Assembly (NCBI GenBank): GCA_002923195.1 | Contig: BDTH01000035.1 | Location: forward strand, 1,146 to 65,145 | DNA from: a bacterium BMS3Abin15 | GTDB lineage: Bacteria > Patescibacteriota > Minisyncoccia > Moranbacterales > 2-12-FULL-40-10 | Length of the DNA: 64,000 bases | Direction: 5' to 3' | In this document: piece by piece, positions 1-64,000 of the stretch | Layout of the letters: every line of letters begins with the position of its first letter | Position numbering within the stretch: position 1 is the stretch's first letter | Made by a program: the position numbers and the translations under genes | The notes under the pieces: model-generated | What the model was told of the DNA's origin: nothing | The model's database searches: none | The model's input: only the letters and a program-made list of their open reading frames with translations

Positions 1-2219
1 GAAAAGCAATTGTGGCTGATATGGAAAAGATGGGCTTAATTGACCATATTGATGATGACTATGTTCATAACGTTGCTGTTTGCTACCGATGTGGAACGGT
101 AATAGAGCCGATACCATCCAAGCAATGGTTTATAGCCGTTGATAAAAAATTAAAGCGACTGGGAAATAAATCGCTTAAAGAAAAAGCTGTTGAGGTCGTT
201 AAAAATGGAAATATAAAATTTACCCCGGAAAGATTTACTAAAAGTTATTTGGACTGGATGAATAATATGCACGACTGGTGCATCAGCCGGCAAATTTGGT
301 TTGGGCATGAAATTCCGGTTTATTTTAAAAATATTTCTTCATTAGATTTGCTGGAAAAATATAAAAAAGGGAAAAAAGAATTTAAAGTCGGAGAAAAAGG
401 TAGCCCCGTTCATGCTAAAAAAGAAAAAGAATATAGAGTTAGCCTCTCCAATGAAGAAGATTTTGAGTGGTTTATTAAAAACTTCAAAGAAAAAGAAGAC
501 TATGAATATGTTGATTATTTTGATGGGAAAAATCGAACAAGAGTTTCTGAGAAAAATAATAGCTTCACAATTATCCCTAAAAAATCCAAAAAGAAGGGTG
601 TCGTTGGTAAAAAAGGAAAGAAGGGAGAAATTGATGGAATTTATGCGACAATTGAGGAACGTTCTACTTCGGGACTTGCTCGTTACGAGGCTGAATTCAA
701 AGGAGGCTTACCTGAATATTTTAAAAATCATAAACAAATCTCTTCAGTAGATATTTTAGATTATCAAAATGAAGAAAAAACCGATTCTTCAATGTTAGTT
801 AGTTCGTCTGATCCTATTTTTGATGGATGGAAACAAGATGAAGACTCATTAGATACCTGGTTTTCTTCCGGAATGTGGACTTTTTCAACATTAGGATGGC
901 CTGATACTTTCAAAAACGGCAAAAAATCAGGTGATTTGGCCAGGTTTCATCCTACTCAGGTTTTAGAAACTGGATACGATATTCTGACTCTCTGGGTTTC
1001 ACGAATGATTATGATGTCTCTATTTGCCGTCAACGAAATTCCTTTTAAAAATGTTTATCTTCACGGGCTGGTTCGCGACGAGAAAGGAAGAAAGATGAGT
1101 AAGAGCTTGGGGAATGTTATTGATCCGCGTGAAGTGGCTGAAAAATATGGAACCGACGCAGTCCGCTTATCATTGCTTATCGGCAACACGCCAGGAAATG
1201 ATTTAAAGATGAGCGAAGAAAAAATTAGAAGCTTTAGGAATTTTACTAATAAGATTTGGAATATCAGCCGGTATTATAAAACAAATGTCCACTTAGACCA
1301 TAAGCAACCTACCAGGCCTACTTCGGAAAATAATATAATAGAAATTCCTCCGGGAGAATCAGAAAGAGCAATATGGCATAATAAGATTTCGAAAAATGCG
1401 ACACTCTCTGATAAATGGATTTTATTCAAAATTGGAAAGCTGATCAGTATTGTTTCCTCTGATATTGAAAATTTTCATTTTTCTCAAGCTGGAGAAAAAT
1501 TACACGATTTCACATGGAACGACTTTGCCGATTGGTATTTGGAAATAAGTAAAATTGAGAAGAATGAAGAAAAAAATATTATATTATCAAGCATATTAAC
1601 TGATCTTCTTAGGATGTGGCATCCTTTTATGCCCTTTGTTACTGAAGCCATTTGGAAAGAAATAGGAAATAACAAATTGTTAATGATCGAAAAATGGCCA
1701 AGTCAGGAGAAATATAATTTTATTTCAGAAAAATCCAGGCCCATTATATCTTTCGAGTTATTGCAAAAAATAATAATTGCTATCAGAAATGCTCGCGTAG
1801 AAAACAAAATTGATACTAAGAAAAAAATTAAAGTGATTATTGATACAAGAAATTCTGCATCGGGTGTTACTGAACTAGTTACTGAACAAAAGAATTTAAT
1901 CGAAAGCCTCCGAACAAAATGCGAAGTGGAAATCAAGAACGACGGAAAGAAAGTTCCCAATTCAATTCACAGAACGACGTCTGGAATTAATATTTACATT
2001 CCTACTGAAGGATTAGTAGATGTTGAAAAAGAAAAGAAAAGATCAGAAAAAGAAATAGAGAATTTGGAAAAACATATCGCTGGAATTGAAAGTAAATTGA
2101 AAAATAAGGGATTTTTGGCAAAGGCACCTGAAGAAATCGTAAATCAGCAAAAAGAAAGTTTAGAAAGAGCTAAATCTAAGCTTAAAGAAATAAAAAGACA
2201 TCGAGATAGTATCTCTTAA
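1..2219 (+). CDS. valS: valyl-tRNA synthetase, C-terminal ~735 aa (5' end lies outside window)
   Basis: Reading frame open to window start. KMSKS motif (GRKMSKSLGNVIDP), QDEDSLDTWFSS block and a C-terminal coiled-coil tail are typical of ValRS. Confidence 0.9.
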   Translation, partial: KAIVADMEKMGLIDHIDDDYVHNVAVCYRCGTVIEPIPSKQWFIAVDKKLKRLGNKSLKEKAVEVVKNGNIKFTPERFTKSYLDWMNNMHDWCISRQIWFGHEIPVYFKNISSLDLLEKYKKGKKEFKVGEKGSPVHAKKEKEYRVSLSNEEDFEWFIKNFKEKEDYEYVDYFDGKNRTRVSEKNNSFTIIPKKSKKKGVVGKKGKKGEIDGIYATIEERSTSGLARYEAEFKGGLPEYFKNHKQISSVDILDYQNEEKTDSSMLVSSSDPIFDGWKQDEDSLDTWFSSGMWTFSTLGWPDTFKNGKKSGDLARFHPTQVLETGYDILTLWVSRMIMMSLFAVNEIPFKNVYLHGLVRDEKGRKMSKSLGNVIDPREVAEKYGTDAVRLSLLIGNTPGNDLKMSEEKIRSFRNFTNKIWNISRYYKTNVHLDHKQPTRPTSENNIIEIPPGESERAIWHNKISKNATLSDKWILFKIGKLISIVSSDIENFHFSQAGEKLHDFTWNDFADWYLEISKIEKNEEKNIILSSILTDLLRMWHPFMPFVTEAIWKEIGNNKLLMIEKWPSQEKYNFISEKSRPIISFELLQKIIIAIRNARVENKIDTKKKIKVIIDTRNSASGVTELVTEQKNLIESLRTKCEVEIKNDGKKVPNSIHRTTSGINIYIPTEGLVDVEKEKKRSEKEIENLEKHIAGIESKLKNKGFLAKAPEEIVNQQKESLERAKSKLKEIKRHRDSIS

Positions 2220-2324
2220 CCGATACGAAACTACAAATGAGATACGAATCTGCGAACTTATTCGAATGTGCGCGTTCGCATTTCGCGAGCATATATTGTG
2301 AGCGAGCGCTATTCGCATACCATA

Positions 2325-2945
2325 ATGAGGCAAATTGAATCACTCTTTTTGGGAATCATTGCTGCGCTAGGAGCCGTAGTGTTGGAGCTTATTGTTTTGG
2401 TTATAATTTCAATCTTCGCTGACTATGAAACAGCATTAACTTCCGAAAGTCTGTTTTCTTTGAATGCTATGCCCAAAACGTTGTCTGCATTTCATTATCT
2501 ACTCTTGACTTCAGCAGTAATTGAGGAATCACTAAAATATGTAATGATAGTTAAAAGAGTTGAAGTATTTTCCCTTGATAGAAAAATAATTTTGAATTCC
2601 TTCCTAGTCGGACTTGGCTTCGCTCTTGTAGAAGTTGTACTGATTTATGGAAAAATAAGTAGTGGATCTGCAGAATTTTTTTATCAGAATATTGCAGAAA
2701 TAATTTTGATTCATGTTTCAACGGCAGGAATTATCGGATACTTCATCGCTACCCGAAACCCTAAAAAAATTAGAACATTCATCAAGCCGGTTGCAATAGT
2801 AGTATTTTTCCATCTTTTGTATAATCTTTTGGTTGTCTACCGCGATAATTATCTCGCAGACCCGCTTATCATTTCTCTATTGACAATACTTGTGGTAGTT
2901 AATATATTTAATATAATGGTGATAAACAGACGTCTTGCATCCTAG
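2325..2945 (+). CDS. PrsW-family-like intramembrane protease
   Basis: Polytopic membrane ORF with EESLKY, GFALVE and FFHLLYN motifs (the EExxK / FxxxE / HxxxN pattern of PrsW proteases). Start moved to internal ATG 2325 (MRQIESLF...). Confidence 0.55.
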   Translation: MRQIESLFLGIIAALGAVVLELIVLVIISIFADYETALTSESLFSLNAMPKTLSAFHYLLLTSAVIEESLKYVMIVKRVEVFSLDRKIILNSFLVGLGFALVEVVLIYGKISSGSAEFFYQNIAEIILIHVSTAGIIGYFIATRNPKKIRTFIKPVAIVVFFHLLYNLLVVYRDNYLADPLIISLLTILVVVNIFNIMVINRRLAS

Positions 2946-3036
2946 TAAATTCTGTACTATAATCAAAATACTGCTTAATAATCTAATTTTAATCTTTGAT
3001 CATTGATTTTTAATCATTGATCATCGGATAATACAT

Positions 3037-3528
3037 ATGGCCAAAGAAAAAAAATCATTTTTTGAGAAACTGACCGGAGCAAAGAAAATAGAGGACGAGG
3101 GCGAATCAATGCCTGTTTATTCTGACGATGAAGAAGCAGAAATGACAATGAACACCAGCACCACTCCTTCAACAGAAGAAAACTGGCCTAGTGACGCTGA
3201 AGGACAGCTTACTATTGATGTCTATCAAACTGAAAATGATGTGGTAATTAAATCAACTATTGCTGGCGTGAAGCCGGAAGATTTAGACGTCGCCATAAAC
3301 AACGATATGATAACAATAAAGGGAGAAAGGAAGAATGAAGAGGTAGTTGAAAATGAAAATTATTATTATCAGGAATGTTACTGGGGTTCATTCTCTAGAT
3401 CAGTAGTTTTGCCAGTAGACGTAATTGCCGACAAGGCTGAGGCATCTTTAAAAAACGGGATTTTAACAATTCGGCTTCCCAAAGCTGATACCACTAAAGC
3501 TAAGAAGATTCAGGTTAGAGGATTTTAG
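3037..3528 (+). CDS. small heat shock protein, Hsp20/alpha-crystallin family
   Basis: Alpha-crystallin domain pattern (LTIDVYQTENDVVIKSTIAGV...GILTIRLPK). Followed by a hairpin terminator. Confidence 0.85.
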   Translation: MAKEKKSFFEKLTGAKKIEDEGESMPVYSDDEEAEMTMNTSTTPSTEENWPSDAEGQLTIDVYQTENDVVIKSTIAGVKPEDLDVAINNDMITIKGERKNEEVVENENYYYQECYWGSFSRSVVLPVDVIADKAEASLKNGILTIRLPKADTTKAKKIQVRGF

Positions 3529-3550
3529 TTATAATATTCTTCATATAAAT

Positions 3551-3580
3551 AAAAAGGAATGCTGGGCATTCCTTTTTATA
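3551..3580 (+). terminator. rho-independent terminator after hsp20
   Basis: Stem ggaatgc / gcattcc (3556-3562 / 3566-3572) with loop tgg, followed by a T-run. Confidence 0.8.
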
Positions 3581-3676
3581 TTTTGTTTGGAATTTTTTCC
3601 ATTTTAAAGTATTCTTAAAATATATCACTTATTCATGCAATAAAATGCAAGAAAGGAGGTATAATAGAGTGTAGAA

Positions 3677-4954
3677 ATGAAAATAAGTTTCCATATTACA
3701 GTTCTAACTTTTTTTATTTTACTGCTATCACCAATTAGTGGTGTTTTTGCATCCGAAGAAAATTCCAAGGAATTAAAATTAATGATGGGCGAGTTGGAAG
3801 AAGCTATTTCTTATGAGGAGATTTCTCAATGGACAGTTATTAAAACTACTTTAATGAATGACAAAAACGCAAGGGCAGAAATTGAAAATATTCATTACTG
3901 TCCTACCGATCCTATCTTTTGCAGGTTGACAAAAACCTACCGGGAAAGAAATCATCTTGTAAAAAAGTCCGCGCGCATTGTAGAAAAAAAGGCGCTATAT
4001 TCTTTTTTAGAAGATTTGGGAAGAAGGGTAAATAAAGATCCTGTTGACGCAAAATTTGCAGTAGAAGACGAGAAAGTGTCTGCTTTTGCTTTCAGTAAGA
4101 ATGGAATGGAGCTTGACGTTGGCTCCAGTGCCAAGATATTGCTTGATGCGATTTCGCAAAAAAACCATTCTAATGAAAAGTTTCCGGAAGAAGTACACCT
4201 CGTTTATAAAATCATTGAACCAGAAATAAAATCAGAAGATATTGAAACTTTGGGAATAAATATACTTATCGGGGAAGGTAAGTCTAATTTTAGAGGTTCT
4301 CCGAAAAATAGAGTTCATAACATAAAGGTAGCGTCTAACAGATTCAACGGTGTACTTATAAAACCGGGGGAAGAATTTTCCTTTGTTGAGATCTTAGGTC
4401 CAGTAGATGAAGAGCATGGTTATAAAGAAGAATTGGTTATTAAAAAAGATAAGACTGAGCCGGAATTTGGGGGCGGAGTCTGCCAAGTTTCTACCACCAC
4501 ATTTCGAGCGGCAATTTACAGTGGAATGGAAATCACCGCCCGTCGTAACCACGCTTATCCGGTCGCTTACTATAATCCTCAGGGGATGGACGCAACAGTC
4601 TATATCCCCCGTCCGGATCTCCGTTTCATTAATAACACATCCGGACACGTTTTGATACAGACAAAAGTTGAAGGAACTGAGTTAATTTTTCAATTTTATG
4701 GAACCGACGATGGGAGAAGAATAGAAATAATAGGGCCTCGAATACTGGAAAGGAATCCAGATAATTCAATGAAGGCTACTTTTACACAAAAAGTATATGA
4801 CAAAGATGAAAATTTGATAATTGATGATGTTTTTAACAGCTCTTATGATTCCCCGGATAAATATCCTCATCCTGGAGAAGAAAAATTGACTGAAAAACCA
4901 AAAGAGTGGTCTAAGGGCGAGTGGAGAAGATATAAAAAAGAGCACGGACTATAG
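3677..4954 (+). CDS. VanW-domain protein with N-terminal signal/anchor
   Basis: Hydrophobic N-terminus. VanW-like core GGGVCQVSTTTFRAAIYSGMEITARRNHAY. Confidence 0.75.
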   Translation: MKISFHITVLTFFILLLSPISGVFASEENSKELKLMMGELEEAISYEEISQWTVIKTTLMNDKNARAEIENIHYCPTDPIFCRLTKTYRERNHLVKKSARIVEKKALYSFLEDLGRRVNKDPVDAKFAVEDEKVSAFAFSKNGMELDVGSSAKILLDAISQKNHSNEKFPEEVHLVYKIIEPEIKSEDIETLGINILIGEGKSNFRGSPKNRVHNIKVASNRFNGVLIKPGEEFSFVEILGPVDEEHGYKEELVIKKDKTEPEFGGGVCQVSTTTFRAAIYSGMEITARRNHAYPVAYYNPQGMDATVYIPRPDLRFINNTSGHVLIQTKVEGTELIFQFYGTDDGRRIEIIGPRILERNPDNSMKATFTQKVYDKDENLIIDDVFNSSYDSPDKYPHPGEEKLTEKPKEWSKGEWRRYKKEHGL

Positions 4955-5174
4955 CATGTTTATTGACTAAATGCTTTATTTTTGGTACTATCCACAATGT
5001 TACTTCAAATGATTTCTTCGTGATTATTGCGCTTTACGTCGCGTTTTCTATTACATACACTGTTGCTACTTTAAAAATATGCGCCCATAGCCCCGACGGA
5101 AAGTCGGGATCCCGACCAAAGCGTCGGGACTCAGTTATATATCCGATAAAAGCATGTACCGAATATTATTACAT

Positions 5175-5247
5175 GCGCCCATAGCTCAGTCGGTAGAGCA
5201 GTTGCCTCTTAAGCAAACGGTCGTAGGTTCGAATCCTACTGGGCGCA
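5175..5247 (+). tRNA. tRNA-Lys (anticodon CTT)
   Basis: Acceptor gcgccca/tgggcgc, D-arm tagctcagtcggtagagc, anticodon loop ctCTTaa, T-arm ggttcgaatcc. CCA not encoded. Confidence 0.85.
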
Positions 5248-5333
5248 CACTTGCCCCCGTAGTTCCCCGTAAAAATTTTCTTTGAAAATTAACGAGGCAG
5301 GCAACAAATAGAACAGGAATCCTCAATACGTAT

Positions 5334-5405
5334 GTCCTCGTAGTTCAACGGATAGAACAGGAGCCTTCTAAGCTCCGGATGCGGGTTCGATTCCTGCCGA
5401 GGACA
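5334..5405 (+). tRNA. tRNA-Arg (anticodon TCT)
   Basis: Acceptor gtcctcg/cgaggac, anticodon stem ggagc/gctcc with loop ctTCTaa, T-arm gggttcgattcc. Confidence 0.85.
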
Positions 5406-5437
5406 CAAAGTAAAATAAATAAAATGTTTTCCAGGTT

Positions 5438-5480
5438 CCCTGCCCGCCATCGGCTGCGCCGAAGGCGCTGGCAGGCGGGG
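5438..5480. repeat. GC-rich nested palindromic element (outer stem ccctgcccgcc/ggcaggcgggg, inner gcgcc-gaa-ggcgc)
   Basis: Hand-paired imperfect hairpin in the AT-rich tRNA spacer. Shares the cctgcccgc/gcgggcagg-type arms seen at 23897, 38050, 38224, 43091 and 62726. Confidence 0.6.
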
Positions 5481-5636
5481 ACTCCTAGTGAGGGTACAAA
5501 ACTGAATGGTTCGATTTTTACCCCGTACTAAACTGTGCTTTAGTGACGGGGCCTGTCGGGGGTACAAGAAAGCGAAAAGTATAAAGTATAAAATCAAATT
5601 ATTTTTTGTTTTACGCTTTTGGTTTTACGCTTTCAT

Positions 5637-5709
5637 GGCGGGTATAGTTCAATGGCAGAACACTGGTTTGTGGTACCAGGTACGAGGGTCCGATTCCCTC
5701 TACTCGCCC
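5637..5709 (+). tRNA. tRNA-His (anticodon GTG)
   Basis: Acceptor ggcgggt/actcgcc, anticodon stem ctggt/accag with loop ttGTGgt, T-arm gagggtccgattccctc. Confidence 0.8.
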
Positions 5710-5717
5710 AGAAAAAC

Positions 5718-5790
5718 GCGCTCGTAGCTCAATGGATAGAGCACTTGGCTTCGGACCAAGGGGTTGTAGGTTCGACTCCTGCCGAGCGCA
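5718..5790 (+). tRNA. tRNA-Arg (anticodon TCG)
   Basis: Acceptor gcgctcg/cgagcgc, anticodon stem cttgg/ccaag with loop ctTCGga, T-arm taggttcgactcctg. Confidence 0.85.
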
Positions 5791-5846
5791 CATTATGCGG
5801 GAGACCAAGAATTCCAGGTTCGATTCCTAGCGAGAGCATAGAAAGC

Positions 5847-5873
5847 AAAAATCCCTGTTTATCAGGGATTTTT
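5847..5873. terminator. bidirectional hairpin terminator between the tRNA cluster and the minus-strand pilus operon
   Basis: aaaaatccctg-tttat-cagggattttt, flanked by an A-run and a T-run. Confidence 0.75.
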
Positions 5874-5903
5874 GTTACTTTTATATAGAACCAATTATTT
5901 TAC

Positions 5904-6704
5904 TTACTCATCATTATTTTCTTCTATTAATTGAAAGATGCTATTTAGCGTTTTAAATTTATCCTCGTATGCACTTTTTCTGCTTTCAATTGCTTTAACT
6001 ACATCTTGAAATTTGTCTTCCCTGAAATTAACTTCCACTTTTTGAGAAGCAGTGTATTGCTGTTTTTTTTCATAGCTCCACTGAGAATTGTACAGCTTTT
6101 GATACCAGAAGAGAATGCCCGCAATAAAAGTCAAGAAAAATAGCAAAGCAAATATTACACGGTAGTGCCTAAACCAGAATTCTCCACAATCAGAAACTAC
6201 CTTTTTAATATTAATATTTTTAAAGTTTATCTTTTTTAAATTAGATTTTTTTGCCTTTGTCTTTGCTTTTATCTTTATCTCCGCCTTTGGCTTTAATTTA
6301 GAAAAAGGCCACTTAAAAATTCTTTTTAAAATATTTTTCTTGCCGGTATCGCTTTCCTCAGATTTTTTCACCTTGGAATCTTTAGTGCTGGCACCCTTTT
6401 TATCACCTTTATCACCGACACTCTTTGCATCAGCAATTTTTTTACCAGTATCTTTTTTTTCAATGCCTTTTAAATCAATATCACTTTTATTAACACTCTC
6501 CTTATCGATGTTCTCCTTATCAACATTTTTCTTTTTTACATTTTCTATATTAGATTCCTTATCATTGGCGCTTTTTTCACCACCTTTTTTATTGTTAATA
6601 TTTTTTTCACCAATAGTATCTTTCTTCGCATTTTTCATGCTAGTATTTTTTTCATCAGTATTTTCTTTGTCAGACTCAGGTTTTGATACTTTTTTTATAC
6701 CCAT
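5904..6704 (-). CDS. membrane protein with ~130-aa Lys/Glu/Asp-rich low-complexity N-terminal region, last gene of the pilus cluster
   Basis: One TM helix (VIFALLFFLTFIAGILFWY) after a K/E/D/N-rich repetitive region. Same strand as, and immediately downstream of, the pilO-like gene. No family recognised. Confidence 0.5.
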   Translation of the reverse strand: MGIKKVSKPESDKENTDEKNTSMKNAKKDTIGEKNINNKKGGEKSANDKESNIENVKKKNVDKENIDKESVNKSDIDLKGIEKKDTGKKIADAKSVGDKGDKKGASTKDSKVKKSEESDTGKKNILKRIFKWPFSKLKPKAEIKIKAKTKAKKSNLKKINFKNINIKKVVSDCGEFWFRHYRVIFALLFFLTFIAGILFWYQKLYNSQWSYEKKQQYTASQKVEVNFREDKFQDVVKAIESRKSAYEDKFKTLNSIFQLIEENNDE

Positions 6705-6739
6705 TTTATTTGTTTTATATTTCAGTTTGGTAAAACTTA

Positions 6740-7390
6740 TTACTTAAGATAAAATACGATTTCTAAAATCGAACTTATGTCTCCGGTTTCAAAAAACTTT
6801 TCTTCTTCATCGGATGCTCCTCCTGGAGATATGAAAGGGGAAGATCCGGAGCGCCGACTAGTAAGACTTAGCTCCTTGTTTGATATATTTATAGAAATAA
6901 TGTCGGACCAATATCTCATATTTTCTACCTTGCGAATAAAGTCAACTATACTGTTGTAGCTTCCGGAAAGTAAGATGTTCATTTTTAAATAATTTTCGCT
7001 TGGCAGATTGGCGATTAGACTTTCTTCTTTTTCTTTTTTTGAGTTCTCAGACTTTTTTTTCTCTTCAGCGCTGATTATCACTTTATTATTTGTTTCCTCC
7101 GCCACTTTCTCTATTCCTTCTATAAGCGCCACCAAATTATTAGGGGATACCAGAATCTGAATATTTTCTTTCTCTCTTTGTATCATTTCAAACTGCTCTT
7201 TTAGTTTAGCTAGTTCGTTTAGTTTTTTCATCCGTCTTTCCTGATCCACTGTTTTTTCCTGAACCTTTTCAATTTTCGAATTGACACTTTTAGTAAATGG
7301 CTTAATAACAAAATTAAACACTGCTGCCAATATAAGGACATACACTATTATAATTATTAATTCTTTGTATTTATTCCAGATGGTTTTCAT
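6740..7390 (-). CDS. PilO-like type IV pilus assembly protein
   Basis: N-terminal TM helix plus coiled coil. Position directly after pilM-pilN. Confidence 0.5.
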   Translation of the reverse strand: MKTIWNKYKELIIIIVYVLILAAVFNFVIKPFTKSVNSKIEKVQEKTVDQERRMKKLNELAKLKEQFEMIQREKENIQILVSPNNLVALIEGIEKVAEETNNKVIISAEEKKKSENSKKEKEESLIANLPSENYLKMNILLSGSYNSIVDFIRKVENMRYWSDIISINISNKELSLTSRRSGSSPFISPGGASDEEEKFFETGDISSILEIVFYLK

Positions 7391-7403
7391 TCCTATTTGT
7401 TAT

Positions 7404-8051
7404 TTATTCTTCACTTATTACTTCTTCGTTCGCTATTTCTTCAGGCTGATTAATTAAGTCTTCATCAACAGGATTTTCTGTTTCCTTTTTCGCCACTACT
7501 ATTCCTCTTAGGCAATCATCATTGACTTTAAAAATTATTTGGAAGGCTACATTTTCCTTAAATACCAAGTTTGAAAGTGGAACAATGGCATTGCTAAAAC
7601 ACTCGGAAATATTGATGCTTTCTTGAAGTTTAAGCAAGTCATTTCTCGTATCAGCCTTGCCCAATAAAGTAATGCTGTAATCCTTTGTTATTAGGTCGGT
7701 GAGAATTATTTTTTCTGTCACAATGCTGTCGAGATCATAAAAAACGCTTAGCCAGCGCAGATTGCTTTGCTGGATATCGTGAAATAAGTCTACTTCTGAA
7801 TTCATTTGCTTGAATTCGCTTTCGTATTTTTTCAATTCTTGATAGCTTGGTTGCATTTGTTCAAGACTATGCACTTTTTCTAAGCTATTTACCTGAATTT
7901 TTAATATAAAATTGGTGCTTATGATAATACTGACAAAAACTGCGATTATAAAAAAAAGCATGATCTCCTGCCAGACAATTAGCCGGAGTCTTTTCTTTCT
8001 TTTTATTTCTTTCTTTTTATCTTCTGGGAGAAGATTAATAAAAATTCTCAT
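7404..8051 (-). CDS. pilN: PilN-like type IV pilus assembly protein
   Basis: INLLPEDKKKE... N-terminus followed by a single TM helix. Overlaps the pilM stop. Confidence 0.65.
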   Translation of the reverse strand: MRIFINLLPEDKKKEIKRKKRLRLIVWQEIMLFFIIAVFVSIIISTNFILKIQVNSLEKVHSLEQMQPSYQELKKYESEFKQMNSEVDLFHDIQQSNLRWLSVFYDLDSIVTEKIILTDLITKDYSITLLGKADTRNDLLKLQESINISECFSNAIVPLSNLVFKENVAFQIIFKVNDDCLRGIVVAKKETENPVDEDLINQPEEIANEEVISEE

Positions 8052-9132
8052 ATAATCCTTTTAAGGCCAGCCCGACAGCTGTAGAATATTGAATCGATTC
8101 ATCTTTCTTTATTGTCAGTGCGTCATCTTTTATATCAAGATTTACCCATGGATTGCCCAGCGTTATCTCCTTATTTAGTCTTTTCGACAAATAATCAATG
8201 ATGCCCTTGGTCCTAGCTCCTCCTCCGCATATTATAATATTGTCAATGGAGGGCGAGTATTTTAGTCCACTAAGGTAAAAGTCCATCGATTTCTCTATCT
8301 CCGAAGCAAGATTTTCTAACACGGGCTGCACTGCCCTAAATACAGGGTCATTTTTTTCCGCCGACCCAATTCCGTGTTCTATTTTTCTTCTTTCTGCTTC
8401 TTCAATGTTTATATTGAGTGTTTTTGAGATAATATCCGTCAATGAACCCGCTGATAGAGGCAAACTGGAAGTAAAACAAGGAATATTATCTACCGAAATT
8501 AAAAAACTAGTTCGTCTGTCACCTATGTCAATAACTAAAGTAGTTTTTTCTTTCTCTTTTCTGTCTAAAAGGCTCCGGGCTTGGGCAATGGACTCTATTT
8601 CCATATTTGCTGCTGTCAATCCTGCTTGCTCTATAATATCTGTAAATTGATTCACGACATCTTGAGAAACAGCAACAATTAATACACTCATATTGCCATC
8701 TTCACGGCTAAAATTTTTGTCTAATAGCTGCCAATCATAATAAACCTGATCAATAGGAAGAGGGATGTTAGCTTCAATTTCCCATTTAATAGCTCCTTCA
8801 ACTTCTTTCTCTTTCATTCTTGGAATATTAATTATCCTTAAAAATGCCTTTGTTTCTGGTAAAGAGCAAATTACATTTTTTGCCTTAATTGCCCTCGGCT
8901 TAGCATTACTAATTGCCTTCTTAATTGCCGCGATGACATTTTCTTTATTGACAATCTCTCCTCCGGAGATGCTTCCAATGGCCATTTCTGCTGAGCCAAG
9001 ATCGGCAATGACATTTTTCTTTCCCTTTCTTTCCAACTGAATAACCTTAATGGAAAGATCGCTTAAGTCCAGGCCGATAACGTTGCCGGAAACATTTATT
9101 ATCTTTTTATTTAATACACTCAATATGCCCAT
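8035..9132 (-). CDS. pilM: PilM, actin-like type IV pilus assembly ATPase
   Basis: IGLDLSDLSIKVIQLE start, ICGGGAR motif and ~365 aa length typical of PilM. Confidence 0.8.
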   Translation of the reverse strand: MGILSVLNKKIINVSGNVIGLDLSDLSIKVIQLERKGKKNVIADLGSAEMAIGSISGGEIVNKENVIAAIKKAISNAKPRAIKAKNVICSLPETKAFLRIINIPRMKEKEVEGAIKWEIEANIPLPIDQVYYDWQLLDKNFSREDGNMSVLIVAVSQDVVNQFTDIIEQAGLTAANMEIESIAQARSLLDRKEKEKTTLVIDIGDRRTSFLISVDNIPCFTSSLPLSAGSLTDIISKTLNINIEEAERRKIEHGIGSAEKNDPVFRAVQPVLENLASEIEKSMDFYLSGLKYSPSIDNIIICGGGARTKGIIDYLSKRLNKEITLGNPWVNLDIKDDALTIKKDESIQYSTAVGLALKGLYENFY

Positions 9133-9157
9133 TCTTTTATTTTAGTGTTCTTTTTTA

Positions 9158-10645
9158 TTATAATTCCTCCCAAAGATCAAGGGAATACTCTGTTCCGGTC
9201 GGAAAATACGGAGGCGGGAAATACAGAAGATTATTGTCGTATAATAAGTTTCTCGTGGCATACCCAGTGCTTCTGGGACAAGTGTCTCCCCAGGCAAAGC
9301 CATATCTCTCACTGGTCGCTATTGATCCGAAGACCGTAATGGTGTCTCTATGATCCTCACAGGATGTCTGGCCGCAGGGACAATATCCCCATCCCCACCA
9401 ATATTTTTTCAAGGAATAATAATCTCTTCCCACTCTTCCATTTTGGGCAACCAAGGCTCCATCAATCCTAAGATCATTTTCGCTGTCTCTGATTATTTCT
9501 ATATCCTTCTCGGCGATAATCCCGATGATGTCGGTGCCGTCATAGTTGGTATATTCTATGTCATGCTCAATAAAAATATTGGGACTTCCTCCGCCTATTA
9601 AGTCGGCTGCTACAATTGTGATTTTTTTTCCATCGACTTTTCCTTCCAGCCAAATATTATCTTCCACGAAAATCACTCCGTTATCAGGAATAGGATAATT
9701 CTGCCACGACCCAGCGTACCTGGTTATATTCTTAAATATTGAATTGTAATTCCTGACTTTTCTGATGTCAAAAGTGCCGTCTGTTTTTAAAATAATATGC
9801 CTGCCACGCCTAGAATTATCAAAATAAGTGCTATTGTCAATTGCCTCCTGTTTCATAACAGCCAGGTCTCCCATCAAGTTGTCAAAGTCTTTGGATGGGA
9901 CCGGATAATCTTTTCCTCCGAGAAAAACATCGCTTGACATATTGGTATTATACTCGCCTGGCCAAGCAGTCCAAACCCCGTCTTTCCATGCTTCGACATC
10001 AAAATCAGAGTCATAATAAGTACTTGTGGAACTGCTAATGGTATTATGGGCCACCCCGTCAAAATGAATCCCTCCGTTAGCATGGAGGGGACCGAAAATT
10101 TCTGTGCCATCTCCAAAACGAATGTAAGATCCCTCGACATCAGACAGCACAGCATATTCACTCCAAGAAGGACGGCGGAAGCGAACTTTTACCACTCTTT
10201 GGGAGTCCGGATTTTTATAGGTCCATCCTGTAGATTCTACAACAACGATAGTAGAGTAAGACTCAGGAGGAGTCACGCTAATGCTAAACTTTCCAATACC
10301 GGCCCCTTGGGGATCTTTATATTCTATCTCGTAAGGAGAATCCACTCCATAAGGATTTCCAGTCTCCCAGAAGTCTTTTATCTGCTGGGCAGTTTTTCCT
10401 TCTATTTCGTGTGCCAAATACCAACGGTAAAAATATATTCCCGCCTCGGAAATCTGAAGTGATTCCTCACGATATGCTTCATAAAAGCCATATTTTATTT
10501 GAGAAGCCACATACTGGATAGTAGAAACTAAAATAACTGTGACGGCTGACATTATCACCAATATATAAACCAATGCGGAGGCTTTCATTTCTTTTTTGGT
10601 TCTACATTCTATATTTATTTTTTTATTGTGATCTATCATATTCAC
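9158..10645 (-). CDS. large pilus-cluster protein with N-terminal hydrophobic anchor and Cys/Trp-rich C-terminus
   Basis: Hydrophobic segment ASALVYILVIMSAVTVILV but no clear G-F/M-T-L-I-E prepilin motif. Embedded among pilin genes. Start uncertain (10645, 10639 or 10588). Confidence 0.5.
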   Translation of the reverse strand: MNMIDHNKKINIECRTKKEMKASALVYILVIMSAVTVILVSTIQYVASQIKYGFYEAYREESLQISEAGIYFYRWYLAHEIEGKTAQQIKDFWETGNPYGVDSPYEIEYKDPQGAGIGKFSISVTPPESYSTIVVVESTGWTYKNPDSQRVVKVRFRRPSWSEYAVLSDVEGSYIRFGDGTEIFGPLHANGGIHFDGVAHNTISSSTSTYYDSDFDVEAWKDGVWTAWPGEYNTNMSSDVFLGGKDYPVPSKDFDNLMGDLAVMKQEAIDNSTYFDNSRRGRHIILKTDGTFDIRKVRNYNSIFKNITRYAGSWQNYPIPDNGVIFVEDNIWLEGKVDGKKITIVAADLIGGGSPNIFIEHDIEYTNYDGTDIIGIIAEKDIEIIRDSENDLRIDGALVAQNGRVGRDYYSLKKYWWGWGYCPCGQTSCEDHRDTITVFGSIATSERYGFAWGDTCPRSTGYATRNLLYDNNLLYFPPPYFPTGTEYSLDLWEEL

Positions 10646-11234
10646 TTAAATTTCTTATCGACGCGTATGATTGAATAACTATATTATTTGGAGTGCGAAT
10701 GGGATCAATATTCACCTCTAGATAAACCTTGGCCATCTTAACATTATTCACGACAGCCGGAGTTGCAAGAAGATTATTATCAATATCATAGTATGAAAAT
10801 ATGGGAGCTTCTGCATTATTAACGACGTAATTGGCAGTATCACTGACCGTCTGATCTCCCACCGGGTAAATCGGAGGCACATCATCAGTCGGTTCGGTAA
10901 CGCCTACTTTAAAATTCCCGTTGTCAAGATAATAATGCACTCTTTCCACGGTGCTATCCCCGTCTATGTCGCTGTAAATAACTAAATCATTATCATTGGC
11001 TGATACTATCGTAAAGGCTCCATTATCGGCTTGTCGCGCATTTCTTATTACATTAATGGTTGTCTGCACTCCTCTGGAAGCGATGAACGACGCCATTCCT
11101 GTTTCTAAAGTAAATGAGTTCATTTGCCAGCTCTTGGTAAATAGCAAGACAAATCCTTCCATACCAATTACAAAAATAGCTATCGCTACTATAGCTTCTA
11201 TAAGCGTCATTCCTTTTTTATTTTTATTCACCAT
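10623..11234 (-). CDS. prepilin-type N-terminal cleavage/methylation domain protein (pilin or minor pilin)
   Basis: KKGMTLIEAIVAIAIFVIGMEG class III signal. Confidence 0.75.
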   Translation of the reverse strand: MVNKNKKGMTLIEAIVAIAIFVIGMEGFVLLFTKSWQMNSFTLETGMASFIASRGVQTTINVIRNARQADNGAFTIVSANDNDLVIYSDIDGDSTVERVHYYLDNGNFKVGVTEPTDDVPPIYPVGDQTVSDTANYVVNNAEAPIFSYYDIDNNLLATPAVVNNVKMAKVYLEVNIDPIRTPNNIVIQSYASIRNLSEYDRSQ

Positions 11235-12607
11235 TAGATTGGATTTAAAACAAACTCCTCCTCTGTCAGATCGTTTATTGTAACGGTTCCATTTTCATCG
11301 CTAAAGCCAGTAGCACTTATTGAAATGTCGTAATCATCATTTTCCAAATTGGCGGTATTGTCAGGAAAATATACCGTTCCATACTTATCGGTTTCCAGTG
11401 TAACATCATACCCATGGGTAGTGTTAACAAGACTCACGCTGGCCTCTTCTACCGATCCTCCCGCGTCATCTTTTACCGTAACAATTAGCGAGGGGATGCT
11501 TTTGTCAGCAATTACAGCATTGATGTCTAACGAACTCCCTGGATCTAATATAAACTTACTATTTTCTAAATCATCTCCTGGATCCATTTTGAAAAGCTTA
11601 TAATCAGTTTCTGAATTCCCCGTAAGCGTAAACTGATATGTTCCCGGACTAACATCATCGACATTTTCTGCTCCCCCAGAATCGGAAGTTAGATCTTCAT
11701 CATAATTATATATGGGGTCACCGGTATCAATATCTGTCCCCAGTGTCCTTCCTCCTATCAGACTGAAGCTTACGTCTCCTATGGCAATATCCAGTGGATC
11801 TATCGTCGTAATATTTATATCGGAAAGAGGATCCATTATTATTGCTTTGACATTAAGCAGTCCTTCTATAACTGAAGCATGTTCATCAGTTGGATTATAA
11901 GCTGTGCCGGGATACGGCGGCATAGTTACTATGGTTTCATATCCATTTTTTGAAAGCCCAATCTCGTATTTATTCATTGATGCTGGAGCTCCGGGAAGCA
12001 GCAAGTTTCCCTCCGAATCAGTCACAGTATCTAAATCAACCCCGACCTCACCATTTGTTAAGCTAATATCTACTGATGGAACTCCACCTCCAGAAGAATT
12101 AATGATGTTAATGGCCAACGTTCCTCCTCCGGCATTGGTTTCCCTCCCTGGAGGAACAAACGTTGAGGCTAAAAAAACTTCCTGGCGAGTTAATTCCTGC
12201 CCCCACTTAACAGTAACTCTGGCTACCTTATAATCATTAGGGATATCATCATTGGGAGATCCGCCTTGAGTTCCGTCAAAAGGATCGTCGTAATATTTTA
12301 TATCTGTTAAAACATGGTATGTTATCTTGTCTACGGTCTCATATTCATCCGAGTCGATAGGTCCGTCGGGTATTCCATCTTCAATTCCTATGTTGTCATA
12401 AGCAAGATTTCTGATAATTTCTATTTTCTGGTTAGCTATTGAAACAGCTCCTAGGCGTTTTTTGGACTCTATTATATGACTCATCCCAAGAGTAAAGACG
12501 GAATAAAAAGTAACAACCACTACAGAAAAAATAAAAAGTAAAGCAAGAGCTTCAATAAGAGTAAAGCCTTTTTTTATTTTTGATTTTTTGTTTTTATTGT
12601 CTAACAT
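11234..12607 (-). CDS. large prepilin-type protein (minor pilin/adhesin-like) with beta-rich repeat body
   Basis: KKGFTLIEALALLFIFSVVVV class III signal, then 400 aa rich in G/D/T/S. Confidence 0.7.
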   Translation of the reverse strand: MLDNKNKKSKIKKGFTLIEALALLFIFSVVVVTFYSVFTLGMSHIIESKKRLGAVSIANQKIEIIRNLAYDNIGIEDGIPDGPIDSDEYETVDKITYHVLTDIKYYDDPFDGTQGGSPNDDIPNDYKVARVTVKWGQELTRQEVFLASTFVPPGRETNAGGGTLAINIINSSGGGVPSVDISLTNGEVGVDLDTVTDSEGNLLLPGAPASMNKYEIGLSKNGYETIVTMPPYPGTAYNPTDEHASVIEGLLNVKAIIMDPLSDINITTIDPLDIAIGDVSFSLIGGRTLGTDIDTGDPIYNYDEDLTSDSGGAENVDDVSPGTYQFTLTGNSETDYKLFKMDPGDDLENSKFILDPGSSLDINAVIADKSIPSLIVTVKDDAGGSVEEASVSLVNTTHGYDVTLETDKYGTVYFPDNTANLENDDYDISISATGFSDENGTVTINDLTEEEFVLNPI

Positions 12608-12615
12608 TGCTTTTA

Positions 12616-13836
12616 TTATATATTTTCCAGTACGCTATACATTGGCTGAAGCATAGCTACGGCGAAAAATCCCACCGCTCCGCCAATAATAAGCATTAAG
12701 ATTGGCTCAATAATAGAAGACAAGTTTTTTGTAATTTGATCGACTTCGTCTTCATAAAACTCAGCTAGTTTTAACAATACTGCCTCAGTCTTTCCTGTTT
12801 CTTCCCCTACTTCGACCATTTGAGATACAAGAGGAGGGAATATGCTGGTGTTCTCCGACAAAATCTTGCTCATGGGTATTCCTTTTTGAACTTTTTCAAT
12901 TCCTTCGTTAATTTTCTTTTTGTAGTAGTAATTGGATAAAGTGTCCGAGACAATTTTCAAGGAATCAACAACAGAAACTCCACTCTTAAGAAGAGAGCTA
13001 TAAATTCTGGAGAAGCGCGCGCAATTTATCTTGATAACCAAATTTTTAATAACAGGAATATTAATCATTAATATGCCGAATGTTTTTCTTCCTATTTCGG
13101 TTCTAGAAAAAACTCTTAAAAATACTGCCAAAAAAACAAATGCTATAATTACAAGTACACTATGATTTTTTAAAAAGTCACTCATGGACATTATAAATAA
13201 AGTAGTGCCTGGGAGTGTTACTTCCATATCCTCAAAAACTCCGGTTATTTTAGGCAGAATGTAGGTGAGCATTAATATCGCCACCCCTATCATTGCTACT
13301 AATATAACTGCGGGATAAACCATTGCTCCCTTTACCTTACTAGAAAGTTCGTGTTCCTTTTCTAGTTGCGTAGCAACAATTTTCAAAATTTCCTCCAGGT
13401 TTCCTGAAACTTCGCCAACTCTTACCATACTTACAAAAAGATTGCTGAAGGTTCCCGGATGCTTAGCCAGGCCATCGCTTAAAGCTTTACCACTTTTTAA
13501 TTCTTCATTGATACTGGCAAGAACTTTTTTAAACTTCTTATTTTTCGTTTGAAATGAAAGGTTGTCAATGGCTCTGTTAATAGTTACTCCTGCCGCTATC
13601 ATAACGCTTAAATTTCTAGCAAACATCATCTTCTCTTTCAATGGAACTTTATTAAAAAAATCAAGTAGCTTAATATTACTGCCCGTGCTTGTTTCTTCTT
13701 TGATTCGCTTAATTGAAGTGACCAAAAAACCATCAGCTTTGAGCTGATGAGCTAGCGACTTCTCATCTTTGGCTATCATTTCACCCCCCTTTGTCTCTCC
13801 GCTATAGCTTTTAGCGGTGTAAATAAATTTGGGCAT
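12616..13836 (-). CDS. pilC: PilC / GspF-family platform protein
   Basis: Two GspF-like repeats with 3-4 TM helices, ~400 aa, adjacent to pilB. Confidence 0.85.
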   Translation of the reverse strand: MPKFIYTAKSYSGETKGGEMIAKDEKSLAHQLKADGFLVTSIKRIKEETSTGSNIKLLDFFNKVPLKEKMMFARNLSVMIAAGVTINRAIDNLSFQTKNKKFKKVLASINEELKSGKALSDGLAKHPGTFSNLFVSMVRVGEVSGNLEEILKIVATQLEKEHELSSKVKGAMVYPAVILVAMIGVAILMLTYILPKITGVFEDMEVTLPGTTLFIMSMSDFLKNHSVLVIIAFVFLAVFLRVFSRTEIGRKTFGILMINIPVIKNLVIKINCARFSRIYSSLLKSGVSVVDSLKIVSDTLSNYYYKKKINEGIEKVQKGIPMSKILSENTSIFPPLVSQMVEVGEETGKTEAVLLKLAEFYEDEVDQITKNLSSIIEPILMLIIGGAVGFFAVAMLQPMYSVLENI

Positions 13837-13839
13837 AAA

Positions 13840-15597
13840 CTATTCCTTAGTTACTCTTAATATTTCTTCTATAGATGTTGACCCTTGAACGGCCTTAACA
13901 AATCCATCCTCAATCATTGTTGCCATTCCATTTTCCCTGGCTTTATTTTCTATTGTTTCCGTAGAAGCCGCCTGGGTAATCAGTTTTTCAATATCTTCAT
14001 TAATTTCTAGAACTTCGTAGATTCCCATTCTTCCGTGATAACCCTCATTATTGCAATGCTCACACCCCCTAGAGCGGTAGAATTTTACATCTCCCCATTT
14101 AGCGTTAGCTTTTATCTTGCCCTTAAGTTCTTCTGACTTTTCAAGAAATTCCAAAAGTTCGTTAATATTAAAATTATCTTCTATGGTTTTAAGTTCTTTT
14201 GTATCTAAACTATACTCTGTTATGCAATCAGGGCACAGACGCCTAACCAGACGCTGGGCGATAATAACATTGACTGTTGAGGCTACTAAAAATGGCTCGG
14301 CGCCTATATCTAATAGGCGCGGCAGAGCTCCTGCTGCACTATTAGTATGCAAAGTTGAAAGAACAAGGTGTCCGGTCATCGCCGCATGAAGGGCAATTTC
14401 CATTGTTTCTTTATCACGAATTTCCCCAACCATTATAATGTCCGGATCCTGACGCAAAAGAGATCTAAGCCCGGCAGCAAAAGTCATTCCTATTTTGGGA
14501 TTTACCTGGGTTTGGTTAATATGCGGCATTCGATACTCCACTGGATCCTCCACAGTACTGATATTCACTTCTGAAGTATTAATAATGTCCATTATAGTAT
14601 AAAGTGTCGTAGTTTTTCCCGATCCAGTAGGCCCGGTAATGAGCACCATTCCATTGGGTTTCTTGATCTGCAGATGGACAATTTCTAAAGGCTTTCCAAT
14701 AAGTCCCATCTTCTCTAGCGTAAGTCCTTTGGATGACTCGTCAAGAAGACGCATCACTACTTTTTCTCCGTCAAATATAGGCAATATGCTTACTCGGAAG
14801 GATATTTTATAATTATCTTTTTCGATTTTAAATCTTCCATCCTGAGGTAGGCGATGTTCATCTAATTTTAAATTGGAAAGTATTTTGATTCTAGCCACAA
14901 CGCCGGAAAGAACTTGCTTCGGAAGAGTCATGGCGTCGTGTAAAATTCCATCAATTCGATACCGAATCCTTACTTCTTTTTCAGCTGGCTCAATATGAAT
15001 ATCACTGGCTGACTGCAAAATAGCATGTTTCAAGAGAGTATCTACAATCTTAATTATAGGAAGACCCTGAGCCACTTTTTCTAAATCTTCTCCCGCTCCT
15101 TCATCATCTTTGTCGCCAACTTCTTTGGAGCTTTTACTTATAATATCCCCGAATTCCGCTTTTAGGCTTTTTTCATATTGTTTAACAACCTCTAAAATAC
15201 TCTCCTTGGAAGTAAGGCAAGGAATTATCCTAAGACCTGTTTTCTTTTTAATAAAATCGATAGTTTGGATATCTTCAGGATTAAGCATGGCTACTTTCAG
15301 GTCGTTTCCGGTCTTTTCAAATGCCAGTATGTTATATTTCTTGGCAATCGGCTGGGGAACTATCTGAAGAATGTCGGGGGGTATTGTTTGCTTTTTTAAA
15401 TCAACAAAAGGAATTCCTAATATATAGGCATAAAGTTTTCTCAATTCTATCTCCTTAATAAGCTTTTCTTCCAGAAGTATGCTTCCTAGTTGCTTCTTCC
15501 CTTTCTCTGCCTTCTCAAAAGCCTTTTCTACTTTTTCCTTAGGAACCATCTCGGAATCCAGTAAAAACTCTTTGAGTTGTTTATTCGCAATTCTCAT
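13840..15597 (-). CDS. pilB: PilB / GspE-family pilus assembly ATPase
   Basis: Walker A GPTGSGKTTT, Asp/His boxes and a C-terminal CxxC..CxxC zinc cluster. Confidence 0.9.
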   Translation of the reverse strand: MRIANKQLKEFLLDSEMVPKEKVEKAFEKAEKGKKQLGSILLEEKLIKEIELRKLYAYILGIPFVDLKKQTIPPDILQIVPQPIAKKYNILAFEKTGNDLKVAMLNPEDIQTIDFIKKKTGLRIIPCLTSKESILEVVKQYEKSLKAEFGDIISKSSKEVGDKDDEGAGEDLEKVAQGLPIIKIVDTLLKHAILQSASDIHIEPAEKEVRIRYRIDGILHDAMTLPKQVLSGVVARIKILSNLKLDEHRLPQDGRFKIEKDNYKISFRVSILPIFDGEKVVMRLLDESSKGLTLEKMGLIGKPLEIVHLQIKKPNGMVLITGPTGSGKTTTLYTIMDIINTSEVNISTVEDPVEYRMPHINQTQVNPKIGMTFAAGLRSLLRQDPDIIMVGEIRDKETMEIALHAAMTGHLVLSTLHTNSAAGALPRLLDIGAEPFLVASTVNVIIAQRLVRRLCPDCITEYSLDTKELKTIEDNFNINELLEFLEKSEELKGKIKANAKWGDVKFYRSRGCEHCNNEGYHGRMGIYEVLEINEDIEKLITQAASTETIENKARENGMATMIEDGFVKAVQGSTSIEEILRVTKE

Positions 15598-15677
15598 ACT
15601 ATGTTTTTATTTTTGATTCTGGTTCTTTTATTTTTTGCTTGTCTTAATATAATTCGCGCAGCCCTTATTCCTATTGA

Positions 15678-16046
15678 CTAGTTCAATGTTTCTTCTATTT
15701 TTTGAACTATTTCTTCCAATTTATAGTCCGCTTTTATTAAATAAGTTGTTGCTCCAAGATCTAAAGCTTTTTGCACATCATCCAAGTTGCCAAGATTGGT
15801 CAGCAAAACTATAGGAATGTTTTTAGTGGATTCGTCAGCTTTCAAATCCTTGATAACTCCGAATCCATCTTTTTTGGGTAAAACAATGTCTAAAAGCAAA
15901 AGGTTTGGATTTTCTTTTTTTACCAGTTCTACTCCATCTTCTCCATTTATAGCTCCGCTAACTTCATACCCCTTGGTAGATAAAAACTTCTTAAGGGTAT
16001 CCTGAAGAATATTGTCATCTTCAATTATTACAATTTTTTTACCCAT
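15678..16046 (-). CDS. single-domain response regulator (CheY-like receiver)
   Basis: KKIVIIEDD...LLLLDIVLPKKDG...PIVLLTN receiver pattern. No output domain. Confidence 0.85.
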   Translation of the reverse strand: MGKKIVIIEDDNILQDTLKKFLSTKGYEVSGAINGEDGVELVKKENPNLLLLDIVLPKKDGFGVIKDLKADESTKNIPIVLLTNLGNLDDVQKALDLGATTYLIKADYKLEEIVQKIEETLN

Positions 16047-16091
16047 AGTTTTGCCGCGACTTATAGCATATAATGGATAACTTATTATAAA

Positions 16092-17063
16092 CTATTTATT
16101 ATTTGGATTATTCCGTTTAATCGGCAGTGAAAAATAAAAGGCTGATCCCTCTTCCTCGACCGACTTGAACCATATTTTTCCCCCTGATTGATCAATAATA
16201 TTTTTAGCTATATACAGCCCCAGTCCGGTTCCTTCTGTTTGATACTTGGCAGCATTGTCACTACGGAAAAATTTCTGAAAAATTATATCATGCTGACTCC
16301 TAGGAATACCGATTCCATTATCTTTAACGCAAACCATAATTTCGTCATTCTTTGCATCAACGCTTATTTCAATATGTCCCTTACTTTTTATATATTTAAT
16401 TGCATTAGAAACGAAGTTATCAATTACCACCTTCATTCTTCTTCTGTCCGCTATAATTTCAGGGACAAAATCCGGCTTTATAAACTTTATTTCTATGTTG
16501 CTCGACTTGGCGAGAAATTTATTTTCCTCAATAACTTCTTCAACGACCTTGACTATGTCCATCTTCTCTTCAGTCAAAATAAACCTTCCTTGTTCTATTC
16601 TAACTACATCCAGGAGGTCATTTACCAATTTAATTATCTTGGTGTTTGAGTTGGTAATGGTCTTGATAATATCCTTCTGCTCCTGATTTAATAGTTTTCC
16701 GTGTTGCGAAAGTAAAAATTCGATTTCCCAGTTAACTTCTGTCAGAGGTGTTTTTAATTGATGAGAAGTAATAGAGATAAACTCTGATTTCATTTTATTA
16801 GCCCTAGCTACTTCCTCTATACTCTTTATAATAAAACTCCCGATAGTAAATAAAACTGCTACTACGGCTATTTCACTGAAAATAAGGATTTCCGGTGAAT
16901 AATTATTACGAGAAATGAAATAAATAGCTGTCATCGCAGTAACAATAACAACACCCATTAATATAAAGAGCACGCTTGGCGCTTGCCATACCTTCACTCC
17001 CAGTTCATTGGCCTGTTTTTTTATATTAAAATCGTCAACAATTCTTCTAATTATTCTTCTCAT
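16092..17063 (-). CDS. membrane sensor histidine kinase
   Basis: Two TM helices, H-box ITSHQLKTPLT, HATPase_c motifs DNGIGIP and GTGLGLYIAK. Confidence 0.85.
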   Translation of the reverse strand: MRRIIRRIVDDFNIKKQANELGVKVWQAPSVLFILMGVVIVTAMTAIYFISRNNYSPEILIFSEIAVVAVLFTIGSFIIKSIEEVARANKMKSEFISITSHQLKTPLTEVNWEIEFLLSQHGKLLNQEQKDIIKTITNSNTKIIKLVNDLLDVVRIEQGRFILTEEKMDIVKVVEEVIEENKFLAKSSNIEIKFIKPDFVPEIIADRRRMKVVIDNFVSNAIKYIKSKGHIEISVDAKNDEIMVCVKDNGIGIPRSQHDIIFQKFFRSDNAAKYQTEGTGLGLYIAKNIIDQSGGKIWFKSVEEEGSAFYFSLPIKRNNPNNK

Positions 17064-17172
17064 TTTTTGCTTGCCCCGTAGCTCCTGCTCACAGGATGCT
17101 ACCGAGGTTTGTATTTTTTTGTATTATTTTTATTAAATTATACCATAAAGCGAGTTTTCTGTGTATCTAAAC

Positions 17173-17204
17173 ATAAAACCTGGCTCCATGTAGCCAAGTT
17201 TTAT
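17173..17204 (-). terminator. hairpin terminator downstream of groEL
   Basis: aaaacctggct / agccaagtttt arms (one mismatch) followed by a T-rich tract on the minus strand. Confidence 0.6.
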
Positions 17205-17253
17205 GCAAAATTATTTAAATATTTGGATTCAACCCGTATTTAATTATCATATT

Positions 17254-18960
<1,707 letters not shown>

Positions 18961-19087
18961 CTATTGAAATTTTAATTTATTAATATCTTAAGCCGAAGGC
19001 GACAACGCACGCAGAATTTTCCATTTAGTAAAATCATTGCTGGTGCTGGAGCTGGAGCTGGGGTCGCCACTTAACCTTATTGCATAA

Positions 19088-19114
19088 CTAGCAACCACTA
19101 AAAGTGACTGCTAA
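19088..19114. promoter_or_regulatory. CIRCE-like inverted repeat (putative HrcA operator) upstream of groEL
   Basis: Minus strand reads TTAGCAGTC-N9-GGTTGCTAG versus consensus TTAGCACTC-N9-GAGTGCTAA. Lies just downstream of a -10 box. Confidence 0.55.
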
Positions 19115-19117
19115 GTT

Positions 19118-19147
19118 ATTATATATAAATTATATGCCTACTGTCAA
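19118..19147 (-). promoter_or_regulatory. sigma70-type promoter for groEL
   Basis: Minus strand TTGACA (19147-19142), 18-nt spacer, TATAAT (19123-19118). Confidence 0.6.
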
Positions 19148-19250
19148 TATCTTATTATCTTAAATTACGAAATGATAAAATTGCGGGAAAAAGCTTGGCT
19201 TTGAGGAGCAATTTTAAATAGCAGCTATGTAGTTTCGTAATTCAAGGCTA

Positions 19251-20273
19251 TTAGATAAAACGCTTTCTTATAATTCTCGACTGTAACTTCTCCGCATTTC
19301 CATGCTTTAGCAAACCTAAATAAGAATCAAGCGTTTTCGGTGCAGAATTTTCTTTTATTCTTTTCATCATCCTTCTTTTTGTTGTTGTCCTTAATATTCT
19401 GTGATCAAAAAAATTCACCCAACCGAGAAAATCAACTCCGGAATAGAGAGTTTCAATGAAAAGCTTATCAGGATGAAGTTCTAATTTCAACCTTTCATAA
19501 AGAAATCTTTTAATTTCTGGGATTAAATCCTTTAGCCATTCTTTGTTTTCCGAAAATATCACAAAATCATCAGCATAACGAATATAATATTTAACTTTTA
19601 ATTTATGTTTAATAAATTGGTCAAATTCATTCATATAAATATTTACGAAGAGTTGCGATGTCAGGTTTCCTAAAGGCAATCCAACATTAATCCTCCTCTC
19701 CTTTTCAAGGAGAGGGCGGGGTGAGGTAAAGCTACTAATAACTTCTCCTAAAAGCCACAATATTTTCTTGTTCGGAATATATCGCGCTAAAATTCCGAGT
19801 AAAATTTTATGGTCAATGCTGGCGAAGAACTTTTTAATATCGCATTTTAAAATCCAGCAAGTTTTTGCATTGTTCTTACTTATAATGTAAGCAAATTTCC
19901 GGAATCTGTTGATAGATTTATGCGTGCCCTTATCTAATCTGCAAGAATATGAATCGGCAATGAATGTTTTGTCAAAAAAGGGGTAAAGTTTTCGGTAAAT
20001 AGCGTGGTGTAATAATCGGTCACGGACAGTGGCTTTATGGATATTTCTCGGTTTGGGATCGGAAATATTAAAAGCTTGATAGCCGCCGTATTTGTAGGTA
20101 TGATTAAGAAGATCATTATGAAGCGAGAAAATATTGTCCATTAAATTCATCTGGAATATCTGCACATCCTTTTTCTGTTTCTTGCCACGCGAAAACTCTT
20201 TCCAGGCTTCTAGTAAATTGTCTAAGGAAATGACTTTATTATAATCTTTCTCAAATTTTACTTTTTCATTCAT
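19251..20273 (-). CDS. DGR-type reverse transcriptase
   Basis: RT motifs including RYADDFVIF (YxDD) and GLPLGNLTSQLFVNIY (the [LIV]GxxxSQ hallmark of DGR RTs). ~340 aa. Start placed at MNEKVKF (ATG 20273); the upstream extension to 20360 reads through a poly-G run. Confidence 0.9.
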   Translation of the reverse strand: MNEKVKFEKDYNKVISLDNLLEAWKEFSRGKKQKKDVQIFQMNLMDNIFSLHNDLLNHTYKYGGYQAFNISDPKPRNIHKATVRDRLLHHAIYRKLYPFFDKTFIADSYSCRLDKGTHKSINRFRKFAYIISKNNAKTCWILKCDIKKFFASIDHKILLGILARYIPNKKILWLLGEVISSFTSPRPLLEKERRINVGLPLGNLTSQLFVNIYMNEFDQFIKHKLKVKYYIRYADDFVIFSENKEWLKDLIPEIKRFLYERLKLELHPDKLFIETLYSGVDFLGWVNFFDHRILRTTTKRRMMKRIKENSAPKTLDSYLGLLKHGNAEKLQSRIIRKRFI

Positions 20274-20391
20274 TATTTTTCTTATTTTTGATATTTGATA
20301 TTTGATTTTTAATTTTCTATTATGACCCCCCCCCAACGGATTACCCGCCGTAATCGCCAAAGAAAAAGAAACTTATCAATTTTGGCTTGTT

Positions 20392-20691
20392 TTGCATCGC
20401 GATTTTCCCAAGACCGAACGCTATGGTTTGGGACGCAGAATTGATAATCTGTTTTTGGAAATCCTTGAGCTAAGTTTCACTGCCGCCTATCTCCCACCGG
20501 AGCATAAAATAATTTTCTTAGGTAAAACTATATCCCGTTTGGATGTTTTAAAATTCTTTCTGCAAACCGCGTGGGAAAATAAGCTCGTTCCTACTGATAA
20601 ATATGCCGAACTTTCTAAAAGATTGGAGGAAATTGGGCGGATGCTCGGCGGATGGAAAAAGGGACTGCAAAAGAAAACTCCCGCTACATAA
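20392..20691 (+). CDS. avd: Avd-like four-helix-bundle protein (23S rRNA IVS protein family), N-terminally interrupted
   Basis: FPKTERYGLGRRIDNLFLEILELS...LDVLKFFLQTAWE...EEIGRMLGGW pattern. The homologous frame continues upstream to 20326. An ATG at 20322 is out of frame by one nt across a C9 run (see findings). Confidence 0.7.
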   Translation: MHRDFPKTERYGLGRRIDNLFLEILELSFTAAYLPPEHKIIFLGKTISRLDVLKFFLQTAWENKLVPTDKYAELSKRLEEIGRMLGGWKKGLQKKTPAT

Positions 20692-20712
20692 GCAGGAGAA
20701 ATACAATAGTTT

Positions 20713-20831
20713 CGGGAGAACACCTGGTTGCCATTGTTCCACTCATTCGGATTCTCAACGGAGCAAGCATCCACGCTCCAGCCGACGCCATCCCAGCTGC
20801 AGCGGACCGTGCTAAGCACACCAGTCGTTCT
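20713..20831 (-). repeat. DGR template repeat (TR)
   Basis: About 115-119 nt match to 21168-21286. This copy carries A (minus strand) at nearly all mismatched positions and contains AAY codons (NPNEWNNGN). Confidence 0.85.
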
Positions 20832-21148
20832 CGTGCAAAAAACCATCCGCGCCACCATCCTTTGAATACTCTCCGGATTGAATCTTATTCGGGACTTCGA
20901 AGTCCGCCAGTTTCTTGCACCAATTCATGTATTTTTTGAAAGAAATTATTTCCATACTCTCGCGTAAGCCTTAACCGACGCAACTCTCGCAAAAATAATC
21001 CCAAAGCCATGACGCAAAAGCCGTAGCCGTTGCGTATCGCATGATTTCGGTTTTATTATATCAAAAATAAAAGACCCCCTCAAACTTCTGCAGATTTTGC
21101 AAAAATTCGAGAGGGTCAAAGTGTCAAAGAATCAAAGATTCAAAAGAT

Positions 21149-21811
21149 CTAAGATTCAGAGGAATTGCGGGAGAACACCTGGCCGCCACTGCTCCACTCA
21201 TACGGACTCCCAAAGGAGCAAGCACCCACGCTCCAGCCGACGCCATCCCAGCCGCAGCGGACCGTGCCAAGCACACCAGTCGGACAGTAAATATAGAAAA
21301 TATTGGCATATCCGTTAGTGAGTAAATCGCCTTTTTCGCCGTTTGGCTGCATTTCCATAAGGGCAAACATTTCAGCGAGGGTGGTTTCCGCTTTTTTGTC
21401 TCCACCCAGTTCGGCGATGATTGGCTTATCAACCGAACTCTTGCGCAATTTGTGATAACGAAGCGTGATTTCTGGAATCACCTCCTCGGTTTTACCAAGG
21501 AAATTTTTCCGGAAATTATCTCCAAGATAGGAAATTTTCACTTTCGCTTTCTTGCTCGTGTCTACGACAAAATGGTCGCGGGCGATGAATTCTTCGGTTG
21601 TCGCAGGGATAGTGACAGTACTGACGAGATCGAGAATATTTTCAGATCTCGGTTCAGTTTCTTGTCTACCTTGAATTGCTCTTATAAAAAGAGCAATTGC
21701 GTCAGTGGTGTTTTGGATAACCCACTGGCCATCTTCCTTTGATAATGGAGCAAGCTTATTTTGGTGCTCCACTAATGATGCTACTAATTTGGGAATCTGT
21801 TGTTCGGTCAT
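21149..21811 (-). CDS. DGR variable (target) protein, 220 aa, VR at extreme C-terminus
   Basis: SD aaggagg upstream of the ATG. C-terminal 40 aa (PTGVLGTVRCGWDGVGWSVGACSFGSPYEWSSGGQVFSRN) are encoded by VR. No signal peptide or TM helix seen. Confidence 0.85.
   Translation of the reverse strand: MTEQQIPKLVASLVEHQNKLAPLSKEDGQWVIQNTTDAIALFIRAIQGRQETEPRSENILDLVSTVTIPATTEEFIARDHFVVDTSKKAKVKISYLGDNFRKNFLGKTEEVIPEITLRYHKLRKSSVDKPIIAELGGDKKAETTLAEMFALMEMQPNGEKGDLLTNGYANIFYIYCPTGVLGTVRCGWDGVGWSVGACSFGSPYEWSSGGQVFSRNSSES
21168..21286 (-). repeat. DGR variable repeat (VR)
   Basis: Cognate of TR. Differs at TR adenine positions (A to G x9, A to T x1 in the 115-nt core). Confidence 0.85.
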
Positions 21812-22089
21812 AATTTCCTCCTTTTGTTGAACCGTTTTTACAGACTTAATATTATTCCGCCAAAGGCGGAATTTGTTAAATTACCATCGCCTATTTTAAG
21901 ACGATGCTCTATTATATATCAAAACACAGAAAAAGTCAATAGCAGTTTTTGGCTTAAACAGGGCGAATTTTGCGGCTAATACGTCGTGTTAGCCGATAAA
22001 TTTTACTCCTCCATTATTTCCTCTCCTTAGCAAGGGTAGGATAGAAATGGGGTCTTTGCAGCAGTTCGGCTGTTAAAAATCTAAAAACA

Positions 22090-22123
22090 TATTATACCAA
22101 ACAAATATTCCCTTTACTAGCAT
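22090..22123 (-). promoter_or_regulatory. promoter-like module, copy 1 (upstream of DGR target gene)
   Basis: 34-nt exact copy of 22945-22978. Minus strand reads TAGTAA-N17-(TGg)TATAAT, an extended -10. Confidence 0.5.
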
Positions 22124-22243
22124 TGTTTCATTATTATATTCATCCTATCATTATATATTCTCTTTCATCGTATATGCGAGGAAAGAGAATATATTTTCGG
22201 ATCTGTTTTTAATTCTGTTTATTTTTCTCTATATTTATTCGCT

Positions 22244-22867
22244 CTACATCTTGAAAGATTTTTTGACTACTTCTTCGTGAAGCAGGTTTTCGGCCTTGAT
22301 AATTTCCACATATTTCTCTACTTTGAACATTTCAGAAATAAATAATATTTCATCCTCACATTCATAAGGTATTATCCAGACGCTTTTTTGAAGCTGCTTA
22401 AAGCCGAGATTTTTCATTTTGTTCCTTAAAGCCTCCCGGGCGGAATTATATTTAATTGGAATATCGAAAATAACAATCCGCCATTTTCCATCCCACAATT
22501 TCGGCTTTTTTATGGAAACTGAACCAAGGGCCATTTTAAATATCCGTTTTTTTCCTAAATTCGTCAGCTTGACTACAATTTTCCCGTTTTTTTCTCTGAT
22601 TATTTTTATGAATTTTTTTCTTTTCAGCTTAGCAATAGCATTTGATACTTGTTTCTTGGAATATTTTTTAATCGGTTTTCCTTTATCACTTTGAAAGCTT
22701 TCTACTAATCTAAAAATATTAGGCACTACTGCTCCCACAAAAACCACTCCTCCTAAGGCTAAAGAGGCCAGCAGTAGTTTTGTAATTGTGGACGGAACAG
22801 AGTCAGAGTGAAGAAAATCTTCTATTCTTTCTCCTATCGGAATTTTTGTTTCTTTTTCCCTTGGCAT
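22244..22867 (-). CDS. PaaX-like / Cas2-fold-domain putative regulator with N-terminal TM helix
   Basis: wHTH-like segment (SNAIAKLKRKKFIKIIREKNGKIVVKLTNLGKK) followed by WRIVIFDIPIKYNSAREALRNKMKNLGFKQLQKSVW, the PaaX middle-domain pattern. Confidence 0.55.
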   Translation of the reverse strand: MPREKETKIPIGERIEDFLHSDSVPSTITKLLLASLALGGVVFVGAVVPNIFRLVESFQSDKGKPIKKYSKKQVSNAIAKLKRKKFIKIIREKNGKIVVKLTNLGKKRIFKMALGSVSIKKPKLWDGKWRIVIFDIPIKYNSAREALRNKMKNLGFKQLQKSVWIIPYECEDEILFISEMFKVEKYVEIIKAENLLHEEVVKKSFKM

Positions 22868-22944
22868 TTTTTTAGCTATGTCTTAATTCTTTACTAATTT
22901 GTAACTATAACAACCGCTTTATACTACCTTAACTGTATTATATT

Positions 22945-22978
22945 TATTATACCAAACAAATATTCCCTTTACTAGCAT
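22945..22978 (-). promoter_or_regulatory. promoter-like module, copy 2 (upstream of PaaX-like gene)
   Basis: 34-nt exact repeat of 22090-22123. Further degenerate similarity continues on one side. Confidence 0.5.
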
Positions 22979-23207
22979 ATACGAGAAAAGAGGATATTGA
23001 ATTATTAGAATTGGTGTAAAGACAGACTAAAGAATATTAAAAAAATAATTGGGGGCTAAATTTTACCTGGTGACAGAGCAGGGATCACTACTAGCCTCGA
23101 CTAACGCGAGTCTGGGAAGACAGGGCAAGTATCTCCATTAGATCTTAAATTCTATGACCCCAGTAGCAGAACCTTCGGCTCGCTACGGGGCAGGCATCCC
23201 CGTCCTA

Positions 23208-24428
23208 CTAAATCTTAAATTCTATGACATCGCCATCAGCGACTATATATTCTTTCCCCTCTGTTCTCATCCAACCTAACTCCTTGGCCTTTGCCCAAGA
23301 GCCTGCTTCTAATAATTTTTCCCAGTTAATTATATCGGCTCGGATGAATTTTTCCTGGAAATCATTATGAATAGCCATTCCTGCTTCAGGTGCAGTAGAA
23401 TCTTTTTTGACTGTCCAAGCCCGCGTTTCGTCCTCGCCTGTGGTAAGAAATGTAATAAGGCTTAATAATTCATATGATTTCAAAATAAGCTTATTAAGCC
23501 CGGTTTCCAAATTCAATTCTTTTTTTTCTTTTTCCGTCATTTCTCCCATCTCTTCTTCAATTTTAATGTCTAGTTTTACCCCCACACCAAATTTATTTTT
23601 TATAACAATATTATCAGTAGAATAATCCGTATATTTATCTTTAAAATTATCACTTCCGGTAGTATTTTTGGTGTGGGGGTGAATATAACTTTTATTTTCT
23701 AATCCTTTTGGAAGTTTTTCATCAAAATCTGAAATATTGTAGGCATACAAAAATGGCTTCATCGTAAGTAAGGATAATTCATTAACCGCAGCATCAACAA
23801 TTTCATCTTTCATATCAAGCTCTGTTTCATTGGCTAATTTTTCTTCTTCTAATGTTTTTTTAATTTTTTCTGTAATTTCCAGCTTCTTCGCCGCTTCCCC
23901 GCCTGCAACGCTATGCCAGCCCGCAGTAGATACAGCGTTTCTGGCGGGCGTAGCATTGCGGGCAGGTTTGTCATTCCCGCGTGCTTCTTTTTGCAACTTT
24001 TCTATTCTTTTATTTACTGTTTCAAGATCAGCTATTATGAGCTCGGCATTAATAATCTCTATGTCGTTTAAAGGATCTATCTTGTTATGTACGTGGGTAA
24101 TTTTAGAATTCTCAAATACTCTTACCACTTGAATAATAGCATCCACTTCCCGAATGTGAGATAAAAACTTATTTCCCAATCCTTCGCCATCCGCCGCGCC
24201 CTTAACTAGGCCTGCGATATCCACAAATTCAATAACAGTGGGAATTATTTTCTCACTCTTTGACATTTTAGCTAATTTTTCCAAGCGCTCATCCGGAACC
24301 TTCACTACTCCCACATTGGGTTCAATAGTACAGAAGGGATAGTTATTTATATCCACCGGATTATTAGTCAACGCTTTAAATAAAGTAGACTTTCCCACAT
24401 TAGGAAGTCCGACTATTCCAATTTTCAC
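23208..24428 (-). CDS. ychF: ribosome-binding ATPase YchF (Obg-like GTPase family) carrying an in-frame GC-rich insertion
   Basis: [21 protein letters not shown] (GTG start), [10 protein letters not shown]-terminal TGS-like RAWTV...GDVIEFKI. 406 aa. Confidence 0.9.
23897..23966. repeat. nested GC-rich palindromic element inside the ychF coding sequence
   Basis: cccgcctgcaacgct...gcgtagcattgcgggcagg arms nearly identical to the 43091 element, with a second GC palindrome (ccagcccgc...ctggcgggc) in its loop. Translates in frame as [23 protein letters not shown]. Confidence 0.7.
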
Positions 24429-24596
24429 CCCGTTAGAAATTTTATAAGCCTATTGCTAAAAAACAACAACACTTAAAAAATATATAATTAATTAATTATA
24501 ACCCAGTTAGAATGTTAAAATTTCTAACGGGGTTCATGACATCTATTCACAAATAGTAAGTAAATGAATACTACACTAATGCAACAACATAATCAA

Positions 24597-24625
24597 CAAA
24601 AAAACTCCAAAAAAAATTAGGAGTT
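24597..24625 (-). terminator. hairpin terminator after the CNNM/CBS gene
   Basis: aactcc / ggagtt stem followed by a T-run on the minus strand. Confidence 0.5.
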
Positions 24626-24642
24626 CTGGATTTGAAATTTCA

Positions 24643-25662
24643 TTAACCGCTTAAGTTTTCCATATCAGAAATTTTTCTGGCTTCTTCCCTCATATCAACC
24701 GCTTCATCACTCTCATCAACTATTTCTCCCACCAACTGCTCCATGGCATCCTCTAAAGTAACTACGCCTAATGTAGCACCGAAGCTATCCTTCACAATGG
24801 CTAAGTGGGCCTTTTTTCTCAGAAAAAGCGTTAATAAATAGTCCGCCTTGGATTTCTCAGATACAGTGATAACCTCATGACTAAATTCAGAAATTTTTCT
24901 ATGTATCTCGTCTTTAGCCATAGCAATCAATAATTCTCTTCTGAAACAAATTCCAGTGATATCATCCTTAGTTTCATCATAAATAGGTATTCGAGAATGT
25001 TGGGCCTTATAAATCTCATTTTCCAGTTCCCCAAGTGATTTATTTTCTTCAAAAGCAGTTATTACTGTTCTGGGTGTCATAATATCCTTAGTTAAAATGT
25101 CATTCAGCTTAAAAACTTTTTGAATAAGATCTTTCTCGTCCTTTTCGATAGATCCCTCTAAATGACCCAGGTGGCTCAAAACTTTTATTTCATCCTCAGA
25201 AACTATTGTCCTCTTTATGGTAAACTTGCTAGTTATTTTTTCAAGAAACCAAACAATGGGAGTAAGGATTGTGGTAATAAATAAAAGGGGCTCGGCAACA
25301 ATCAGTCCTATTTTTTCCGCATTATTTTCTCCGATACTTTTGGGAATAATTTCTCCGAAGATAATAATCAAAAATGTAAGTGCTCCAGAAATAACTCCCA
25401 GCCAGGCGTTTCCCAGAGTATTGGTGGCCAAAACACCAACCAAGATGCTTCCAGCAATATTTACAATATTATTAAAAATAACAATGGTGGTTATCGGCCG
25501 GCTTATTTTCTTTTTTATCTCTAAGAGAAATTTTGATCCCTTCTTGCCTTGTTTTTCCAGAGTCATAGCTCTACTTAAAGAAACTGAAAACAACGCTGCC
25601 TCTATCCCCGAGAAAACAGCTGAACCTATAATGATTATGATAATGGTTACTGCTAAAAGCAT
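24643..25662 (-). CDS. CNNM/DUF21 transmembrane domain plus CBS-pair protein (hemolysin/CorC-like family)
   Basis: N-terminal DUF21-like 4-TM region (GEIIPKSIG), then a CBS pair (DIMTPRTVI..., AIVKDSFGATLGVVTLEDAMEQLVGEI). Confidence 0.8.
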   Translation of the reverse strand: MLLAVTIIIIIIGSAVFSGIEAALFSVSLSRAMTLEKQGKKGSKFLLEIKKKISRPITTIVIFNNIVNIAGSILVGVLATNTLGNAWLGVISGALTFLIIIFGEIIPKSIGENNAEKIGLIVAEPLLFITTILTPIVWFLEKITSKFTIKRTIVSEDEIKVLSHLGHLEGSIEKDEKDLIQKVFKLNDILTKDIMTPRTVITAFEENKSLGELENEIYKAQHSRIPIYDETKDDITGICFRRELLIAMAKDEIHRKISEFSHEVITVSEKSKADYLLTLFLRKKAHLAIVKDSFGATLGVVTLEDAMEQLVGEIVDESDEAVDMREEARKISDMENLSG

Positions 25663-25768
25663 ATTTATACTGTTATATTACAGCCAAAAAGACATTTAGA
25701 CAAATATTAAGTTGAATAATTTAAGAGTTGATAGTAAACTTAAACTAAGTTACATAATTAAACAATTT

Positions 25769-27130
25769 ATGAATCCAGAAATTTTTAAAGCTTACGACAT
25801 TAGAGGCGTATATAATAAAGACTTTGATGATGAGCTCGCCTACAAGCTTGGACTGGCTTATAGCACCATGCGGCGCGGAGAATTGGATAATAAAGAGGAT
25901 ATTCAGATAGTAGTTGGAATGGATATGCGTGTCTCGTCATCTGCTCTTAAGGAAAAATTGATTAAAGGGCTAACCGACGGCGGAGTGAATGTTATAGATA
26001 TTGGACTATCCTCTACTCCCACTTTTTATTTCGCCGTGGCTCATTTCAAATATGACGGTGGCATTATCGTTTCTGCCTCTCATAATCCCAAAGAATATAA
26101 CGGATTTAAATTGGTTCGCGATAAGGCGCTTTCAATAGGGAAAGAAACAGGAATATTTAACTTGCGCGCTATGGTCGTTGAAGATAAGCTTAAAAAAGCA
26201 GACAAAAAAGGCACTGTTGTCAAAAGAGAGGATGTTTTAGAAGAACAGATAAAGTACGATTTGAACTATGCAGATATTAAGAATATAGAACCATTTAAAA
26301 TTGTCATTGATACCGCTAATGCAATGGGATCATTATATTTTGATGCACTATTTAAACACCTGCCATGCGAGGTTGTAAAAATGAATTGGAAACTGGATGG
26401 AACTTTCCCTTCACATGAAGCCGATCCGCTGAAGCCGGAGAATATGGAGGATCTGGGAAAAAAAGTCTTGGAAGAAAAAGCTGATTTAGGGATTGCTACT
26501 GATGGAGACGGGGATAGAATATTTTTTACGGATAATGAGGGGAAAATAGTTGAGCCGGGAATTGCCCGAGCCATACTTTGTAAATTATTTTTGCTTGAAA
26601 ATCCAGGAGCCAAAATTGCTTATGATATAAGGCCAGGGAGGATAACTCCTGACACAATAACAGAAAATGGCGGTACCCCTATCGTCACTCGCGTGGGGCA
26701 TTCTTTAATAAAAACCCAAGCAATTAAAGAAGGCGCTGTTTTCGCCGGCGAGTCATCTGGGCATTTCTTTTTAAATATGGACGAGGGCTGCTATGAAATT
26801 CCATTAATTGTCACTCTGAAAATACTGGAAGAACTATCCAGAAGCAATCAAAGCTTTTCCAATTACATAAAGCCCTATAAGAAATATTTTAATTCGGGTG
26901 AAATAAATTCAGAAGTTTCCGACCCGCTGGCTAAAATAACAGAAATTAAAAATCGCTATGCGGACGCTAAGCAAAATGAATTAGACGGAATTACTATTGA
27001 ATATCCGGATTATTGGTTTAATGTCCGTCCGTCCAATACCGAACCGCTTTTGAGGCTTAATTTGGAAGCTGTATCGCAAGAGATTATGGAGGAAAAGAGG
27101 GACGAGTTATTAAAATTAATAAGAGGATAG
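25769..27130 (+). CDS. phosphomannomutase/phosphoglucomutase
   Basis: Active-site loop SASHNPKEYNGFK, metal loop ATDGDGDR, GESSGH. Start set at MNPEIFKAYDIRG. Confidence 0.9.
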   Translation: MNPEIFKAYDIRGVYNKDFDDELAYKLGLAYSTMRRGELDNKEDIQIVVGMDMRVSSSALKEKLIKGLTDGGVNVIDIGLSSTPTFYFAVAHFKYDGGIIVSASHNPKEYNGFKLVRDKALSIGKETGIFNLRAMVVEDKLKKADKKGTVVKREDVLEEQIKYDLNYADIKNIEPFKIVIDTANAMGSLYFDALFKHLPCEVVKMNWKLDGTFPSHEADPLKPENMEDLGKKVLEEKADLGIATDGDGDRIFFTDNEGKIVEPGIARAILCKLFLLENPGAKIAYDIRPGRITPDTITENGGTPIVTRVGHSLIKTQAIKEGAVFAGESSGHFFLNMDEGCYEIPLIVTLKILEELSRSNQSFSNYIKPYKKYFNSGEINSEVSDPLAKITEIKNRYADAKQNELDGITIEYPDYWFNVRPSNTEPLLRLNLEAVSQEIMEEKRDELLKLIRG

Positions 27131-27320
27131 TTGACACCATTCTTATAATTGTATTAATTTACTAAGAACTGTTTGCCCCGTTAGAAAATTGTGTGAGGCA
27201 TGAAACTTATGGCCACAAGAACTGTTTAAGCTTTCAACTAAACATAGTAAATCGTATAACATATTTCTAACGGGGTTAATCTGTTCTTTTTTAATTTTAA
27301 ATTCACAGGGAGGTATAATT

Positions 27321-27455
27321 ATGAGTGAAAAATTTGCCATAAGTAAAACTAATTCGGGAACAAAGTCAGTAAGGGAAGCAATGAAGGGAAGCAAGAAAAT
27401 AAAACGCCATAAGCTAAAAAAGAAAACAGCAAGAGCTGCCGCAAAAAGAGAATAA
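27321..27455 (+). CDS. small basic protein, 44 aa (not in ORF track)
   Basis: Strong SD agggaggtataatt-ATG. ORF MSEKFAISKTNSGTKSVREAMKGSKKIKRHKLKKKTARAAAKRE, followed directly by a hairpin terminator. Confidence 0.6.
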   Translation: MSEKFAISKTNSGTKSVREAMKGSKKIKRHKLKKKTARAAAKRE

Positions 27456-27462
27456 AAGTTAA

Positions 27463-27494
27463 AAAAGAGAGTTATCCGAACGGACACTCTCTTT
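27463..27494 (+). terminator. rho-independent terminator after the small ORF
   Basis: aaaagagagt ... actctctttt stem followed by a T-rich tail. Confidence 0.7.
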
Positions 27495-27548
27495 TAATTT
27501 ATAAGAAATATATATTCACGTACATATGTTCTTACGCATGTAAGGACA

Positions 27549-28610
27549 TTAGATTAGCCCCATCTTTTCTTTAACTTCTTTCATCTTTGCTTCTGCCATC
27601 GGTCGGACTTTTTCCGCGCCTTTTTTAAGAATACCTAGTACCTCATCATCACTTAAGGAATTGAATTTTTCCTGGAACGGCTCCAGAAATTTTATAATTA
27701 CCTCGGCCAAATCATTCTTGAAATCAGCATAACCCTTGCCTTTGTATTTCTCAACGACTTCTTCTGGCTTTTTATCATCCAAGAGCGAATAAATGTTAAT
27801 TAAATTCTTCAGAGCTGGTTTATCGTCAGTATATTTTATTTCTGATCCACTGTCGGTAACTGCTTTCTTAATTTTATTCCTCACTGTGTCAGCATCGTCA
27901 GTTAGACCGATATAATTATATTCTGAAGTAGCCGACTTACTCATCTTTTTTGTAGGATCATCCAATCCCATTATCCGCATTCCTTCTTTAACCACACCGG
28001 CTTCCGGGATTTTAAAGGTTTCCCCGAATTTTTGATTAAATCTTTTTGCTAATACCCTAGTTAATTCAATGTGTTGCAACTGATCTTCGCCTACCGGAAC
28101 GACTTCTGTATCGTAGAGTAATATATCCGCCGCCATAAGGGCTGGATAGTCAAATAGTCCTACATTTATATTTTTATTAGTTCTGCCACCTAAAAGCTCT
28201 CCAGTCATAACTTTTTCTTCAATAATTTCTCCCTTTGAATTTTTATGAACTGCTTTTGCTGATATTGCTCTGGACTTATCTTTAAACTGAGTCATTCTAG
28301 ATAAATCAGACATCCTTATAATCGTATTCAAAATCCAAGTTAGTTCTGTGTGTTCTGGAATATGGGATTGAATGAAAATGGCACATTTTTCCGGATCAAT
28401 TCCGGCGGCTAGATAAATCTTGGCCACTTCAATAGTCTTCTTCCTTAACTCTTCTGGATCCTGGGGAGTGGTAATAGCGTGCAAGTCCACAACGCAAAAA
28501 ACAGAGTCATACTTGTCCTGAAGCTCGACCCAGTTTTTAATTGCTCCTAAATAATTGCCGATGTGCAGATTTCCACTCGGCTGTACGCCTGAGAATATCT
28601 TCTTATTCAT
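27549..28610 (-). CDS. trpS: tryptophanyl-tRNA synthetase
   Basis: FSGVQPSGNLHIGNYLGAI (HIGH region) and KMSKS motif. ~350 aa. Confidence 0.9.
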   Translation of the reverse strand: MNKKIFSGVQPSGNLHIGNYLGAIKNWVELQDKYDSVFCVVDLHAITTPQDPEELRKKTIEVAKIYLAAGIDPEKCAIFIQSHIPEHTELTWILNTIIRMSDLSRMTQFKDKSRAISAKAVHKNSKGEIIEEKVMTGELLGGRTNKNINVGLFDYPALMAADILLYDTEVVPVGEDQLQHIELTRVLAKRFNQKFGETFKIPEAGVVKEGMRIMGLDDPTKKMSKSATSEYNYIGLTDDADTVRNKIKKAVTDSGSEIKYTDDKPALKNLINIYSLLDDKKPEEVVEKYKGKGYADFKNDLAEVIIKFLEPFQEKFNSLSDDEVLGILKKGAEKVRPMAEAKMKEVKEKMGLI

Positions 28611-28704
28611 AATTTTATCTTATCTTAATTTTCAACTTAAATCAATAATATTAGATAAGTATTTTCCTCCATGGGCGGATAAGTAATAGGTAATTTACGC
28701 ACTC

Positions 28705-28733
28705 TTGACAAAACTGGAAAAAAGTACTAGTAT
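28705..28733 (+). promoter_or_regulatory. sigma70-type promoter for the 28794 cassette
   Basis: TTGACA (28705-28710), 17 nt spacer, TAGTAT (28728-28733). Confidence 0.5.
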
Positions 28734-28793
28734 TAACCGTTAAAAATAAAAAGCAGAAGTTATTTAAAAAACTCAAAATGAGGAGGTATAATT

Positions 28794-29288
28794 ATGATTA
28801 CTTATTCCGGCAGCAAGAAATGGGCCTTAGTTTCGCTAAGCATTTTGTTAAGCATAATATTTCTAGCCCTTAGCGGCTGCACGGTAAAATTTGTCAGTCA
28901 ATACGATGAAATTACCGACAGCTCTGTCACTGCTCTCCAAAGGAAGGTAGAAACATTTATGGTAACCCTGGAGTCCCAGGACGGCCTGCCTGAGTGCAGT
29001 TATGAGCATCACAAAGAGTTTTACCAAGAGGCGAAAGTTGATCTGAGTGCCATGCGGGTAAGGGCCGCAGCTATATCCAAAAATAAGATAACTGTGGCGC
29101 AACTCAAGCTCCTGAGCGACAGCTTTATCCAGCTTGAAAATCTTCACAAGCTAAAGGTAGAGAAATCGGAAAGCACGAACGACTTGCGATGTATCACCAA
29201 GGACGAGGTTTCGCTGTTAAGAACAGCCTTCAACTCAAGTTTTACCGCTATTCTGAAACTTGAACTTGCCAAGAAAAGAGGCGAATAA
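28794..29288 (+). CDS. lipoprotein of unknown function
   Basis: Signal peptide with lipobox LALSGC. SD gaggaggtataatt-ATG. Visibly higher GC than its surroundings. Confidence 0.6.
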   Translation: MITYSGSKKWALVSLSILLSIIFLALSGCTVKFVSQYDEITDSSVTALQRKVETFMVTLESQDGLPECSYEHHKEFYQEAKVDLSAMRVRAAAISKNKITVAQLKLLSDSFIQLENLHKLKVEKSESTNDLRCITKDEVSLLRTAFNSSFTAILKLELAKKRGE

Positions 29289-29294
29289 ACAAAA

Positions 29295-29636
29295 ATGGAG
29301 GATGCGATGAAATTAGACATTGATAAACTGGCTGCCGATATGACCGGAGCTATAAAAAAAGTCCTTGAGAAAAAATGGCCGGAAATAGGCGACTATGCTG
29401 AAGTAGGAGCTAGAAATCTGGCCGAGGCACTTATCAAGATCGAGAAATCAAAGCTCACTGGAGAACTCGACGAGAAAGAAGCTAAAATTCATCTCTTTAT
29501 ACAGAAAAATGCCGCCGGCTCAATGCTCTTAGCTATTGAGGGACTAGGTATTCTGGCGGCCGAGGAAGCCATCAACGCAGCATTCCAGGTCGTGAAAGAC
29601 ACAGTCAACACTGCCCTGGGCTTCTCATTGCTGTAA
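29295..29636 (+). CDS. hypothetical helical protein, 113 aa
   Basis: Tightly coupled to the upstream lipoprotein gene and shares its elevated GC. No family recognised. Confidence 0.5.
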   Translation: MEDAMKLDIDKLAADMTGAIKKVLEKKWPEIGDYAEVGARNLAEALIKIEKSKLTGELDEKEAKIHLFIQKNAAGSMLLAIEGLGILAAEEAINAAFQVVKDTVNTALGFSLL

Positions 29637-29651
29637 TCGCTTTAACAAAAT

Positions 29652-29679
29652 AAAAGACCGAACATTGTTCGGTCTTTTT
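29652..29679. terminator. bidirectional hairpin terminator
   Basis: aaaagaccgaac-att-gttcggtctttt between convergent genes. Confidence 0.8.
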
Positions 29680-29684
29680 AATTG

Positions 29685-29990
29685 CTACACGAAATAAATA
29701 ATTACCCACTCCTTACTGAACAACACCCTTACTGAAATTTTCTCGCCGTCTCTTTCTGCATAAATGGTGTAATAATCCATACCGCCTGGATCAGGCATAT
29801 CAAACTTGTAACCCTTATTCTTGTAATAATTGCCTATTACCAGGCATGTTCCATCATATCCTCCGTGGTTTTCTGTATCAAACTTAAATCCGTTTTCTTC
29901 ACCATAAGGATGTGCTTTTACTTTCCACTCATTTTCTAAGTGAATTATAAGCGGATCTTTACATTCTATTACAGAGTTCTTCTTATTCAT
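29685..29990 (-). CDS. hypothetical protein, ~101 aa
   Basis: SD ggaggt upstream of the internal ATG at 29990 (MNKKNSVIECK...). No family recognised. Confidence 0.5.
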   Translation of the reverse strand: MNKKNSVIECKDPLIIHLENEWKVKAHPYGEENGFKFDTENHGGYDGTCLVIGNYYKNKGYKFDMPDPGGMDYYTIYAERDGEKISVRVLFSKEWVIIYFV

Positions 29991-30274
29991 TTTAAATACC
30001 TCCGATTTTATATTCAATTCTTAATGTGCTTATTGAAAGCAAAAAATATCACATGGGCATCCATTTGTCAATTAGTATTTATATAAAAAAATTATCCGCA
30101 ATAGTGAGGAAAGCGATGTAAATTGAACGGAGTGAGCGTTAAAAAATTTCTTCCGAGCTTGCGAGCAGAAATTTTAGCGAATGAAGTGAGAACTTACCGC
30201 TTTCCGGAACCTTGCGGCCCCTTTCTTTTCTTCCGCTTTTCTTTTGGGAAAAGAAAAGCGGTAAGTAACCATAA

Positions 30275-30301
30275 CAAAAAACCAGCCCTATGGAGGCTGG
30301 T
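30275..30301 (-). terminator. rho-independent terminator after hup
   Basis: ccagcc / ggctgg stem with a T6 run on the minus strand. Confidence 0.75.
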
Positions 30302-30328
30302 CTTTGTTTGAATAACTCGATGACTTTA

Positions 30329-30610
30329 TTACAACACTGCTTCCTTAGCAGCCTTAGATAGTCGGAACTTACATACAGTCTTGGCAGCAATCTGGATTTT
30401 TTCTCCAGTCGCTGGGTTTACACCCATTCTTGCCTTTCTGTGAGCTTTAACCATTTTTCCGAAACCAGGAAGAACGAATTCTCCATTGGTTTTTACCTCG
30501 TCGTAAGCCAAGGCTGTCAATGTTTCTAGGAAACTATCAACATCTTTTTTTGACATTTCTGTCTTCTCAGCCAAGGCATTTAGCACTTGTGACTTTGTCA
30601 ACTTTGCCAT
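30329..30610 (-). CDS. hup: HU-family DNA-binding protein
   Basis: MAKLTKSQVLNALAE...GFGKMVKAHRKARMGVNPATGEKIQIAAKTV, a typical HU/IHF fold sequence. Confidence 0.9.
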   Translation of the reverse strand: MAKLTKSQVLNALAEKTEMSKKDVDSFLETLTALAYDEVKTNGEFVLPGFGKMVKAHRKARMGVNPATGEKIQIAAKTVCKFRLSKAAKEAVL

Positions 30611-30843
30611 GTGTTTTTTTATTAATTATTATTTAATTATTAGGTAGTTTATATTATATACTTTACGCTATTTTTTGCAATATTAGCCAGTATTATAGGG
30701 CTTTTTAATACTAGAACCAGTAATTAATGGCTTATTTAAGCCATTTTGTCTAAAGCTGCATTTTTAGGCTTAAAAACTAAATTTTTATAACAATCCCATT
30801 GATACAGGAAGCGAGACAGACGGATAAAACTATTGTTATAGAC

Positions 30844-32700
30844 TTATATCTCAATAATAACAGGCAGAACCATGGGTCTCCTTTCGGTTTTTTGGAATAG
30901 GAAAGACCCGACAGCTTCGCGAATATTGTTTTCAATAAATCTTTTATCTATTAAGGTGTTTTTGGAAGTTGTATCATTGACTACTTTTTTCACTTTACGC
31001 TTAGTCTCGTTAACTAAGTCAAAATTTTCTTTAACGTAGATAAACCCGCGGGAAGTTACCTGGATATTATGAACTACTTCTTTTGTCCGACTATCAATCA
31101 ATACTGTAATAACAAACATCCCATCGGTTGATAAAACTTGCCGGTCGCGAAGAACTATTTGTCCGACATCGCCAACGCCTAGTCCGTCAACAAAAACATA
31201 ATCAGTATTCACCTTTTTAGATAAGACATTGGCTTTTTCATTTTTGAATTCAATTACACTTCCATTATCTAAAACAAATATTTTATCATTGGGAAATCCT
31301 ATATCTATCGCCAACTTTTCAGCTTCCTTAAGAAAGAAATGGTTGGCATAAACAGGAATGAAATAAGTAGGATCGACTTGTTTGATCATATCCTTTATAT
31401 CTTCCTTATTACAATGTCCGCTGATATGAACATCCATGATGTCACTGTGAATAACATTGTCGCACTTGCGGTAAAGATTATCCTTTAATCTTTGAATGGA
31501 TCTTTCGTTGCCTGGAATTATAGAAGAAGAAAATATGATTGTATCAGTCTTTTTTATTTTAATATGCCGATGGCTATCGGTCACTATTCTACTCAATACC
31601 GCATTCCCTTCTCCCTGAGCTCCGGTACAGACTACCACTACTTTATTGTCAGGATAGTCGGATATCTTGTTCACCGGAACCACAACGTCTCTTGGGATCT
31701 TGACATAACCTAATTCTCTGGAGATTTCCATATTCATCTTCATGCTGTATCCGTCAATAGATGCCTTTTTGCCAATTTTTTTAACGTAGTTTAAGATTTC
31801 TCCGACCCTCCTGACCTGCGAAGAAAAAGTTCCGATAATAACCCTTCCGGGGGCATTACTAATAATGCTCTGCAATGTTTCATACATCTCCCTTTCCGAA
31901 GGAACATCTTTCCCTTCTTCAATAGAGCCTAGGCTTTCTAGCATTAGAATTGTAGGACGAGGCAATTTAGCCAAATTACTATAAGAAATGGGCTTGTGAT
32001 CAATGGGATCTTTATCCATCGTCCAGTCTCCTGGATGAACCACTGTTCCGGCTGTGGTGTTAATGGTAACTCCTACTGCATCCATAATGGAGTGCTCAAT
32101 ATCAAAGAATCCGATATTAAATTTGCCCAATCTCATTTTTTCGTTAACTGATTTAATCTGAATGGTTTTAAGGTTAGCCGTAGATCCTTTCTTGTAATCT
32201 TCCGTCTTTCTTTTGATTAAGGCCAGTGTTAAATCACGGCCAATTATAGGAGGATATCCCAGTTCTTCCAAAAGAATCGGAGCCGCTCCTATGTGGTCCA
32301 AATGTCCATGGCTAAAAATAACTCCGCGGATATTTTTTTCCTTTCCCTTAAGATAGCTGATATTAGGAATGATGTAATCAATTCCCGGCATATCTTCTTC
32401 GGGAAATTGAAATCCCATATCTAATATAACTATATCTTTTTCATATTCAAATATAGTCATGTTACGACCCACCTCTTCCATCCCCCCCAAAGGAATTATG
32501 CGCAAAGTTCCTTCTTTTGAGGAAGAAGGCTGTTCACTTGAACCTCTGTAGGAAGCTACTTTTGCATTACGAAAATGCCCGCTACTTCTTTTCGGATTAA
32601 ATTTTCTTTTTTTTCTTTTCCGGCTCCTGCCAGAAGATGATCCGCCGGACGGCGTTGTGTGAACAATTCCGTCTACGGCCATTGTCTTTTTCGGTATCAT
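30844..32700 (-). CDS. rnj: ribonuclease J (metallo-beta-lactamase / beta-CASP) with a basic N-terminal extension
   Basis: HGHLDHIG motif, beta-CASP region and C-terminal domain. ~65-aa Arg/Lys/Ser-rich N-terminal tail. Confidence 0.85.
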   Translation of the reverse strand: MIPKKTMAVDGIVHTTPSGGSSSGRSRKRKKRKFNPKRSSGHFRNAKVASYRGSSEQPSSSKEGTLRIIPLGGMEEVGRNMTIFEYEKDIVILDMGFQFPEEDMPGIDYIIPNISYLKGKEKNIRGVIFSHGHLDHIGAAPILLEELGYPPIIGRDLTLALIKRKTEDYKKGSTANLKTIQIKSVNEKMRLGKFNIGFFDIEHSIMDAVGVTINTTAGTVVHPGDWTMDKDPIDHKPISYSNLAKLPRPTILMLESLGSIEEGKDVPSEREMYETLQSIISNAPGRVIIGTFSSQVRRVGEILNYVKKIGKKASIDGYSMKMNMEISRELGYVKIPRDVVVPVNKISDYPDNKVVVVCTGAQGEGNAVLSRIVTDSHRHIKIKKTDTIIFSSSIIPGNERSIQRLKDNLYRKCDNVIHSDIMDVHISGHCNKEDIKDMIKQVDPTYFIPVYANHFFLKEAEKLAIDIGFPNDKIFVLDNGSVIEFKNEKANVLSKKVNTDYVFVDGLGVGDVGQIVLRDRQVLSTDGMFVITVLIDSRTKEVVHNIQVTSRGFIYVKENFDLVNETKRKVKKVVNDTTSKNTLIDKRFIENNIREAVGSFLFQKTERRPMVLPVIIEI

Positions 32701-32812
32701 AATTTTTAAATTTTAGTTATTAAATTGTATAAGTATGCACAAATCGCTTCGGGCGATTATATGTGTATAAAATATTTATATTAATTATAAAAAGTTTGGA
32801 TAATAATTTCTT

Positions 32813-33847
32813 CTATTTTAGCAAATCTTTGAATTCCTCAACCATATCAACGGGGGTGGGATTTTGGCCATATTCTAACGCGAGATAATAAGATACCCAG
32901 TCACCAAGATAAAGAGTGGAAAATATATTGTAAAATACTCCGCCTCCTTCCATATTAATAATTTCTGATTCAACCCCTTTTTCTTTTAAGAGTTTCGAAG
33001 TAGTTTCAAACCTTTGAATATTGCGCGGATGATCTTTGGGATCCCTTAGCATCAAAACAAAAAATTTTGCCTGAGGGTTAGTAAACCCTACCATTTCATT
33101 GTGATTCAGTTCTGGGAAAAAATTCCAAAAGGACGGCGTTTTTGCGTTCTCATTAAATTTAATCTTCCAAATCATGGCCAGCGCCTTATATTTAGTTGAG
33201 GCGTAAACAACTGGGGTTTTGCCGATCAACTTCTTGGCAATTTCTTTTCCTTTTTCTTCCAGCTTTTTTGTTTCACTCTTTAGTTTTTCTGATAACTCAA
33301 CCAATTCACCGGTTTTGTCTTTAACTAACCCGGAATTCACTAAAATCTGAAAGATAGATGCAAAAACGTACCCATTGGCCATCCGCGGCTGGAAATTTTC
33401 TCCCGGTGCAGGGAGCTTAATGTGGGGAATGTTATTCTCCTTGCACATCTCTTCAATCTTACCGCCATTAGAGATTCCCACACACGGCAAATTATTTTTT
33501 AACACCTCCTCAAATGAAAAAACAGTTTCTTCTGTGTTTCCGGAATAAGAAGAAATAATATTCAGCGAATTTTCATAAGCTTCCGGCGGGAGGGAATAAA
33601 ACCTGTTCTGAAATACCGCCAAGCGTTTATCGGGAGCTTCTCCTCTTTGCAAATTGTTTATATATATTCTCAAAAGGTTTCCTGGTAAAGCCGACCCTCC
33701 CATTCCAGAAATCATAATTGATTTAAATTTGCCGTCTATTTTAATATCTTTGGCCAATTCTAATCCTTTTTTAAACTGAGCAGGGCTATCTAAAATAACC
33801 TGACGCATATTTTGTTTATCTATTTCGTTTATATTTTTGTTTGACAT
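32813..33847 (-). CDS. bifunctional phosphoglucose/phosphomannose isomerase (SIS domain)
   Basis: SGMGGSALPG and ISSYSGNTEET SIS motifs. Size and C-terminal pattern match the PGI/PMI family. Confidence 0.75.
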   Translation of the reverse strand: MSNKNINEIDKQNMRQVILDSPAQFKKGLELAKDIKIDGKFKSIMISGMGGSALPGNLLRIYINNLQRGEAPDKRLAVFQNRFYSLPPEAYENSLNIISSYSGNTEETVFSFEEVLKNNLPCVGISNGGKIEEMCKENNIPHIKLPAPGENFQPRMANGYVFASIFQILVNSGLVKDKTGELVELSEKLKSETKKLEEKGKEIAKKLIGKTPVVYASTKYKALAMIWKIKFNENAKTPSFWNFFPELNHNEMVGFTNPQAKFFVLMLRDPKDHPRNIQRFETTSKLLKEKGVESEIINMEGGGVFYNIFSTLYLGDWVSYYLALEYGQNPTPVDMVEEFKDLLK

Positions 33848-33864
33848 ATTAAATATGTAAATAA

Positions 33865-34899
33865 TTATAACTCCTTACTCTTATTCTTTTTTAGATGCTC
33901 TACTACTTTTCTAACATGATCGCTTTTTCCCTTTTTTTGAATCAAAATACTATCGTCGGTTTCTACTATAATTAAATCCTCAACCCCTAACGTAGCAATA
34001 AGCTTTTTCCCGGTACCCTGTATGAAAATGTTCTCTGAATCTATATTGATGTGATTGCTATTTTTAATTTTATATTTTTCTAGAATTTTTGCCAAGCTGT
34101 CAAAAGAGCCGATGTCGCTCCAACCGAAATCCCCCTCAAAAACCACGATTCTTTTAGATTTTTCGGATAAAGCATAATCAATGGATATGGAGGGAAGGGT
34201 TTTGAATTTTTTTAAAAATACACTCAAATTATTTTTTAGAAGTAAGCGCATTTCAGGAGCATACTTTTGAAGTTCTCTGGTGAAAGCATCGATGTTAAAA
34301 ATATACATTCCGGAATTCCATACATACTTTCCGGACTTAACATATTTTTGAGCTGTCTTTTCATTTGGCTTTTCCTTGAATTCTGAAACTTTAAAATACT
34401 CGTTCTGTTTCTTTCCTTTTTTAATATAACCGAATCCGGTTTCAGGTCCGGTGGGAGTAATCCCTATTGTCCCAATATTACTTTCTGTTCCGGACATAGC
34501 TTTCTTCACCAATTTTAAATAAACTGCCTCTTTTCCAATATAGTGGTCTGAGGGAAGAAATATAATCGGATCATTTGCGCTAATTTTAATTTTGTCGGCT
34601 AAATATTTAACGGCATAAGTTATGGCTGGAGCGGTATTTAGGCTGGCTGGCTCAATCAGTATTCTGTCTTTCCTGAATTTTTTATATATATTTCGTATTT
34701 GGTTGAAAACTTTTTCCAGACCGTCTTTGTTGGTTACTAGAAATATATTATCAGCCGGAATTATTTTTTGCATCCGTAAAAATGTTTCCTGAAGAAGAGA
34801 GTAATCACCATAGAGGTTTAAAAATTGTTTTGGAAAGTTTTGTCTGCTTAGAGGCCAGAGCCGTGTGCCCGACCCGCCACAAAGTATAACGCTGTACAT
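33865..34899 (-). CDS. manC: mannose-1-phosphate guanylyltransferase (NTP-transferase)
   Basis: VILCGGSGTRLWPLSR signature. ~344 aa without the cupin PMI domain. Confidence 0.8.
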   Translation of the reverse strand: MYSVILCGGSGTRLWPLSRQNFPKQFLNLYGDYSLLQETFLRMQKIIPADNIFLVTNKDGLEKVFNQIRNIYKKFRKDRILIEPASLNTAPAITYAVKYLADKIKISANDPIIFLPSDHYIGKEAVYLKLVKKAMSGTESNIGTIGITPTGPETGFGYIKKGKKQNEYFKVSEFKEKPNEKTAQKYVKSGKYVWNSGMYIFNIDAFTRELQKYAPEMRLLLKNNLSVFLKKFKTLPSISIDYALSEKSKRIVVFEGDFGWSDIGSFDSLAKILEKYKIKNSNHINIDSENIFIQGTGKKLIATLGVEDLIIVETDDSILIQKKGKSDHVRKVVEHLKKNKSKEL

Positions 34900-34998
34900 A
34901 GAAACTCACTAATTAAGTGCGAATTTTAAACTAATGAGCGCAAAATAATATTATTCGCTCTAATTCGATTCTCATTAGCTCTCAATTCGCGAGTGTCA

Positions 34999-36726
34999 TT
35001 ATTTTTTAACTCTTTTAGTTTTAATATACCAATTATTCACATCAGCAAAGCGATGGGAAGGAGAATTTACACTTTGTATGTCAATTCCTTTCACTTTCTT
35101 ATTAACAGGATAAATATAATGGGAACTGTAAAGAAATATGGCTGGAATCTCTTCGGCTATTATTTTTTGGAACTGTTTGTATTTTTCCACTCTGGTCTCT
35201 CTATCCAAGTCCTCTCTGGCTCCGCTTAATAATTCGTCTACATCCTTGTTTTCAAACACGGAAAAATTCAGTCCCGGATCCCTCTTTTGGCTGGAATGCC
35301 AGAAAGAATAGGGGTCGGAATTAAAATTATTGTATTGTCCAAGAAGAAGGGCTTCATATTCACGGGGACGTATATGATTTTGCTCTAAATCAAAGGCGGT
35401 TAAAACGTTAACATTAACTTTGGCTCCTATTTTTTCCCACTGCTCGCGCAGAATATCCGCAGTTTGGGATAATTTTGGCCAGTCAGTAGTGTGGAGAGTA
35501 AATTCCAGTTTTACTCCATCTTTCTCTCGTACACCATTTTCTCCCTTTTTCCATCCGCTTTCTTCTAAAATAGAATTAGCTCTATCTATATCAAAATTAT
35601 ATTTTTCAAAATCTTCTGAACATTCTTCTGTTCCCGGCAAAAAGAGTGAATAAATTTCTGCCCCTTTTCCATCCAATACCCTTGTTATTATATCATGGCG
35701 ATCTGTGGCATAAGCCAGGGATTTCCTTACTTCATCATTAGCTAGAGGAATACTTCTTGTTATATTGAAAAAAACCGAAAAATAGCGGGGGATATTAACT
35801 TCATAAAACTTCGTGCTTTTTATTGTTTTAACATCTTCTATTTTTTCCGGGGCAATACTACTCATTCCCAAAATCTCTTTTTTGTTGAAATCATCAATTA
35901 TAGAATTTGAATCTTCGTTAAAATAAAAATTGAAAGTTATTCTGGAAATATGCGGCCTTCCTTCATAATATTCCTGGAATGCGCGCAGTTCATAAGTTAA
36001 AATATTCCCATCGGAATCTTTTTGAAAATCAAAGAATTTATAGGGGCCTGATCCGACAGGCCGCAAATTATAGTCTGCCAGGACAAACTTTTCCGCAGTA
36101 ATATTTTCCCAGATATGCTTAGGCAAAATCCCGACAGTTAAGTTGTCAATGAATCCGAAGTAAGGTTCTTTTAGAATGAATTCCAGCGTGTAGTCGTCAA
36201 TTTGATTGACTTCAACTCCCTGCCAATTAAAACGTAAAGGGCTTTTATATGACTTGTCCTTTAAAATACTAACAGTGAAATGGACGTCACTGGCATCTAA
36301 TGTTTCTCCGTCATGCCACTTTATATCTTTTCTTAAATAAACTTTGTAAGTTTTCTTATCTTCAGAAATTTCATATTTTTCTGCAATATCTTTAATTATT
36401 TTTCCTTCCTTGTTATATTTAAAAAGTCCGCTGTAAACTAATTGAACGAGGTCGGCATCTGCCTCACTTGTCTGAGAAAGAAGGGGATTAATATAGGCTG
36501 GCTGACCTATAACTCCTTCAATGTAATGGCCTCCGTCTCTGGGAACCTGCTTAGTCCAAGACAAATAAGCATGTCCTATCCAAAAAACGAAGGAGCCGAG
36601 AATTAAAAAAACTAAAAATAAAATTACCAATTTCCACCTGAAACTAAAAAGATTCAAGAAAATGAACCAGTTTTTAGGCAAAACCCATTTTGGTATCCTG
36701 GTTTTTTTTACCTTGTTGTCCTCCAA
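34999..36726 (-). CDS. ABC transporter substrate-binding protein, family 5 (peptide/nickel type), membrane anchored
   Basis: N-terminal TM helix, then an SBP_bac_5-like body (YEISEDKKTYKVYLRKDIKWHDG...). Confidence 0.75.
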   Translation of the reverse strand: MEDNKVKKTRIPKWVLPKNWFIFLNLFSFRWKLVILFLVFLILGSFVFWIGHAYLSWTKQVPRDGGHYIEGVIGQPAYINPLLSQTSEADADLVQLVYSGLFKYNKEGKIIKDIAEKYEISEDKKTYKVYLRKDIKWHDGETLDASDVHFTVSILKDKSYKSPLRFNWQGVEVNQIDDYTLEFILKEPYFGFIDNLTVGILPKHIWENITAEKFVLADYNLRPVGSGPYKFFDFQKDSDGNILTYELRAFQEYYEGRPHISRITFNFYFNEDSNSIIDDFNKKEILGMSSIAPEKIEDVKTIKSTKFYEVNIPRYFSVFFNITRSIPLANDEVRKSLAYATDRHDIITRVLDGKGAEIYSLFLPGTEECSEDFEKYNFDIDRANSILEESGWKKGENGVREKDGVKLEFTLHTTDWPKLSQTADILREQWEKIGAKVNVNVLTAFDLEQNHIRPREYEALLLGQYNNFNSDPYSFWHSSQKRDPGLNFSVFENKDVDELLSGAREDLDRETRVEKYKQFQKIIAEEIPAIFLYSSHYIYPVNKKVKGIDIQSVNSPSHRFADVNNWYIKTKRVKK

Positions 36727-36812
36727 ATTATCCTTATTATCCGCTCCGCCAGTTGGCGAACTGTGGAAGAAATCTCTTTTATCGATGCTAATATGTTTTG
36801 GTTAAGAAATTA

Positions 36813-37034
36813 TTATCTGCCAGCCAAGAAAACACTTGTAATTGCTAGCAGTATAAAAAGTATAGAAAGAGCAATAGAGAAGTAAAGTAAAAACTTTTCA
36901 AATCCTCTCTTGGTGTAATATCCTCCAAAATCGCCTCCGAAAGCGGCTGAAAGGCCTGATCCGCGATTCTGAAGCAAAATAGAAACAACAAGCAATATTG
37001 AAACAACAGCCTGGGCAATGCTAAGAATTTTCAT
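36813..37034 (-). CDS. secG: preprotein translocase subunit SecG
   Basis: 73 aa, two TM helices, LLQNRGSGLSAAFGG motif. Confidence 0.8.
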   Translation of the reverse strand: MKILSIAQAVVSILLVVSILLQNRGSGLSAAFGGDFGGYYTKRGFEKFLLYFSIALSILFILLAITSVFLAGR

Positions 37035-37301
37035 TATATTTAGAATATCTAAGGTTTATTATTAGCTCAATTTACCAGGTTTCATTCTATCAAAACAACG
37101 AGAAGAAGTCAACCCCGCACTAATTTTGCACCAAATACGCTTTTAATCGGTGCTCTAGCACCAGTGCAAATTTAGTGCGGGGTCAAGTCCAATACGTATA
37201 GAGTATATCATATAAGAATAAGGGTATCAATCACTGACGCTATTGCTCATTTGAATATTTTGTGTTACTATATCACTTTCCAATTAAATGTTAAGCTTAT
37301 A

Positions 37302-37754
37302 ATGGTAATGGCCAATTTAGCTGTAAACAAAAGAGCGAATTTCGACTATAAAGTTCTGGACCGATACGAGGCCGGGATTGTTTTATCTGGGCAGGAAGTA
37401 AAATCTATAAGGGCTGGACAGGCTAGCCTGAAAGGAAGTTTTGTGACCCTAAAAGGCAAAGAGCTATACCTTACTAATACTAGTATCCCTCCCTACAAAC
37501 TAGCCACTAAGCTAGAAGGATACAACCCCACCCAATCGCGCAAGCTATTACTTAAAAAATCAGAAATCAAGTCGCTAATAGGGAAAATGAAAGTTCAGGG
37601 CTTGACACTAGTGCCCATTCGCTTGTATACTAAAAAGCGACTTGTTAAACTAGAATTTTCCGTAGCTCGAGGCAAAAAAGAGTTTGACAAAAGGCAGGAT
37701 ATCGCTAAAAAGGAAGCTAAAAGGAAAGTAGAAAGAAGGCTGAGGACAAATTAA
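37302..37754 (+). CDS. smpB: SsrA-binding protein SmpB
   Basis: NKRANFDYKVLDRYEAGIVLSGQEVKSIR... Start set at an internal ATG (37302 or 37308). Confidence 0.9.
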   Translation: MVMANLAVNKRANFDYKVLDRYEAGIVLSGQEVKSIRAGQASLKGSFVTLKGKELYLTNTSIPPYKLATKLEGYNPTQSRKLLLKKSEIKSLIGKMKVQGLTLVPIRLYTKKRLVKLEFSVARGKKEFDKRQDIAKKEAKRKVERRLRTN

Positions 37755-37757
37755 ACT

Positions 37758-38009
37758 ATGTATTACGTATATGTATTAAAAAGTTTAAAAGATAAGCAGA
37801 TTTACGTTGGTCATTGCAATAATTTAAAGGGTAGAATAAGGGATCATAATCTGGGACTTGTAAAATCTACAAAACCGAGAAGGCCATTAAAGTTGATATA
37901 TTATGAAGCATGTAATTTATTAGAAGATGCCGCAAAGAGAGAAAAGGCATTAAAATCAGGATTTGGAAGAGCATACCTAAAAAGAAGACTGAGCGACTTA
38001 AAAAAATAG
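37758..38009 (+). CDS. stand-alone GIY-YIG nuclease-domain protein, 83 aa
   Basis: YYVYVLKS...IYVGHCNNLKGRIRDHN...REKALK pattern. Wedged between smpB and ssrA. Confidence 0.8.
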   Translation: MYYVYVLKSLKDKQIYVGHCNNLKGRIRDHNLGLVKSTKPRRPLKLIYYEACNLLEDAAKREKALKSGFGRAYLKRRLSDLKK

Positions 38010-38049
38010 ACATTCACTTTCCTTAACGATTCAGCAATGCGAAAGCGGG

Positions 38050-38085
38050 CCCGCCCGCATCGCTACGCGAAGCGTTGCGGGCGGG
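38050..38085. repeat. GC-rich nested hairpin abutting the tmRNA 5' end
   Basis: Perfect 10-bp stem cccgcccgca/tgcgggcggg with an inner acgc-gaa-gcgt hairpin. The 3' arm overlaps the first nt of ssrA. Confidence 0.65.
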
Positions 38086-38521
38086 GGATGCCTAGCTTCG
38101 ACAGGTTGCTCATTTAAAATAAGCAGGTCGACCATTATAGTTGTGTCGTAAAACCATCTATAAAAGTAGATAACTGCAAACATTATCTCAAAGGTAAAAG
38201 CTACATTTGCGCAAGCATTTGCACCCGCCTGCATCGCTGTTGCGTAAGCACTGCGGGCACGGCCAGCTTTTGCTTCTGCTGTTGCTTAATTGCAAACAGC
38301 CATCGAACTGCTAACTCCTAATAGGCAGATCTCGGTGTCAATCATTAGGATAGTTTAAGACATTTTCTTTGGGTGTTTTAAACGAAAGTTTGCCAAAGAC
38401 GAGTAGTAAAAGTTTTTGTTTGTTTTTCATTTTGCCGCTTGTAAAAAATAAATAAACTAAGCTTGTAGATTATTTCATCTGAACAATTTTGGACGCGAGT
38501 GCAATTCTCGCCATCTCCACC
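38084..38521 (+). ncRNA. ssrA: tmRNA (SsrA)
   Basis: 5' GGGGAUGCCUAGCUUCGACAGG pairs with 3' CAUCUCC-ACC (G3:U pair). T-arm GGACGCGAGUGCAAUUCUCGCC. Resume context auaacuGCAAAC. Tag ORF 38176-38247 reads ANIISKVKATFAQAFAPACIAVA*. Adjacent to smpB. Confidence 0.9.
38224..38262. repeat. 39-nt GC-rich palindromic element inside the tmRNA tag reading frame
   Basis: About 29/39 identical (hand alignment) to the 39-nt element in the SpoU gene (43091-43129). Contains the functional tag stop codon. Confidence 0.6.
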
Positions 38522-38570
38522 CTATAAACTCCGACTTTGTATCGGGGTGTGTAATAATTAAACCAAATAT

Positions 38571-39113
38571 ATACGTAGAAGGTTTAGGTACAAAAAGCCG
38601 AAAATAAACACTACCAGATTAAGAGTCAACGAGAATATAAGAACGCCTCGGGTTTTGGTGATTGACGAAAAAGGAAAAAGTCTTGGGGAAATATCCAATA
38701 CAGAGGCCTTGGAAATAGCTAAGGGCCGCGAACTTGATCTTGTTGAGGTTTCTCCAAAGACTCAGCCTCCTGTTTGCCGAATTACAGACTACGGAAAATT
38801 ACAATATCAAAGAAATAAACAGGAGAGAGTATCAAAAACAAAACAGAGGAAAGTAGAAACTAAAGGGATTCGTATTGGCATCCGCACCGATGAACATGAT
38901 ATAGTTTTCAAAAAAAATCAGGCGGAAAAATTTCTAAAAAAGGGTAATAAAGTAAAAATAGAGATACGGCTCAGAGGAAGAGAAAAAGCCCATCAGGATT
39001 TAGCTAGGGAAAGTTTAAATAATTTTACCAAAAGAATAGAGACGCCTTATAGAATTGATGAGGATGTTAAAAAATTCCCTCAGGGATTTAATATAGTAAT
39101 CGCACCAGAATAA
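38571..39113 (+). CDS. infC: translation initiation factor IF-3 (non-canonical start)
   Basis: VNENIRTPRVLVIDEKGKSLGEIS...DLVEVSPKTQPPVCRITDYGK. The frame is open back to 38562 with no ATG. ATA at 38571 is the likely AUU/AUA-type start usual for infC; the exact start is uncertain. Confidence 0.85.
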   Translation: MRRRFRYKKPKINTTRLRVNENIRTPRVLVIDEKGKSLGEISNTEALEIAKGRELDLVEVSPKTQPPVCRITDYGKLQYQRNKQERVSKTKQRKVETKGIRIGIRTDEHDIVFKKNQAEKFLKKGNKVKIEIRLRGREKAHQDLARESLNNFTKRIETPYRIDEDVKKFPQGFNIVIAPE

Positions 39114-39117
39114 CATT

Positions 39118-39315
39118 ATGCCAAAGATTAAGACCAAAAAATCGGTAGCCAAAAAAATTAAAATAACAGGCAAAAGGAAGGTGCTTCGAAGATATACGAA
39201 GCAAAATCATTTCAATTCCAAGCAAACTGGAAATTTTAAAAGGGCCAAGAGAAGAGATCGGCGCCTTTCTAAATCAAATGAAAAGAGTGTTTTAAGGGCA
39301 CTGCCTTATAACTAA
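39118..39315 (+). CDS. rpmI: 50S ribosomal protein L35
   Basis: MPKIKTKKSVAKKIKITG..., 65 aa, in the infC-rpmI-rplT order. Confidence 0.9.
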   Translation: MPKIKTKKSVAKKIKITGKRKVLRRYTKQNHFNSKQTGNFKRAKRRDRRLSKSNEKSVLRALPYN

Positions 39316-39331
39316 CATAACTATCAAATAA

Positions 39332-39679
39332 ATGACCAGGGTTAAAAGAGGAGTTACCGCTTCTAAAAGAAGAAAGAAAACTTTAAAACTGACAAAGGGG
39401 TTTAAATGGAGAAGAAAATCTCATTATCGAGCCGCTAAAGAGGCCTTGCTTAAAGCTGGCAAATACGCTTATCGAGACAGACGAGCGAAGAAAAGAGTGA
39501 TGAGGAAGCTTTGGATTACCAGGCTTAATAATGCTCTGCGTCTCAATGGATTAAAGTACAGCTTATTTATTAAAACTCTAAAAGATAAAAAAATTGATTT
39601 GGACAGAAAAGTTTTATCTCAAATGGCAGTGGAAAATCCGAAAGTGTTCAAAAAATTTATTGAAACGATTAAAAAATAA
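39332..39679 (+). CDS. rplT: 50S ribosomal protein L20
   Basis: MTRVKRGVTASKRRKK...AYRDRRAKKR. Confidence 0.9.
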   Translation: MTRVKRGVTASKRRKKTLKLTKGFKWRRKSHYRAAKEALLKAGKYAYRDRRAKKRVMRKLWITRLNNALRLNGLKYSLFIKTLKDKKIDLDRKVLSQMAVENPKVFKKFIETIKK

Positions 39680-39820
39680 ATTCATTGTCTTGTCATTCTG
39701 GACTCCGATCCGGAATCTAGATCCTGAATTAAATTCAGGATGACACAACAAAAAATCGCCATACCGGCGGTTTTTTGTTTTCAACTTCAACGGCTCACCC
39801 CCCTGGGCCGTTAGAAATTT

Positions 39821-40120
39821 TTATATCTTCTCATAATAAACAAATTTTCCTGTCTTGCCGACTTGGCGGATTTTCCCCTCTTTTTCTAATTCATCCAGAT
39901 ACCTCTCTGCCGTCGTGTCAGACACGCCGACTAGTTTTTCAACATCATTATTGGCAATCTTATTCCCCTTCGAATTCCTCAGGGCAAGTAAAATTTTCTC
40001 TTTTCTTTCCTGCTTTATCTGCTCCTGCTCACTCATTCCGCATTTTCTTTTTCTTACCCAATACCAAACAACCCCCGCCCCGATAACTATTCCAATTATT
40101 AATATCAAAAATGTTTTCAT
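39821..40120 (-). CDS. membrane-anchored winged-helix DNA-binding-like protein, 99 aa
   Basis: N-terminal TM helix, then a wHTH-like segment (ANNDVEKLVGVSDTTAERYLDELEKEGKIRQVGKTG). Confidence 0.5.
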   Translation of the reverse strand: MKTFLILIIGIVIGAGVVWYWVRKRKCGMSEQEQIKQERKEKILLALRNSKGNKIANNDVEKLVGVSDTTAERYLDELEKEGKIRQVGKTGKFVYYEKI

Positions 40121-40227
40121 AGGATTATTTTAACACATAGGAAGTTTATTTAATTATGCAATTAATTACTTACCATCAAATTTCGTGCCAGCGTTAGTTG
40201 GTACGCCACTGCCTAATACATACCAAT

Positions 40228-40974
40228 CTATAAATTCTCTTTTTTATGATATTCGCCCTTTGGCTTAAAGGTAACCTTTGGTTTTTGCCCTATTTTGGTT
40301 TTAGGAGCTTTAACTACCGCATGTTCTCTAAGTGTAGCTACTATTTTTTGAAATGAATCCCCGTTTTGCAATTCTTCATTATTCCTCCATCTTAATAATT
40401 CCGAATGGCCAATTCTTTGAGCTAACTCTTTGTCATATTCGTCTTCCCTGTCTATTAATGCATATGTTTTATTCAGCGTTTCTTTAAGTAAATCAGGAGA
40501 CAAGTCGTTGACAGAAATATTTTCTGATTCTAGTTTTTTAAAAATAAATACAACTTCGGGAGGAAGTCGATGATATCTGATAATTTTTTTCCTCCATGCT
40601 CTTGTTGACAATCCTTTTCCCTCAAACACCTCGCTTATCATTTCATAAACATAGTCTTTAAAATGTCCGTATTTTTTATGATTCTCGGCTCTTATTTCTT
40701 TGTCTGTTTCCATTCTCTCATCTTCTACTAAAGAAACAGCATGCACCTCATCAATTAAATTTTTCCGCTTGTCTTCAGGTAATTTTTTAAATCTTTTTTT
40801 ATCTTCATCTTTTGTGAAGTCAAATTTCTTATCTCTTTTTTCTTGTTCAACTAATTTTTCGGCTTCATTATAACCATTAGCTTCGCCAGTCTTAATTTTT
40901 TCTTCCATTTTTGAAGCTTCTTTTTCTGCGCGCTTCTCGGAATATGGCTTAAATTGTTTTGGTAATTCTGGCAT
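40228..40974 (-). CDS. hypothetical Lys/Glu-rich protein, 248 aa
   Basis: Long ORF with consistent codon usage. No family recognised. Confidence 0.45.
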   Translation of the reverse strand: MPELPKQFKPYSEKRAEKEASKMEEKIKTGEANGYNEAEKLVEQEKRDKKFDFTKDEDKKRFKKLPEDKRKNLIDEVHAVSLVEDERMETDKEIRAENHKKYGHFKDYVYEMISEVFEGKGLSTRAWRKKIIRYHRLPPEVVFIFKKLESENISVNDLSPDLLKETLNKTYALIDREDEYDKELAQRIGHSELLRWRNNEELQNGDSFQKIVATLREHAVVKAPKTKIGQKPKVTFKPKGEYHKKENL

Positions 40975-41361
40975 ATAATTTTAATTAAGTATTTTAATAA
41001 GTAGAAAGTTTATTTTTTTCCGCCTCGGCTAGCCTTGGGCGAGACGGGCCAATCCCGCCTATAGATAGATTTTAACATGACCAGTTTTCAATTAAAACTC
41101 AAGAAATGGGACTTTTCTCCATTCTACGCCCAAATCCTGACTAAATCAACCAGTCCTTCGTTAAAACTACGGAATTATAAATAAAAAAACAACGGCTCAC
41201 CCCCCTTGGGCCGTTGAGATTCTGAATTTAATCCAGAATGACATTTTTGGAAAATGGAGAGATGCTCCCTCCCCTCCTTTAGTTCCTCCCCTCTGGCAGG
41301 GGAGGAAGAAGATAATAAAAAATCCCGTGATTGCTGTGCTTACTCGCAATCACTACCCCTT

Positions 41362-41766
41362 TTATAAAGGGGGATTATTTGATATTTGTTTCTTTGAGAA
41401 CAACTTATATAAAACCACTGCCAAAATTATTCCGATTAGATCAATTCCGATATCGGAAAGTTTCCCTTCTCTGCCAATCACAAATATTTGGTGAATTTCA
41501 TCAGAAAAAGCATAAGCCAAGGAAAATAAAGCAGACACTAGATAAACTTTTTTTATTTTATAAAATCTGACCGCTCTGATAAGTAAAATTGTCAAAATAA
41601 AAAATTCAATTAGGTGGGCTCCTTTTCTGGTTATATAAAAATAAATATCTGGCGAGTACTGGCGACCAAAACCAGGAAGGGAGGAGAAATAAAAAATAAG
41701 CCCCATCCAAAATAAAAGGGGAGCATAATAAAATGCTAATATTTTAATCGGGCTTTTGTTTATCAT
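41362..41766 (-). CDS. VanZ-like membrane protein
   Basis: 4 TM helices. KGAHLIEFFILT and FSDEIHQIFVIGREGKLSDIGID motifs. Confidence 0.7.
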   Translation of the reverse strand: MINKSPIKILAFYYAPLLFWMGLIFYFSSLPGFGRQYSPDIYFYITRKGAHLIEFFILTILLIRAVRFYKIKKVYLVSALFSLAYAFSDEIHQIFVIGREGKLSDIGIDLIGIILAVVLYKLFSKKQISNNPPL

Positions 41767-41870
41767 TGTTTATTTTTTGTCAGCAACTTCTTGGTCAAGG
41801 CATACAACACATAAAAAGGAAGCCATATCCATAGTGTTCCTCTTATAATTTTTTCCAGAAATGGATTCAT
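41763..41870 (-). CDS. small membrane protein, 35 aa (not in ORF track)
   Basis: MNPFLEKIIRGTLWIWLPFYVLYALTKKLLTKNKQ. Its stop overlaps the VanZ ATG in an ATGA arrangement, suggesting translational coupling. Confidence 0.4.
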   Translation of the reverse strand: MNPFLEKIIRGTLWIWLPFYVLYALTKKLLTKNKQ

Positions 41871-42013
41871 ATTGTGTATCAAACTCGAAATTCGAAGCAC
41901 TAAACTCTAAACAATATCTAAATTCAAATTTTCAAAATCTAAAACATATTGTTTAGATATTTAAATTTGGGATTTTGGATTTGTTTCGGATTTCGGATTT
42001 AAGATTTAGAAAT

Positions 42014-42709
42014 TTAATCTATTTTATATATTACATCTTTCTTTTCCACTACTATACTCCAATTATTTTTTTGGGCAATGCTTTTGAGATTACGATTCGG
42101 ATTGAAAGCAATTGGGTTCTCTACTAGCTTTAAAAAGCTTGCATCTGATTCAGTGTCTCCAATTCCGTATGAATTTTTCAGTGGCAAATTATTTTCTTTT
42201 ATATATTTGCTTATTATTTTTCCTTTGTCTTTCGGTGGTTCAAAAATGGCTCTTCCGGTATAAATATTATTTTTATCCGCTTCGTATATACTGCCAAAAA
42301 CTTTGTCAAAATTCAAACGGCTGCGATTAAACTCCTCCACTACTTCAGCCGGCGATCCGGAAACAGCAATTATATGGTAATTCCCTTTTTTAAACTTCTC
42401 TATTAACTCCTCGGCAAAAACGTAGGTTCTGTCTCTATGAAAAGAAACGATGGCTTTACTAGCTTTTTTAACATCTTTGACACTGCACCCCTTGATATGC
42501 TTCGCGTAAAGTTCTACGATGGCGCTTCTGTAGTCTTCGTAGGTTCCTTTATGTTCTAGCCAATTAGTATATAAGGCAACCAAGCTATTTCGCACCTCTT
42601 TCGGAAAAACTTTCATCCAGGCCAGTTCATCTATAAGTTCAAAATGGAGATTCTTGCGAAAAATTGTTCCATCAATATCAAAAATAGCAATTTTTTCCTG
42701 CGATTTCAT
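42014..42709 (-). CDS. HAD-IB family hydrolase (phosphoserine phosphatase-like)
   Basis: IAIFDIDGTIF motif I, SGSP motif II, GIGDTESD motif IV. Confidence 0.75.
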   Translation of the reverse strand: MKSQEKIAIFDIDGTIFRKNLHFELIDELAWMKVFPKEVRNSLVALYTNWLEHKGTYEDYRSAIVELYAKHIKGCSVKDVKKASKAIVSFHRDRTYVFAEELIEKFKKGNYHIIAVSGSPAEVVEEFNRSRLNFDKVFGSIYEADKNNIYTGRAIFEPPKDKGKIISKYIKENNLPLKNSYGIGDTESDASFLKLVENPIAFNPNRNLKSIAQKNNWSIVVEKKDVIYKID

Positions 42710-42715
42710 TATAAA

Positions 42716-43246
42716 TTATTTTAATTTACTAGTTATTTCATACCCGACAATTCCAAATGCCACAGAAACGTTAAGAGACTTCTTCTTTCCTCGCATAGGA
42801 ATTTCAACAATTTTGTCACATTTAGCCAGAATTTTTTCATTTACTCCCCTGAGTTCATTGCCAACTATCAGCGCCATAGGAAATGAGAGTCTAAAATTTT
42901 TGTAACCAACGCTTTTTTTGTCCTGTTCTATGGCGACAATTTTTACTCTTTGCGATTTCAGTTTTTCTATTAATTTCCCTAGACTTTTTATTTTCTCCCA
43001 AGAAACATTTTCCTCTGCCCCCAGGGCAGTCTTAGCAATCATTTTATGAGCCCTTGTTAAATATAATGGCTTATTATTACTACCAAGAGGCCCGCCTGCA
43101 ACGCTTGAGCGTAGCGATAGCGGGCAGGGCGTGTAGCCAGTCAGATATATACTGCTAACGCCTATTCCGTCAGCAGTCCTAAAAATCGATCCGACATTAT
43201 AAGCGCTGCGAATATTGTGCAAAACAATGAAAAGCTCTTTTTTCAT
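42716..43246 (-). CDS. SpoU/TrmH-family RNA 2'-O-methyltransferase with an in-frame GC-rich insertion
   Basis: NIRSAYNVGSIFRTADG, LIVGNELRGV, IPMRGKKKSLNVSVAFGI motifs. Confidence 0.8.
   Translation of the reverse strand: MKKELFIVLHNIRSAYNVGSIFRTADGIGVSSIYLTGYTPCPLSLRSSVAGGPLGSNNKPLYLTRAHKMIAKTALGAEENVSWEKIKSLGKLIEKLKSQRVKIVAIEQDKKSVGYKNFRLSFPMALIVGNELRGVNEKILAKCDKIVEIPMRGKKKSLNVSVAFGIVGYEITSKLK
43091..43129. repeat. 39-nt GC-rich palindromic element inside the SpoU/TrmH coding sequence
   Basis: cccgcctgcaacgcttgagcgtagcgatagcgggcaggg. Exactly 13 codons, translated as CPLSLRSSVAGG within the ORF. Confidence 0.7.
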
Positions 43247-43274
43247 CTAGGAATATGTTTATGTCTAGAAATAT

Positions 43275-43481
43275 CTACTCATCTCCTCCATGAGAACTGC
43301 TAATAGCTGCGTACACGGCATAAATTCCCAAAACTATAGCCACTAGCACCCATTGGGTTCCAGCCAATCCTAGTACTGTCTCTGCAACAGTAAGGTTAAC
43401 AATACCTGCCAATACAGCAGACACTAGAGACAAGATAATTAATATATTAGAATGTTTTTTGGTACATTTCATCAACTCCAC
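43275..43481 (-). CDS. small two-TM membrane protein, 68 aa
   Basis: Two hydrophobic helices. SD ggaggtgg upstream of the ATG. Confidence 0.5.
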   Translation of the reverse strand: MELMKCTKKHSNILIILSLVSAVLAGIVNLTVAETVLGLAGTQWVLVAIVLGIYAVYAAISSSHGGDE

Positions 43482-43539
43482 CTCCTTTCGTTAAAATATC
43501 TTAAATCACTTATCTATATTATAGCACATTTAATCCGCT

Positions 43540-44328
43540 TTATTTATTATTGATATCCACAATAATCATAGCTTTTTTTCCTTCCTCGATTAATTCCTTT
43601 TTTCCCGGAAAATCATGAATGGCATTATACAGAACATCTATGTTGTACCTGTAGCCCCCTCCTCTCTTTGTTCCCGGATCATTAGTGATAATTACATCAT
43701 TTTCATAACCAACTAAAACCAGATTGTGATAAAGCGGCCCTGGCGAAGTATAAAAAGGATTTCCCAAGAGACGTCCAGCTGCCGGCACAATTATCGGGAA
43801 TCCTTTAGTCAATTCTTTCTTAATATCTTCCTTCTTAAAATCATAAACGACTTTGAGGTTTTTTATTCCATAAAAATCTGATGCCAATTCAACAATCTCT
43901 TCAGCGTCACTATCTTTGTAATCACCATATTCTTCCACCTGGAAACTTATCATATTTTGAATCTCCCTTTCTGCAATTTCCGGAGTAAGTTTTTTATCAT
44001 CCAGGTAATATTTAAGCATCATCAGAGACGCCTCTTCACAAGCTTCTTTGTGGTATTCATCCCAAACTGCGTAAGGAGCCTGGGGAGCAAAAGGAACATC
44101 AATTAAAATTTGTTCTGGAATTTTACCGCTATCCACTTTTTTTTCGGCTGCCCCTGGTTCCCTAACTGCTTTTTTTTCCTTGTGAGTTGTTCCCCCTCTG
44201 AATTCCATCTGATAATTCTGAAAATTATCTATTTTCTCCTCTACGTCCTTTTTATAAAAATAAGTAAAAACGGCCGTTGATACAGCAAATAAAAAAACAA
44301 TCAGTAATGCGGCTTTATTAGATCTCAT
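43540..44328 (-). CDS. peptidase C39-like (C39_2) domain protein, membrane anchored
   Basis: N-terminal TM helix. VPFAPQAPYAVWDEYHKEACEEASLMM and NLVLVGYE...ITNDPG pattern. Confidence 0.6.
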   Translation of the reverse strand: MRSNKAALLIVFLFAVSTAVFTYFYKKDVEEKIDNFQNYQMEFRGGTTHKEKKAVREPGAAEKKVDSGKIPEQILIDVPFAPQAPYAVWDEYHKEACEEASLMMLKYYLDDKKLTPEIAEREIQNMISFQVEEYGDYKDSDAEEIVELASDFYGIKNLKVVYDFKKEDIKKELTKGFPIIVPAAGRLLGNPFYTSPGPLYHNLVLVGYENDVIITNDPGTKRGGGYRYNIDVLYNAIHDFPGKKELIEEGKKAMIIVDINNK

Positions 44329-44455
44329 AAAAAATTAACCGATTAAATGCAAATGATTACAAAAAAGCAGTAAAAGCTCAGCTTTTTTAGAATCTAAAGC
44401 TGAGCTTTGAGGAGCGATTTATTGGAAGGATAACATATTTCATAATTCGAAGTAA

Positions 44456-45586
44456 TTAATTGTGGATTATAACCGGAATTCCTATCTCCGCCCAGTTATA
44501 AATCCTCTCAGCCGGCCCTACCCCCAGCCGGACGCATCCATGGGAGACTGGTATTCCCAAATGGTTTGTCCCTTCCTTGTACCCACTCGGCCACTCTGGA
44601 AGCTCATGGATTCCATATAATCCGGATCCCGTAAAAGCCATCCAGTAAGGCATATACAATCCGTACTTTTTTGACCAGGGGCGAGGATGCTTGTTATGGA
44701 TTTGATAAGTCCCCTGGGGCGTATCCATTCCTCTTTTTCCGGAAGAAATAAGAAATGTGTCCAGAATTTCCCCGTCCTGAAAAATAGTCATAACCTGGCT
44801 CTTGACATTGATGTCTATATATTTTCCTTCTTTAACTTGCGGTTCGGTAAATTTCTTGGCTTGTTCCAAGCGTACGGTAAAATCTTTATCCCATTGATCA
44901 GGAGGCAACGGCTTGGTCTCAAAAAAAGTCTCATAAATTTCCCTGTAATTCTCTTCTTTTTTATATTTAATATACACTTTTATGCCGTATTTCCGGCCTC
45001 TTTCCAAACTATCCTTGGAAAGCATCTCAACCTCTGTGTTCTTGGAAGTTAATTGATACACTAATTCACTGGAAGGATCGATGGCAAACTTAACCTGGAA
45101 ATCATTCAACGGCTTGTCAAAAATCGCTTTAATTGGATCTTCAATATCAATGATTACATCTTTTTCGCCCCGGGCTGGAATAAAATTTTCTACCCGGGGG
45201 TAAGACATGGTTTCAAAAGAAAGTTCAATATCAGATTCTATAAACATTATATTTCTCGCCTTTTCTGCTTTAAGTTGATATGTTTCCTCCGGACTCCAGT
45301 AAATAGCCGGGGTTATAATAAGTTTTCTATTGGAGCCTTGCCATTGATAATTCACCTCTATATCAGGAATAATTTTTAACCCGCTTACGACTGATTCTGG
45401 GATCATTGGCTCAGAAAAATTAATAATGATTGCTTCCTCCGGCTGTACATTGATTTCGCTTTCCAGGATTATCTTAGTTTTAAAAATTTTAGGATAAGCT
45501 TTGACGCTAAAAACTATTCCTAGCGTTCCTAGAACTAGAATTAGTATAACAAGTGAGAACTCTACTGATCGTTTTATTCTGTCCAT
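44456..45586 (-). CDS. L,D-transpeptidase (YkuD domain) with N-terminal Ig-like region
   Basis: C-terminal YkuD motif GIHE...IPVSHGCVRL. Start set at MDRIKRS (ATG 45586). Confidence 0.8.
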   Translation of the reverse strand: MDRIKRSVEFSLVILILVLGTLGIVFSVKAYPKIFKTKIILESEINVQPEEAIIINFSEPMIPESVVSGLKIIPDIEVNYQWQGSNRKLIITPAIYWSPEETYQLKAEKARNIMFIESDIELSFETMSYPRVENFIPARGEKDVIIDIEDPIKAIFDKPLNDFQVKFAIDPSSELVYQLTSKNTEVEMLSKDSLERGRKYGIKVYIKYKKEENYREIYETFFETKPLPPDQWDKDFTVRLEQAKKFTEPQVKEGKYIDINVKSQVMTIFQDGEILDTFLISSGKRGMDTPQGTYQIHNKHPRPWSKKYGLYMPYWMAFTGSGLYGIHELPEWPSGYKEGTNHLGIPVSHGCVRLGVGPAERIYNWAEIGIPVIIHN

Positions 45587-45600
45587 TTTATTTTTGTACA

Positions 45601-45714
45601 CCCCCACACCAATTTTGGTAAAGGGTTTTATAACACCAATAGCTAGAGCTAATAGACAGATTTGCTTTATAATTCCTCATTGTCTCAAAATTTATTTTGA
45701 AATTGGTGTGGGGG
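45601..45714. mobile_element. ORF-less 114-bp unit bounded by perfect 14-bp inverted repeats CCCCCACACCAATT / AATTGGTGTGGGGG (MITE-like)
   Basis: IRs at 45601-45614 and 45701-45714. The same IR pair brackets the GIY-YIG gene at 59329-59625. The right IR supplies the last 8 codons (FTPTPISK*) of the 45692..46711 ORF. Confidence 0.55.
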
Positions 45715-46711
45715 TAAAGATTTCCCTAGCCTCATCCCAAACATCTGGGTGGTCTTTTTGTGTTTTCAGCCAATACCACCACTCCACTCCCCAGAGATAG
45801 GCTTTATTAAACCCGGTCTTCTTGGCGAATTCTATATTCTTTTTAAGCCTCTCGGCATCCATCGCTTTTAGCTGTTTTTCCAAGGGCGCTCCCGCAACCC
45901 ATTCATCCAGCCATGGCTCCCCTTGCAATTCCGCAATGATAACATCATTTTGATTAGCAAATTTTTTGATTAGCCAGTATTTAAACTTGAAAAAATTAGG
46001 TCCGATGGGATATTTAAAATGCCCGACTTTCTCGCTGTAAACATCAAAATACATAGTAGTCCCGAAGATATCGGCCCGCTTGGCCGCTTGAATCCATAAG
46101 CTAAGCTCACCGCTGTCAGTCACTATTATAGGGCGAGTATTATCAATGTTCTTAATTATCGCTATTTCTTGGTCTAATAATTCTGCGTCTATAAGGGGGC
46201 AAACACCGAACTTTAAAAATGGTTCGTTTTCAGCCTGCCAGTGGGAAATCGCCGGATTTTCCTTGTAACGATTGACTGTTATGGAAACCATTTTCTTTAA
46301 AGCTTCCTCTCTTTTTAAATCATTGTTTTTTGCCCATTCCGGTATGTGGCACTCCGGCCAGCGGGGAACTTTTTGCCCCACCACTAATACAATTTTCACA
46401 TTTCTTTTTTCAGCCTCTTCTATCTGCCAATCCACATCGGAAAAATCGTATATTCCTTCCTCTTTTTCAACCAGGTCCCAATAAACCGGAAGGCGGATGT
46501 CAGAAACTTTCAAATCATCAAGGATGGCCAAATAAGTTTCTTTCCAATCAAGCCCTAATGACTGGGCGTGGCGATGGGAAAAAGTGACACCCAGGCTAAA
46601 ATCTTTTTGGGGTATTTTTACCGGAAAATTAAAATAGATAAAAGCGATAATAATTATTGCAACTATTACGGCCAGCATGATAAGTGAAATTTTGATAAAT
46701 TTCTTAAACAT
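45692..46711 (-). CDS. TIM-barrel glycoside hydrolase-like protein (GH5/GH42-like), membrane anchored
   Basis: N-terminal TM helix. VYWDLVEKEEGIYDFSDVDWQIEEA...WQAENEP pattern typical of clan GH-A. Confidence 0.55.
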   Translation of the reverse strand: MFKKFIKISLIMLAVIVAIIIIAFIYFNFPVKIPQKDFSLGVTFSHRHAQSLGLDWKETYLAILDDLKVSDIRLPVYWDLVEKEEGIYDFSDVDWQIEEAEKRNVKIVLVVGQKVPRWPECHIPEWAKNNDLKREEALKKMVSITVNRYKENPAISHWQAENEPFLKFGVCPLIDAELLDQEIAIIKNIDNTRPIIVTDSGELSLWIQAAKRADIFGTTMYFDVYSEKVGHFKYPIGPNFFKFKYWLIKKFANQNDVIIAELQGEPWLDEWVAGAPLEKQLKAMDAERLKKNIEFAKKTGFNKAYLWGVEWWYWLKTQKDHPDVWDEAREIFTPTPISK

Positions 46712-46714
46712 TTT

Positions 46715-47626
46715 TTAAATTGAAACTAAAACAATTCCGATGCCTATTAATAATATCGCTCCAATTTTCTGAGTCCAGTCCCAAAAAAATAACTTCTCTC
46801 CAAATAACTCCGGAAACTTAAGAGAAGCTACACTGGCTAGAATGAGAACGAAAACAAATTGAACGCTACTGAGTGCATTCACTATAGCCACATTCCCTAA
46901 ATATACGGCATAGCTCATAAGTATGGAGTAGCCTCCTCCTAAAGCTTTATTGCCAATAAATATCACGGCGGTAGACAAATTCTTCTTTTTATTCTTTCTA
47001 AAGCCTTTCAGGGAAGAAACTATTTCTTCTCTAAATGCGGGAATAGTTAATAGGCTTAATCCACCTGCAAAAAGACCCATTCTGGTCCAGATGAAACCAT
47101 TCACAAAAATATCATTATTGTATACATACTTAAAGATACTATAAGCTACGGCAAATAATACGCCACTTATAAGTGAATTATAAAAACCGTTAAATATCTT
47201 GAGTGATTTTATAGGAAGATCAAAAGATATTAGAAAGCCTCCTATTAATAAGAAAAACATTCCCCATAAATCAATTTGAGTGAATACATCTCCTAGAAAA
47301 ATTATAGATATAAATGATGTTGTAATTACTAATACTAAGCCGATCAGTGGAGCTACTCGTGAAATTTCATTAACTTTTACCGATCTGTAAAAAAACAGTA
47401 TAGCATAAATAAAAAGCATGCCCGAAACTATGGACGATACAAATAAGTCAAAGCTTTGTAGATAAAAACCAAAAGGAGCCAGAACTAAAGATACGAAGCT
47501 TAAAAGCGCCACATAGAAAGCGTAAACGGATGGTTTTGGAATTCTATCGCTGAGCAAAAACTTGTCCAGCACAAACGAGAGTGCCAAAATAAAATAAGCA
47601 ATAATAGCAATGACTATATAGTTCAT
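46715..47626 (-). CDS. EamA/DMT-superfamily-like transporter
   Basis: About 10 predicted TM helices in two halves. Confidence 0.55.
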   Translation of the reverse strand: MNYIVIAIIAYFILALSFVLDKFLLSDRIPKPSVYAFYVALLSFVSLVLAPFGFYLQSFDLFVSSIVSGMLFIYAILFFYRSVKVNEISRVAPLIGLVLVITTSFISIIFLGDVFTQIDLWGMFFLLIGGFLISFDLPIKSLKIFNGFYNSLISGVLFAVAYSIFKYVYNNDIFVNGFIWTRMGLFAGGLSLLTIPAFREEIVSSLKGFRKNKKKNLSTAVIFIGNKALGGGYSILMSYAVYLGNVAIVNALSSVQFVFVLILASVASLKFPELFGEKLFFWDWTQKIGAILLIGIGIVLVSI

Positions 47627-47703
47627 GATTATATTTTACATCAACCAGTTAATATTAAAAAGCGGGCGATTCCCCGCTTTCATAGCTAAAAAACAAACTG
47701 GCC

Positions 47704-48804
47704 TTAATCGTTTAATTTCTGGAAATACATATTTACATCACTGATCCATTTCTGAACACTGTATCTGCTATGACCTTCGCAAGTTGAGCCGCATTTCCAA
47801 ATTATCATTTTTTCCGGGGTGTTTAACTTATTGTTATTAACCAGCCATTCCAACCTTTTAGCTACTGTGTCCACCGCATCTTTCCGGCTGTTAAAACAAG
47901 TATGTCCACCAGTTCCCATCATTCTCCTCTTTCCACGATATCCCCAATAGTTATAACAATCTTGCTCGTTTAATACCGGAACACGCTTACCCCAATTACT
48001 TTCTTTCTTGGCAATACCGATAAGGAAAGCAACAACGATTTTATCTTTCTCTACTATATAGGGAACCATTTTTTCTATAGGATATCCTTCGACCATTTTT
48101 TTTATTTCTTTTTCAAGCTCCCTTTTCTCACTTTTCTCTAGATTTTGAATAACTTTTTCTATGTATTCAACATTGTCCTGATTGTCAATTTCGTCTTCAT
48201 CTGAAGAATCCTCCGCTCCCAAAACTTGAGACTCTGTCAAAAGAACAGGGGAGCTGTCTGAATCTTTTTGCACTATAGAACTACCATCAGTACTTCCAGC
48301 AAAAGCCCCTTGACCTAAATGCCTATAAATCATAGTCATCGTAAACATTCCAAAAAGAATAGCTGCTATTATGGAAGCATTCCATAATTTGACCACTGAA
48401 AATCTCTCGATGACATTCCTAGATCCGACCGATAACTCTTCTCCGAATTTTTCACACCGTTGCAATAATTTCTTATACAGAAACGATGTGTCTTTTTGCC
48501 TTGGCACGCGCTCTATATATCCTTTTATCACCCTAGCACTAAGACTATCCCAGTCCTTGACTGACTGATTCAGGGCAACTCCTTTCTCAAATAATTTCTG
48601 CTCTCTAGGTGTGATGTATAGCTTAGAATCTTCAGTAAAAAAACAATCCGTTCTCTTACCTTGAGAAAACAGAGTTGATTTAGATTTATTAAATTGATGA
48701 TCGTGGATTATTTTTCGCGCTATTTCAAGGTCAGTAAGACCAATGCTTGTTTTTTGAATTAAAGCGCTATCCAGTGAATAATTTATGTTTTTATTTTTAC
48801 TCAT
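47704..48804 (-). CDS. hypothetical membrane protein with a conserved-looking Cys/Trp-rich C-terminal domain
   Basis: One TM helix mid-protein. C-terminal KKESNWGKR...YNYWGYRG...CGSTCEGH. No family recognised. Confidence 0.45.
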   Translation of the reverse strand: MSKNKNINYSLDSALIQKTSIGLTDLEIARKIIHDHQFNKSKSTLFSQGKRTDCFFTEDSKLYITPREQKLFEKGVALNQSVKDWDSLSARVIKGYIERVPRQKDTSFLYKKLLQRCEKFGEELSVGSRNVIERFSVVKLWNASIIAAILFGMFTMTMIYRHLGQGAFAGSTDGSSIVQKDSDSSPVLLTESQVLGAEDSSDEDEIDNQDNVEYIEKVIQNLEKSEKRELEKEIKKMVEGYPIEKMVPYIVEKDKIVVAFLIGIAKKESNWGKRVPVLNEQDCYNYWGYRGKRRMMGTGGHTCFNSRKDAVDTVAKRLEWLVNNNKLNTPEKMIIWKCGSTCEGHSRYSVQKWISDVNMYFQKLND

Positions 48805-48871
48805 TCAGTAAAATATACTCAATTACCCCCTTGGTAAATATTATATAATTCCTTGGTTTTTTGGGCAAATT

Positions 48872-49246
48872 TTAAAGTCCAGCTTCCTTTTTAAAAAATT
48901 CTGTAACATTCGGCGTGCCAATCAGGCATTCTCCGCGGGTGTAAAGGAAGGGGACACCAATATTGGATATATCCAAGCCACACTCCCTTGCTCTATCATT
49001 CATCTCATTTTTGTTACCCTGGTTACTCCAAACTTCTTTTTTAGAAAAACTAACTTTTTCAGCTATATTGTTCTCTTCTAAAAACTTTGCTACATCTTGG
49101 CAATGCGGACACTCCTCTCCGTAATAATAAACAATCTCATTCACTGGTTTTGAAACCTCTTCCTCTGGCTGATTCAACCCCCAAACAATAAACCCGCCAA
49201 TAACTGCAACTGTCGCTAATATTAAATATATTTTCTTACTTTCCAT
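48872..49246 (-). CDS. membrane-anchored thioredoxin/glutaredoxin-like protein
   Basis: N-terminal TM helix. CPHC redox motif. Confidence 0.65.
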   Translation of the reverse strand: MESKKIYLILATVAVIGGFIVWGLNQPEEEVSKPVNEIVYYYGEECPHCQDVAKFLEENNIAEKVSFSKKEVWSNQGNKNEMNDRARECGLDISNIGVPFLYTRGECLIGTPNVTEFFKKEAGL

Positions 49247-49254
49247 ATTGCTAA

Positions 49255-50088
49255 TTATATAACTTTTTTATCCCTTTGTAAAAGATAGATGGCCACAGCC
49301 ATAAATACCAATATTAACGAGAATAACTGCCCCAGAGTCAGCCCTGAAATCAAGCCAATTTGATGATCTGGCTGGCGGAAGAATTCTATAAAAAAGCGGA
49401 AAAATCCGTAGCCAAAAAGATATAAGCCCGATAGAATCCCCGGCCTGTTACGTAACTTGTTACGTAACAGCCACAGAACGGCGAATAAAACAATTCCTTC
49501 AAAAAAGGCTTCATAAAGCTGGGATGGATGGCGAAGCAATCCCAGCGGATCCGAAGGAAAGTACATTCCCCAAATTTTATCAGTTACCCGGCCGTATAAT
49601 TCCCCGTTAAGAAAATTGCCAATCCTTCCAAAAAAGTATCCAGCCGGAACTGCCGGAATAATAAAATCGGATAATTTCCAAAAGGATATATTATTCTTGC
49701 GAGCAAGAATCACCAATCCTAAAATTACTCCAACTAGTCCTCCGAAGTAACTCATGCCATAAAATCCGGTAACCAGTAATCCATAGTCAGTAATTTGCAA
49801 TGGAAGGATTATTTCAAGAGGATTGCTTATGAAGTAGGGCAAATTATAGAAAACCACATATCCCAAACGGCCTCCAATAAGTACGCCCAGCATGGAATAG
49901 AAAATAATATCAACAATTAAGTCTCTATTAAAATTACTTTCTCCCTTTTTGATTCTCCAGATTAGCAAAAAGTAAACGACTGCAAACGCAATCAGGTACA
50001 TAAGCGAATACCAGCGAATAGAAAAAGAACCGACTGAGAAGGCAATCGGATCTAGGTAGTGGGGAATATTTTGATAAAATTGTAACAT
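49255..50088 (-). CDS. lgt: prolipoprotein diacylglyceryl transferase
   Basis: GGRLGYV, GRIGNFLNGELYG, HPSQLYE motifs. Confidence 0.9.
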   Translation of the reverse strand: MLQFYQNIPHYLDPIAFSVGSFSIRWYSLMYLIAFAVVYFLLIWRIKKGESNFNRDLIVDIIFYSMLGVLIGGRLGYVVFYNLPYFISNPLEIILPLQITDYGLLVTGFYGMSYFGGLVGVILGLVILARKNNISFWKLSDFIIPAVPAGYFFGRIGNFLNGELYGRVTDKIWGMYFPSDPLGLLRHPSQLYEAFFEGIVLFAVLWLLRNKLRNRPGILSGLYLFGYGFFRFFIEFFRQPDHQIGLISGLTLGQLFSLILVFMAVAIYLLQRDKKVI

Positions 50089-50111
50089 GTTATAAGTTAC
50101 ATACTTATAAA

Positions 50112-51149
50112 TTAAACATTTTCAGCTGCGTAGATTTCCCAGAGGGTTAAAAAGAAAGCCATAATGATAGGACCGATTATGAAGCCTGCAAGCCCAAAAA
50201 CAATAATCCCGCCTACAGTGGAAAAAAAGACCAGAAGGGGATGCATCTGAGTGTCACGCCCTATTAATTTCGGACGAAGCAAATTATCAATAGTAGAAAT
50301 TATTCCCAGGCCTACTGCTAGAATAATAATCCCTTGCCAAATATTTCCCAAAAATATCATTATCATTCCCGCTGGAAACCAAACTAAACCTGATCCCAAA
50401 ATTGGAATAACAGACAGAATGGTCATCACTACTCCCCAAATAACAGGAGATGAAACTCCTACCAAAGCTAGAGTCACGCCCCCAATAAATCCCTGAATGA
50501 TACCAATGATTAACATTCCTTTAAGGGTTGCCCGGCTTATAGAAACAAATTTTTCAACCAGCATCTTTTCATGATTATCACTGAGGGGACTAAGATAAAT
50601 AATTTTCTTAATTATATTTTTTCCCTCAATCAAGAAATAATAAAGGGCAAAGAACGTTACGAAAGCCCAGAATGCAAATCCAGCTATGCCCTTATAGGTT
50701 TTTTGGACAATAGCCAGAGTTCCCACAGCCAGGCTCTTTGCTGATTCAACCAATTCTTTTTGGCTTAGCATATTTTCTAGATTCAATGATCGCAGAAAGG
50801 GAGAATTTTCAAAACGATCTACTACGTTATCTGCCAACTTTTGATAAGCATTTCCGTCAGATGAAATATCCCTATAAACATCGTTAGCTTCATTAGCTAC
50901 GAGGCCCAGAATAGTAAGAAGTAAAAAGATAAAGATAAAGATAACTAAAGCGGAGGTTAGGATTGAACTAACTCCTCGGCGCTTCCCAGTAATTTTCAGA
51001 AAGAAATTGTAGGGTTTTTGGGAAATAATAGCCAAAACAACTGCTGCTAGGATAGCAGTTAAAAAGGGTTTAAAAATAAAAAATGCAACTACGCTAACTA
51101 ACACCAGCGCTAAAAAGAAAAAATGATTGCTGTAATTTTTCAAAGTCAT
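50112..51149 (-). CDS. AI-2E family transporter (PerM-like)
   Basis: 8 TM helices, ~345 aa, DNLLRPKLIG motif. Confidence 0.8.
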   Translation of the reverse strand: MTLKNYSNHFFFLALVLVSVVAFFIFKPFLTAILAAVVLAIISQKPYNFFLKITGKRRGVSSILTSALVIFIFIFLLLTILGLVANEANDVYRDISSDGNAYQKLADNVVDRFENSPFLRSLNLENMLSQKELVESAKSLAVGTLAIVQKTYKGIAGFAFWAFVTFFALYYFLIEGKNIIKKIIYLSPLSDNHEKMLVEKFVSISRATLKGMLIIGIIQGFIGGVTLALVGVSSPVIWGVVMTILSVIPILGSGLVWFPAGMIMIFLGNIWQGIIILAVGLGIISTIDNLLRPKLIGRDTQMHPLLVFFSTVGGIIVFGLAGFIIGPIIMAFFLTLWEIYAAENV

Positions 51150-51183
51150 AGTTTTCTGACTTACTTTATAGTTTAATAATATA

Positions 51184-53877
51184 TTATTTTTTACTTCTAA
51201 TCAAAAACCTGAATTTGAATGCCTCTAGAATAAATAATTCTATAATACTCACCCCCAGAATTATTCCCCAATCGCTAATTCCTAAAGGAATAGTTTGAAG
51301 CAATTTTTGGAAAGGAGGAAAATAAATTCCAGCCAGGAGGAACGCGAGAGATATTAATACTGCGCCATTAAGAAATTTATTGGAAAAAACTTGAGAATTA
51401 AAAACTGATTGTTTGAACGAACGAACACTGAAGGCAAATATTAAAGAGTCAAAAGCTATAAGAGCAAAGATTAAGGTTCTGGTTTTTTCTAAATCTCCGA
51501 AATATTTTAAGGCAAAGAAGAAAGTTCCCAAGGCTGCCAGACCGGATACGAGAAATACTGCTATCATAAATTTTTTATAAGCCCTGTTGAGAATCGGCTC
51601 CCCAAGACCACGAGGCTTTTCCTGCATTAATCCCCTTGTGTCTTTCTCAGTAGTTAGAGCAATATCTGGAAAACCGTCTTCAACTAGATTTATCCATAAA
51701 ATCTGAATGGGATAAAGTGGAAAAGGAAGACCCAGGGCTATGGATGAAAAAAATAGGAACAGCTCAGAAAAATCATCCGCTATCAAATAAATTATTACCC
51801 GGCGTATATTTTGGACAATAAGCCGCCCTTGCTCAATAGCTTTAACTATAACTGAAAAACTATTATCCAAAAGGATAATGTCGGAAACACCCTTGGCGAT
51901 ATCCGTTCCGGAACCGATAGCTATTCCTACATCTGCCGCTTTAAGTGCAGGAGCATCATTAATTCCATCTCCGACCATAGCTACTATTTCGCCTCTAGAT
52001 TGAAAAGCGCGAATTATGCGGATTTTATGAATGGGAAGTACCCGGGCAAAAATTGATACCTTGCCTACTTTCTCCTCTAGCTCCTTGTCAGACATTAATT
52101 CCAAATCCTTACCTTCTAAAATCTTAGCTTTATCTATTTCATATCCTAATTCTTTCATTATAGAGCTGGCAGTATTTTTGTGGTCTCCAGTGACAATGAC
52201 CGGTCTGACTCCCGCCTTTTCAGCAATCTTGATAGATTGACTGACATCCTGGCGAAGAGGATCTTTCAAGGCGATAAAACCAACTAGATGGAGGTTATTT
52301 ATTTCCTTTTCCCATTCGTCTCCGGAATATTTTTCTAAATCGTCCAGGGATATTTTTTTTGACCCGCAGGCCAGCACCCTAAGTCCTTGATTTGTCAATT
52401 CTTCCACCCTATTTATAAGTTCCCTGCCCTTACGAGAAGTTAAATGTTCGCTTTTCTTATTAATTTCCATACGGCCGGATCTTTTTATGGCTATTTCTGG
52501 AGCTCCTAGAAAATAAATTGTCGCTTGATTTTTGCCTGTTTGGTAAATATGAATTGCGTACTTTTTATCTGAATTAAAAGGAATCTCCTTCAACAGCGAA
52601 AGAGGTTTTTCCAATTCATCTTTTTGGATTCCGGCATTAGCCCCGGCTATCAGAAGAGCACGGTCAGTCGGACGTCCGCGTATAATCCAGCGCGAAAATT
52701 CGTCGTCAGGGTTTTCTATATAAGCATCATTTACCAGGGTGGCAATTTCCAATACTTTAATATGCAGCTCGAGCCTATCAGAGTGATAAATATTACTTAA
52801 TTCTCCATTATGGTGAAGGAGCTCCTTTTCTCCGGTAAGCACATGACTTACTTGCATTTTTCCCTGAGTCAGTGTTCCTGTTTTATCCATGCAAATTACA
52901 GTGACCGAGCCCATCGTTTCATTAGAATTTAGTTTTCTAACTAATGCTTTCTGTTTGGCTAACCTTCTCATTCCTAAAATAAGAATAACTGTTATAGCTG
53001 GTAGTAGTCCTGCCGGAACAGCGCTGACAATTAAGGCAATAGAGGTAATGAAGACATTACGAAGATCTTCTCCGCGAAAAACATTTATGGTAGCAAAAAC
53101 AGCGATAGAAATAATTATGGCTACCCCCATTAATCGTGAGAGGTGCATAAATTTTCTTTGAATAGGGGCCATAGTTTCCTTTTCTTTTTTTATCATTTTG
53201 GAAATTTCGCCGAGTTGGGTATTTATTCCTGTTGCGGCAACAATAAACAAAGCCCTGCCTTCCTCTACAATGCTTCCTAAGAAAACCGAGTTTGACCTTT
53301 CATTTACTTCTGTGTTTTCATCTAATTTCTCTTCATTTTTTTCCACTCCTATCCATTCCCCCGTTAGCATTGATTCATCAATTCTTAAACCTTGCGATGA
53401 AATTATTCTTCCATCCGCTGGCACTCTGTCACCGGATTGAATTTCAACAATGTCTCCTAATGTCAGATCTTCACTAAGAATTTCTTTTTTTCTTCCCTCT
53501 CTTATCACCCGGCAATAAAACTTGGCAGACTTTTTCAATTTTTCCAGTGTTTTTTCCGCTTTGTTTTCCTGTATGAATCCGACTACGGTATTAATTAAAA
53601 TAACAAAAATAATAAAGAATGAGTCTGTTAGATGGCCGACAAAAAAAGACGCAATCGCTGCGCCGATTATAATAAACATCAAGGGGCTATTGAATTGGTT
53701 TAGGAAAAGCATCAAACGAGAAAATTTCTTCTCTTTGGGTAGGATATTTTTTCCCAGTTTATTTAAGCGCCCAAGAGCTTCATCGCAAGAAAGTCCCTCG
53801 CGGGACGTTTCTAAAATTTCCAAAGTCTGGTCGGCAGAAATGGAATAATAAGGTCGCGGCTTGGATAAGTTTTCCAT
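51184..53877 (-). CDS. cation-transporting P-type ATPase (type II, Ca2+/Mg2+-like)
   Basis: TGE, CMDKTGTLT, TGDHKNTA, GDGINDAPAL motifs. 10 TM helices. 897 aa. Confidence 0.9.
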   Translation of the reverse strand: MENLSKPRPYYSISADQTLEILETSREGLSCDEALGRLNKLGKNILPKEKKFSRLMLFLNQFNSPLMFIIIGAAIASFFVGHLTDSFFIIFVILINTVVGFIQENKAEKTLEKLKKSAKFYCRVIREGRKKEILSEDLTLGDIVEIQSGDRVPADGRIISSQGLRIDESMLTGEWIGVEKNEEKLDENTEVNERSNSVFLGSIVEEGRALFIVAATGINTQLGEISKMIKKEKETMAPIQRKFMHLSRLMGVAIIISIAVFATINVFRGEDLRNVFITSIALIVSAVPAGLLPAITVILILGMRRLAKQKALVRKLNSNETMGSVTVICMDKTGTLTQGKMQVSHVLTGEKELLHHNGELSNIYHSDRLELHIKVLEIATLVNDAYIENPDDEFSRWIIRGRPTDRALLIAGANAGIQKDELEKPLSLLKEIPFNSDKKYAIHIYQTGKNQATIYFLGAPEIAIKRSGRMEINKKSEHLTSRKGRELINRVEELTNQGLRVLACGSKKISLDDLEKYSGDEWEKEINNLHLVGFIALKDPLRQDVSQSIKIAEKAGVRPVIVTGDHKNTASSIMKELGYEIDKAKILEGKDLELMSDKELEEKVGKVSIFARVLPIHKIRIIRAFQSRGEIVAMVGDGINDAPALKAADVGIAIGSGTDIAKGVSDIILLDNSFSVIVKAIEQGRLIVQNIRRVIIYLIADDFSELFLFFSSIALGLPFPLYPIQILWINLVEDGFPDIALTTEKDTRGLMQEKPRGLGEPILNRAYKKFMIAVFLVSGLAALGTFFFALKYFGDLEKTRTLIFALIAFDSLIFAFSVRSFKQSVFNSQVFSNKFLNGAVLISLAFLLAGIYFPPFQKLLQTIPLGISDWGIILGVSIIELFILEAFKFRFLIRSKK

Positions 53878-53904
53878 ATAACATATAGGAATTAAACAAG
53901 TGTT

Positions 53905-55104
53905 TTATTTATACTTTTCTATTAAGTACTGCCTGAGTTCCCAGAATCTCTTGGCCTGTTCCTTTATTTCTTCTTCTGACTCCTCATGGCTCATATCTAA
54001 AGTTCTTCTTATAAAAGAAATTAGTCTTCCAAAATATAGTGGCCTAAGCGCCTCAACAAGTCCCATGTTCAAATCAGTAGTATCGTAGGCATAAACACAA
54101 TCATACAAAACTTTAGTCCACAACGTTTTGCCAATATCTATCTCTTCCTCTTTATACATATCGTCTATTTTGCCGAAAATCTCAGGAGTCAGCGCCCGTT
54201 TTAATATATCCCTGTTAATCTTATATTCAAAAATAGAAGTTATTTTCATGCTTTTATAATCAACTCCCATCGGCTGGGGATGTCCCGATTTCTTTCTGCC
54301 AAACATTGGGATATTTACAACCTTATCCGTTTTCATCCACTTGTCTTTAGATATGATAATTTGCTTAAGGATCGTAGCTACAACCTGGGAAAACATCGGT
54401 CCCAATTTCGGAGCACTGGGCTTATGGATTTTCTGCCCCAAGCTTACCTGGCATATTTTATAATCTCCGATTATAGCTTCTAGTGTCATAAAAATATCAA
54501 CGCCGTATTGCTTAGTAGGTTTATGCCATTTTTTCGCTATCCAGCTATTTACTATCCTGCTTGAAAAAGAAAAATCACCGCCAATTGGCTGGCGCAAGTC
54601 AATTCCATAAAGACCATAGACTAAAGGATAGGCAATGTTATTAGTAATGGTGCCGTCATATTCATTTCTAGAATAATAGGGGGTAACAAAGTCGTATTTC
54701 TTATTTAAAATAGGATCCAGAAAAGCTTTAACCCATTCTGGAGTAATACTTTGCATATCAGCATCAACAACCGTTACTGCCTGAGCGTCCAATTCTTTAA
54801 CTTGATTAAATAGATTTAAAAAGTTATTTCCTTTTCCCCTTACGCCGTTACAAGTAGAAACATATATCTTGGGATTGACTGTTTTAGTCTCCATGAAAAC
54901 TTTACCTGTTCCGTCCGGAGAATTATTATCAACATTTATGATTACGCATTTGTACTTTTTATAGTATTTTCTCAGGCCCTTATCTACCGTCTCGACAACA
55001 AATCTAATGTTGTCTGCTTCGTTAAGCGACGGTATACCTATTATAATATCCGCCGTCTTCACATTCTGCGGGTTTTTTATAGTGCATTTAGACTTTTCAT
55101 TCAT
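53905..55104 (-). CDS. GT-A fold glycosyltransferase (GT2-like; possibly glucosyl/mannosyl-glycerate synthase-like)
   Basis: IIGIPSLNEADNI...INVDNNSPDGT...VVDADM (DxD). The specific activity is not determinable by eye. Confidence 0.6.
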   Translation of the reverse strand: MNEKSKCTIKNPQNVKTADIIIGIPSLNEADNIRFVVETVDKGLRKYYKKYKCVIINVDNNSPDGTGKVFMETKTVNPKIYVSTCNGVRGKGNNFLNLFNQVKELDAQAVTVVDADMQSITPEWVKAFLDPILNKKYDFVTPYYSRNEYDGTITNNIAYPLVYGLYGIDLRQPIGGDFSFSSRIVNSWIAKKWHKPTKQYGVDIFMTLEAIIGDYKICQVSLGQKIHKPSAPKLGPMFSQVVATILKQIIISKDKWMKTDKVVNIPMFGRKKSGHPQPMGVDYKSMKITSIFEYKINRDILKRALTPEIFGKIDDMYKEEEIDIGKTLWTKVLYDCVYAYDTTDLNMGLVEALRPLYFGRLISFIRRTLDMSHEESEEEIKEQAKRFWELRQYLIEKYK

Positions 55105-55244
55105 TTCGTTTAAGATTAGTTTGTTCTGTATCTAATTCTAATCTATTGGAGAGAAATATTCAAACGATTAATATTTCTCTGACAGAAATAAAAAACACGT
55201 ACCGTGGTACGTACCAATAAAACATAATTCTTGTCCTTCGACAA

Positions 55245-55949
55245 CTATTGTTTCTTTTCGCTTTCTTTTTCTTGCTCAACAGCTTCTTTGTGAATGACTT
55301 GTTCCGACTTGTGAAATTTCAAGATTGAAAAAACGACCAGACTGCCCAGTATGACGCCGATTAGGTTAAATGTAAAAGTAAGAAACGCCAGCCGGGATAT
55401 GTAAAAATCAAAATTGCTTAATCCTATTCCTAATGCACTGAGCGGGGGCACCAATGAAACAGCAATTGCCAATCCAGGAAGGACATCGGCTACTTCTTTT
55501 CTGGTCCAGGCAAAAGTTGCTGCTACTCCTGAAGTCACAGCTACTACGAAATAGAGGATAGCTACACGGAGAGAGTCCCCGAAAATCAACGAATCTGGTT
55601 GAGTGCCAAACAATAAAGCCAACACAAAAGAGACAGCGATAATAATGAAAGCTGATTTTAAGACCAGAAAGGACAATGATCTCATAGCCTTCATCTCCCC
55701 CACACTGATACTTAACGCAATTACAAGAATAGGGGTAAGAAAGGGGGTAACCAATATCCCCCCAATAATAATTATAGGATTGACCAAGAGTAATCCACAG
55801 GCGATGATTAATGAGGACAAGATTAACAGCGTATAGTAAACGGGGTTAGCCTGACAATTATCAAAAAGCTCTTCTACTGTTCGGTACTGCTCAGACTTGG
55901 TAACGTCCAGTATATTATCTGTTTTACAAGCCTTATTTTTGTCGGACAT
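55245..55949 (-). CDS. DUF389-like polytopic membrane protein
   Basis: About 6 TM helices with a PLSALGIGL-type segment. Weak family recognition. Confidence 0.45.
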   Translation of the reverse strand: MSDKNKACKTDNILDVTKSEQYRTVEELFDNCQANPVYYTLLILSSLIIACGLLLVNPIIIIGGILVTPFLTPILVIALSISVGEMKAMRSLSFLVLKSAFIIIAVSFVLALLFGTQPDSLIFGDSLRVAILYFVVAVTSGVAATFAWTRKEVADVLPGLAIAVSLVPPLSALGIGLSNFDFYISRLAFLTFTFNLIGVILGSLVVFSILKFHKSEQVIHKEAVEQEKESEKKQ

Positions 55950-55997
55950 ATTATAGTTCTTAATATTATTTTTATTGTAACATAGATTAGCCTTCAG

Positions 55998-56573
55998 CTA
56001 AAAATTACATTCTCCGCATTCGCCTAACTCGCACACTGTAAATGTAGGCCTGTCTCTTTCACCTATACCAAACTTGCTAACTCCTTCACCCTCCTGGCAG
56101 ATAACAGTATGGGATGCTGACTCGGAAACATCAGATCCTGACGGGGAATTGTGATTGTCATCGTTATTGCTTCCAGTTCCATTATTACTACCGTTGCCAT
56201 CACTGTCTTCTTCAGATTCTTCCCCCTCAAAATAGAAAGTATTTTTATCTCTAGCATATCCATTTTCCAAAACCTCAAAGGTGCTGGCATCGACACCACT
56301 CATTGGATTGCCTCGATAATAAACTATTCCGGTTTCTTTGTTTATTGCATAGCCATTCCCTAAATTTTCAAAGTCGCTATTGATAACAATATTGGATCCA
56401 AAATCGTCCCATTCGTCTATATCTTTCCCGATTTTTTCCTGAAGCTTGATATTATTTGGAATACTTCTGGATAAATCTTCGATCTTGCTGCTATAGTAAG
56501 ATTGGATAATAAGGATAGCCACTATAGCAGCCAGAACAGCAATTGATATTATAGCTAAAGCTTTTTTATTCAT
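55998..56573 (-). CDS. membrane-anchored DKNYY-repeat-like protein with a Cys-rich tail
   Basis: VDASTFEVLENGYARDKNTFYFEG resembles DKNYY repeats. N-terminal TM helix. C-terminal CxxGECGEC. Confidence 0.5.
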   Translation of the reverse strand: MNKKALAIISIAVLAAIVAILIIQSYYSSKIEDLSRSIPNNIKLQEKIGKDIDEWDDFGSNIVINSDFENLGNGYAINKETGIVYYRGNPMSGVDASTFEVLENGYARDKNTFYFEGEESEEDSDGNGSNNGTGSNNDDNHNSPSGSDVSESASHTVICQEGEGVSKFGIGERDRPTFTVCELGECGECNF

Positions 56574-56806
56574 CCCGTTAGATATAAGTGAGTTATTTAA
56601 TCCTGCCAGACATTAACAGAATATCTAACGGGATTCATAATCCAATTCTACCCCATTAAAATATTTTGGTAAACCCGCACACCAAATTTTTGTGTGCGGG
56701 CAAAGATTTAACCCCAGAACCACAGCTCCGCTGACTACGAGGCAGGCGGGGCAAGCCATAAAAAAATAATCCCGCCAAAGCAATGGATTATATAGACATA
56801 AATAAG

Positions 56807-56830
56807 AAAACCCCGCACTCGCGGGGTTTT
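56807..56830. terminator. hairpin terminator downstream of cspA
   Basis: aaaaccccgc-actc-gcggggtttt. Confidence 0.8.
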
Positions 56831-56849
56831 CTTTATATACGTAATTTTT

Positions 56850-57050
56850 TTATATACGTGATACTTTGGTTGCGTTCGGTCCTTTAGGACTTTCGCTAAC
56901 CTCAAACTCAACCTGATCGCCTTCTTTTAATTCATTGAACTGCACACCTTGCAACTCATTTGAATGAAAGAATAGGTCCTTGTCTTGTCCCTCACGAGAG
57001 ATAAAACCGAATCCACGATCCATTAATCGAGCAATTGTTCCTTTTTCCAT
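56850..57050 (-). CDS. cspA: cold-shock protein (CspA family)
   Basis: MEKGTIARLMDRGFGFISREGQDKDLFFH (RNP1/RNP2). Start moved to the internal ATG at 57050. Confidence 0.9.
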   Translation of the reverse strand: MEKGTIARLMDRGFGFISREGQDKDLFFHSNELQGVQFNELKEGDQVEFEVSESPKGPNATKVSRI

Positions 57051-57240
57051 TGTAAATTGATAATTAGTTAAACGCACACAGTACAATGCAAAGAAAAGCT
57101 CGACTACGCTACTATTGCAAAAACCATTGTGACGTAACGAGTATAGCATGTAACATTATCCTTGTCAAGCGTTAGCTCCATGTTGATCATAATCAGGATA
57201 TTGCTGGATTTTATGCACTTTTGGAATAAATTAATAAACA

Positions 57241-57272
57241 AAAGGCCGCCTCAGTAAATATATCGAGGCGGC
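57241..57272 (-). terminator. rho-independent terminator of the small Cys-ORF transcript
   Basis: gccgcctc / gaggcggc stem with a T-run on the minus strand. Confidence 0.75.
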
Positions 57273-57351
57273 TTAGATACAAGTAAAATCAGCAGTTGCT
57301 GAACCCGTGCAATGGTCGTTATTATCGTCTGTATGTATTTCCAATATAATC

Positions 57352-57426
57352 CTATTTTCGAATTCTTTTAAGAGGAACTTCCTGCCCGCATTCATTACAC
57401 TTTCCAAACTTTTTATTATCGCTCAT
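57352..57426 (-). CDS. SD-led small ORF, 24 aa (MSDNKKFGKCNECGQEVPLKRIRK), possibly the frameshifted 5' part of a ~50-aa Cys-containing protein
   Basis: Perfect SD aaggaggt 6 nt upstream of the ATG. An overlapping +1-frame ORF continues to 57276 (see findings). Confidence 0.5.
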   Translation of the reverse strand: MSDNKKFGKCNECGQEVPLKRIRK

Positions 57427-57543
57427 TTAAAACCTCCTTTTTAAAACAAGGTACGATGCTACAGACTAGTATAAAATTCGTGATTTGTCAATAATGCATA
57501 TCGTCCTACATCCTTAGCAAATATTGTGTCAGTAATTATGTAA

Positions 57544-59325
57544 TTATTTTCTTTTCGCTTTTTTTCTTTCTATTTCAGTCAGAAGTTGCTTGCGAAGTCT
57601 TACGCTGGTCGGAGTTATTTCCAAATATTCATCCTCGGACATGATTTCCATTCCTCTTTCGATCGTAAGCTCAAGAGGAGGAGTAAGTTGAATTGCGTCA
57701 TCAGATCCTGAAGCACGCATATTAGTAAGCTGTTTTCCTTTGATTGGATTTACTGCCATATCATTTCCTTTAGAGGAATTTCCAATTACCATCCCTTCAT
57801 ATACCTCAACTGCCGGCTCTATATATAACATTCCGCGTTCCTGAAGATTACACAGTGAAAAACCAAGAGCCTTTCCTGACATCATTGAAATCATCGACCC
57901 TACGTCGCGCTTATTGATTTTACCAACATGCCCTTTGTATCCTATAACCCTAGAGCAGAGAATTCCTTCTCCTTTAGTATCAACAATGAATTCTCCCCGA
58001 TATCCTAGAAGACCGCGAGTAGGAATCTCAAAAATCATTCTTGTCTGATTTCCATTATTTTCCATGTTTATCATGCTACCCTTTCTTTTTCCCATTTTTT
58101 CAATAACTGCTCCCGAGAGAGATTCCGGAACATCAATAGTCACCTCTTCAAAAGGTTCAGACTTTTTACCGTCTATTTCTTTCATGATGACTTGCGGCTG
58201 AGAAACCTGAATTTCGTATCCTTCCCGCCTCATATTCTCAAGCAATATTGAAACGTGGAGCTCCCCGCGCCCATAAACTTTATAGGAATCGGATGAAAAG
58301 TCTATTCTTAGCCCAACGTTCACCTCCATCTCCTTTTCCAGACGCTCTCGTAGTTCCTTATTAGTAACGAATTTTCCTTCACGTCCGGCAAACGGAGAAC
58401 TATTAACCATAAAATTCAAGGATATAGTCGGCTCATCTACAGAAATTGCCGGAAGAGCTTCCTGTTCTTCATTTTCGCAAAGGGTTTCTCCAATATCAAT
58501 TCCGGGAAAACCGGAAATCATGGCAATGTCTCCTGCGTATGCTTCTTCTACTTCATTCCTCTTGATACCTTTAAAAGTAAACAGTTTTGTTGCTTTTCCG
58601 GTTTTTGATTTTCCATCCAATTTCTTGATAACAAGAGTATCACCCATTTTAACAGTTCCTTCATAAATTCTTCCGATGGCCAGCCGGCCAAGAAAATTAT
58701 CATAACCCAGGTTGAATGGCTGGAATCGAAATGCATTTTCTATTTTAGCTTCAGCTGGCTTAACTTTCAGAAGTATCATGTCCAGAAGAGGAGTGAGATC
58801 GCTAGAATCATCGTCCAGATGTTCCTTAGCTATACCTTCTTTTCCTATAGAGTATATTGTCGTGAAATCCAGTTGTTCGTCGGTTGCTCCCAAATCAAGG
58901 AATAGCTCAAAAACCTTTTCCTGAGCCATGTCAGGATCGGCTGCCGGCTTATCAATTTTATTGATGACCACGATAGGTTTTAATCCTAATTCCAAGGATT
59001 TTTTAAGAACGAACCTTGTCTGAGGCATCGGTCCTTCCTGAGCGTCCACTATTAAAAGTACGTTATCAATGGAGCGTAACACACGCTCTACCTCCGATCC
59101 GAAATCGGCGTGTCCCGGAGTGTCTACTATATTTATTTTCGTTCCGCGATAAAGAACCGATGTATTTTTTGAATAAATCGTAATTCCACGCTCTTTTTCC
59201 AGGGTATCGGAATCCATACTGGCTCCTTCATTTTCTAATGCGCCAGTTTGTTTCATAATGGCATCCGTCAGAGCGGTCTTGCCATGATCCACATGAGCTA
59301 TGATAGCGATGTTTCGTATCTCCAT
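57544..59325 (-). CDS. typA: translational GTPase TypA/BipA
   Basis: IRNIAIIAHVDHGKTALTD, DTPGHADF, NKID. ~593 aa. Start set at MEIRN (ATG 59325). Confidence 0.9.
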   Translation of the reverse strand: MEIRNIAIIAHVDHGKTALTDAIMKQTGALENEGASMDSDTLEKERGITIYSKNTSVLYRGTKINIVDTPGHADFGSEVERVLRSIDNVLLIVDAQEGPMPQTRFVLKKSLELGLKPIVVINKIDKPAADPDMAQEKVFELFLDLGATDEQLDFTTIYSIGKEGIAKEHLDDDSSDLTPLLDMILLKVKPAEAKIENAFRFQPFNLGYDNFLGRLAIGRIYEGTVKMGDTLVIKKLDGKSKTGKATKLFTFKGIKRNEVEEAYAGDIAMISGFPGIDIGETLCENEEQEALPAISVDEPTISLNFMVNSSPFAGREGKFVTNKELRERLEKEMEVNVGLRIDFSSDSYKVYGRGELHVSILLENMRREGYEIQVSQPQVIMKEIDGKKSEPFEEVTIDVPESLSGAVIEKMGKRKGSMINMENNGNQTRMIFEIPTRGLLGYRGEFIVDTKGEGILCSRVIGYKGHVGKINKRDVGSMISMMSGKALGFSLCNLQERGMLYIEPAVEVYEGMVIGNSSKGNDMAVNPIKGKQLTNMRASGSDDAIQLTPPLELTIERGMEIMSEDEYLEITPTSVRLRKQLLTEIERKKAKRK

Positions 59326-59328
59326 ACA

Positions 59329-59625
59329 CCCCCACACCAATTATGTTTGGGAAGAGTTATTCCAAACTTTCTTGGATGCGTTTCATTAATTGGGCAAATG
59401 CCCTACTTCTTAATTTTAAATTATGTTCTCTTTTACGAGCATCTTTTTCTGATTTATACGACTCGTAATATACTAAATTAAATGGTTTTCTTAGTTTGGT
59501 AGAGTAAATTTTTCCAGAATTATGCATTTCCAAGCGTTTCCTAAGATTATTAGTAGATCCTATGTACATTTTGCTATCTTTTTTACTTTTAAGAATATAC
59601 AAATAAAACATGATTGGTGTGGGGG
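59329..59625. mobile_element. GIY-YIG gene cassette bounded by 13-14 bp perfect inverted repeats
   Basis: CCCCCACACCAATT at 59329-59342 and ATTGGTGTGGGGG at 59613-59625 enclose only the 84-aa GIY-YIG ORF. The same IR pair occurs at 45601/45701. Confidence 0.55.
59357..59611 (-). CDS. stand-alone GIY-YIG nuclease-domain protein, 84 aa
   Basis: FYLYILKS...MYIGSTNNLRKRLEMHN...REHNLK. Confidence 0.8.
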   Translation of the reverse strand: MFYLYILKSKKDSKMYIGSTNNLRKRLEMHNSGKIYSTKLRKPFNLVYYESYKSEKDARKREHNLKLRSRAFAQLMKRIQESLE

Positions 59626-59767
59626 TAAAAAAAACTGCTGCTATGCAACAGAATCAAGTTACTTGTAGAATTATAGGCAATAAAGCAGTAAGTGTCAATT
59701 GATTATTGGATTATATCGCTCCACTTTGTGGCTATCTGATTTTGGAGGAGAATCTGTTTGATAATCA

Positions 59768-60730
59768 TTATTTTTCTTCTGCAATCTTATTCAAAATCTT
59801 TTTTACTTTTTCTAAACTATCCCAATCATGAATGGAAATGGTAACGATTTCTTTTTTCAGTTTTTTGAGGGATTCGATTTTTTTCGCAAGCTCTTCAGAA
59901 GAAACCAAATCGGTTTTGCTAATCAGAATATATTCTGGCTTTTTCAAAAGTTCAGCGTTATGGGTACCGAGTTCTTTGCGGATTATTTCATAATCAGCAA
60001 GAAGATTATCAGATTCAGCGGAAAGCAAATGTAAAAGCACCTTGGTTCTCTCTATGTGCTTGAGAAATTTTATCCCTAGGCCTTTTCCTCCGGAAGCACC
60101 TTCAATAAGTCCTGGAATATCAGCCAGGATTAGACCATAATATACTCCTAAGTTTGGCTCAAGTGTTGTAAACTGATAATTGGCCACTTTAACACTGGCA
60201 TTAGTGAGCTCATTAAGAAGGCTCGATTTTCCGACATTGGGGAGACCGACAAAACCAACGTCAGCAATCATCTTTAATTCCAGATGCATATCAAAACTTT
60301 CGCCAAGAAAACCTTCTTGAAATTGCTTAGGCGAAGTATTGCGTGCGCTACGAAACAAAAAATTTCCTCTTCCTCCTTTTCCTCCCTTAGCGATTAAGAT
60401 TCTTTCTCCAACTTTTATTATCTCATTGGACTCGCTCGTAGTTAAATTATGAATAACTGTGCCAACGGGCATTTTTAAGATAAGGTCCTTTCCATTAGAG
60501 CCATTGAGAATTTTTTCCCGGCCATCGCGTCCATTATCACCACAGAATTCTTTTTTGAAACGAAACTGTCCAAGTGCTCCCAAATCGGAAATGCCTTCCG
60601 TCCAGATACTAGCGCCTTTCCCGCCGCTTCCTCCAGTCGGCCCTAGTTCCATTTTGTTCTTGTTGAAATTAACCGCTCCTGTACCGCCCTTTCCCGCCGT
60701 CATTTTGACTTTTACGTCATCTATAAGCAT
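59768..60730 (-). CDS. obg: GTPase Obg/CgtA
   Basis: Gly-rich Obg fold (GKGGTGAVNF...GGSGGKGASIW), G-domain [24 protein letters not shown]. Confidence 0.9.
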   Translation of the reverse strand: MLIDDVKVKMTAGKGGTGAVNFNKNKMELGPTGGSGGKGASIWTEGISDLGALGQFRFKKEFCGDNGRDGREKILNGSNGKDLILKMPVGTVIHNLTTSESNEIIKVGERILIAKGGKGGRGNFLFRSARNTSPKQFQEGFLGESFDMHLELKMIADVGFVGLPNVGKSSLLNELTNASVKVANYQFTTLEPNLGVYYGLILADIPGLIEGASGGKGLGIKFLKHIERTKVLLHLLSAESDNLLADYEIIRKELGTHNAELLKKPEYILISKTDLVSSEELAKKIESLKKLKKEIVTISIHDWDSLEKVKKILNKIAEEK

Positions 60731-60906
60731 ACTTGTTTAAAAATTTTATAATTTATAGTTCTGTTATCTTGCCATACTTTAAGCGGAATGTAAATAATTT
60801 AAAGTGAAAAAGTCAAATAAAAACACCTAAGATGGTGTTTGTTATCAAATAGTTTGTGCAGGAGCTTGCTTCTGCACTCTTGTCCGCCTTGGTGAGGCGA
60901 ACAACG

Positions 60907-61287
60907 CTAATAACTATATCTAAGCTTTATGTACCAGGCTAATGATAAAATAAGTCCTGAAACACAAATTATATTCCAGACTAAAAGCCACCATGGTATC
61001 CAGTATGCGCCTGTCCCTATTTCAATAAAATCAGTGATGCTAAAAAGTATTAAAATCAAAGAAGTGAACAGCGCTAGTCTTTTGTATTTATGAGGTGTAG
61101 CTTTTAACAAAGTCAACACAAACACTCCAAGAGTCAACCAGTAAATTCCCTCAATAAAATTAAAAGTTTTAGAATCTAATTCAAATAAAAGCAAAACTGC
61201 TGTCAAAACAAAAATGAAAAAAACAGCTATCATGAAATTTCTAATACCGTAATCTTTTAAGAGAATGCTTAGTTTTCTAGTCATCAA
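60907..61287 (-). CDS. hypothetical 4-TM membrane protein
   Basis: Four hydrophobic helices. No family recognised. Confidence 0.45.
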   Translation of the reverse strand: MMTRKLSILLKDYGIRNFMIAVFFIFVLTAVLLLFELDSKTFNFIEGIYWLTLGVFVLTLLKATPHKYKRLALFTSLILILFSITDFIEIGTGAYWIPWWLLVWNIICVSGLILSLAWYIKLRYSY

Positions 61288-61327
61288 GAGTTTATTAATA
61301 ATTTAATCCTACCACAAAAAAAATAAG

Positions 61328-62587
61328 CTACAGCAATGGTTGGTATTTTTTCTTGATTTCCTCAAAATCTCTCATTTTTTCCTCCTCCAGTGGAGCACCT
61401 TTTGGAAGTTTCAGGCTTAGCGGGTTTACAGCAACGCCATTAAGCTTTATCCCATAATCAAGGTGTGGCCCAGTTGACCAACCAGTGGAACCTACATATC
61501 CAATTACTTGGCCTTGATTAACACTTGCTCCTGAGCTAACTCCTTTGGCGAAACTGCTTAAGTGAGCATAATGAGTTGTGTAGCTATTGTCATGACGGAG
61601 GCGGACGATATAGCCCCAGCCACCTTCCCATCCAGCACTGGCGATAATTCCACTAGCAGTTGAAATAACTGGTGTCCCTATTGGTGCCACATAGTCGATC
61701 TGATAGTGGGCAGAAATTCTTCTAGTAATCGGATGTAGGCGCGTTCCGGTGAATCCAGAGCTGATGCGACGATAGCTCAAAGGAGCTCTTAGGAATTGGC
61801 GCTCTAGTAGCCGCCCTTCAGTATCATAATATCCATCTTTACCATCGTTTTCAAAATAATAGGCGTAATAGGCAACTCCTTCGTTAATAAATTTTGTAGC
61901 CAAAATTACTCCATCTGGCGCTTGTTTTCCATCGCGCATTCGTTTTTCATAGATAACGCTGAATTCATCATCTACTTGGATTTCGGTAGTGAAGTCTATA
62001 TCAAATGAAAAAATATCTCCAACTTCCAAGACTGTCGCTTCAGAAAGTCCCGCCTCCTGAGCATCAACATAGAAAAAATTATTTATTTTGCCACACGCTA
62101 TTTCTTGTGAAACTTCATAAGCAATTTTTTCCTCTCTTACGCTAAATTCTTCTCTCTTCCGCTCCACAATAATCATTCTTTCTGTGTCCCGATCGTATTC
62201 CATTTTTTTAGCCTTGCTTTCCCCGTTAAAATAGAAACGCAATTCCCGTCCAATTTTTAAGTTGGAGAGGTCATATACATTTTCCGCTGCAGCAATAATT
62301 TTCTCTGTATCATTGGCATCAAACTTTCCGTATTCGCTGAAAATATCGGCTGGAATATCGCCCTCGGAAACTTCATATTTCACGTCAGCGGCAACAGACG
62401 AAGCGTGCACAGACTCTTCCTTGCCTTCTCGCTGATTTTCTATGGTTACTTTCTCTCCCGAATCAAAAAAGATAATAAAAGCAAAATAAAGAAAAACTAG
62501 AAAAACAATTCCGGCAATAAACTTGTTTTTCTTAGAACTTCCTTCATTGTTTTTATTAATATTTCTTCCGGTCATTAATCTGTCCAT
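61328..62587 (-). CDS. M23-family peptidoglycan metalloendopeptidase, membrane anchored
   Basis: HYAHLS...GYVGSTGWSTGPHLDY (HxxxD / HxH-type M23 motifs). N-terminal TM helix. Confidence 0.85.
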   Translation of the reverse strand: MDRLMTGRNINKNNEGSSKKNKFIAGIVFLVFLYFAFIIFFDSGEKVTIENQREGKEESVHASSVAADVKYEVSEGDIPADIFSEYGKFDANDTEKIIAAAENVYDLSNLKIGRELRFYFNGESKAKKMEYDRDTERMIIVERKREEFSVREEKIAYEVSQEIACGKINNFFYVDAQEAGLSEATVLEVGDIFSFDIDFTTEIQVDDEFSVIYEKRMRDGKQAPDGVILATKFINEGVAYYAYYFENDGKDGYYDTEGRLLERQFLRAPLSYRRISSGFTGTRLHPITRRISAHYQIDYVAPIGTPVISTASGIIASAGWEGGWGYIVRLRHDNSYTTHYAHLSSFAKGVSSGASVNQGQVIGYVGSTGWSTGPHLDYGIKLNGVAVNPLSLKLPKGAPLEEEKMRDFEEIKKKYQPLL

Positions 62588-62725
62588 ACAGTGAGCAATT
62601 ATATCATACTTAATAAGAAAAATGGCAATATGTGTGATTTTAATAATTAAGCCATAAAAAATAAGGCTATTGAAGCCTTAAATTATTTAGTTTACACTGA
62701 ATTTGTCGAAGTGCTCCCCCTATTG

Positions 62726-62745
62726 CCTGCCTGCCGGCAGGCAGG
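62726..62745. repeat. perfect 20-nt GC-rich palindrome cctgcctgccggcaggcagg
   Basis: Self-complementary. Sits in the AT-rich divergent intergenic region. Arms resemble the cctgcc/ggcagg arms of the other GC elements. Confidence 0.6.
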
Positions 62746-62979
62746 GATATGTTCAGAACTTTTGATTGGAATATTATAGAAAAGGAATGGATAAAATTGA
62801 AGTATCATTAAACTTTTATGCAGTTCTATGAAATATCCTACTCTGGTATATAAAAAGATATACTACTAATAATTCCATAATTGACAAGGTTGAGATACTA
62901 TGCCATACTTGATTTTTGTGTTAATACTTCTCTTAGTATCTAAACATGAAATGGTTATTAATTTTTATGTTTGGATATA

Positions 62980-64000
62980 ATGTATAACAAATCTAGGGCG
63001 CGCCAGTCGCGTAAAAATGGTAGTTGGAAAAAAAAGTCTTATAGTAATTCTCGATCCAGAGGGAAAAAATTCTCTGGTGATTCAATCGATATTAAACGTT
63101 TTATTAATAAGGCGGAGATTGCGAAACCCGGTGAAGTCTTTAAGCCTCAATATACCTTTAACGAACTGGGGGTGCATACTGTGCTAAAACGAGCCATTGC
63201 CAATCGTGGGTTTATTACACCTACACCTATTCAAGATGAGGCTATTCCCGCTATTCTTAAGGGAAATGATGTTATTGGTTTAGCCGCTACCGGCACAGGC
63301 AAAACGGCCGCCTTTTTGATACCATTGATTCATAAAATACTAACCAATCCCAAGGAAAAGGTCTTAGTTGTTGTTCCCGTAAGAGAATTAGCCATTCAAA
63401 TACAAGAAGAATTTGTGGCTCTGGGAAAAAGAATGCATATTTCTTCTGTAGTTGTTGTTGGTGGCGCTAATATTCAAAGACAGATCAGAGAATTACGATC
63501 ACAACATAATATTGTAATAGGGACACCGGGAAGATTAAAGGATTTGCTTAATCGTAAATTTCTTAATTTATCTGGATTTAATAATGTGGTCTTAGATGAG
63601 GCTGATCGAATGCTTGATATGGGATTCATTAATGACATTAAATTATTACTGTCACTGGTAGCAAAAAAGAGACAGATTCTACTATTCTCAGCTACGTTCC
63701 CTAAGGAGATTGAAAATTTGGTTAAGAATTTTTTAGTTAATCCCCAACGTATTTCCCTTAAAACTAGAGAAACCTCTGGACAAGTCGATCAGGACATTGT
63801 CCGGGTAGTCGGTAATAAAAACAAAGTAGATGTCCTTCATGATGTTCTTATCCAGACTAAATTTAAAAAAGCTTTAATATTCTCTCGCACTAAGCATGGC
63901 GCCGATAAACTTTCCAAAAAATTATACGATAAAGGATTTAAGTCAGCAGCTATTCATGGTAATAAATCTCACAATAAACGACAGAAAGCCTTGAAGATGT
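62980..64000 (+). CDS. DEAD-box RNA helicase (3' end outside window; ORF absent from the track because it has no stop in the window)
   Basis: Q-motif GFITPTPIQ, motif I AATGTGKTAAF, motif II VLDEADRMLDMGF, SAT. Basic N-terminal tail. Confidence 0.9.
   Translation, partial: MYNKSRARQSRKNGSWKKKSYSNSRSRGKKFSGDSIDIKRFINKAEIAKPGEVFKPQYTFNELGVHTVLKRAIANRGFITPTPIQDEAIPAILKGNDVIGLAATGTGKTAAFLIPLIHKILTNPKEKVLVVVPVRELAIQIQEEFVALGKRMHISSVVVVGGANIQRQIRELRSQHNIVIGTPGRLKDLLNRKFLNLSGFNNVVLDEADRMLDMGFINDIKLLLSLVAKKRQILLFSATFPKEIENLVKNFLVNPQRISLKTRETSGQVDQDIVRVVGNKNKVDVLHDVLIQTKFKKALIFSRTKHGADKLSKKLYDKGFKSAAIHGNKSHNKRQKALKM

Follow-up and report, generated by a model that had tools for sequence, protein, structure and literature searches.

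A conserved, length-variable repeat in the first codons of avd: a candidate contingency switch for targeted hypermutation in Patescibacteria DGRs

Introduction

How is a gene translated when its reading frame does not join its likely start codon? This question is raised by the avd gene of a DGR in the 64-kb window analyzed here (the window being the whole stretch of DNA under study), in which a run of nine C separates a likely ATG from the frame that encodes Avd and leaves the two out of register. The control of DGR activity is largely an open problem. Only partial transcriptional control has been reported for Bacteroides DGRs, and we found no account in the literature of the control of CPR DGRs, numerous though these are. 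Phase variation by simple-sequence repeats (SSRs) is, as a class of mechanism, well known. We therefore ask of this locus whether the run is real, whether it lies within the translated part of avd, whether its length varies among close genomes and among relatives, and which explanation of the displaced frame the evidence favors.

Results

The 5' end of avd in the window has the following features.

20322..20324, + strand: likely avd start ATG; homologs with an in-frame tract also begin at an ATG upstream of the tract.
20326..20334, + strand: C9 homopolymer, an SSR in the 5' avd coding sequence; unique in the window, and in frame if C8 or C11.
20326..20691, + strand: avd reading frame, identified by Pfam and NCBIfam matches, an AlphaFold2 model and a fold match to 4dwl.
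20351..20353, + strand: out-of-frame TAA across the conserved Val-Ile codons (GTA ATC); the stop met from the ATG at C10.
20353..20355, + strand: ATC, a rare start candidate, used by NCBI for the protein P0001.
20392..20394, + strand: TTG, the first canonical in-frame start; its use would delete helix 1.
20218..20245, + strand: sigma-70-like promoter match TTGTCT-16-TATAAT upstream of avd, within the RT 5' coding region (consensus match only).
20678..20698, - strand: terminator-like hairpin on the strand of TR and RT, directly past the downstream end of TR; it overlaps the avd stop codon (consensus match only).

The likely start codon is followed by an A at 20325 and then by the nine C, and at this tract length the Avd frame is offset by +1 from the ATG; the window allele, C9, is out of frame with it. 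The sequence agrees here with the original prediction, which had described an ATG at 20322, followed by ACC and a run of nine C (20326-20334), that is one nucleotide out of frame. The Avd frame is open only from 20326, because a TGA at 20323-20325 shuts the same frame upstream, and it ends with a TAA at 20689-20691. A C8 allele would give a 122-aa ORF beginning MTPPNGLPAVIAKEKETY..., and a C11 allele would give a 123-aa ORF (MTPPPNGL...) that encodes T-P-P-P as in homologs; both are close to the length of about 121 aa that had been expected after repair of the frame. The TTG at 20392 had been named as the only start-like codon in the Avd frame. It is indeed the first canonical one, but it is not the only candidate, since ATC at 20353-20355, a rare table-11 start and the source of a 112-aa NCBI call, is also in frame and is the sole non-canonical candidate upstream of the point at which helix 1 is lost. 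In the window (37% G+C), the C9 tract is longer than every other homopolymer, whatever its base. The runners-up are a C-run of 7 (32482-32488), a G-run of 6 and A/T runs of 8, and the expected number of C-runs of at least 9 under an iid model is 0.03. CCC-C motifs are present within the run.

The frame behind the tract encodes an Avd protein by sequence and by predicted fold. The repaired protein matched Pfam bAvd (PF22296) with 53.2 bits (cut-off 40) and NCBIfam DivGenRetAVD (NF033474) with 66.6 bits, under the equivalog cut-off of 80. The DivGenRetAVD match aligned residues 10-113 of the repaired protein with positions 3-104 of the 104-position profile. Since this match begins at residue 10, homology starts at about 20350, which is where the original prediction had placed it. 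AlphaFold2 was given the exact window translation from 20326, and residues of the model are numbered from that position. The model (pLDDT 92.3) is a four-helix bundle with helices at 8-24, 29-53, 58-84 and 90-117. Foldseek superposed it on Avd of the Bordetella phage (4dwl, TM 0.80/0.90) and also matched it to the Avd chains of the DGR ribonucleoprotein 8ub7 (TM ~0.8-0.9), while a sequence-profile search of the PDB with the Avd alignment returned no match. The TTG is residue 23 and the modelled helix 1 spans residues 8-24, so initiation at the TTG is predicted to cost the protein its first helix, as had been proposed. A near-identical protein in NCBI comes from a Candidatus Moranbacteria MAG.

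The other components of the DGR surround avd.

19251..20273, - strand: DGR reverse transcriptase (RT), 340 aa from an ATG at 20273, divergent from avd (RVT_1 2.3e-26; LGNLTSQ and YADD motifs).
20710..20827, - strand: template repeat (TR), 118 nt, 90% identical to VR.
21165..21282, - strand: variable repeat (VR), 118 nt, at the 3' end of the target gene, pairing with TR.
21149..21811, - strand: DGR target gene, 220 aa, no Pfam match.

The avd gene lies on the strand opposite to the RT, TR and target gene and is inverted between TR and RT. Eleven of the 12 mismatches between TR and VR of the window are at TR adenines. The marks by which we judged DGR membership, namely a DGR-type RT, the adenine pattern between TR and VR, a four-helix-bundle Avd and CPR architecture B3, were all present, and avd belongs to a complete DGR with the CPR layout TR-(avd)-RT. 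This architecture, B3 'TR-(avd)-RT', was found in 90% of CPR DGRs (Wu et al. 2018, PMC5758913). We rejected a phage module as the source of the locus because viral contigs held no relatives of this Avd family. Rfam gave no family at the tract, its sole match being a sub-threshold RT-9 between VR and TR, and over 20 related loci it gave no gathering-level match.

We compared the codons that follow the tract in 109 distinct lineages. They encode Pro-x-Val-Ile and then Lys-Glu-Lys-Glu (KEKE), and the tract ends two or three codons upstream of the conserved Pro. Codon positions 1 and 2 were almost invariant and position 3 was free, the entropies by position in the P-x-V-I codons being 0.08/0.18/1.82, 0.26/0.18/1.55 and 0.70/0.00/1.29. 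Third-position-only variation of this sort marks codons that are translated in the Avd frame. Between the tract and the conserved Pro-x-Val-Ile codons the window has no start codon, canonical or rare, and homologs without the repeat translate uninterrupted from the upstream ATG (for example MTFSTNRGLPVVITKEKE and MTSNTLQTSPAVILKGKE); ribosomes must therefore traverse the tract from the upstream ATG. Homologs with an in-frame tract begin at an ATG upstream of it in the same way, as in P0003 (MTIMTPPPKTSPAVII) and P0017 (MTPPPSGLPAVIA). A contingency locus is expected to carry its repeat in the 5' coding sequence, and this holds here, with the C9 beginning 4 nt after the ATG. For hypermutability we took a G/C tract of about 7-8 or more as the relevant length.

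Codon usage next to the tract showed a further feature. The conserved Val after the tract was GTA in 62 of 102 lineages, a larger share than among the remaining Val codons of avd (83 of 360; Fisher p=3e-12), and GTA at this Val makes an out-of-frame TAA in 72 of the 109 lineages. In the window frame this TAA (20351-20353) is reached by a C10 allele. The TAA may shorten out-of-frame translation; TAA-linked re-initiation at the adjacent ATC/ATT codon is speculation.

Species-representative genomes and JGI metagenomes were scanned for the same arrangement, with a tract defined as a run of at least 5 C within 70 nt upstream of KEKE. The survey gave 160 further loci at 58-87% identity from Moranbacteria, Magasanikbacteria, Paceibacterota, Parcubacteria, Taylor-, Lloyd-, Nomura- and Vogelbacteria, among others. 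A C-run was found at the matching position in 160 of 172 homologous Patescibacteria loci, which fall into 109 distinct flank groups (the lineages above). Orthologs without a homopolymer that start at the downstream TTG would have refuted the original prediction, and this is not what the orthologs look like. Tract lengths span C6-C15 with a mode of 9-10 and were distributed as follows.

C6: 2
C7: 7
C8: 9
C9: 32
C10: 47
C11: 15
C12: 5
C13-15: 3

The distance from the tract end to the KEKE codons was nearly constant (median 23 nt, sd 3.1), whereas the distance from the tract to the RT start codon was not (sd 56 nt, range -59 to 279). Just 5 other C or G runs of at least 7 were present in 512 kb of flanking DNA.

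Other repeats occupy the same site in some relatives. One sub-clade (L048, L053, L127, L146) carries (CA)n. An exhaustive profile search for distant Avd proteins (1,881 representatives at E up to 1e-3) added L181 with (GA)11, giving YRERERERELPV, L182 with (CT)n, giving STLSLSLSLEN, and L183-L186, in which the site is again a pure run of C8-C10. A conserved Pro-Pro-Pro protein motif was considered and rejected: CCC accounts for no more than 23.6% of Pro codons elsewhere in avd, so the all-CCC Pro run is not a choice made at the protein level, and the other repeats encode HTHT, RERE and SLSL. The peptides encoded at this one position by the four repeat types are unrelated, which argues that the selected property is the mutability of the DNA.

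To assess tract length within the window lineage, we set the window beside nine contigs that encode the same RT protein, ten sequences in all. They were drawn from assemblies of the SPAdes type, MEGAHIT and Logan and from an NCBI MAG; many of these contigs come from few samples. The tract was C9 in seven and C10 in three, and the in-frame lengths C8 and C11 occurred in none of the ten. A search of 5.8 billion proteins likewise found no in-frame Avd form of the window lineage. Two different assemblies of one run concurred, with C9 obtained twice from DRR093003 and C10 twice from DRR093004. The tract alleles go with separate VR haplotypes: on the C10 contigs L002 and L006, about 14 VR positions are unlike those of the window, and all 12 differences between that VR and the window TR are at adenines. 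Because different assemblies of one run concur and the two lengths go with different VRs, C9 and C10 are, as far as assembled sequences can tell, two real haplotypes. The original prediction had allowed that the true length might be in frame and the displaced frame an assembly error. Only C9 and C10 were recovered and the assemblies concur, so that this outcome did not arise at the level of assemblies, as distinct from reads. The allele-linked VRs differ at TR-adenine positions, from which we infer that the DGR was active after the alleles split.

Sister lineages showed single-C differences directly. One of them, a Moranbacteria lineage from the Rifle aquifer (MFRX01000034), shares the layout of the window and has the tract in the context ATGACTATTATGA-Cn-AAGACC. 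In this lineage a C11 allele encodes a 127-aa Avd (P0003) on 7 contigs, and a C10 allele, called as a 100-aa fragment (P0100), is present on 13 contigs. Between a C11 contig with the 127-aa Avd (L017) and a C10 contig with the 100-aa call (L010), the one-C indel was the sole difference in 6304 nt that include the VR. The same kind of indel, with 0 other differences, separated L109 from L104 (4049 nt), L030 from L106 (4383 nt) and L151 from L149 (3858 nt). Overall, tract length was polymorphic in 10 of the 22 flank groups having at least 2 loci. Five contigs (L102, L107, L130, L139, L157) break off within or at the tract, and gaps in three scaffolds (L012, L042, L074) adjoin it, as is expected where reads disagree on length; of switching within a clonal population these breaks are the only signs, and indirect ones. 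A second property of contingency loci, a frame-changing length polymorphism between very close genomes, is thus observed, and it includes an in-frame/out-of-frame pair.

We then classified the frame of 120 distinct tract-bearing alleles, presuming the upstream ATG to be the start. Thirty-eight (32%) were in frame with it, 44 (37%) needed one C fewer, 30 (25%) needed one more and 8 were ambiguous, so the fixed direction among orthologs that characterizes a programmed frameshift was not found. The in-frame share was indistinguishable from one third (binomial p=0.77), the count lying slightly under the 45 expected if frame were random, and it rose to 35% when GTG and TTG starts were allowed. Lineages without a tract were all in frame (4 of 4, Fisher p=0.012). 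Some individual length calls may be wrong, since indel errors at runs of C9-C11 are more frequent in Illumina and above all in Nanopore data. In every one of the 73 complete lineages that are out of frame, avd was intact, with 109-137 codons from KEKE to the stop, and a third property of contingency loci, that out-of-frame alleles are otherwise intact, is thereby observed.

Discussion

We consider it probable, with considerable doubt remaining, that the tract is a conserved contingency repeat that gates Avd; switching within populations, loss of Avd and the necessity of Avd are the inferred parts of this reading. The C-run is a real, conserved and length-unstable SSR within the first few avd codons. 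Translation has to enter at the ATG at 20322 and pass through the run, and the gain or loss of one C by replication slippage would put the four-helix-bundle Avd in or out of frame. In the DGRs that have been studied Avd is needed for mutagenic retrohoming, a requirement known from the Bordetella phage system and not from CPR DGRs. If it extends to these elements, the repeat would be a stochastic, heritable and reversible on/off gate on targeted VR hypermutation, and only a sub-population would diversify at any time.

The evidence bears unequally on the parts of this scheme. The original prediction had put the tract forward as a candidate slipped-strand ON/OFF switch, and its conservation and one-C polymorphism support that reading; clonal, reversible switching has not been demonstrated. 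That switching occurs at the DNA level and at a high rate within populations is inferred, as are the lack of functional Avd from out-of-frame alleles and the essentiality of Avd in the Patescibacteria DGRs that carry the tract. Consensus assemblies cannot reveal length heterogeneity within a population. Several points speak against a switch. The in-frame allele of the window lineage is absent from the assemblies and from the protein search, and a random in-frame fraction would also be expected if the DNA frame were irrelevant because of slippage at the RNA polymerase or ribosome. Moreover, each window-lineage allele appears stable across samples, so that any switching must be too slow to scramble consensus sequences.

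The alternative that survives best is recoding, which we regard as unlikely but cannot exclude. Here RNA polymerase, or tRNA-Pro slipping on CCC-C, would restore the frame in a fraction of the products. Some Avd would then be produced whatever the genotype, and the tract would act as a constitutive attenuator and not as a switch. Close to a start codon, CCC-C motifs readily undergo +1 slippage, and RNA polymerase can slip on long homopolymers. Recoding would account for frame states that sit at the random expectation, for the clear purifying selection on Avd with ORFs kept intact in out-of-frame alleles, and for the diversification of VR in the window lineage, neither of whose known alleles is in frame. 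It fares less well with the direction of the shift, which is not conserved among orthologs as it is in programmed frameshifts of the prfB or dnaX type. The (CA)n, (GA)n and (CT)n repeats of the sister subfamilies suit replication slippage and are poor substrates for ribosomal slippage or for slippage of RNA polymerase in elongation, and changes in the length of the DNA itself were directly observed as the sole differences between near-identical genomes.

It is also conceivable that avd has been inactivated in the window lineage and that its DGR is dead or decaying. The absence of any recorded in-frame allele beside the out-of-frame C9 and C10 would fit, yet we think this quite improbable, as the ORF downstream of the tract is intact, the RT is identical and intact on 10 contigs, and the TR/VR differences are cleanly adenine-specific, with the haplotype VRs differing at adenine-templated sites. 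Nor is the state peculiar to this lineage, for avd is out of frame in about two thirds of the 109 lineages without further decay.

We likewise strongly doubt that the tract serves chiefly as a cis element of the opposite strand, that is, as a poly-G belonging to the promoter or 5' UTR of RT, or to the TR-RT RNA, with its effect on the avd frame incidental. C/G tracts in promoters are a known phase-variation device, for instance in the Bordetella fim genes, and the G-run does precede the RT start codon, by 53-61 nt in the window and by a median of 22 nt elsewhere. It is the spacing to KEKE that is tight, however, and the spacing to the RT start that drifts. A cis element lying within an essential ORF would be expected to show in-frame lengths only, which is not seen, no minus-strand promoter-like match involves the tract, and the Rfam search was negative there. 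A promoter-spacer homopolymer of the Bordetella fim or Neisseria opc type was rejected on its own account, given the unconserved distance to the RT start and the position of the tract downstream of the avd ATG. As to the idea that the tract is part of an N-terminal RT extension, the RT frame is open through the tract in 44 of 76 loci; we did not judge this informative.

Sequencing or assembly error, by which the true tract would be in frame (C8 or C11) and avd an ordinary gene, is hardly tenable: long G/C homopolymers are error-prone and contigs and scaffolds do break at the tract, but the ten same-lineage sequences are C9 or C10 with none in frame, the assemblies of one run agree and length is linked to VR, a 32% in-frame share among 120 alleles would need fully randomized lengths, which is unrealistic for mostly Illumina assemblies, and tract-less homologs are all in frame.

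A contingency repeat in avd has close parallels. Like the poly-G/C contingency loci of Neisseria, Haemophilus, Campylobacter and Helicobacter, avd carries a G/C homopolymer of at least 8 a few codons after the start, and as in SSR contingency loci generally, indels of one nucleotide shift the frame, genomes that are otherwise identical carry avd in frame or out of it, and the out-of-frame ORF stays intact. It departs from them in three respects: avd is a hypermutation accessory and not a surface-structure or restriction-modification gene, its repeat holds one codon position over many Patescibacteria classes with at least 4 interchangeable types, and the share of its consensus alleles that is in frame does not exceed what chance would give. 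The comparison with phasevarions is instructive. There too the repeat lies in a gene that controls a downstream programme, so that a single stochastic switch has an amplified effect; unlike the DNA methyltransferases and regulons of phasevarions, the programme under avd is adenine-directed mutagenesis of one target gene. Homopolymeric slippery runs in coding sequence, with products of another frame possible, are shared with prfB, dnaX, IS elements and the poly-A tracts of endosymbionts. The avd tract differs from programmed frameshifting and transcriptional slippage in having no conserved shift direction and in being replaced by dinucleotide repeats in relatives.

As a DGR, the element resembles CPR B3 elements and that of Bordetella phage BPP-1 in the LGxxxSQ and YADD motifs of its RT and in adenine-specific TR/VR differences at the 3' end of the target gene. 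To our knowledge, avd of BPP-1 is co-oriented and has no such repeat. The homopolymer and the frame problem in avd are unmentioned in the survey of CPR DGRs, in which the sole 'frameshift' concerns VR (Wu et al. 2018, PMC5758913). In the DGR literature (full-text searches, surveys and reviews) we found no avd homopolymer or frameshift and no phase variation of a DGR, although a mention in Paul et al. 2017 (Nat Microbiol) is not excluded. Three points appear to be new: the use of SSR phase variation to gate a hypermutation system, the persistence of the repeat at one codon position throughout a radiation of phylum scale, and the exchange of one repeat type for another.

The tract also has practical consequences. 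Gene callers shorten or miss avd in about two thirds of tract loci, giving calls of 99-113 aa or none, and DGR surveys may for this reason count tract-bearing cassettes among those without avd. The tract may also be 'corrected' when MAGs are polished. The Bordetella DGR has been reconstituted in E. coli (PMC12875486), and E. coli systems of this type, like the read sets already in existence, allow the switch hypothesis to be tested directly.

For the family as a whole we lean, if only a little, towards phase-variable targeted hypermutation across Patescibacteria, in which selection keeps the repeat at one spot in the 5' end of avd and most cells hold a silent DGR that is on in a stochastic minority. 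If this is true, the tract would amount to a heritable 'mutator of the mutator'. It would be the first regulatory device built into CPR DGRs to be described, one by which symbionts with tiny genomes would limit the cost of hypermutating a binding protein and retain the capacity to diversify it.

A possible hidden stop behind the repeat

Between the C tract near the 5' end of avd, the DGR accessory gene, and the codons for its conserved Lys-Glu-Lys-Glu (KEKE) stretch lies a conserved Val residue, which was encoded by GTA in 62 of 102 lineages, compared with 83 of 360 Val codons elsewhere in avd. The use of GTA at this position creates an out-of-frame TAA right behind the repeat; of 109 lineages, 72 have such a TAA there. 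In the window the TAA occupies 20351-20353; counted from the KEKE codons, its position in the related loci is -8. Two readings are possible: a 'hidden stop' under selection, or a site of termination and re-initiation beside the ATC/ATT codon.

Overlap and decay of the avd and RT 5' ends

In many relatives (many of the related loci L021-L180; for example L021:2960-3040), avd and RT, which lie on opposite strands, overlap at their 5' ends. The RT start (ATGAAAATTCAATTG...) and the sequence for the conserved avd N-terminus M-x-Q-L-N-F-H-N are reverse complements of each other. Each promoter must therefore sit within the other gene. We also noted that in one relative, a LacPavin Moraniibacteriota MAG (L026:2900-3030), a deletion fuses internal RT sequence to the Val-Ile-Leu-KEKE codons of avd. 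Because this deletion takes out the repeat together with the 5' ends of both RT and avd, the locus is a genuinely decayed DGR and serves as a comparison case.

Signals on the TR/RT strand

A full-length match to the Rfam RT-9 RNA (RF03080) was detected below threshold (30.3 bits, E=0.035, with the gathering score set at 46.1), and in 20 related loci nothing reached the gathering level. The segment could correspond to a structured 5' portion of the TR transcript. Judging by the hairpin that directly follows TR, TR may form a short transcript of its own and not be co-transcribed with RT.

Minus-strand RNA and transcript signals in the window
21073-21117: terminator-like hairpin, directly after the target gene
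21083-21055: promoter-like site, upstream of the RT-9-like match
20919-21037: RT-9-like match, between the target gene and TR
20678-20698: terminator-like hairpin, directly after TR, overlapping the avd stop codon

Differences between haplotypes and between TR and VR

When the C10 haplotype of the same lineage (L002, L006) was compared with the window, about 11 differences were seen in the portion of the target gene not covered by the TR-homologous VR, and L002 had an additional cluster within a histidine-kinase gene; the remainder of the compared region was almost identical. This pattern hints at local recombination or at an older, wider VR. Within the window, 11 of the TR/VR differences were at adenines and a single one was not (G in TR, T in VR, minus strand). 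Assemblies of the same lineage are also separated by a 6-bp indel (CCAGCA), which lies about 210 nt past the RT stop (19251) and 5' of the start of a chaperonin gene.

Sequence differences, in window coordinates
21308-21404: target-gene differences of the C10 haplotype, upstream of VR
16569-16682: histidine-kinase gene differences of L002
TR about 20759, VR about 21214, minus strand: non-adenine TR/VR difference
19038-19043: CCAGCA indel

Neighbouring repeats and homopolymers

The PaaX_M-domain gene adjoining the DGR is flanked by direct and inverted repeats, which may represent a small mobile unit or a regulatory region that was duplicated. A C7 run within a 618-aa ORF ranks second in length among the G/C homopolymers of the window.

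Repeats and genes concerned
22090-22123 and 22945-22978: perfect 34-nt direct repeat
22155-22200 and 22952-22997: imperfect 46-nt inverted repeats
22244-22867, minus strand: PaaX_M-domain gene
32482-32488, plus strand: C7 run
30844-32700, minus strand: 618-aa ORF containing the C7 run

Assembly breaks and annotation of avd

Assemblies often break exactly at the avd repeat.

Breaks at the avd repeat in homologous DGR loci
Scaffold gaps: L012, L042, L074
Contig ends: L102, L107, L130, L139, L157

Since automated annotation of out-of-frame loci gives either an avd of 99-113 aa or no call, avd in CPR genomes may be under-counted by DGR surveys.

Follow-up and report, generated by a model that had tools for sequence, protein, structure and literature searches.

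A short GC-rich hairpin element inserted in frame in conserved genes and its association with small GIY-YIG nucleases

Overview

The 64-kb stretch of DNA analysed here (the window; GC content 37%) carries two conserved genes, ychF and trmH, each of which contains a GC-rich palindromic block that stays in frame. Both blocks belong to a dispersed family of short DNA elements (32-39 nt) that are GC-rich and imperfectly palindromic. The element nests within itself, occurs across several phyla, passes a reading-frame filter when it lies inside genes, and is linked to genes encoding GIY-YIG nucleases and to tRNA and tmRNA genes at their 5' ends. With a probability of about two in three, the hairpin family is the cognate repeat of small single-domain nucleases similar to the recently described Ssn nucleases, nuclease and hairpin together forming a selfish unit that spawns solo hairpins. 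The first-pass annotation of this DNA had interpreted the blocks as a selfish palindromic repeat, dispersed in the genome and inserted in frame in a lineage-specific way, in the manner of Rickettsia palindromic elements (RPEs), and this core claim is supported.

In-frame copies in ychF and trmH

The window YchF protein is 100% identical to that of 'bacterium BMS3Abin15', and its relatives belong to Moranbacteria/Parcubacteria. The ychF gene (positions 23208-24428, minus strand) encodes 406 aa, compared with 348 aa for typical orthologs. Its in-frame GC-rich palindrome had been annotated as a unit of about 70 nt starting at 23897; the description is accurate, but the start is 23898 and the block (23898-23966, minus strand) measures 69 nt. 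The coding strand gives 23 residues (PARNAT...HSVAGG), 11 of which come from an inner copy of 33 nt (23916-23948, plus strand; covariance model score 33.4 bits, E = 4e-4) that is inserted in the opposite orientation and splits an outer 36-nt copy into two parts (23898-23915 and 23949-23966). The plus strand of the block reads CCCGCCTGCAACGCTATG, CCAGCCCGCAGTAGATACAGCGTTTCTGGCGGG and CGTAGCATTGCGGGCAGG in succession. The outer element is interrupted at its midpoint, between ACG and CAT, by the inner 33 nt, so that the nesting noticed at first reading is exact, with the second copy in the loop of the first. This nested insertion leaves at most 1 nt of ambiguity, and no target-site duplication of the kind expected of a MITE is present at the ychF site.

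A YchF ortholog with 85% identity (P0002, locus L001) contains a single un-nested, uninterrupted 36-nt copy at the same codon, while three orthologs with 68-78% identity (P0003, P0005 and P0006) have an empty site, as do loci L002 and L003. Carriers are interspersed with non-carriers, and the insertion point moves by one to two codons among lineages (between G and N, N and K, NK and E, or NKK and G). The YchF loop has gained copies independently in several lineages; an ancient insertion followed by precise loss could be a partial cause of the repeated filling of this one loop. The view taken at first reading, that YchF of E. coli and B. subtilis has no such segment, agrees with the empty sites and with solved YchF structures, in which the segment has no counterpart (in the alignment with Haemophilus influenzae YchF, 1JAL, query positions 158-178 are left unmatched). 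An AF2 model of YchF (24-sequence alignment; poor, with a mean pLDDT of 48) places the insert in a loop between helices 119-151 and 175-194. The ychF gene also contains a second palindromic element, at 23578-23680, that is unrelated to the GC-rich hairpin.

The second host gene (42716-43246, minus strand) encodes a TrmH/SpoU-family methyltransferase of 176 aa, whose orthologs have about 160-163 aa. The 39-nt in-frame unit annotated at 43091-43129 (minus strand) is present as described; it scores 50.4 bits and encodes PCPLSLRSSVAGG. The 13 residues are absent from the TrmH ortholog P0123 (identity 73-79%, according to the measure used), and the insert falls within a region that does not align with solved structures. 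An identical trmH element is found in a separate assembly (Logan DRR093005, L215), and in one assembly the gene has been truncated by the gene caller. On alignment, the closest orthologs of YchF and TrmH lack the blocks, which identifies both as lineage-specific insertions, as had been predicted.

Sequence and fold of the element

In the window, the 14-mer CCCGCCTGCAACGC has 9 matches with at most three mismatches, against 1.03 expected, and paired arms no more than 110 nt apart occur at six loci, against 0 in 50 shuffles. Matches to the covariance model at E <= 4e-4 are located at 38050-38085, 43091-43128, 38224-38261, 5439-5479 and 23916-23948; an Rfam scan at the elements returned no repeat-family match. 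Units measure 32-39 nt, and the nested arrangement 69 nt. When single-stranded, the canonical DNA copy folds into a 32-nt hairpin preceded by a tail of 4 nt, CCTG (dG -12.6 kcal/mol, z -4.0), and compensatory changes occur at offset pairs 11:21 and 16:26. Pairing along the full 36-nt palindrome was rejected as the structure, its central pairs (11:26 and 16:21) being mostly unpaired across variants. Identity with a CRISPR repeat, an integron attC site or a terminator was also rejected, because the copies are solitary, lie in frame within ORFs and lack the defining motifs.

The tmRNA locus and remaining copies in the window

The tmRNA gene (ssrA; 38084-38522, plus strand; RF00023, 125.5 bits), which ARAGORN did not detect in the window, hosts one copy of the element and is abutted by another. 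The internal copy (39 nt; 38224-38262, minus strand; covariance model match 38224-38261) lies in frame within the tag reading frame. A UAA in its loop now terminates the tag (ANIISKVKATFAQAFAPACIAVA, then the stop), and taking out the 39 nt gives back a 24-aa tag colinear with that of the relative at L003. Thus, the tmRNA degradation tag has been rewritten by the insertion, with its AVA end retained. The abutting copy (38050-38085) is a perfect palindrome of 36 nt (53.6 bits; dG -18.5 kcal/mol, z -5.4) that starts 40 nt past the stop codon of a GIY-YIG gene, and the tmRNA begins with the final G residues of this copy. Loci L135-L138 share this layout.

Four related hairpins, at 5438, 38050, 38224 and 62726, had been annotated as non-coding. 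This does not hold for the one at 38224, which is in the tmRNA tag frame, whereas the copy at 38050 abuts the tmRNA and that at 5439-5479 (41 nt, divergent; plus strand; 35.6 bits, E = 1.6e-4) is intergenic, between tRNA-Arg(tct) and tRNA-His. The fourth, a perfect palindrome of 20 nt (CCTGCCTGCCGGCAGGCAGG, 62726-62745), is only a marginal match (14.4 bits, E about 1.2); it possibly represents the arms alone, and its membership in the family is doubtful.

Distribution and reading-frame filter

Further copies were recovered both in the window, with the covariance model, and by searches of many other genomes, as anticipated at first reading. The canonical 36-mer is CCTGCCCGCAATGCTACGCATAGCGTTGCAGGCGGG, and near-identical copies of it occur across phyla: carriers include Patescibacteria, Verrucomicrobia, Kiritimatiellia, Lentisphaerae, MAGs labelled as low-GC Gammaproteobacteria, and some viral contigs. 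At least 120 stretches were found in species-representative genomes, with locus GC contents of 0.31-0.64, and 11 in viral contigs. All matches are MAGs, SAGs or metagenome contigs; a BLAST search of the 36-mer against the GenBank phage and PLSDB plasmid collections returned no match. Taxonomic labels of MAGs can be wrong, but the high-GC flanks show that many of the matches are not misplaced CPR contigs. The first-pass annotation knew of no such family in CPR-type genomes. The literature search likewise found no earlier description of palindromic elements inserted in frame in CPR (sequence strings matched unrelated primers only), but the family is not confined to CPR.

Unrelated genes, RNA genes and intergenic DNA all contain copies, which occur in either orientation and in at least three reading frames. 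Hosts of in-frame copies include UvrC, RNR, GluRS, AtpG, ThiI, MurD, ValRS-type and UvrA-like proteins, among others. Among elements in low-GC loci, those with a length divisible by three are internal to long ORFs in 19 of 53 cases, compared with 0 of 18 for other lengths (Fisher p = 0.0017). The four asymmetric copies in the window are all oriented along the leading strand. However, this bias does not extend to a wider set of 132 copies, taken from fetched loci 3 kb or more in length, which divide 73:59 with respect to local GC skew (p = 0.26) and 69:63 with respect to gene orientation. Without a significant strand bias, a replication-strand-specific mechanism finds no support.

Association with GIY-YIG nuclease genes

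The gene upstream of the tmRNA (37758-38009, plus strand), located between smpB and the hairpin, encodes a single-domain GIY-YIG nuclease of 83 aa (PF01541, E = 1e-15) and is the candidate cognate nuclease; besides PF01541, its product matches only one other family, weakly and in an overlapping region. It belongs to what is termed below class A. A second GIY-YIG gene (PF01541; ORF 59357-59611, 84 aa, class B) is found within ACCCCCACACCAA inverted repeats (59328-59626, minus strand). Apart from PF01541, the two proteins match weak families only, in overlapping regions. Their homologs have 74-83 aa; NCBIfam gave only weak partial matches to them, and the search for a solved homolog found none. 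The unit at 59328-59626 is the gene-carrying form of a second palindromic family, the ACCCC inverted repeats, of about 75-115 nt.

The family is linked to nuclease genes in both directions of search. Among loci selected by the hairpin, the most frequent protein clusters (8 loci each) are GIY-YIG nucleases and a generic ABC-ATPase, of which the GIY-YIG nucleases alone adjoin the element; seven of the nine GIY-YIG genes in these loci have an element within about 100 nt. The reciprocal test used 80 metagenome loci picked by GIY-YIG homology only, with a four-sequence alignment as query. A hairpin lies within 150 nt of the gene in 25 of the 80, usually inside a duplicated 5' fragment of a tRNA, and ACCCC inverted repeats flank the gene in 34. 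Over the 250 kb of these loci, about 31 of 34 hairpins fall within the roughly 10% of sequence that adjoins the gene.

The nucleases form two classes, one associated with hairpins (class A) and the other with ACCCC inverted repeats (class B), and the two associations are never mixed. The classes also cluster by sequence, the nearest classified neighbour being of the same class for 57 of 60 proteins. For 18 of 24 class-A genes a tRNA gene lies no more than 200 nt away, and the hairpin is carried on a duplicated tRNA 5' fragment; the cassette 'tRNA 5' fragment, hairpin, GIY-YIG gene, intact tRNA' recurs in different phyla. Of the GIY-YIG loci, only some 30% contain a hairpin. Where loci were selected by the hairpin, most copies are not within 8 kb of a nuclease gene, and any action on them would necessarily be in trans. 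From these associations we infer that the GIY-YIG nuclease binds or cuts the hairpin and drives its spread.

Comparison with known systems

The system matches the kind formed by Ssn nucleases and their hairpin repeats, described in 2025, although the sequence and behaviour of the hairpin differ. Ssn proteins are single-domain GIY-YIG enzymes that bind hairpin repeats as single-stranded DNA and cut beside them (Chenal et al. 2025, PMC11893778). The repeats flank the genes for these enzymes and include NTS/dRS3 in Neisseria and 'Ssn-related motifs'; Rickettsia and Wolbachia are among the repeat-rich genomes, and 2% of NTS copies are inside genes (PMC11893778). Here too, a protein of about 80-95 aa consisting of the GIY-YIG domain only is encoded beside or between dispersed hairpin repeats of 20-50 nt: the window proteins have 83 and 84 aa, close to the size of about 94 aa of single-domain Ssn enzymes, and a copy flanks the window gene 40 nt downstream. 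Other shared features are that each nuclease subfamily has its own repeat, that the repeat-gene-repeat layout resembles an insertion sequence (here in the ACCCC inverted-repeat family), that hairpin orientation is set by a short conserved single-stranded flank, and that the stem core CCCGC/GCGGG resembles NTS. However, the Ssn-related consensus HGTCWYN(0-2)YYVSBRHN(0-5)WNVSBRGN(0-2)RNCYNB has 0 matches on either strand of the window, and the hosts of the present family (Patescibacteria, the PVC group and others) lie outside the discussion of that paper. Moreover, this family is often in frame in housekeeping genes and in tmRNA, whereas NTS is rarely in genes. The hairpin-associated genes here lie at tRNA and tmRNA 5' ends with a duplicated tRNA fragment, and their Ssn-like activity is predicted.

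RPEs are dispersed palindromic elements of 100-150 bp that are both intergenic and in frame in conserved protein genes and have proliferated in a lineage-specific manner (PMC1779305). The present element likewise is a dispersed palindrome that occurs between genes as well as in frame within protein genes, to which it adds a peptide. RPEs have been reported in RNA genes too, and we know of no mobilising enzyme established for them. Thus, the in-frame, dispersed and selfish behaviour recognised at first reading is indeed RPE-like. By its size the element is not an RPE, being far shorter, and no sequence homology between the two is apparent. RPEs are AT-rich and known from Rickettsiales, while the hairpin is 32-39 nt, GC-rich and near-identical in several phyla. 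In size, the ACCCC inverted-repeat family (about 75-115 nt) is nearer to RPEs than the GC-rich hairpin is.

REPs and REPINs are also short imperfect palindromes in many copies, nested or clustered, and are thought to be moved in trans by a single enzyme recognising ssDNA hairpins. Unlike the hairpin described here, which is often intragenic, common to several phyla and linked to a GIY-YIG nuclease gene, they lie outside genes, are species-specific, are passed on vertically and come with a 5' GTAG-type motif and a transposase of the Y1 HUH type. GC clusters of yeast mitochondria are GC-rich palindromes of about 30-40 nt in an AT-rich genome, intergenic as well as in frame in var1; they are organellar, unrelated in sequence and not known to be linked to a nuclease gene. 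Among free-standing GIY-YIG homing endonucleases (the Seg proteins of phage T4), SegB is encoded in the phage tRNA region. A GIY-YIG gene beside tRNA genes with flanking homology is a likeness to the Seg genes and is consistent with spread by cleavage and repair; Seg proteins, however, have at least 200 aa with DNA-binding domains and double-stranded targets, compared with a catalytic domain alone of 83-84 aa and a hairpin repeat here.

Proposed mechanism and alternatives

If the hairpins are the cognate repeats of these nucleases, nuclease and hairpin would make up a selfish unit, typically 5' of tRNA or tmRNA genes, that crosses phyla, and solo hairpins would be its non-autonomous derivatives. 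Solo hairpins may be copied to new sites after nuclease-induced single-strand breaks and repair. Exposed hairpin loops would be preferred targets, a preference that would account for the nested copies and for a copy in the loop of a tmRNA helix in a relative. Gene-internal copies would persist only if their length is a multiple of three, if they are read in one of four stop-free frames, and if they land in a tolerant loop; in YchF the loop in question would be the turn that joins the helical domain's two long helices. Enzymes of the GIY-YIG type catalyse DNA hydrolysis but neither strand transfer nor ligation, so the copying step is not accounted for by the nuclease.

A bolder reading, which we advance tentatively and with the odds somewhat against it, is that the 36-nt hairpin and the GIY-YIG protein of about 80 aa constitute a previously unrecognised prokaryotic mobile element spreading by nuclease-driven 'hairpin homing'. 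Such an element would move horizontally across Patescibacteria, the PVC group, intracellular-type Gammaproteobacteria and some phages, colonise tRNA and tmRNA 5' ends by duplicating their first 13-25 nt, and seed solo hairpins genome-wide into single-stranded loops, among them in-frame positions within genes for essential proteins and within the tmRNA tag.

The best of the competing explanations, though an unlikely one, is that the hairpin has no dedicated enzyme and spreads through host recombination, template switching or natural transformation, as has been suggested for the GC clusters of yeast mitochondria, the GIY-YIG link being a by-product of common homing to tRNA and tmRNA 5' ends or of host use of the hairpin, for example in restricting incoming ssDNA. 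The distance of most copies from any GIY-YIG gene and the need for ligation, which is beyond GIY-YIG enzymes, are in keeping with this, as is the demonstrated role of Ssn in Neisseria, which is to modulate transformation and not transposition (PMC11893778). However, the 36-mer is nearly identical from phylum to phylum, which speaks for a conserved protein that recognises it, and the strict coupling of nuclease class to repeat type and the conservation of the tRNA-fragment/hairpin/GIY-YIG/tRNA cassette in different phyla also count against this explanation.

Less likely still, the elements could be REP- or REPIN-like and moved by a RAYT or an IS200/IS605-type Y1 (HUH) transposase, with GIY-YIG genes co-located through a shared preference for tRNA-proximal sites. 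Short imperfect palindromes of REP-like size that fold as ssDNA and nest in hairpin loops would fit such a system, and the Ssn study itself likens Ssn systems to IS200/IS605 and REPs (PMC11893778). Yet no Y1 HUH gene flanked by the repeats was found: an IS200 TnpA query gave one match in 1.29 Mb of fetched loci, and about 130 hairpin-selected loci contain no recurrent transposase family. The element alignment also lacks a conserved 5' GTAG-type tetranucleotide, strand bias is absent, and the GIY-YIG adjacency is specific and reciprocal, with nuclease subfamilies following repeat type.

It is very improbable that there was no insertion and that the segments are ancestral to YchF and TrmH or are convergent, host-selected regulatory or terminator hairpins. 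One loop is filled in several YchF and TrmH lineages and the peptide end SVAGG recurs, which would fit this reading, but a single nucleotide sequence occurs in unrelated genes, frames, orientations, RNA genes, intergenic DNA and phyla, the closest relatives have empty sites, the insertion point differs among lineages, one copy is nested inside another, and the segment is missing from solved YchF structures. Least credible of all is an assembly or sequencing artefact (a hairpin chimera or a contaminating oligonucleotide in MAGs), for although every match comes from MAGs, SAGs or metagenome contigs and none from GenBank phages or PLSDB plasmids, a second, independent assembly contains an identical element, the copies derive from the work of many laboratories with various assemblers, always keep the frame inside ORFs and diverge with compensatory changes, and relatives have orthologous copies in common.

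Implications

In-frame palindromes in essential genes have been a Rickettsia curiosity for 25 years, to our knowledge with no known mobilising enzyme. A much smaller element acts likewise in CPR, which have the most reduced free-living-size genomes known, and across several phyla. This almost invariant element is coupled, physically and evolutionarily, to a defined nuclease subfamily, and because of that coupling the mechanism can be tested with one small protein and one oligonucleotide. If 'hairpin homing' is true, it offers a concrete enzymatic candidate for the movement of RPE-like protein-coding palindromes. For annotation, YchF, TrmH, UvrC, RNR, aminoacyl-tRNA synthetases and other proteins contain spurious segments of the 'PARNATHSVAGG' type. 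The Ssn family is under development as programmable ssDNA cutters, to which the hairpin and its GIY-YIG protein would add a nuclease/site pair. The distribution of the element is also relevant wherever horizontal transfer between CPR and other bacteria is estimated.

GC-rich elements in the window

The window has a GC content of 37%, and its YchF is 100% identical to the YchF of 'bacterium BMS3Abin15', followed by Moranbacteria/Parcubacteria-type CPR bacteria as relatives. The first-pass annotation had described two GC-rich blocks lying in frame within ychF (23208-24428, minus strand) and trmH (42716-43246, minus strand), and both their positions and their reading frame were borne out. Such elements exceed chance: a 14-mer arm allowing up to three mismatches gives nine matches versus 1.0 expected, and paired arms occur at six loci versus none in 50 shuffles. 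A covariance model run over the 64 kb recovered five significant copies and a sixth, marginal one; there were no further matches. The trmH element recurs in identical form in a separate assembly of this population.

The element is no simple palindrome. In the full-palindrome register, the central pairs are mostly broken across variants, while positions 11:21 (AU, GC and UA, seven each) and 16:26 (18 AU, 10 UA and 1 GC) covary, with scores reached in none of 500 shuffles; the alignment was hand-assembled from unique variants and its counts are indicative only. The two helices are mutually exclusive, and the predicted single-stranded (ssDNA) hairpin contains 16:26: for the canonical copy, folding gives a 4-nt tail (CCTG) at the 5' end and then a 32-nt interrupted hairpin that includes this helix (dG -12.6 kcal/mol, z -4.0).

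Insertion into YchF and TrmH

The YchF of the window has 406 amino acids versus 348 in typical orthologs. Residues 158-178 are without counterpart in solved YchF structures, the alignment with H. influenzae YchF (1JAL) jumps from residue 159 to 158, and a low-confidence AF2 model places the insert in a loop between helices 119-151 and 175-194. Two relatives have an empty site, which at the codon level reads E-S-R-S-M-N-Q joined directly to E-S/A-R/G-K-K-L, and the closest relative (85% identity) carries one 36-nt copy (N-N-K-[PARNTTHSVAGG]-E-A-I-K-K-L). The ychF of the window carries this 36-nt copy with an inner copy of 33 nt, in the opposite orientation, lodged precisely between the ACG and CAT in the middle. 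The block is an element within the loop of another element, as the first-pass annotation had suggested, and the inner one was gained after the split from the 85%-identical relative. The 13 residues of the trmH element are absent from the TrmH ortholog P0123 (73-79% identity by two measures), which together with the empty-site YchF relatives upholds the claim of lineage-specific insertion. That the blocks in the window are insertions of a dispersed element is virtually certain.

Among 119 close full-length YchF homologs, seven carry the element, all in the same loop, and, apart from the P0001/P0002 pair, the carriers all have non-carriers as their nearest neighbours. The insertion point varies among lineages by one or two codons (between G and N, N and K, NK and E, or NKK and G). 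TrmH carriers are likewise scattered, and two of them (P0121 and P0122) have tandem or nested copies. Scattered carriers could also stem from an ancient gain followed by precise losses, a reading we do not favour; judging from these sequences, the pattern probably reflects several separate gains into a tolerant loop.

Other in-frame additions occur among the relatives (for YchF, in P0003, P0045, P0060 and P0053), including a 7-aa insert of ARLSAGKDPW type towards the C-terminus of YchF, a IVGTDLVSVQKGQAQG insert in the YchF P0053, and a tandem array of three HNVAGGPARNAT units in a UvrA-like ORF (locus L111); they suggest that more small element families exist. In the Logan DRR093005 assembly of the same population (L215, 3001-3327), gene calling yielded no more of trmH than its C-terminal 108 aa, with the start placed beyond the hairpin, so automatic annotation may be degraded by such elements. 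The exact 176-aa TrmH product of the window is absent from the homolog search results.

Distribution and reading frame

The exact two-arm pattern occurs in at least 120 stretches of the species-representative genome collection. Hosts among the matches listed include many classes of Patescibacteria, Verrucomicrobia, Kiritimatiellia, Lentisphaerae, low-GC MAGs labelled Gammaproteobacteria and one single-cell genome. Locus GC among these matches ranges from 0.31 to 0.64, so the high-GC matches are not misplaced CPR contigs. The in-frame, RPE-like (Rickettsia palindromic element) habit proposed earlier stands, and with several other phyla among the matches listed the family extends well beyond CPR. 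Viral contigs contributed 11 stretches with the element; the GenBank phage and PLSDB plasmid collections yielded no match.

The commonest forms are the 36-mer CCTGCCCGCAATGCTACGCATAGCGTTGCAGGCGGG, two 36-nt variants and a 32-nt form. Many copies lie within long ORFs, where the favoured frames encode PARNATHSVAGG or LPAMLRIALQAG. In low-GC loci, long ORFs enclose 19 of the 53 copies whose length is a multiple of three and none of the 18 copies of other lengths (p = 0.0017). Host proteins include UvrC, class II ribonucleotide reductase, GluRS, ATP synthase gamma, ThiI, MurD, a ValRS-type synthetase and a UvrA-like ABC protein.

Copies in tmRNA

The tmRNA gene of the window (38084-38522) was identified by Rfam and was not called by ARAGORN. 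A 39-nt copy lies within its tag reading frame (38176-38247), so the label 'non-coding' originally given to the copy at 38224 has to be withdrawn. With the copy removed, the tag reads ANIISKVKATFAQAFAPAFASAVA up to its stop and is colinear with a relative's tag, ANFISKVKASFARAFVPSFASALA; with the copy present, the stop is a UAA in the element's loop, after ...FAPACIAVA. The tag is unusually long (23-24 aa) and its new stop comes from the hairpin; retention of the C-terminal AVA suggests continuing selection on the tmRNA.

Relatives (L135, 2808-3289; also L136 and L138) share the smpB, GIY-YIG, hairpin, tmRNA order of the window. Their tmRNAs carry a canonical 36-mer within the loop of the first pseudoknot hairpin, a site different from that in the window, and the L135 tmRNA has an extra CCCCGTTAGATA-type element near its 3' end.

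GIY-YIG genes associated with the hairpin

Clustering of ORFs from hairpin-selected loci identified one small recurrent protein adjoining the element, a single-domain GIY-YIG putative nuclease; seven of nine such genes lie within about 100 nt of the element. The window encodes two, one between smpB and the tmRNA-abutting hairpin (37758-38009) and one (59357-59611) enclosed by ACCCCCACACCAA inverted repeats, the whole copy spanning 299 nt (59328-59626). No recurrent transposase was found in the hairpin-selected loci, and an IS200 TnpA query (validated by one strong match) found a single gene in 1.29 Mb.

The reciprocal test used 80 metagenome loci (250 kb) selected by GIY-YIG homology alone. 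A GC hairpin lies within 150 nt of the gene in 25 of them, and about 31 of the 34 hairpins fall within the roughly 10% of sequence adjoining the gene. The loci form two classes without overlap: 24 with the GC hairpin, of which 18 have a tRNA gene no more than 200 nt away and some others adjoin a tmRNA, and 34 in which ACCCCGTTA-type inverted repeats enclose the gene, only one being near a tRNA gene. The proteins group accordingly, the nearest classified neighbour belonging to the same class in 57 of 60 cases. In the GC-hairpin class, a cassette found in different phyla comprises a tRNA 5' fragment of 13-25 nt with the hairpin inserted in the D-arm, then the GIY-YIG ORF, then that tRNA again in intact form; in a second layout the hairpin lies immediately 5' of a tRNA or tmRNA, and the RNA takes its first nucleotides from the terminal G residues of the hairpin. 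The element's linkage with a GIY-YIG subfamily, and with the 5' ends of tRNA and tmRNA genes, is specific and reciprocal.

Other repeats in the window

A second palindromic family, unrelated to the GC hairpin, consists of ACCCC inverted repeats (ACCCCCACACCAA, ACCCCGTTAGAAA, ACCCCGCACTAAT) of about 75-115 nt with an AT-rich interior; copies lie at 23578-23680, 24427-24533, 27176-27276, 37112-37183, 45600-45715, 56566-56640 and 59328-59626. One is in frame within ychF, encoding a segment of roughly 35 aa that starts with HPHTK and ends with FGVGV, and relatives have HPVK...FNGV versions at this and another site. Another abuts the ychF start, the GT of the GTG start codon coming from the repeat. 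The repeat-gene-repeat layout occurs in 34 of the 80 GIY-YIG metagenome loci.

Directly after the ychF stop (23141-23229) comes a GC-rich insert, about 50 nt long (CCCAGTAGCAGAACCTTCGGCTCGCTACGGGGCAGGCATCCCCGTCCTACT), with a direct repeat of 17-19 nt (ATCTTAAATTCTATGAC) on its flanks that duplicates the last ychF codons; this long target duplication marks it as a third type of insertion. Two neighbouring minus-strand ORFs contain near-identical GC-rich segments (20759-20813 and 21214-21283; 55-70 nt; GGAGCAAGCAYCCACGCTCCAGCCGACGCCATCCCAGCYGCAGCGGACCGTGC), which may represent either a protein segment that is repeated or a further element. Within positions 1-8000, GC skew and prevailing gene strand flip sign near 6 kb, at a four-tRNA cluster (5175-5791), which would fit a replication terminus or, failing that, a replichore boundary.

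Proposed mechanism and relation to known systems

Insertion, nesting, an in-frame filter and wide distribution are established for the element. We put the probability of a functional coupling between the family and the GIY-YIG clade at about 0.75. The nuclease would recognise the hairpin in ssDNA, and repair of the breaks it makes would place copies of the element at new sites, with a preference for single-stranded ones. Solo hairpins would be non-autonomous derivatives. Since GIY-YIG enzymes do no more than hydrolyse DNA, the model is weakest at the copying step. We give even odds to the nuclease driving the spread.

Ssn nucleases, single-domain GIY-YIG proteins (CDD cd10448; 94 aa in N. meningitidis), are reported to bind their hairpin repeats (NTS/dRS3, 'Ssn-related motifs') exclusively in ssDNA form and to cut alongside them; such repeats flank the nuclease genes, much as in an insertion sequence (Chenal et al. 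2025, PMC11893778). Rickettsia and Wolbachia are among the genomes rich in these repeats, NTS copies rarely lie within genes (2%), and Patescibacteria are not mentioned (PMC11893778). The putative nuclease and hairpin of the window, known here from sequence, share this architecture; however, the hairpin does not match the published Ssn-related motif consensus, and its intragenic habit and tRNA-fragment cassette are absent from PMC11893778. The RPE-like reading of the first-pass annotation is supported as to behaviour, with no sequence homology apparent, but not as to size, RPEs being 100-150 bp long (PMC1779305). A horizontal-transfer study predicted movement of GIY-YIG genes from Patescibacteria to other bacteria (PMC12455944), which fits the cross-phylum distribution of the element. 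The GC hairpin and its GIY-YIG gene are a variant of the recently described nuclease/hairpin-repeat systems, with an unusual intragenic, cross-phylum habit, and the pair offers a clear experimental handle.

Follow-up and report, generated by a model that had tools for sequence, protein, structure and literature searches.

The described repeats that come closest to the element reported here are the RPEs of Rickettsia and the REPs. A further parallel exists in yeast, in whose AT-rich mitochondrial DNA short GC-rich palindromic clusters are mobile and can lie in frame within a coding gene; these GC clusters differ from the present family in belonging to a eukaryotic organelle and in being unrelated to it in sequence, and we know of no RNA-gene or tag context for them. 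RPEs are known only from Rickettsia and measure roughly 100-150 bp. They are dispersed palindromic repeats that lie in frame within protein genes and are translated (PMC2229807); Delihas 2008 (PMC2229807), with reference to Ogata et al. 2002, also reports them as fused to the genes for tmRNA and RNase P RNA. REPs (REP/BIME elements), which RAYT tyrosine transposases mobilize, are dispersed GC-rich imperfect palindromes of 20-40 nt, with conserved asymmetric stem features, and are sometimes intragenic (PMC3733652). The known interruptions of the tmRNA gene (ssrA) itself are group I introns in the T-loop, circular permutation (two-piece tmRNA), and genomic islands at the 3' end (PMC11915505); these events are located either within the tRNA-like domain or between domains, and involve splicing, processing, or duplication of the target. 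The same paper mentions, without explaining them, a few database tmRNAs that have internal stop codons (PMC11915505).

The DNA examined here is a 64-kb stretch (the window) with a G+C content of ~37%, from an uncultured member of Moranbacteria (Patescibacteria / Candidate Phyla Radiation); the database SmpB proteins nearest to that of the window are annotated as Candidatus Moranbacteria. We consider it very probable that a GC palindrome of a 33-41-nt family, inserted in the tag-coding part of the tmRNA, supplies a new stop codon for the tag. As with the known interruptions of ssrA, a mobile or rearranging sequence has altered the gene and left a working-looking tmRNA; unlike them, the insertion here falls within the tag-coding sequence, is apparently kept in the RNA, and changes the encoded peptide. 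A palindromic repeat in a structural RNA gene is already known and is not a new principle, whereas the variant seen here, in which the insertion lies within the tag-coding sequence and provides the stop, seems to be new, with RPEs and REPs as its nearest precedents. The case offers one explanation for tmRNAs with internal stop codons. The gene and its surroundings comprise the following features.

37308-37754, + strand: smpB (SsrA-binding protein, 148-aa form), intact; from the ORF list, with the exact protein recorded with PF01668.
37758-38009, + strand: small gene of the GIY-YIG nuclease family (83 aa) between smpB and the tmRNA gene; PF01541 on record.
38084-38522, + strand: tmRNA gene (ssrA) of the standard one-piece form; full-length match to RF00023, 125.5 bits.
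38176-38247, + strand: present tag frame, ANIISKVKATFAQAFAPACIAVA followed by UAA, 23 aa; from translation.
38224-38262, + strand: family copy D, the inserted 39-nt GC palindrome, which encodes PACIAVA-stop; from alignment gaps in relatives and a covariance model match of 47.4 bits.
38263-38289, + strand: stranded ancestral tag end, PAFASAVA with the ancestral UAA, now past the first stop; from translation and codon-for-codon alignment with the tag end of the relative L190.
38279-38300, + strand: native helix 5, whose loop contains the ancestral stop codon; from the Rfam structure alignment, fold -9.9 kcal/mol, conserved in relatives.

The tmRNA architecture is intact. The initial annotation had recognized a tmRNA with its resume context, and the Rfam covariance search bears this out, with a score of 125.5 bits against a gathering score of 47 for RF00023, coverage of all model positions (1-374), and alignment of the resume context AUAACUGCAAAC with the AUAAuUGCaAAC of the model. 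The alignment leaves 79 nt unaligned, all of them in the unpaired tag region. The acceptor stem pairs GGGGAUG with CAUCUCC, its third pair being G-U (G3-U70), and the T-arm is present. The smpB gene lies 330 nt upstream of the tmRNA gene, a synteny that is kept in relatives, and infC, rpmI, and rplT are located downstream. A promoter and terminator scan, which was uninformative, found no terminator-like site around the tmRNA gene. A second tmRNA gene may exist outside the 64-kb window. The position of the GIY-YIG gene varies among relatives: the homologue in L190 (46% identical) lies downstream of the tmRNA gene, and no GIY-YIG gene is called in the relative L193.

Resumption is placed at GCA38176 by Rfam and by homology with the tags that ARAGORN calls in relatives. 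From this codon, the frame 38176-38289 translates as ANIISKVKATFAQAFAPACIAVA-stop-ALRARPAFASAVA-stop, with stops at 38245-38247 and 38287-38289, as the initial annotation had described in pointing to two in-frame endings in AVA. The first of these stops falls within the inserted hairpin, 42 nt ahead of the helix 5 stop, and the window tmRNA has no uninterrupted tag ORF between the resume codon and the stop in the helix 5 loop. The second stop is the ancestral one, because the canonical stop hairpin (helix 5) sits around it. A SNP at 38195 (T/C) makes residue 7 of the tag Val or Ala, of which Ala is the commoner in relatives.

The proposal that an ancestral tag was split by a GC element, which now supplies a new IAVA-stop ending, is upheld by an empty site in relatives. 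For comparison, smpB-tmRNA loci of relatives were drawn from GTDB genomes, JGI metagenomes, and a large protein collection combined with contig look-up. The SmpB scans of GTDB genomes and JGI metagenomes gave nothing above ~70% identity; the closest relative, L190 (a Logan contig of run ERR10503105), was found via the large protein database and contig look-up, and has an SmpB that is 84% identical and a tmRNA that is 88.7% identical over shared columns. The empty site in L190 reads GCATTTGCA|CCTGCTTTT (longer form GCATTTGCA|CCTGCTTTTGCTTCCGCTGTTGCCTAA, the bar marking the insertion point), and its tag, ANFISKVKATFAQAFAPAFASAVA-stop, has 23 of 24 residues in common with the window tag from which the 39 nt have been removed. 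The block 38224-38262 is missing in all 34 distinct relatives' tmRNAs that were aligned, and its flanks align codon for codon; the boundaries of the insertion are ambiguous by 1-2 nt, owing to CC at both junctions. ARAGORN makes no tmRNA call on the intact window sequence; after in-silico deletion of 38224-38262 it calls a tmRNA with the tag ANIISKVKATFAQAFAPAFASAVA-stop, so that its failure is due to the 39-nt insert. Odd ARAGORN tags in two relatives, L137 and L049, were checked as possible further interrupted tags; these are likely miscalls, the tag regions aligning with those of relatives that have ordinary tags.

Short GC-rich repeats can confuse assemblers, and a chimeric join or collapsed repeat, whether from assembly or binning, might produce such a block. 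Against an artefact of this kind, the block is carried without internal SNP by ten contigs from six sequencing runs and two sample series (three ERZ17422xx assemblies, and ENA and Logan assemblies of DRR093003-5), and these products of different assemblers and projects agree base for base over the block and its junctions; we regard this explanation as practically negligible. All ten contigs are at least 99.7% identical to the window, and for this reason they represent one near-clonal population and add no evolutionary depth. Fixation of the insertion in that one population tells little about selection.

Copy D belongs to a family of short imperfect palindromes (33-41 nt) that are rich in GC, share the consensus CCCGCCTGCAnCGCT-loop-AGCnTTGCGGGCAGG, and form hairpins that fold at -16 to -29 kcal/mol. 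The initial annotation had related the block to repeats in protein genes, and the relationship holds: the half-site CCCGCCTGCATCGCT (<=3 mismatches) occurs nine times in the window against 0.46 expected, a count that 0 of 100 shuffles reached, and a covariance model (R1) built from 11 copies identifies five copies in the window with E values of 0.0013 or better, to which a sixth, split copy was added by eye. Of these six copies in 64 kb, three lie within protein genes, two are intergenic, and one is in the tag ORF. Apart from copy D they are as follows.

5439-5479, - strand: family copy A, in the spacer that separates the genes for tRNA-Arg(tct) and tRNA-His; covariance model 30.4 bits, E 0.0013.
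23898-23966, + strand: family copy B in ychF, consisting of an outer copy of 36 nt that a nested inner copy of 33 nt interrupts; from sequence and fold.
38050-38085, no strand assigned: family copy C, an almost perfect GC palindrome of 36 nt that forms a tmRNA leader hairpin; covariance model 52.5 bits, inverted repeat.
43091-43129, + strand: family copy E, an in-frame stretch of 39 nt (13 codons, PCPLSLRSSVAGG) within a gene of the SpoU/TrmH methyltransferase family; covariance model 45.1 bits.

Copy D matches the 36-nt master sequence at 33 of 39 positions, with three 1-nt gaps. It folds at -16.5 kcal/mol, with the UAA in, or at the 3' edge of, the loop, and its hairpin is weaker than those of the other copies (z -1.7; 13 of 200 shuffles fold as well). 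Copy C, which abuts the 5' end of the tmRNA gene and overlaps it by 2 nt, folds at -29.1 kcal/mol (z -5.9). The inner part of copy B (~23916-23948, 41.5 bits) lies on the opposite strand in the loop of the outer copy; the two lengthen ychF by 69 nt (23 codons) in frame, and residues 158-178 of the encoded protein are without counterpart in H. influenzae YchF (1jal). The host gene of copy E is on the - strand, and the copy divides the Pfam SpoU_methylase match of this gene into two parts. Across the family the core GCGTAGC is conserved, with TAG in the other copies and TAA in copy D; because the new tag stop matches this core, it is derived from the element and is not an accident of the flanks. 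Since the family's GCT-nnn-GCG specifies Ala-x-Ala, the element was also partly pre-adapted in the tag frame.

It is from their distribution that these elements are provisionally termed mobile. Miniature inverted-repeat transposable elements (MITEs) combine terminal inverted repeats with a target-site duplication. Here the whole element is an inverted repeat, and comparison of the empty L190 site with the filled window site leaves only the ambiguous CC at both junctions; no target-site consensus or duplication was seen among the insertion sites, the flanks of the other copies likewise having no consistent target-site duplication. A low-threshold Rfam search of 37000-38700 returned nothing for the palindromes. 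No evidence of carriage by phages was obtained: a scan of IMG/VR with the left half of the element gave 15 matches, all of them non-palindromic chance ones, in phage contigs of 48-69% G+C.

The family resembles REPs in that its copies are imperfect GC palindromes of 33-41 nt, six of them in 64 kb, and in that one copy, the tmRNA leader hairpin, is at the 3' end of an upstream transcript segment. It differs in having no unpaired terminal GTAG or CGTC, GTAG being internal to the GCGTAGC core; no terminal tetranucleotide is shared between the flanks of copies A-E and those of the copies in L003, L004, and L190. REPs are also mainly extragenic, whereas about half of the family copies are intragenic and in frame. 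A Pfam scan of 50 ORFs of the 64-kb window detected no transposase or other candidate mobilizing gene, a RAYT / Y1 transposase included.

The likeness to RPEs lies in the sites that are occupied, since the Moranbacteria elements are in frame in ychF, a spoU-like gene, and argS (twice), and are found in tmRNA three times. By their size (33-41 nt), their Patescibacteria host, and apparently their sequence, the elements are set apart from RPEs, and no report of an RPE that supplies the stop codon of a tag was found in the literature searched. That literature, which covered few subscription journals, also contained no description of such elements in Patescibacteria.

Within the ~0.9 Mb of relatives' loci, model R1 identifies only about ten distinct copies; compared with six in 64 kb, this makes the window's genome roughly ten times richer per base. 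The argS genes of the relatives L004 and L007 contain copies in frame at different positions (12 and 11 codons, respectively), which brings the protein-gene copies to five, at four insertion sites (ychF, the spoU-like gene, and the two argS sites). All five are in frame, have a length of 33, 36, or 39 nt, and introduce no stop codon into the host frame, which speaks for translation of the copies and against their removal. The same 36-mer, CCCGCCTGCAACGCTATGCGTAGCATTGCGGGCAGG, is found without any difference in the window ychF copy (the outer copy, once the inner one is taken out), in L004 argS, and at an intergenic site in L137, and the SmpB proteins of L004 and L137 are 55-66% identical to that of the window. 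Identity at unrelated loci in these three species points to recent spread or strong sequence constraint, not to vertical inheritance.

These protein-gene copies bear on the possibility that the insert in the tmRNA is removed or bypassed (by processing, splicing, or ribosome hopping) and that the ancestral 24-residue tag is still made. With its 39 nt, or 13 codons, the block leaves the downstream frame unshifted, and the ancestral ending is intact, which removal or hopping would explain; however, lengths of 33, 36, and 39 nt are a property of the family, the protein-gene copies being in frame and stop-free. Furthermore, the Rfam searches returned no intron-like or ribozyme match, and we know of no mechanism of self-excision for a 39-nt hairpin. 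We therefore hold removal to be very improbable.

Copies of the family also occur in the tmRNAs of relatives. In L003, a copy lies in the helix 5 loop, four bases past the stop codon, and in L190 a degenerate copy lies in the same loop, three bases past the stop; the latter, which model R1 missed when applied to L190-L194, is assigned to the family by pairwise alignment with the 36-mer (34 of 41 positions match; 0 of 2000 shuffles score as well). L191, L193, and L194, which lie phylogenetically between these, are without either insertion, so that the three tmRNA insertions (window, L003, and L190) are independent, and among these three invaded tmRNAs only that of the window has its copy inside the tag-coding sequence. 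At the position of the leader hairpin, L008 has a palindrome with the 34-nt core of copy C in opposite orientation (36-nt match, 52.5 bits), and L005 has a degenerate copy.

The initial annotation had allowed for the converse history, in which the GC hairpin is the native stop-holding helix of the tmRNA and the dispersed family derives from it. The hairpin of the element does hold a stop in its loop, like helix 5, and in L003 Rfam placed the helix 5 consensus onto the GC element itself, although this likeness is superficial. Helix 5 with the ancestral UAA is present separately, downstream of the block; the block is in no relative, even one with an 88.7%-identical tmRNA; and the family is also found in genomes whose tmRNA has no such hairpin (L004, L007, L013, and L137). 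Derivation of the family from the tmRNA is thus extremely improbable, and capture in this direction can be set aside in favor of insertion of a family copy into the tag-coding sequence.

The ARAGORN tags of relatives are 16-26 residues long (e.g., ANFISKVKESFARAFAPSFASALA) and have hydrophobic A-[LIV]-A or VAA termini, which, like tag length, are strongly conserved; AVA is the C-terminal tripeptide in 6 of 84. Without the stop at 38245 the window tag would have 37 residues, beyond this range, so that the 23-residue tag fits and a 37-residue read-through tag would not. The end of the new tag frame, GCT GTT GCG TAA, is identical to the ancestral GCT GTT GCT TAA in 11 of 12 bases, and the exact AVA-stop depends on two features specific to copy D: its loop contains GTT, and an additional A turns the stop into TAA. 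This near-identity could stem from chance, from gene conversion, or from selection that acted once the element was in place.

For insertion with tag replacement, we propose the following course. The element entered between the codons for ...AQAFA and PAFASAVA, in a single-stranded, translated part of the tmRNA that belongs neither to pseudoknot 1 nor to helix 5. The ribosome would resume at GCA38176, translate P-A-C-I-A-V-A from the 5' arm of the hairpin, and stop at 38245, by which trans-translation would end 42 nt sooner than on the ancestral RNA; the 23-residue ANIISK(V/A)KATFAQAFAPACIAVA would replace the ancestral 24-residue ANIISKVKATFAQAFAPAFASAVA, and the C-terminal peptide would become ...AQAFAPACIAVA in place of ...APAFASAVA. 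The old tag end, with its stop in helix 5, would then be an untranslated relic. We infer from the sequence that the first stop is the one used; the insert is presumably retained and not processed out of the mature RNA, and the new 23-residue AVA tag would still work as a degradation signal. Three reasons probably explain why the insertion is tolerated: the insert would be extruded as a self-contained hairpin from a region outside any tmRNA helix or pseudoknot; it would bring its own stop, from the conserved GCGTAGC core of the family; and the predicted new Ala-Val-Ala terminus is the ancestral tripeptide and within the range of the relatives.

The serious alternative is concerned with whether the block matters, not with what it is. 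According to this alternative, the insertion is real and functionally indifferent or mildly harmful, the tag is weakly constrained because what is essential about tmRNA is the release of ribosomes, and the AVA-stop is a by-product of the element that was fixed by drift in a small clonal population. In E. coli, altered tags permit ribosome rescue without proteolysis; in the tag frame, the family consensus already gives GCT-nnn-GCG followed by TAG or TAA, and hence Ala-x-Ala-stop, and all of the assemblies come from one near-clonal population. However, the conservation of length (16-26 aa) and terminus in relatives' tags indicates that the tag is constrained in the clade, and the exact AVA-stop requires GTT (rather than AT or TGA) as well as the extra A for TAA; copy E would read ...PACNA-stop in the frame of copy D. 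On balance we judge an indifferent insertion to be unlikely, though well short of negligible, and retain replacement of the tag end by a presumably working one as the preferred account.

A wider reading of the family, which we offer tentatively as possible rather than probable, is that Moranbacteria contain a so far undescribed class of mobile hairpins, which are very short (33-41 nt) and compatible with translation, spread between species, and have repeatedly entered, or come to lie against, the tmRNA gene. Sites at the tmRNA would then include the tag ORF (window), the helix 5 loop (L003 and L190), and the leader hairpin (window, L008, and L005), with the gene either a preferred target or a place where the hairpins are co-opted as RNA modules (leader hairpin, helix 5 cap, and stop-codon hairpin). 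The loop of the tag copy may have been reshaped after insertion, recreating the ancestral GCT GTT GCN TAA (Ala-Val-Ala-stop). Because the loci of relatives were chosen around smpB-tmRNA, and because non-coding DNA is scarce in these genomes, no enrichment of copies at the tmRNA gene is claimed.

The tag is usually taken as a slowly evolving signature of lineage; here it would have been rewritten in one step by a tiny selfish repeat. To our knowledge no member of Moranbacteria is in culture. The gene still looks functional and might serve as a natural experiment on the tag and stop context that trans-translation needs. The elements extend the "protein-coding palindromes" known from Rickettsia to the Candidate Phyla Radiation, in which they are much smaller, and they possibly lead to an undescribed element family there; in small genomes, such elements may give rise to variation in proteins and RNAs that has been overlooked. 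ARAGORN misses the tmRNA of L190 as well as that of the window, and pipelines based on it would report tmRNA as absent. A second hairpin family, unrelated to the present one, interrupts the tmRNAs of the relatives L014 and L109.

The tmRNA of the closest relative, locus L190 (positions 4010-4506; SmpB 84% identical), spans 497 nt and has three insertions that are lacking from the window tmRNA, one of which, in helix 5 (the native hairpin with the ancestral stop), belongs to the GC-rich palindrome family:

Pseudoknot 1 loop: insertion 1, 30 nt, forming two small hairpins
Helix 5 loop: insertion 2, a 41-nt family copy
Near the 3' side: insertion 3, 27 nt

This tmRNA scores 106 bits with Rfam, and ARAGORN fails to call it. 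At another relative's locus, L003, the helix 5 consensus of the Rfam tmRNA model is placed on an inserted GC palindrome (4715-4751), with the true stop region just upstream; an annotation based on the model would give an incorrect tag end for this tmRNA. Within the window tag itself, the sole site that varies across assemblies is 38195 (T/C), where the change replaces Val with Ala at residue 7; relatives more often have Ala at this position.

A hairpin directly adjoins the 5' end of the mature tmRNA in many relatives, among them all of the five closest (L190, L191, L192, L193, and L194), and its basal pairs include the first two G residues of the tmRNA. The relatives' hairpin is AT-rich and differs from species to species; in the window (38050-38085) and at loci L008 and L005, it is replaced by the family's GC palindrome, and the 34-nt core of the window palindrome also occurs in L008 in the opposite orientation. 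A hairpin abutting the tmRNA 5' end may shield the 3' terminus of the smpB transcript lying upstream once RNase P has cleaved.

Outside the tmRNA, members of the GC-rich palindrome family occur in a protein-coding gene and in a tRNA spacer of the window:

23898-23966: nested insertion in ychF, a 36-nt family copy whose loop contains a second, 33-nt copy, on the opposite strand
5175-5791: cluster of four tRNA genes (Lys-ctt, Arg-tct, His-gtg, and Arg-tcg)

The nested 33-nt and 36-nt copies add 23 in-frame residues to YchF, and the Arg-His spacer of the tRNA cluster holds family copy A. Three unrelated loci in three divergent species share an identical 36-mer, CCCGCCTGCAACGCTATGCGTAGCATTGCGGGCAGG: ychF of the window (23898-23966), argS at L004 (3835-3870), and an intergenic site at L137 (1699-1734). 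Identity across such divergent species suggests that the element either has spread laterally or is under tight sequence constraint. A perfect 20-nt GC palindrome, CCTGCCTGCCGGCAGGCAGG (62726-62745), matches the family model (a covariance model built from 11 copies) only weakly (15.3 bits, E 0.75); it may represent either a minimal hairpin or an unrelated one.

Hairpins of a second family are ~72-85 nt long, with an AT-rich interior and terminal inverted repeats that resemble ACCCC(C)GCAC(C/T)AATT. This family is represented in the window by one hairpin:

37112-37183: second-family copy between secG and smpB

Elements similar to this family interrupt the tmRNAs of two relatives, in the pseudoknot 1 loop (L014) and in the pseudoknot 3 region (L109); the kinship among these two elements and the window hairpin was judged by eye only.

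A small GIY-YIG gene (37758-38009) is flanked by smpB on one side and by the tmRNA on the other. The GIY-YIG gene of L190 (4601-4846; 46% identity to that of the window) sits between the tmRNA and infC, and none was called at L193. This small gene may encode a free-standing nuclease and be mobile, settling beside the tmRNA.

The window also encodes a diversity-generating retroelement on the minus strand (19251-21811), with the following components:

19251-20360, minus strand: reverse transcriptase (PF00078)
20827-20703, minus strand: template repeat
21282-21158, minus strand: variable repeat, at the 3' end of ORF 21149-21811

When aligned, the template and variable repeats differ by 16 mismatches over 125 nt, 12 of which fall at template adenines.

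Follow-up and report, generated by a model that had tools for sequence, protein, structure and literature searches.

Ssn enzymes are single-domain GIY-YIG nucleases of ~94 aa that act on single-stranded DNA only, with cleavage close to hairpin repeats (Chenal et al., Nat Commun 2025, PMC11893778). The repeats, named NTS or SRM, flank their own ssn genes, occur in hundreds of copies per genome and have the published pattern HGTCWYN(0-2)YYVSBRHN(0-5)WNVSBRGN(0-2)RNCYNB (PMC11893778). The authors remarked on the IS-like layout NTS-ssnA-NTS and raised the idea that such units are or were mobile (PMC11893778). An earlier note on the DNA studied here had known of no described cassette in which a small GIY-YIG gene stands between inverted repeats. 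In general terms, that statement no longer holds, as the Ssn/NTS publication of 2025 described small GIY-YIG genes with hairpin repeats at their flanks, though not in the architecture or the lineage described below.

Other repeat families provide further points of comparison. REP/BIME sequences are short dispersed palindromes, with the gene of the RAYT transposase (IS200/IS605-like, Y1) flanked by inverted repeat copies, and recognition in the REP/RAYT system is thought to act on single-stranded hairpins. In IS/MITE pairs such as Correia elements, short TIR-bounded units lie at gene boundaries and are able to donate expression signals. Rickettsia palindromic elements (RPEs; Ogata et al. 2000) are reportedly palindromes of ~100 nt, which lie in frame in essential protein genes and are tolerated there.

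In the present study, we analyzed a stretch of 64,000 nucleotides (hereafter, the window), which had a G+C content of 37% and was matched by two TPA assemblies at 99.96%. The features are collected in Table 1. At 59328-59626, an 84-aa GIY-YIG ORF was enclosed by ACCCCCACACCAAT (59328-59341) and its complement ATTGGTGTGGGGGT (59613-59626). The earlier note had described this pair as CCCCCACACCAATT at 59329-59342 with its complement at 59613-59625, and every coordinate was correct. As it had also reported, 1 nt separates one arm from the start of the ORF and 14 nt separate the other arm from its end, and the unit lies 3 nt from the typA start codon. The length of the arms required revision; the inverted repeat was present but exceeded the 14-mer, reaching 21 nt at 95% in the 297-bp unit and taking in ATGTTT/AAACAT. 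The promoter upstream would transcribe the cassette and typA together. About 20 nt beyond this promoter, a terminator-like hairpin with a T8 run abuts the cassette (59635-59698, minus strand). The order of promoter before terminator upstream of typA is odd, and the arrangement could be a leader or attenuator of typA. At gathering thresholds, Rfam found only the tmRNA and four tRNAs in the window; thus the arms correspond to no known RNA family.

Table 1. Coordinates of the cassette, the related hairpin units and neighbouring features in the window
Feature	Position	Strand	Remarks
ORF-less in-frame unit in ychF, 105 nt, 35 codons, IHPHTK...KFGVG	23580..23684		orthologue alignment; fold z=-3.5
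Related hairpin unit: ACCCCGCACTAATTTTGCAC, 32 nt, complement; GTCAA just before	37112..37183		fold z=-6.9
Divergent GIY-YIG paralogue, 43% identity, between smpB and ssrA	37758..38009	+	not enclosed by these arms
ORF-less unit, 16-nt perfect arms, 84-nt interior unrelated to the others	45600..45715		gives the upstream glycoside-hydrolase-like ORF its last codons and stop; ssDNA fold z=-4.4
Minimal hairpin of the same superfamily: CCCGCACAC, 9-nt loop, GTGTGCGGG	56674..56700		wider motif search; fold z=-4.4
typA-side arm ACCCCCACACCAATTATGTTT	59328..59348		ends 2-3 nt from the typA ATG (59325)
84-aa single-domain GIY-YIG nuclease ORF	59357..59611	-	Pfam PF01541, E=1.5e-17
obg-side arm AAACATGATTGGTGTGGGGGT	59606..59626		overlaps the ORF start codon
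Consensus sigma-70-type promoter, TTGACA-17-TATAAT	59670..59698	-	12/12 matches; reads towards the cassette and typA

The Pfam match spanned residues 1-71 of the 84-aa protein, and the predicted fold was a confident GIY-YIG (pLDDT 92.9). Among 25 homologues, Y3, Y5, Y16, G18, R26, H30, N31 and E62 were invariant. Domain searches matched only GIY-YIG-type families and no transposase class (DDE, HUH, serine or tyrosine). According to Foldseek against the PDB, the nearest solved folds were UPF0213 and Slx1, and no solved Ssn structure was among the matches; motifs such as HNxGK...RxPFxL likewise seem to resemble UPF0213/Slx1-type proteins more closely. I-TevI and the T4 Seg enzymes share the GIY-YIG catalytic domain and would share a selfish spread by breaks and repair, but the 84-aa protein carries no DNA-binding extension (TIGR01453, 23 bits against a cut-off of 56), and the cassette is not tied to one allelic target, its copies lying at many unrelated loci. 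A tblastn search of plasmids gave a single, irrelevant match.

To compare the protein with Ssn, we considered the criterion for the Ssn clade, which is cd10448 together with a blastp match to N. meningitidis SsnA at E<1e-10 and >=75% coverage, and used the NTS-flanked Ssn P0281 as a proxy. A consensus sequence served only as bait; it returned real proteins, which carried canonical CGTCATYCCCGCGAAGGCGGGRAYCCAG hairpins on both sides and were therefore taken as genuine Ssn. The window protein showed 31% identity to P0281 over 70 aa (one-to-one E=6e-9). A profile-profile comparison (hhalign) of the cassette family with Ssn gave a probability of 97.8%, a value that any two GIY-YIG families might reach. 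The published SRM pattern was absent from the window (0 matches) and occurred 3 times in 430 kb of homologous loci, while the same script found it in 2/2 flanks at genuine Ssn. On these results, we interpret the nuclease of the cassette as Ssn-like but paired with another cognate hairpin, and the layout as distinct in that the gene occupies the loop.

Of the described systems, Ssn/NTS is the closest to the cassette. In both systems the protein is a single GIY-YIG domain (<100 aa in the cassette) with intact catalytic residues, the gene has a hairpin-forming repeat on both sides that is also dispersed, and repeat variants pair with protein variants. However, the flanks of the cassette gene are two halves of one long-range hairpin, whereas ssn genes lie between two complete 28-nt hairpins. 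The cassette core CCCCCACACC is unrelated to CGTCATTCCCGCG of Ssn, and the proteins differ to the extent given above. The CPR (candidate phyla radiation) lineage, the copies at tRNA ends and the in-frame insertions described below are unmentioned in PMC11893778. In one MAG, a canonical Neisseria-type NTS/SRM hairpin (TGTCATTCCCGCGCAGGCGGGAATCCAG, L008 773-800) was observed together with a CCCCCACACC-type cassette, and the two systems may coexist there.

The family is widespread. At 50% clustering and E up to 0.001, the 84-aa protein had 6,898 representatives, and >800 close relatives (70-87% identity) came from CPR lineages and from bins labelled Omnitrophica and Cloacimonetes. Some relatives reach 230-480 aa, with the GIY-YIG domain N-terminal and a C-terminal extension (P0383, P0399, P0417 and others). 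We sampled 80 homologue loci from one-genome-per-species contigs, mostly of CPR bacteria. In ~60 of the 80, the ORF was bracketed by inverted arms with a conserved core; the outer core, (A)CCCCCACACC / GGTGTGGGGG(T), was conserved across phyla, and the inner 5-12 arm nucleotides varied between genomes yet stayed complementary. The arms often overlapped the ATG and the stop codon of the bracketed ORF. A paralogue of 82% identity (P0019), located on a different contig of this organism, was bracketed by ATCCCCACACCAATTATGTTT/AAACATAATTGGTGTGGGGAT, a compensated variant (ATCCCC...GGGGAT). In one subclade the gene was unenclosed, and one to three hairpin units without an ORF came after it; their number differed between loci with the same neighbouring gene.

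Beside nuclease genes we also observed perfect palindromes of 27-31 nt with the same core and 4-nt loops (e.g., ACCCCCACACCAACCCGGTTGGTGTGGGGGT; L019 ~2330-2366, L053 2697-2726 and 3019-3043, L073 ~3262-3290), which are REP-like minimal forms. The cassette resembles the REP/RAYT system in its dispersed short palindromes and in the enzyme gene between inverted repeat copies, but its enzyme is a hydrolytic GIY-YIG nuclease and not an HUH tyrosine (Y1) transposase, and its loops can be long and variable. At cassette copies the G-run of the arm lay 3-8 nt before downstream start codons, a likeness to Correia elements; the window copies differ from Correia and other IS/MITE pairs, as they lack a target duplication of fixed length, a common interior and an enzyme of a transposase class. 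At L167 3018-4338, which belongs to a different contig of this organism, a glycosyltransferase gene was found between two GIY-YIG genes, one of them hairpin-bracketed and the other (41% identity) not, and the right-arm G-run stood 5 nt before the glycosyltransferase ATG.

To measure covariation without circularity, each side was anchored independently on the 6-nt core and the next 12 inner bases were compared. The inner 12 bases were complementary at 9.67/12 positions within a locus, as against 5.56/12 between loci, and 40 distinct inner 12-mers occurred among 49 loci. Two-sided changes were found in 181 cells, compared with 77 in shuffles (0/500 reached 181) and 36-62 with the partner slid. 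One-sided changes and G-T pairs were few, which fits complementarity at the DNA level.

The covariation could also be expected if the arms acted in RNA, as a long-range 5'-3' stem that encloses the ORF, hides its start codon (and, in the window, the typA ribosome-binding region as well) and controls a potentially toxic nuclease. Consistent with this, the arms abut or overlap start and stop codons, the consensus promoter lies upstream so that both arms would be transcribed here, and the predicted RNA closes with a 21-bp stem (z=-3.7). However, the same arms also delimit ORF-less units within a coding sequence and in intergenic positions, G-U intermediates are very few, and some genes of the family have no enclosing arms. 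In addition, a TAnAAT box was found inside the unit at 14/26 loci with >=18 nt between left arm and ATG and at 0/36 others; in about half of this subclass, such a -10-like box between left arm and ATG would exclude the left arm from the mRNA. The scan detected no full sigma-70 promoter inside these long-spacer units, only the -10-like box being enriched. We consider this explanation highly improbable, and from the ORF-less units in coding DNA, the internal -10-like box and the scarcity of G-U pairs, a function at the RNA level alone is unlikely. Since the upstream promoter would transcribe both arms with typA and a 21-bp stem is predicted, the arms may still have a local effect on typA translation in the window.

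The repeat was concentrated around the nuclease genes. Within 150 nt of these genes, the motif occurred at 2.26 per kb, compared with 0.096 per kb elsewhere in the same loci, where 37 matches were nevertheless found against ~2 expected, including 7 ORF-less convergent pairs. In a control of 434 kb of CPR typA loci, the density was 0.009 per kb; the motif was thus ~250-fold denser at nuclease genes. Variants of the motif (CCCGCACAC, CACCCACAC) tracked protein subclades.

These observations bear on the possibility that the repeats are host REP-like elements spread in some other way, and that the GIY-YIG gene is a homing-type parasite or passenger in their loops, with the repeat not its substrate. 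In favour of this possibility, what the loops contain is unrelated and ranges from 4 to 257 nt, the window has at least three further hairpin families without an ORF, and in P0139 the ychF site is taken by another hairpin family. The core motif, however, is essentially confined to the neighbourhood of the nuclease gene family and to genomes that have it, core and protein are conserved together across phyla, and the motif variants follow the protein subclades. We regard this possibility as improbable.

The other hairpin families were observed as follows. A different palindromic family (CCCGCC[CT]GCAACGCTA...) was found twice in the window. Its copy at 23890-23965 is a second in-frame insertion in ychF (PARNAT...HSVAGGEA), present in a shorter form in P0122 and P0127. 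The copy at 38048-38086 is a hairpin directly downstream of the second GIY-YIG gene, abutting the tmRNA 5' end. This second gene, as the earlier note had stated, lacks the arms of the cassette; it begins 4 nt past the smpB stop codon, and smpB, the GIY-YIG gene and ssrA are tightly packed at 37251-38522 (tmRNA 38084-38522, Rfam 125 bits). The CCCGCC[CT]GCAACGCTA repeat may be the cognate repeat of this paralogue. A third family, with arms (A)CCCCGTTAGAAA / TTTCTAACGGGG(T) and unrelated loops of 35-71 nt, occurs at 24427-24533, 27176-27275 and 56566-56640, and the YchF of P0139 appears to carry it (FNGV = TTTAACGGGGT) where the window has the CCCCCACACC unit. Two near-identical segments (CAACGGCTCACCCCCCTKGGGCCGTT...) at 39721-39803 and 41200-41239, ~1.4 kb apart, adjoin a 21-nt inverted repeat pair. 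Because hairpin families of the same genome such as CCCCGTTAGAAA and CCCGCCYGCAACGC have no assigned enzyme, a host-driven process may be common to all of them.

We then examined the further copies of the CCCCCACACC repeat in the window. With up to 2 mismatches, the 13-mer had 8 matches against 0.77 expected, and 0/100 shuffles reached 8, which excluded chance as their source. The earlier note had already recognized a second pair with the same arms around an ORF-less interior (45600-45715), and rightly took its right arm as the coding end of a glycoside-hydrolase-like gene; this arm encodes the last codons TPTPISK* of the ORF at 45692-46711. A third pair, at 23575-23683 inside ychF, was new and had 17-nt arms with one mismatch. 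The three larger units shared only 13-18-nt arms and had unrelated interiors; thus the 'twin' at 45600-45715 did not arise from the gene-bearing unit by deletion. In L042 and L074, GIY-YIG genes are bracketed by CCCGCACACTAATTTTGC arms, which the unit at 37112-37183 resembled. As single-stranded DNA, the window units folded far better than shuffles (z -3.5 to -6.9).

The ychF unit provided an insertion polymorphism. The YchF of the window has 406 aa, compared with 348-350 in most relatives. In the alignment, the 35-aa block was present in the window YchF, P0122 (87% identity) and P0123 (84%), and missing from P0125, P0126, P0127, P0128 and P0181; at least five orthologues thus lack it and three lineages carry it. 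In the nucleotide sequence, the empty site is CCG CAT|GTT AAA and the filled site CAC|ATT CAC CCC CAC ACC ... TTT GGT GTG GGG|GTA AAG, indicating a 105-nt insertion without duplication. Among the three carriers, the arms were conserved and the interior had diverged. The site of this first insertion is the one occupied by a different hairpin family in P0139. An intein or intron was ruled out for this insert by its length of 35 aa, by the lack of such motifs and by the palindromic DNA. The insertion resembles RPEs in being palindromic and in frame, although RPEs are not known to carry an internal nuclease gene. For the gene-bearing unit, we compared 75 typA relatives, and none had the cassette gene or the motif upstream of typA; hence the window cassette is lineage-specific. 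These relatives, at 65-80% identity and without synteny with obg, document that the cassette is absent but do not provide a strict empty site.

The junctions gave a mixed picture. No target-site duplication was found at the three window copies or at the ychF empty site. Among the 62 bracketed loci, 16 had direct repeats of >=8 nt at the junctions, compared with 2.6% in mismatched controls, and most of these repeats lay at tRNA 5' or 3' ends. At tRNA-adjacent copies the tRNA end was regenerated, and repeats of 7-12 nt were seen at some of these copies, namely L026 (TGGAGGCGTG), L056 (GGGCCTGTAG), L062/L075 (TGGGTGCCTA) and L025 (CCTCGGCACCAC). These repeats look like target-site duplications, and a hydrolytic nuclease alone does not explain them. 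Some junction repeats came from tandem units spaced 3-4 nt apart. The tRNA-His site had the same junctions and the same repeat TAGGCACCC in five divergent genomes, with the ORF in either direction, which could reflect inversion between the arms or repeated insertion at a specific site.

The earlier note had interpreted the locus as a TIR-bounded transposon with a MITE. What stands is that the same ends occur on gene-bearing and ORF-less units and recur in dozens of genomes; the relation of autonomous element to MITE fails on the unrelated interiors. In its full form, this reading would make the 84-aa GIY-YIG protein the transposase of an autonomous cut-and-paste element, the arms TIRs bound by it and the ORF-less units MITEs. 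The shared terminal inverted repeats, the several copies in the organism, the presence and absence of the ychF copy, the junction repeats at tRNA-adjacent copies and the 70-87% identity of the protein across phyla are all in its favour. On the other hand, the direct repeats vary in length and several are really tandem units, one subfamily does not have its gene within the hairpin units, and minimal hairpins of 27-31 nt occur. The inner arms also vary freely among near-identical proteins, which is unlike a transposase-specific TIR. A classical TIR transposon with MITEs fits poorly, given no duplication in the window, unrelated interiors and a sole protein that is a hydrolytic GIY-YIG domain with no other domain, and we consider it rather doubtful. 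A tRNA-like acceptor mimic (CCCCCAC-A-CCA) was also dropped, as the polarity of the arms was wrong for a 5'-G-rich/3'-CCA minihelix. With regard to an integron attC-like reading, no recombinase gene was present near the cassette.

On balance, we favour the view that the 297-bp unit represents one instance of a widespread cassette, a 'nuclease in a hairpin', in which an Ssn-related single-domain GIY-YIG gene lies in the loop of a palindrome. The two arms of the palindromic repeat would enclose the gene and form the cognate DNA site of the nuclease, read as a hairpin when the DNA is single-stranded, e.g., during replication or DNA uptake. The nuclease would presumably cleave single-stranded DNA at this hairpin. 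The ORF-less units at 23580-23684, 45600-45715 and 56674-56700 would be further copies of the repeat family and not decayed transposons. The cassette is probably selfish or mobile; the family would behave as selfish DNA that inserts between and inside genes and at tRNA ends while regenerating them, and that moves between lineages. The likely route of spread would be through nuclease-made breaks that host functions repair or copy, and not through cut-and-paste by a transposase. A bolder proposal, which we put forward only tentatively, is that the cassette represents a distinct class of mobile element. Here, a nuclease in its own hairpin would be the only element-encoded need, and the single-stranded hairpin would direct both cutting and copying. 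Such an element would home to G-runs such as tRNA ends, which it regenerates, could invert between its arms, would seed ORF-less hairpins, also within essential genes, and would have spread horizontally across CPR and several other phyla.

For the idea that Ssn-type units are mobile, the present study adds comparative evidence, namely the insertion polymorphism in ychF, an essential GTPase gene, the junction repeats at tRNA ends, the flipped orientations at one site and arms that covary strictly by Watson-Crick pairing. The association of nuclease and hairpin is also extended to CPR bacteria, in whose lifestyle competence-dependent DNA uptake is central. The cassette would add a new recognition sequence to the single-strand-specific nucleases that are wanted as tools, and the repeat accounts for unusual peptides inserted in frame (HPHTK...FGVG) and for the stop and start signals that it supplies in annotated CPR genes.
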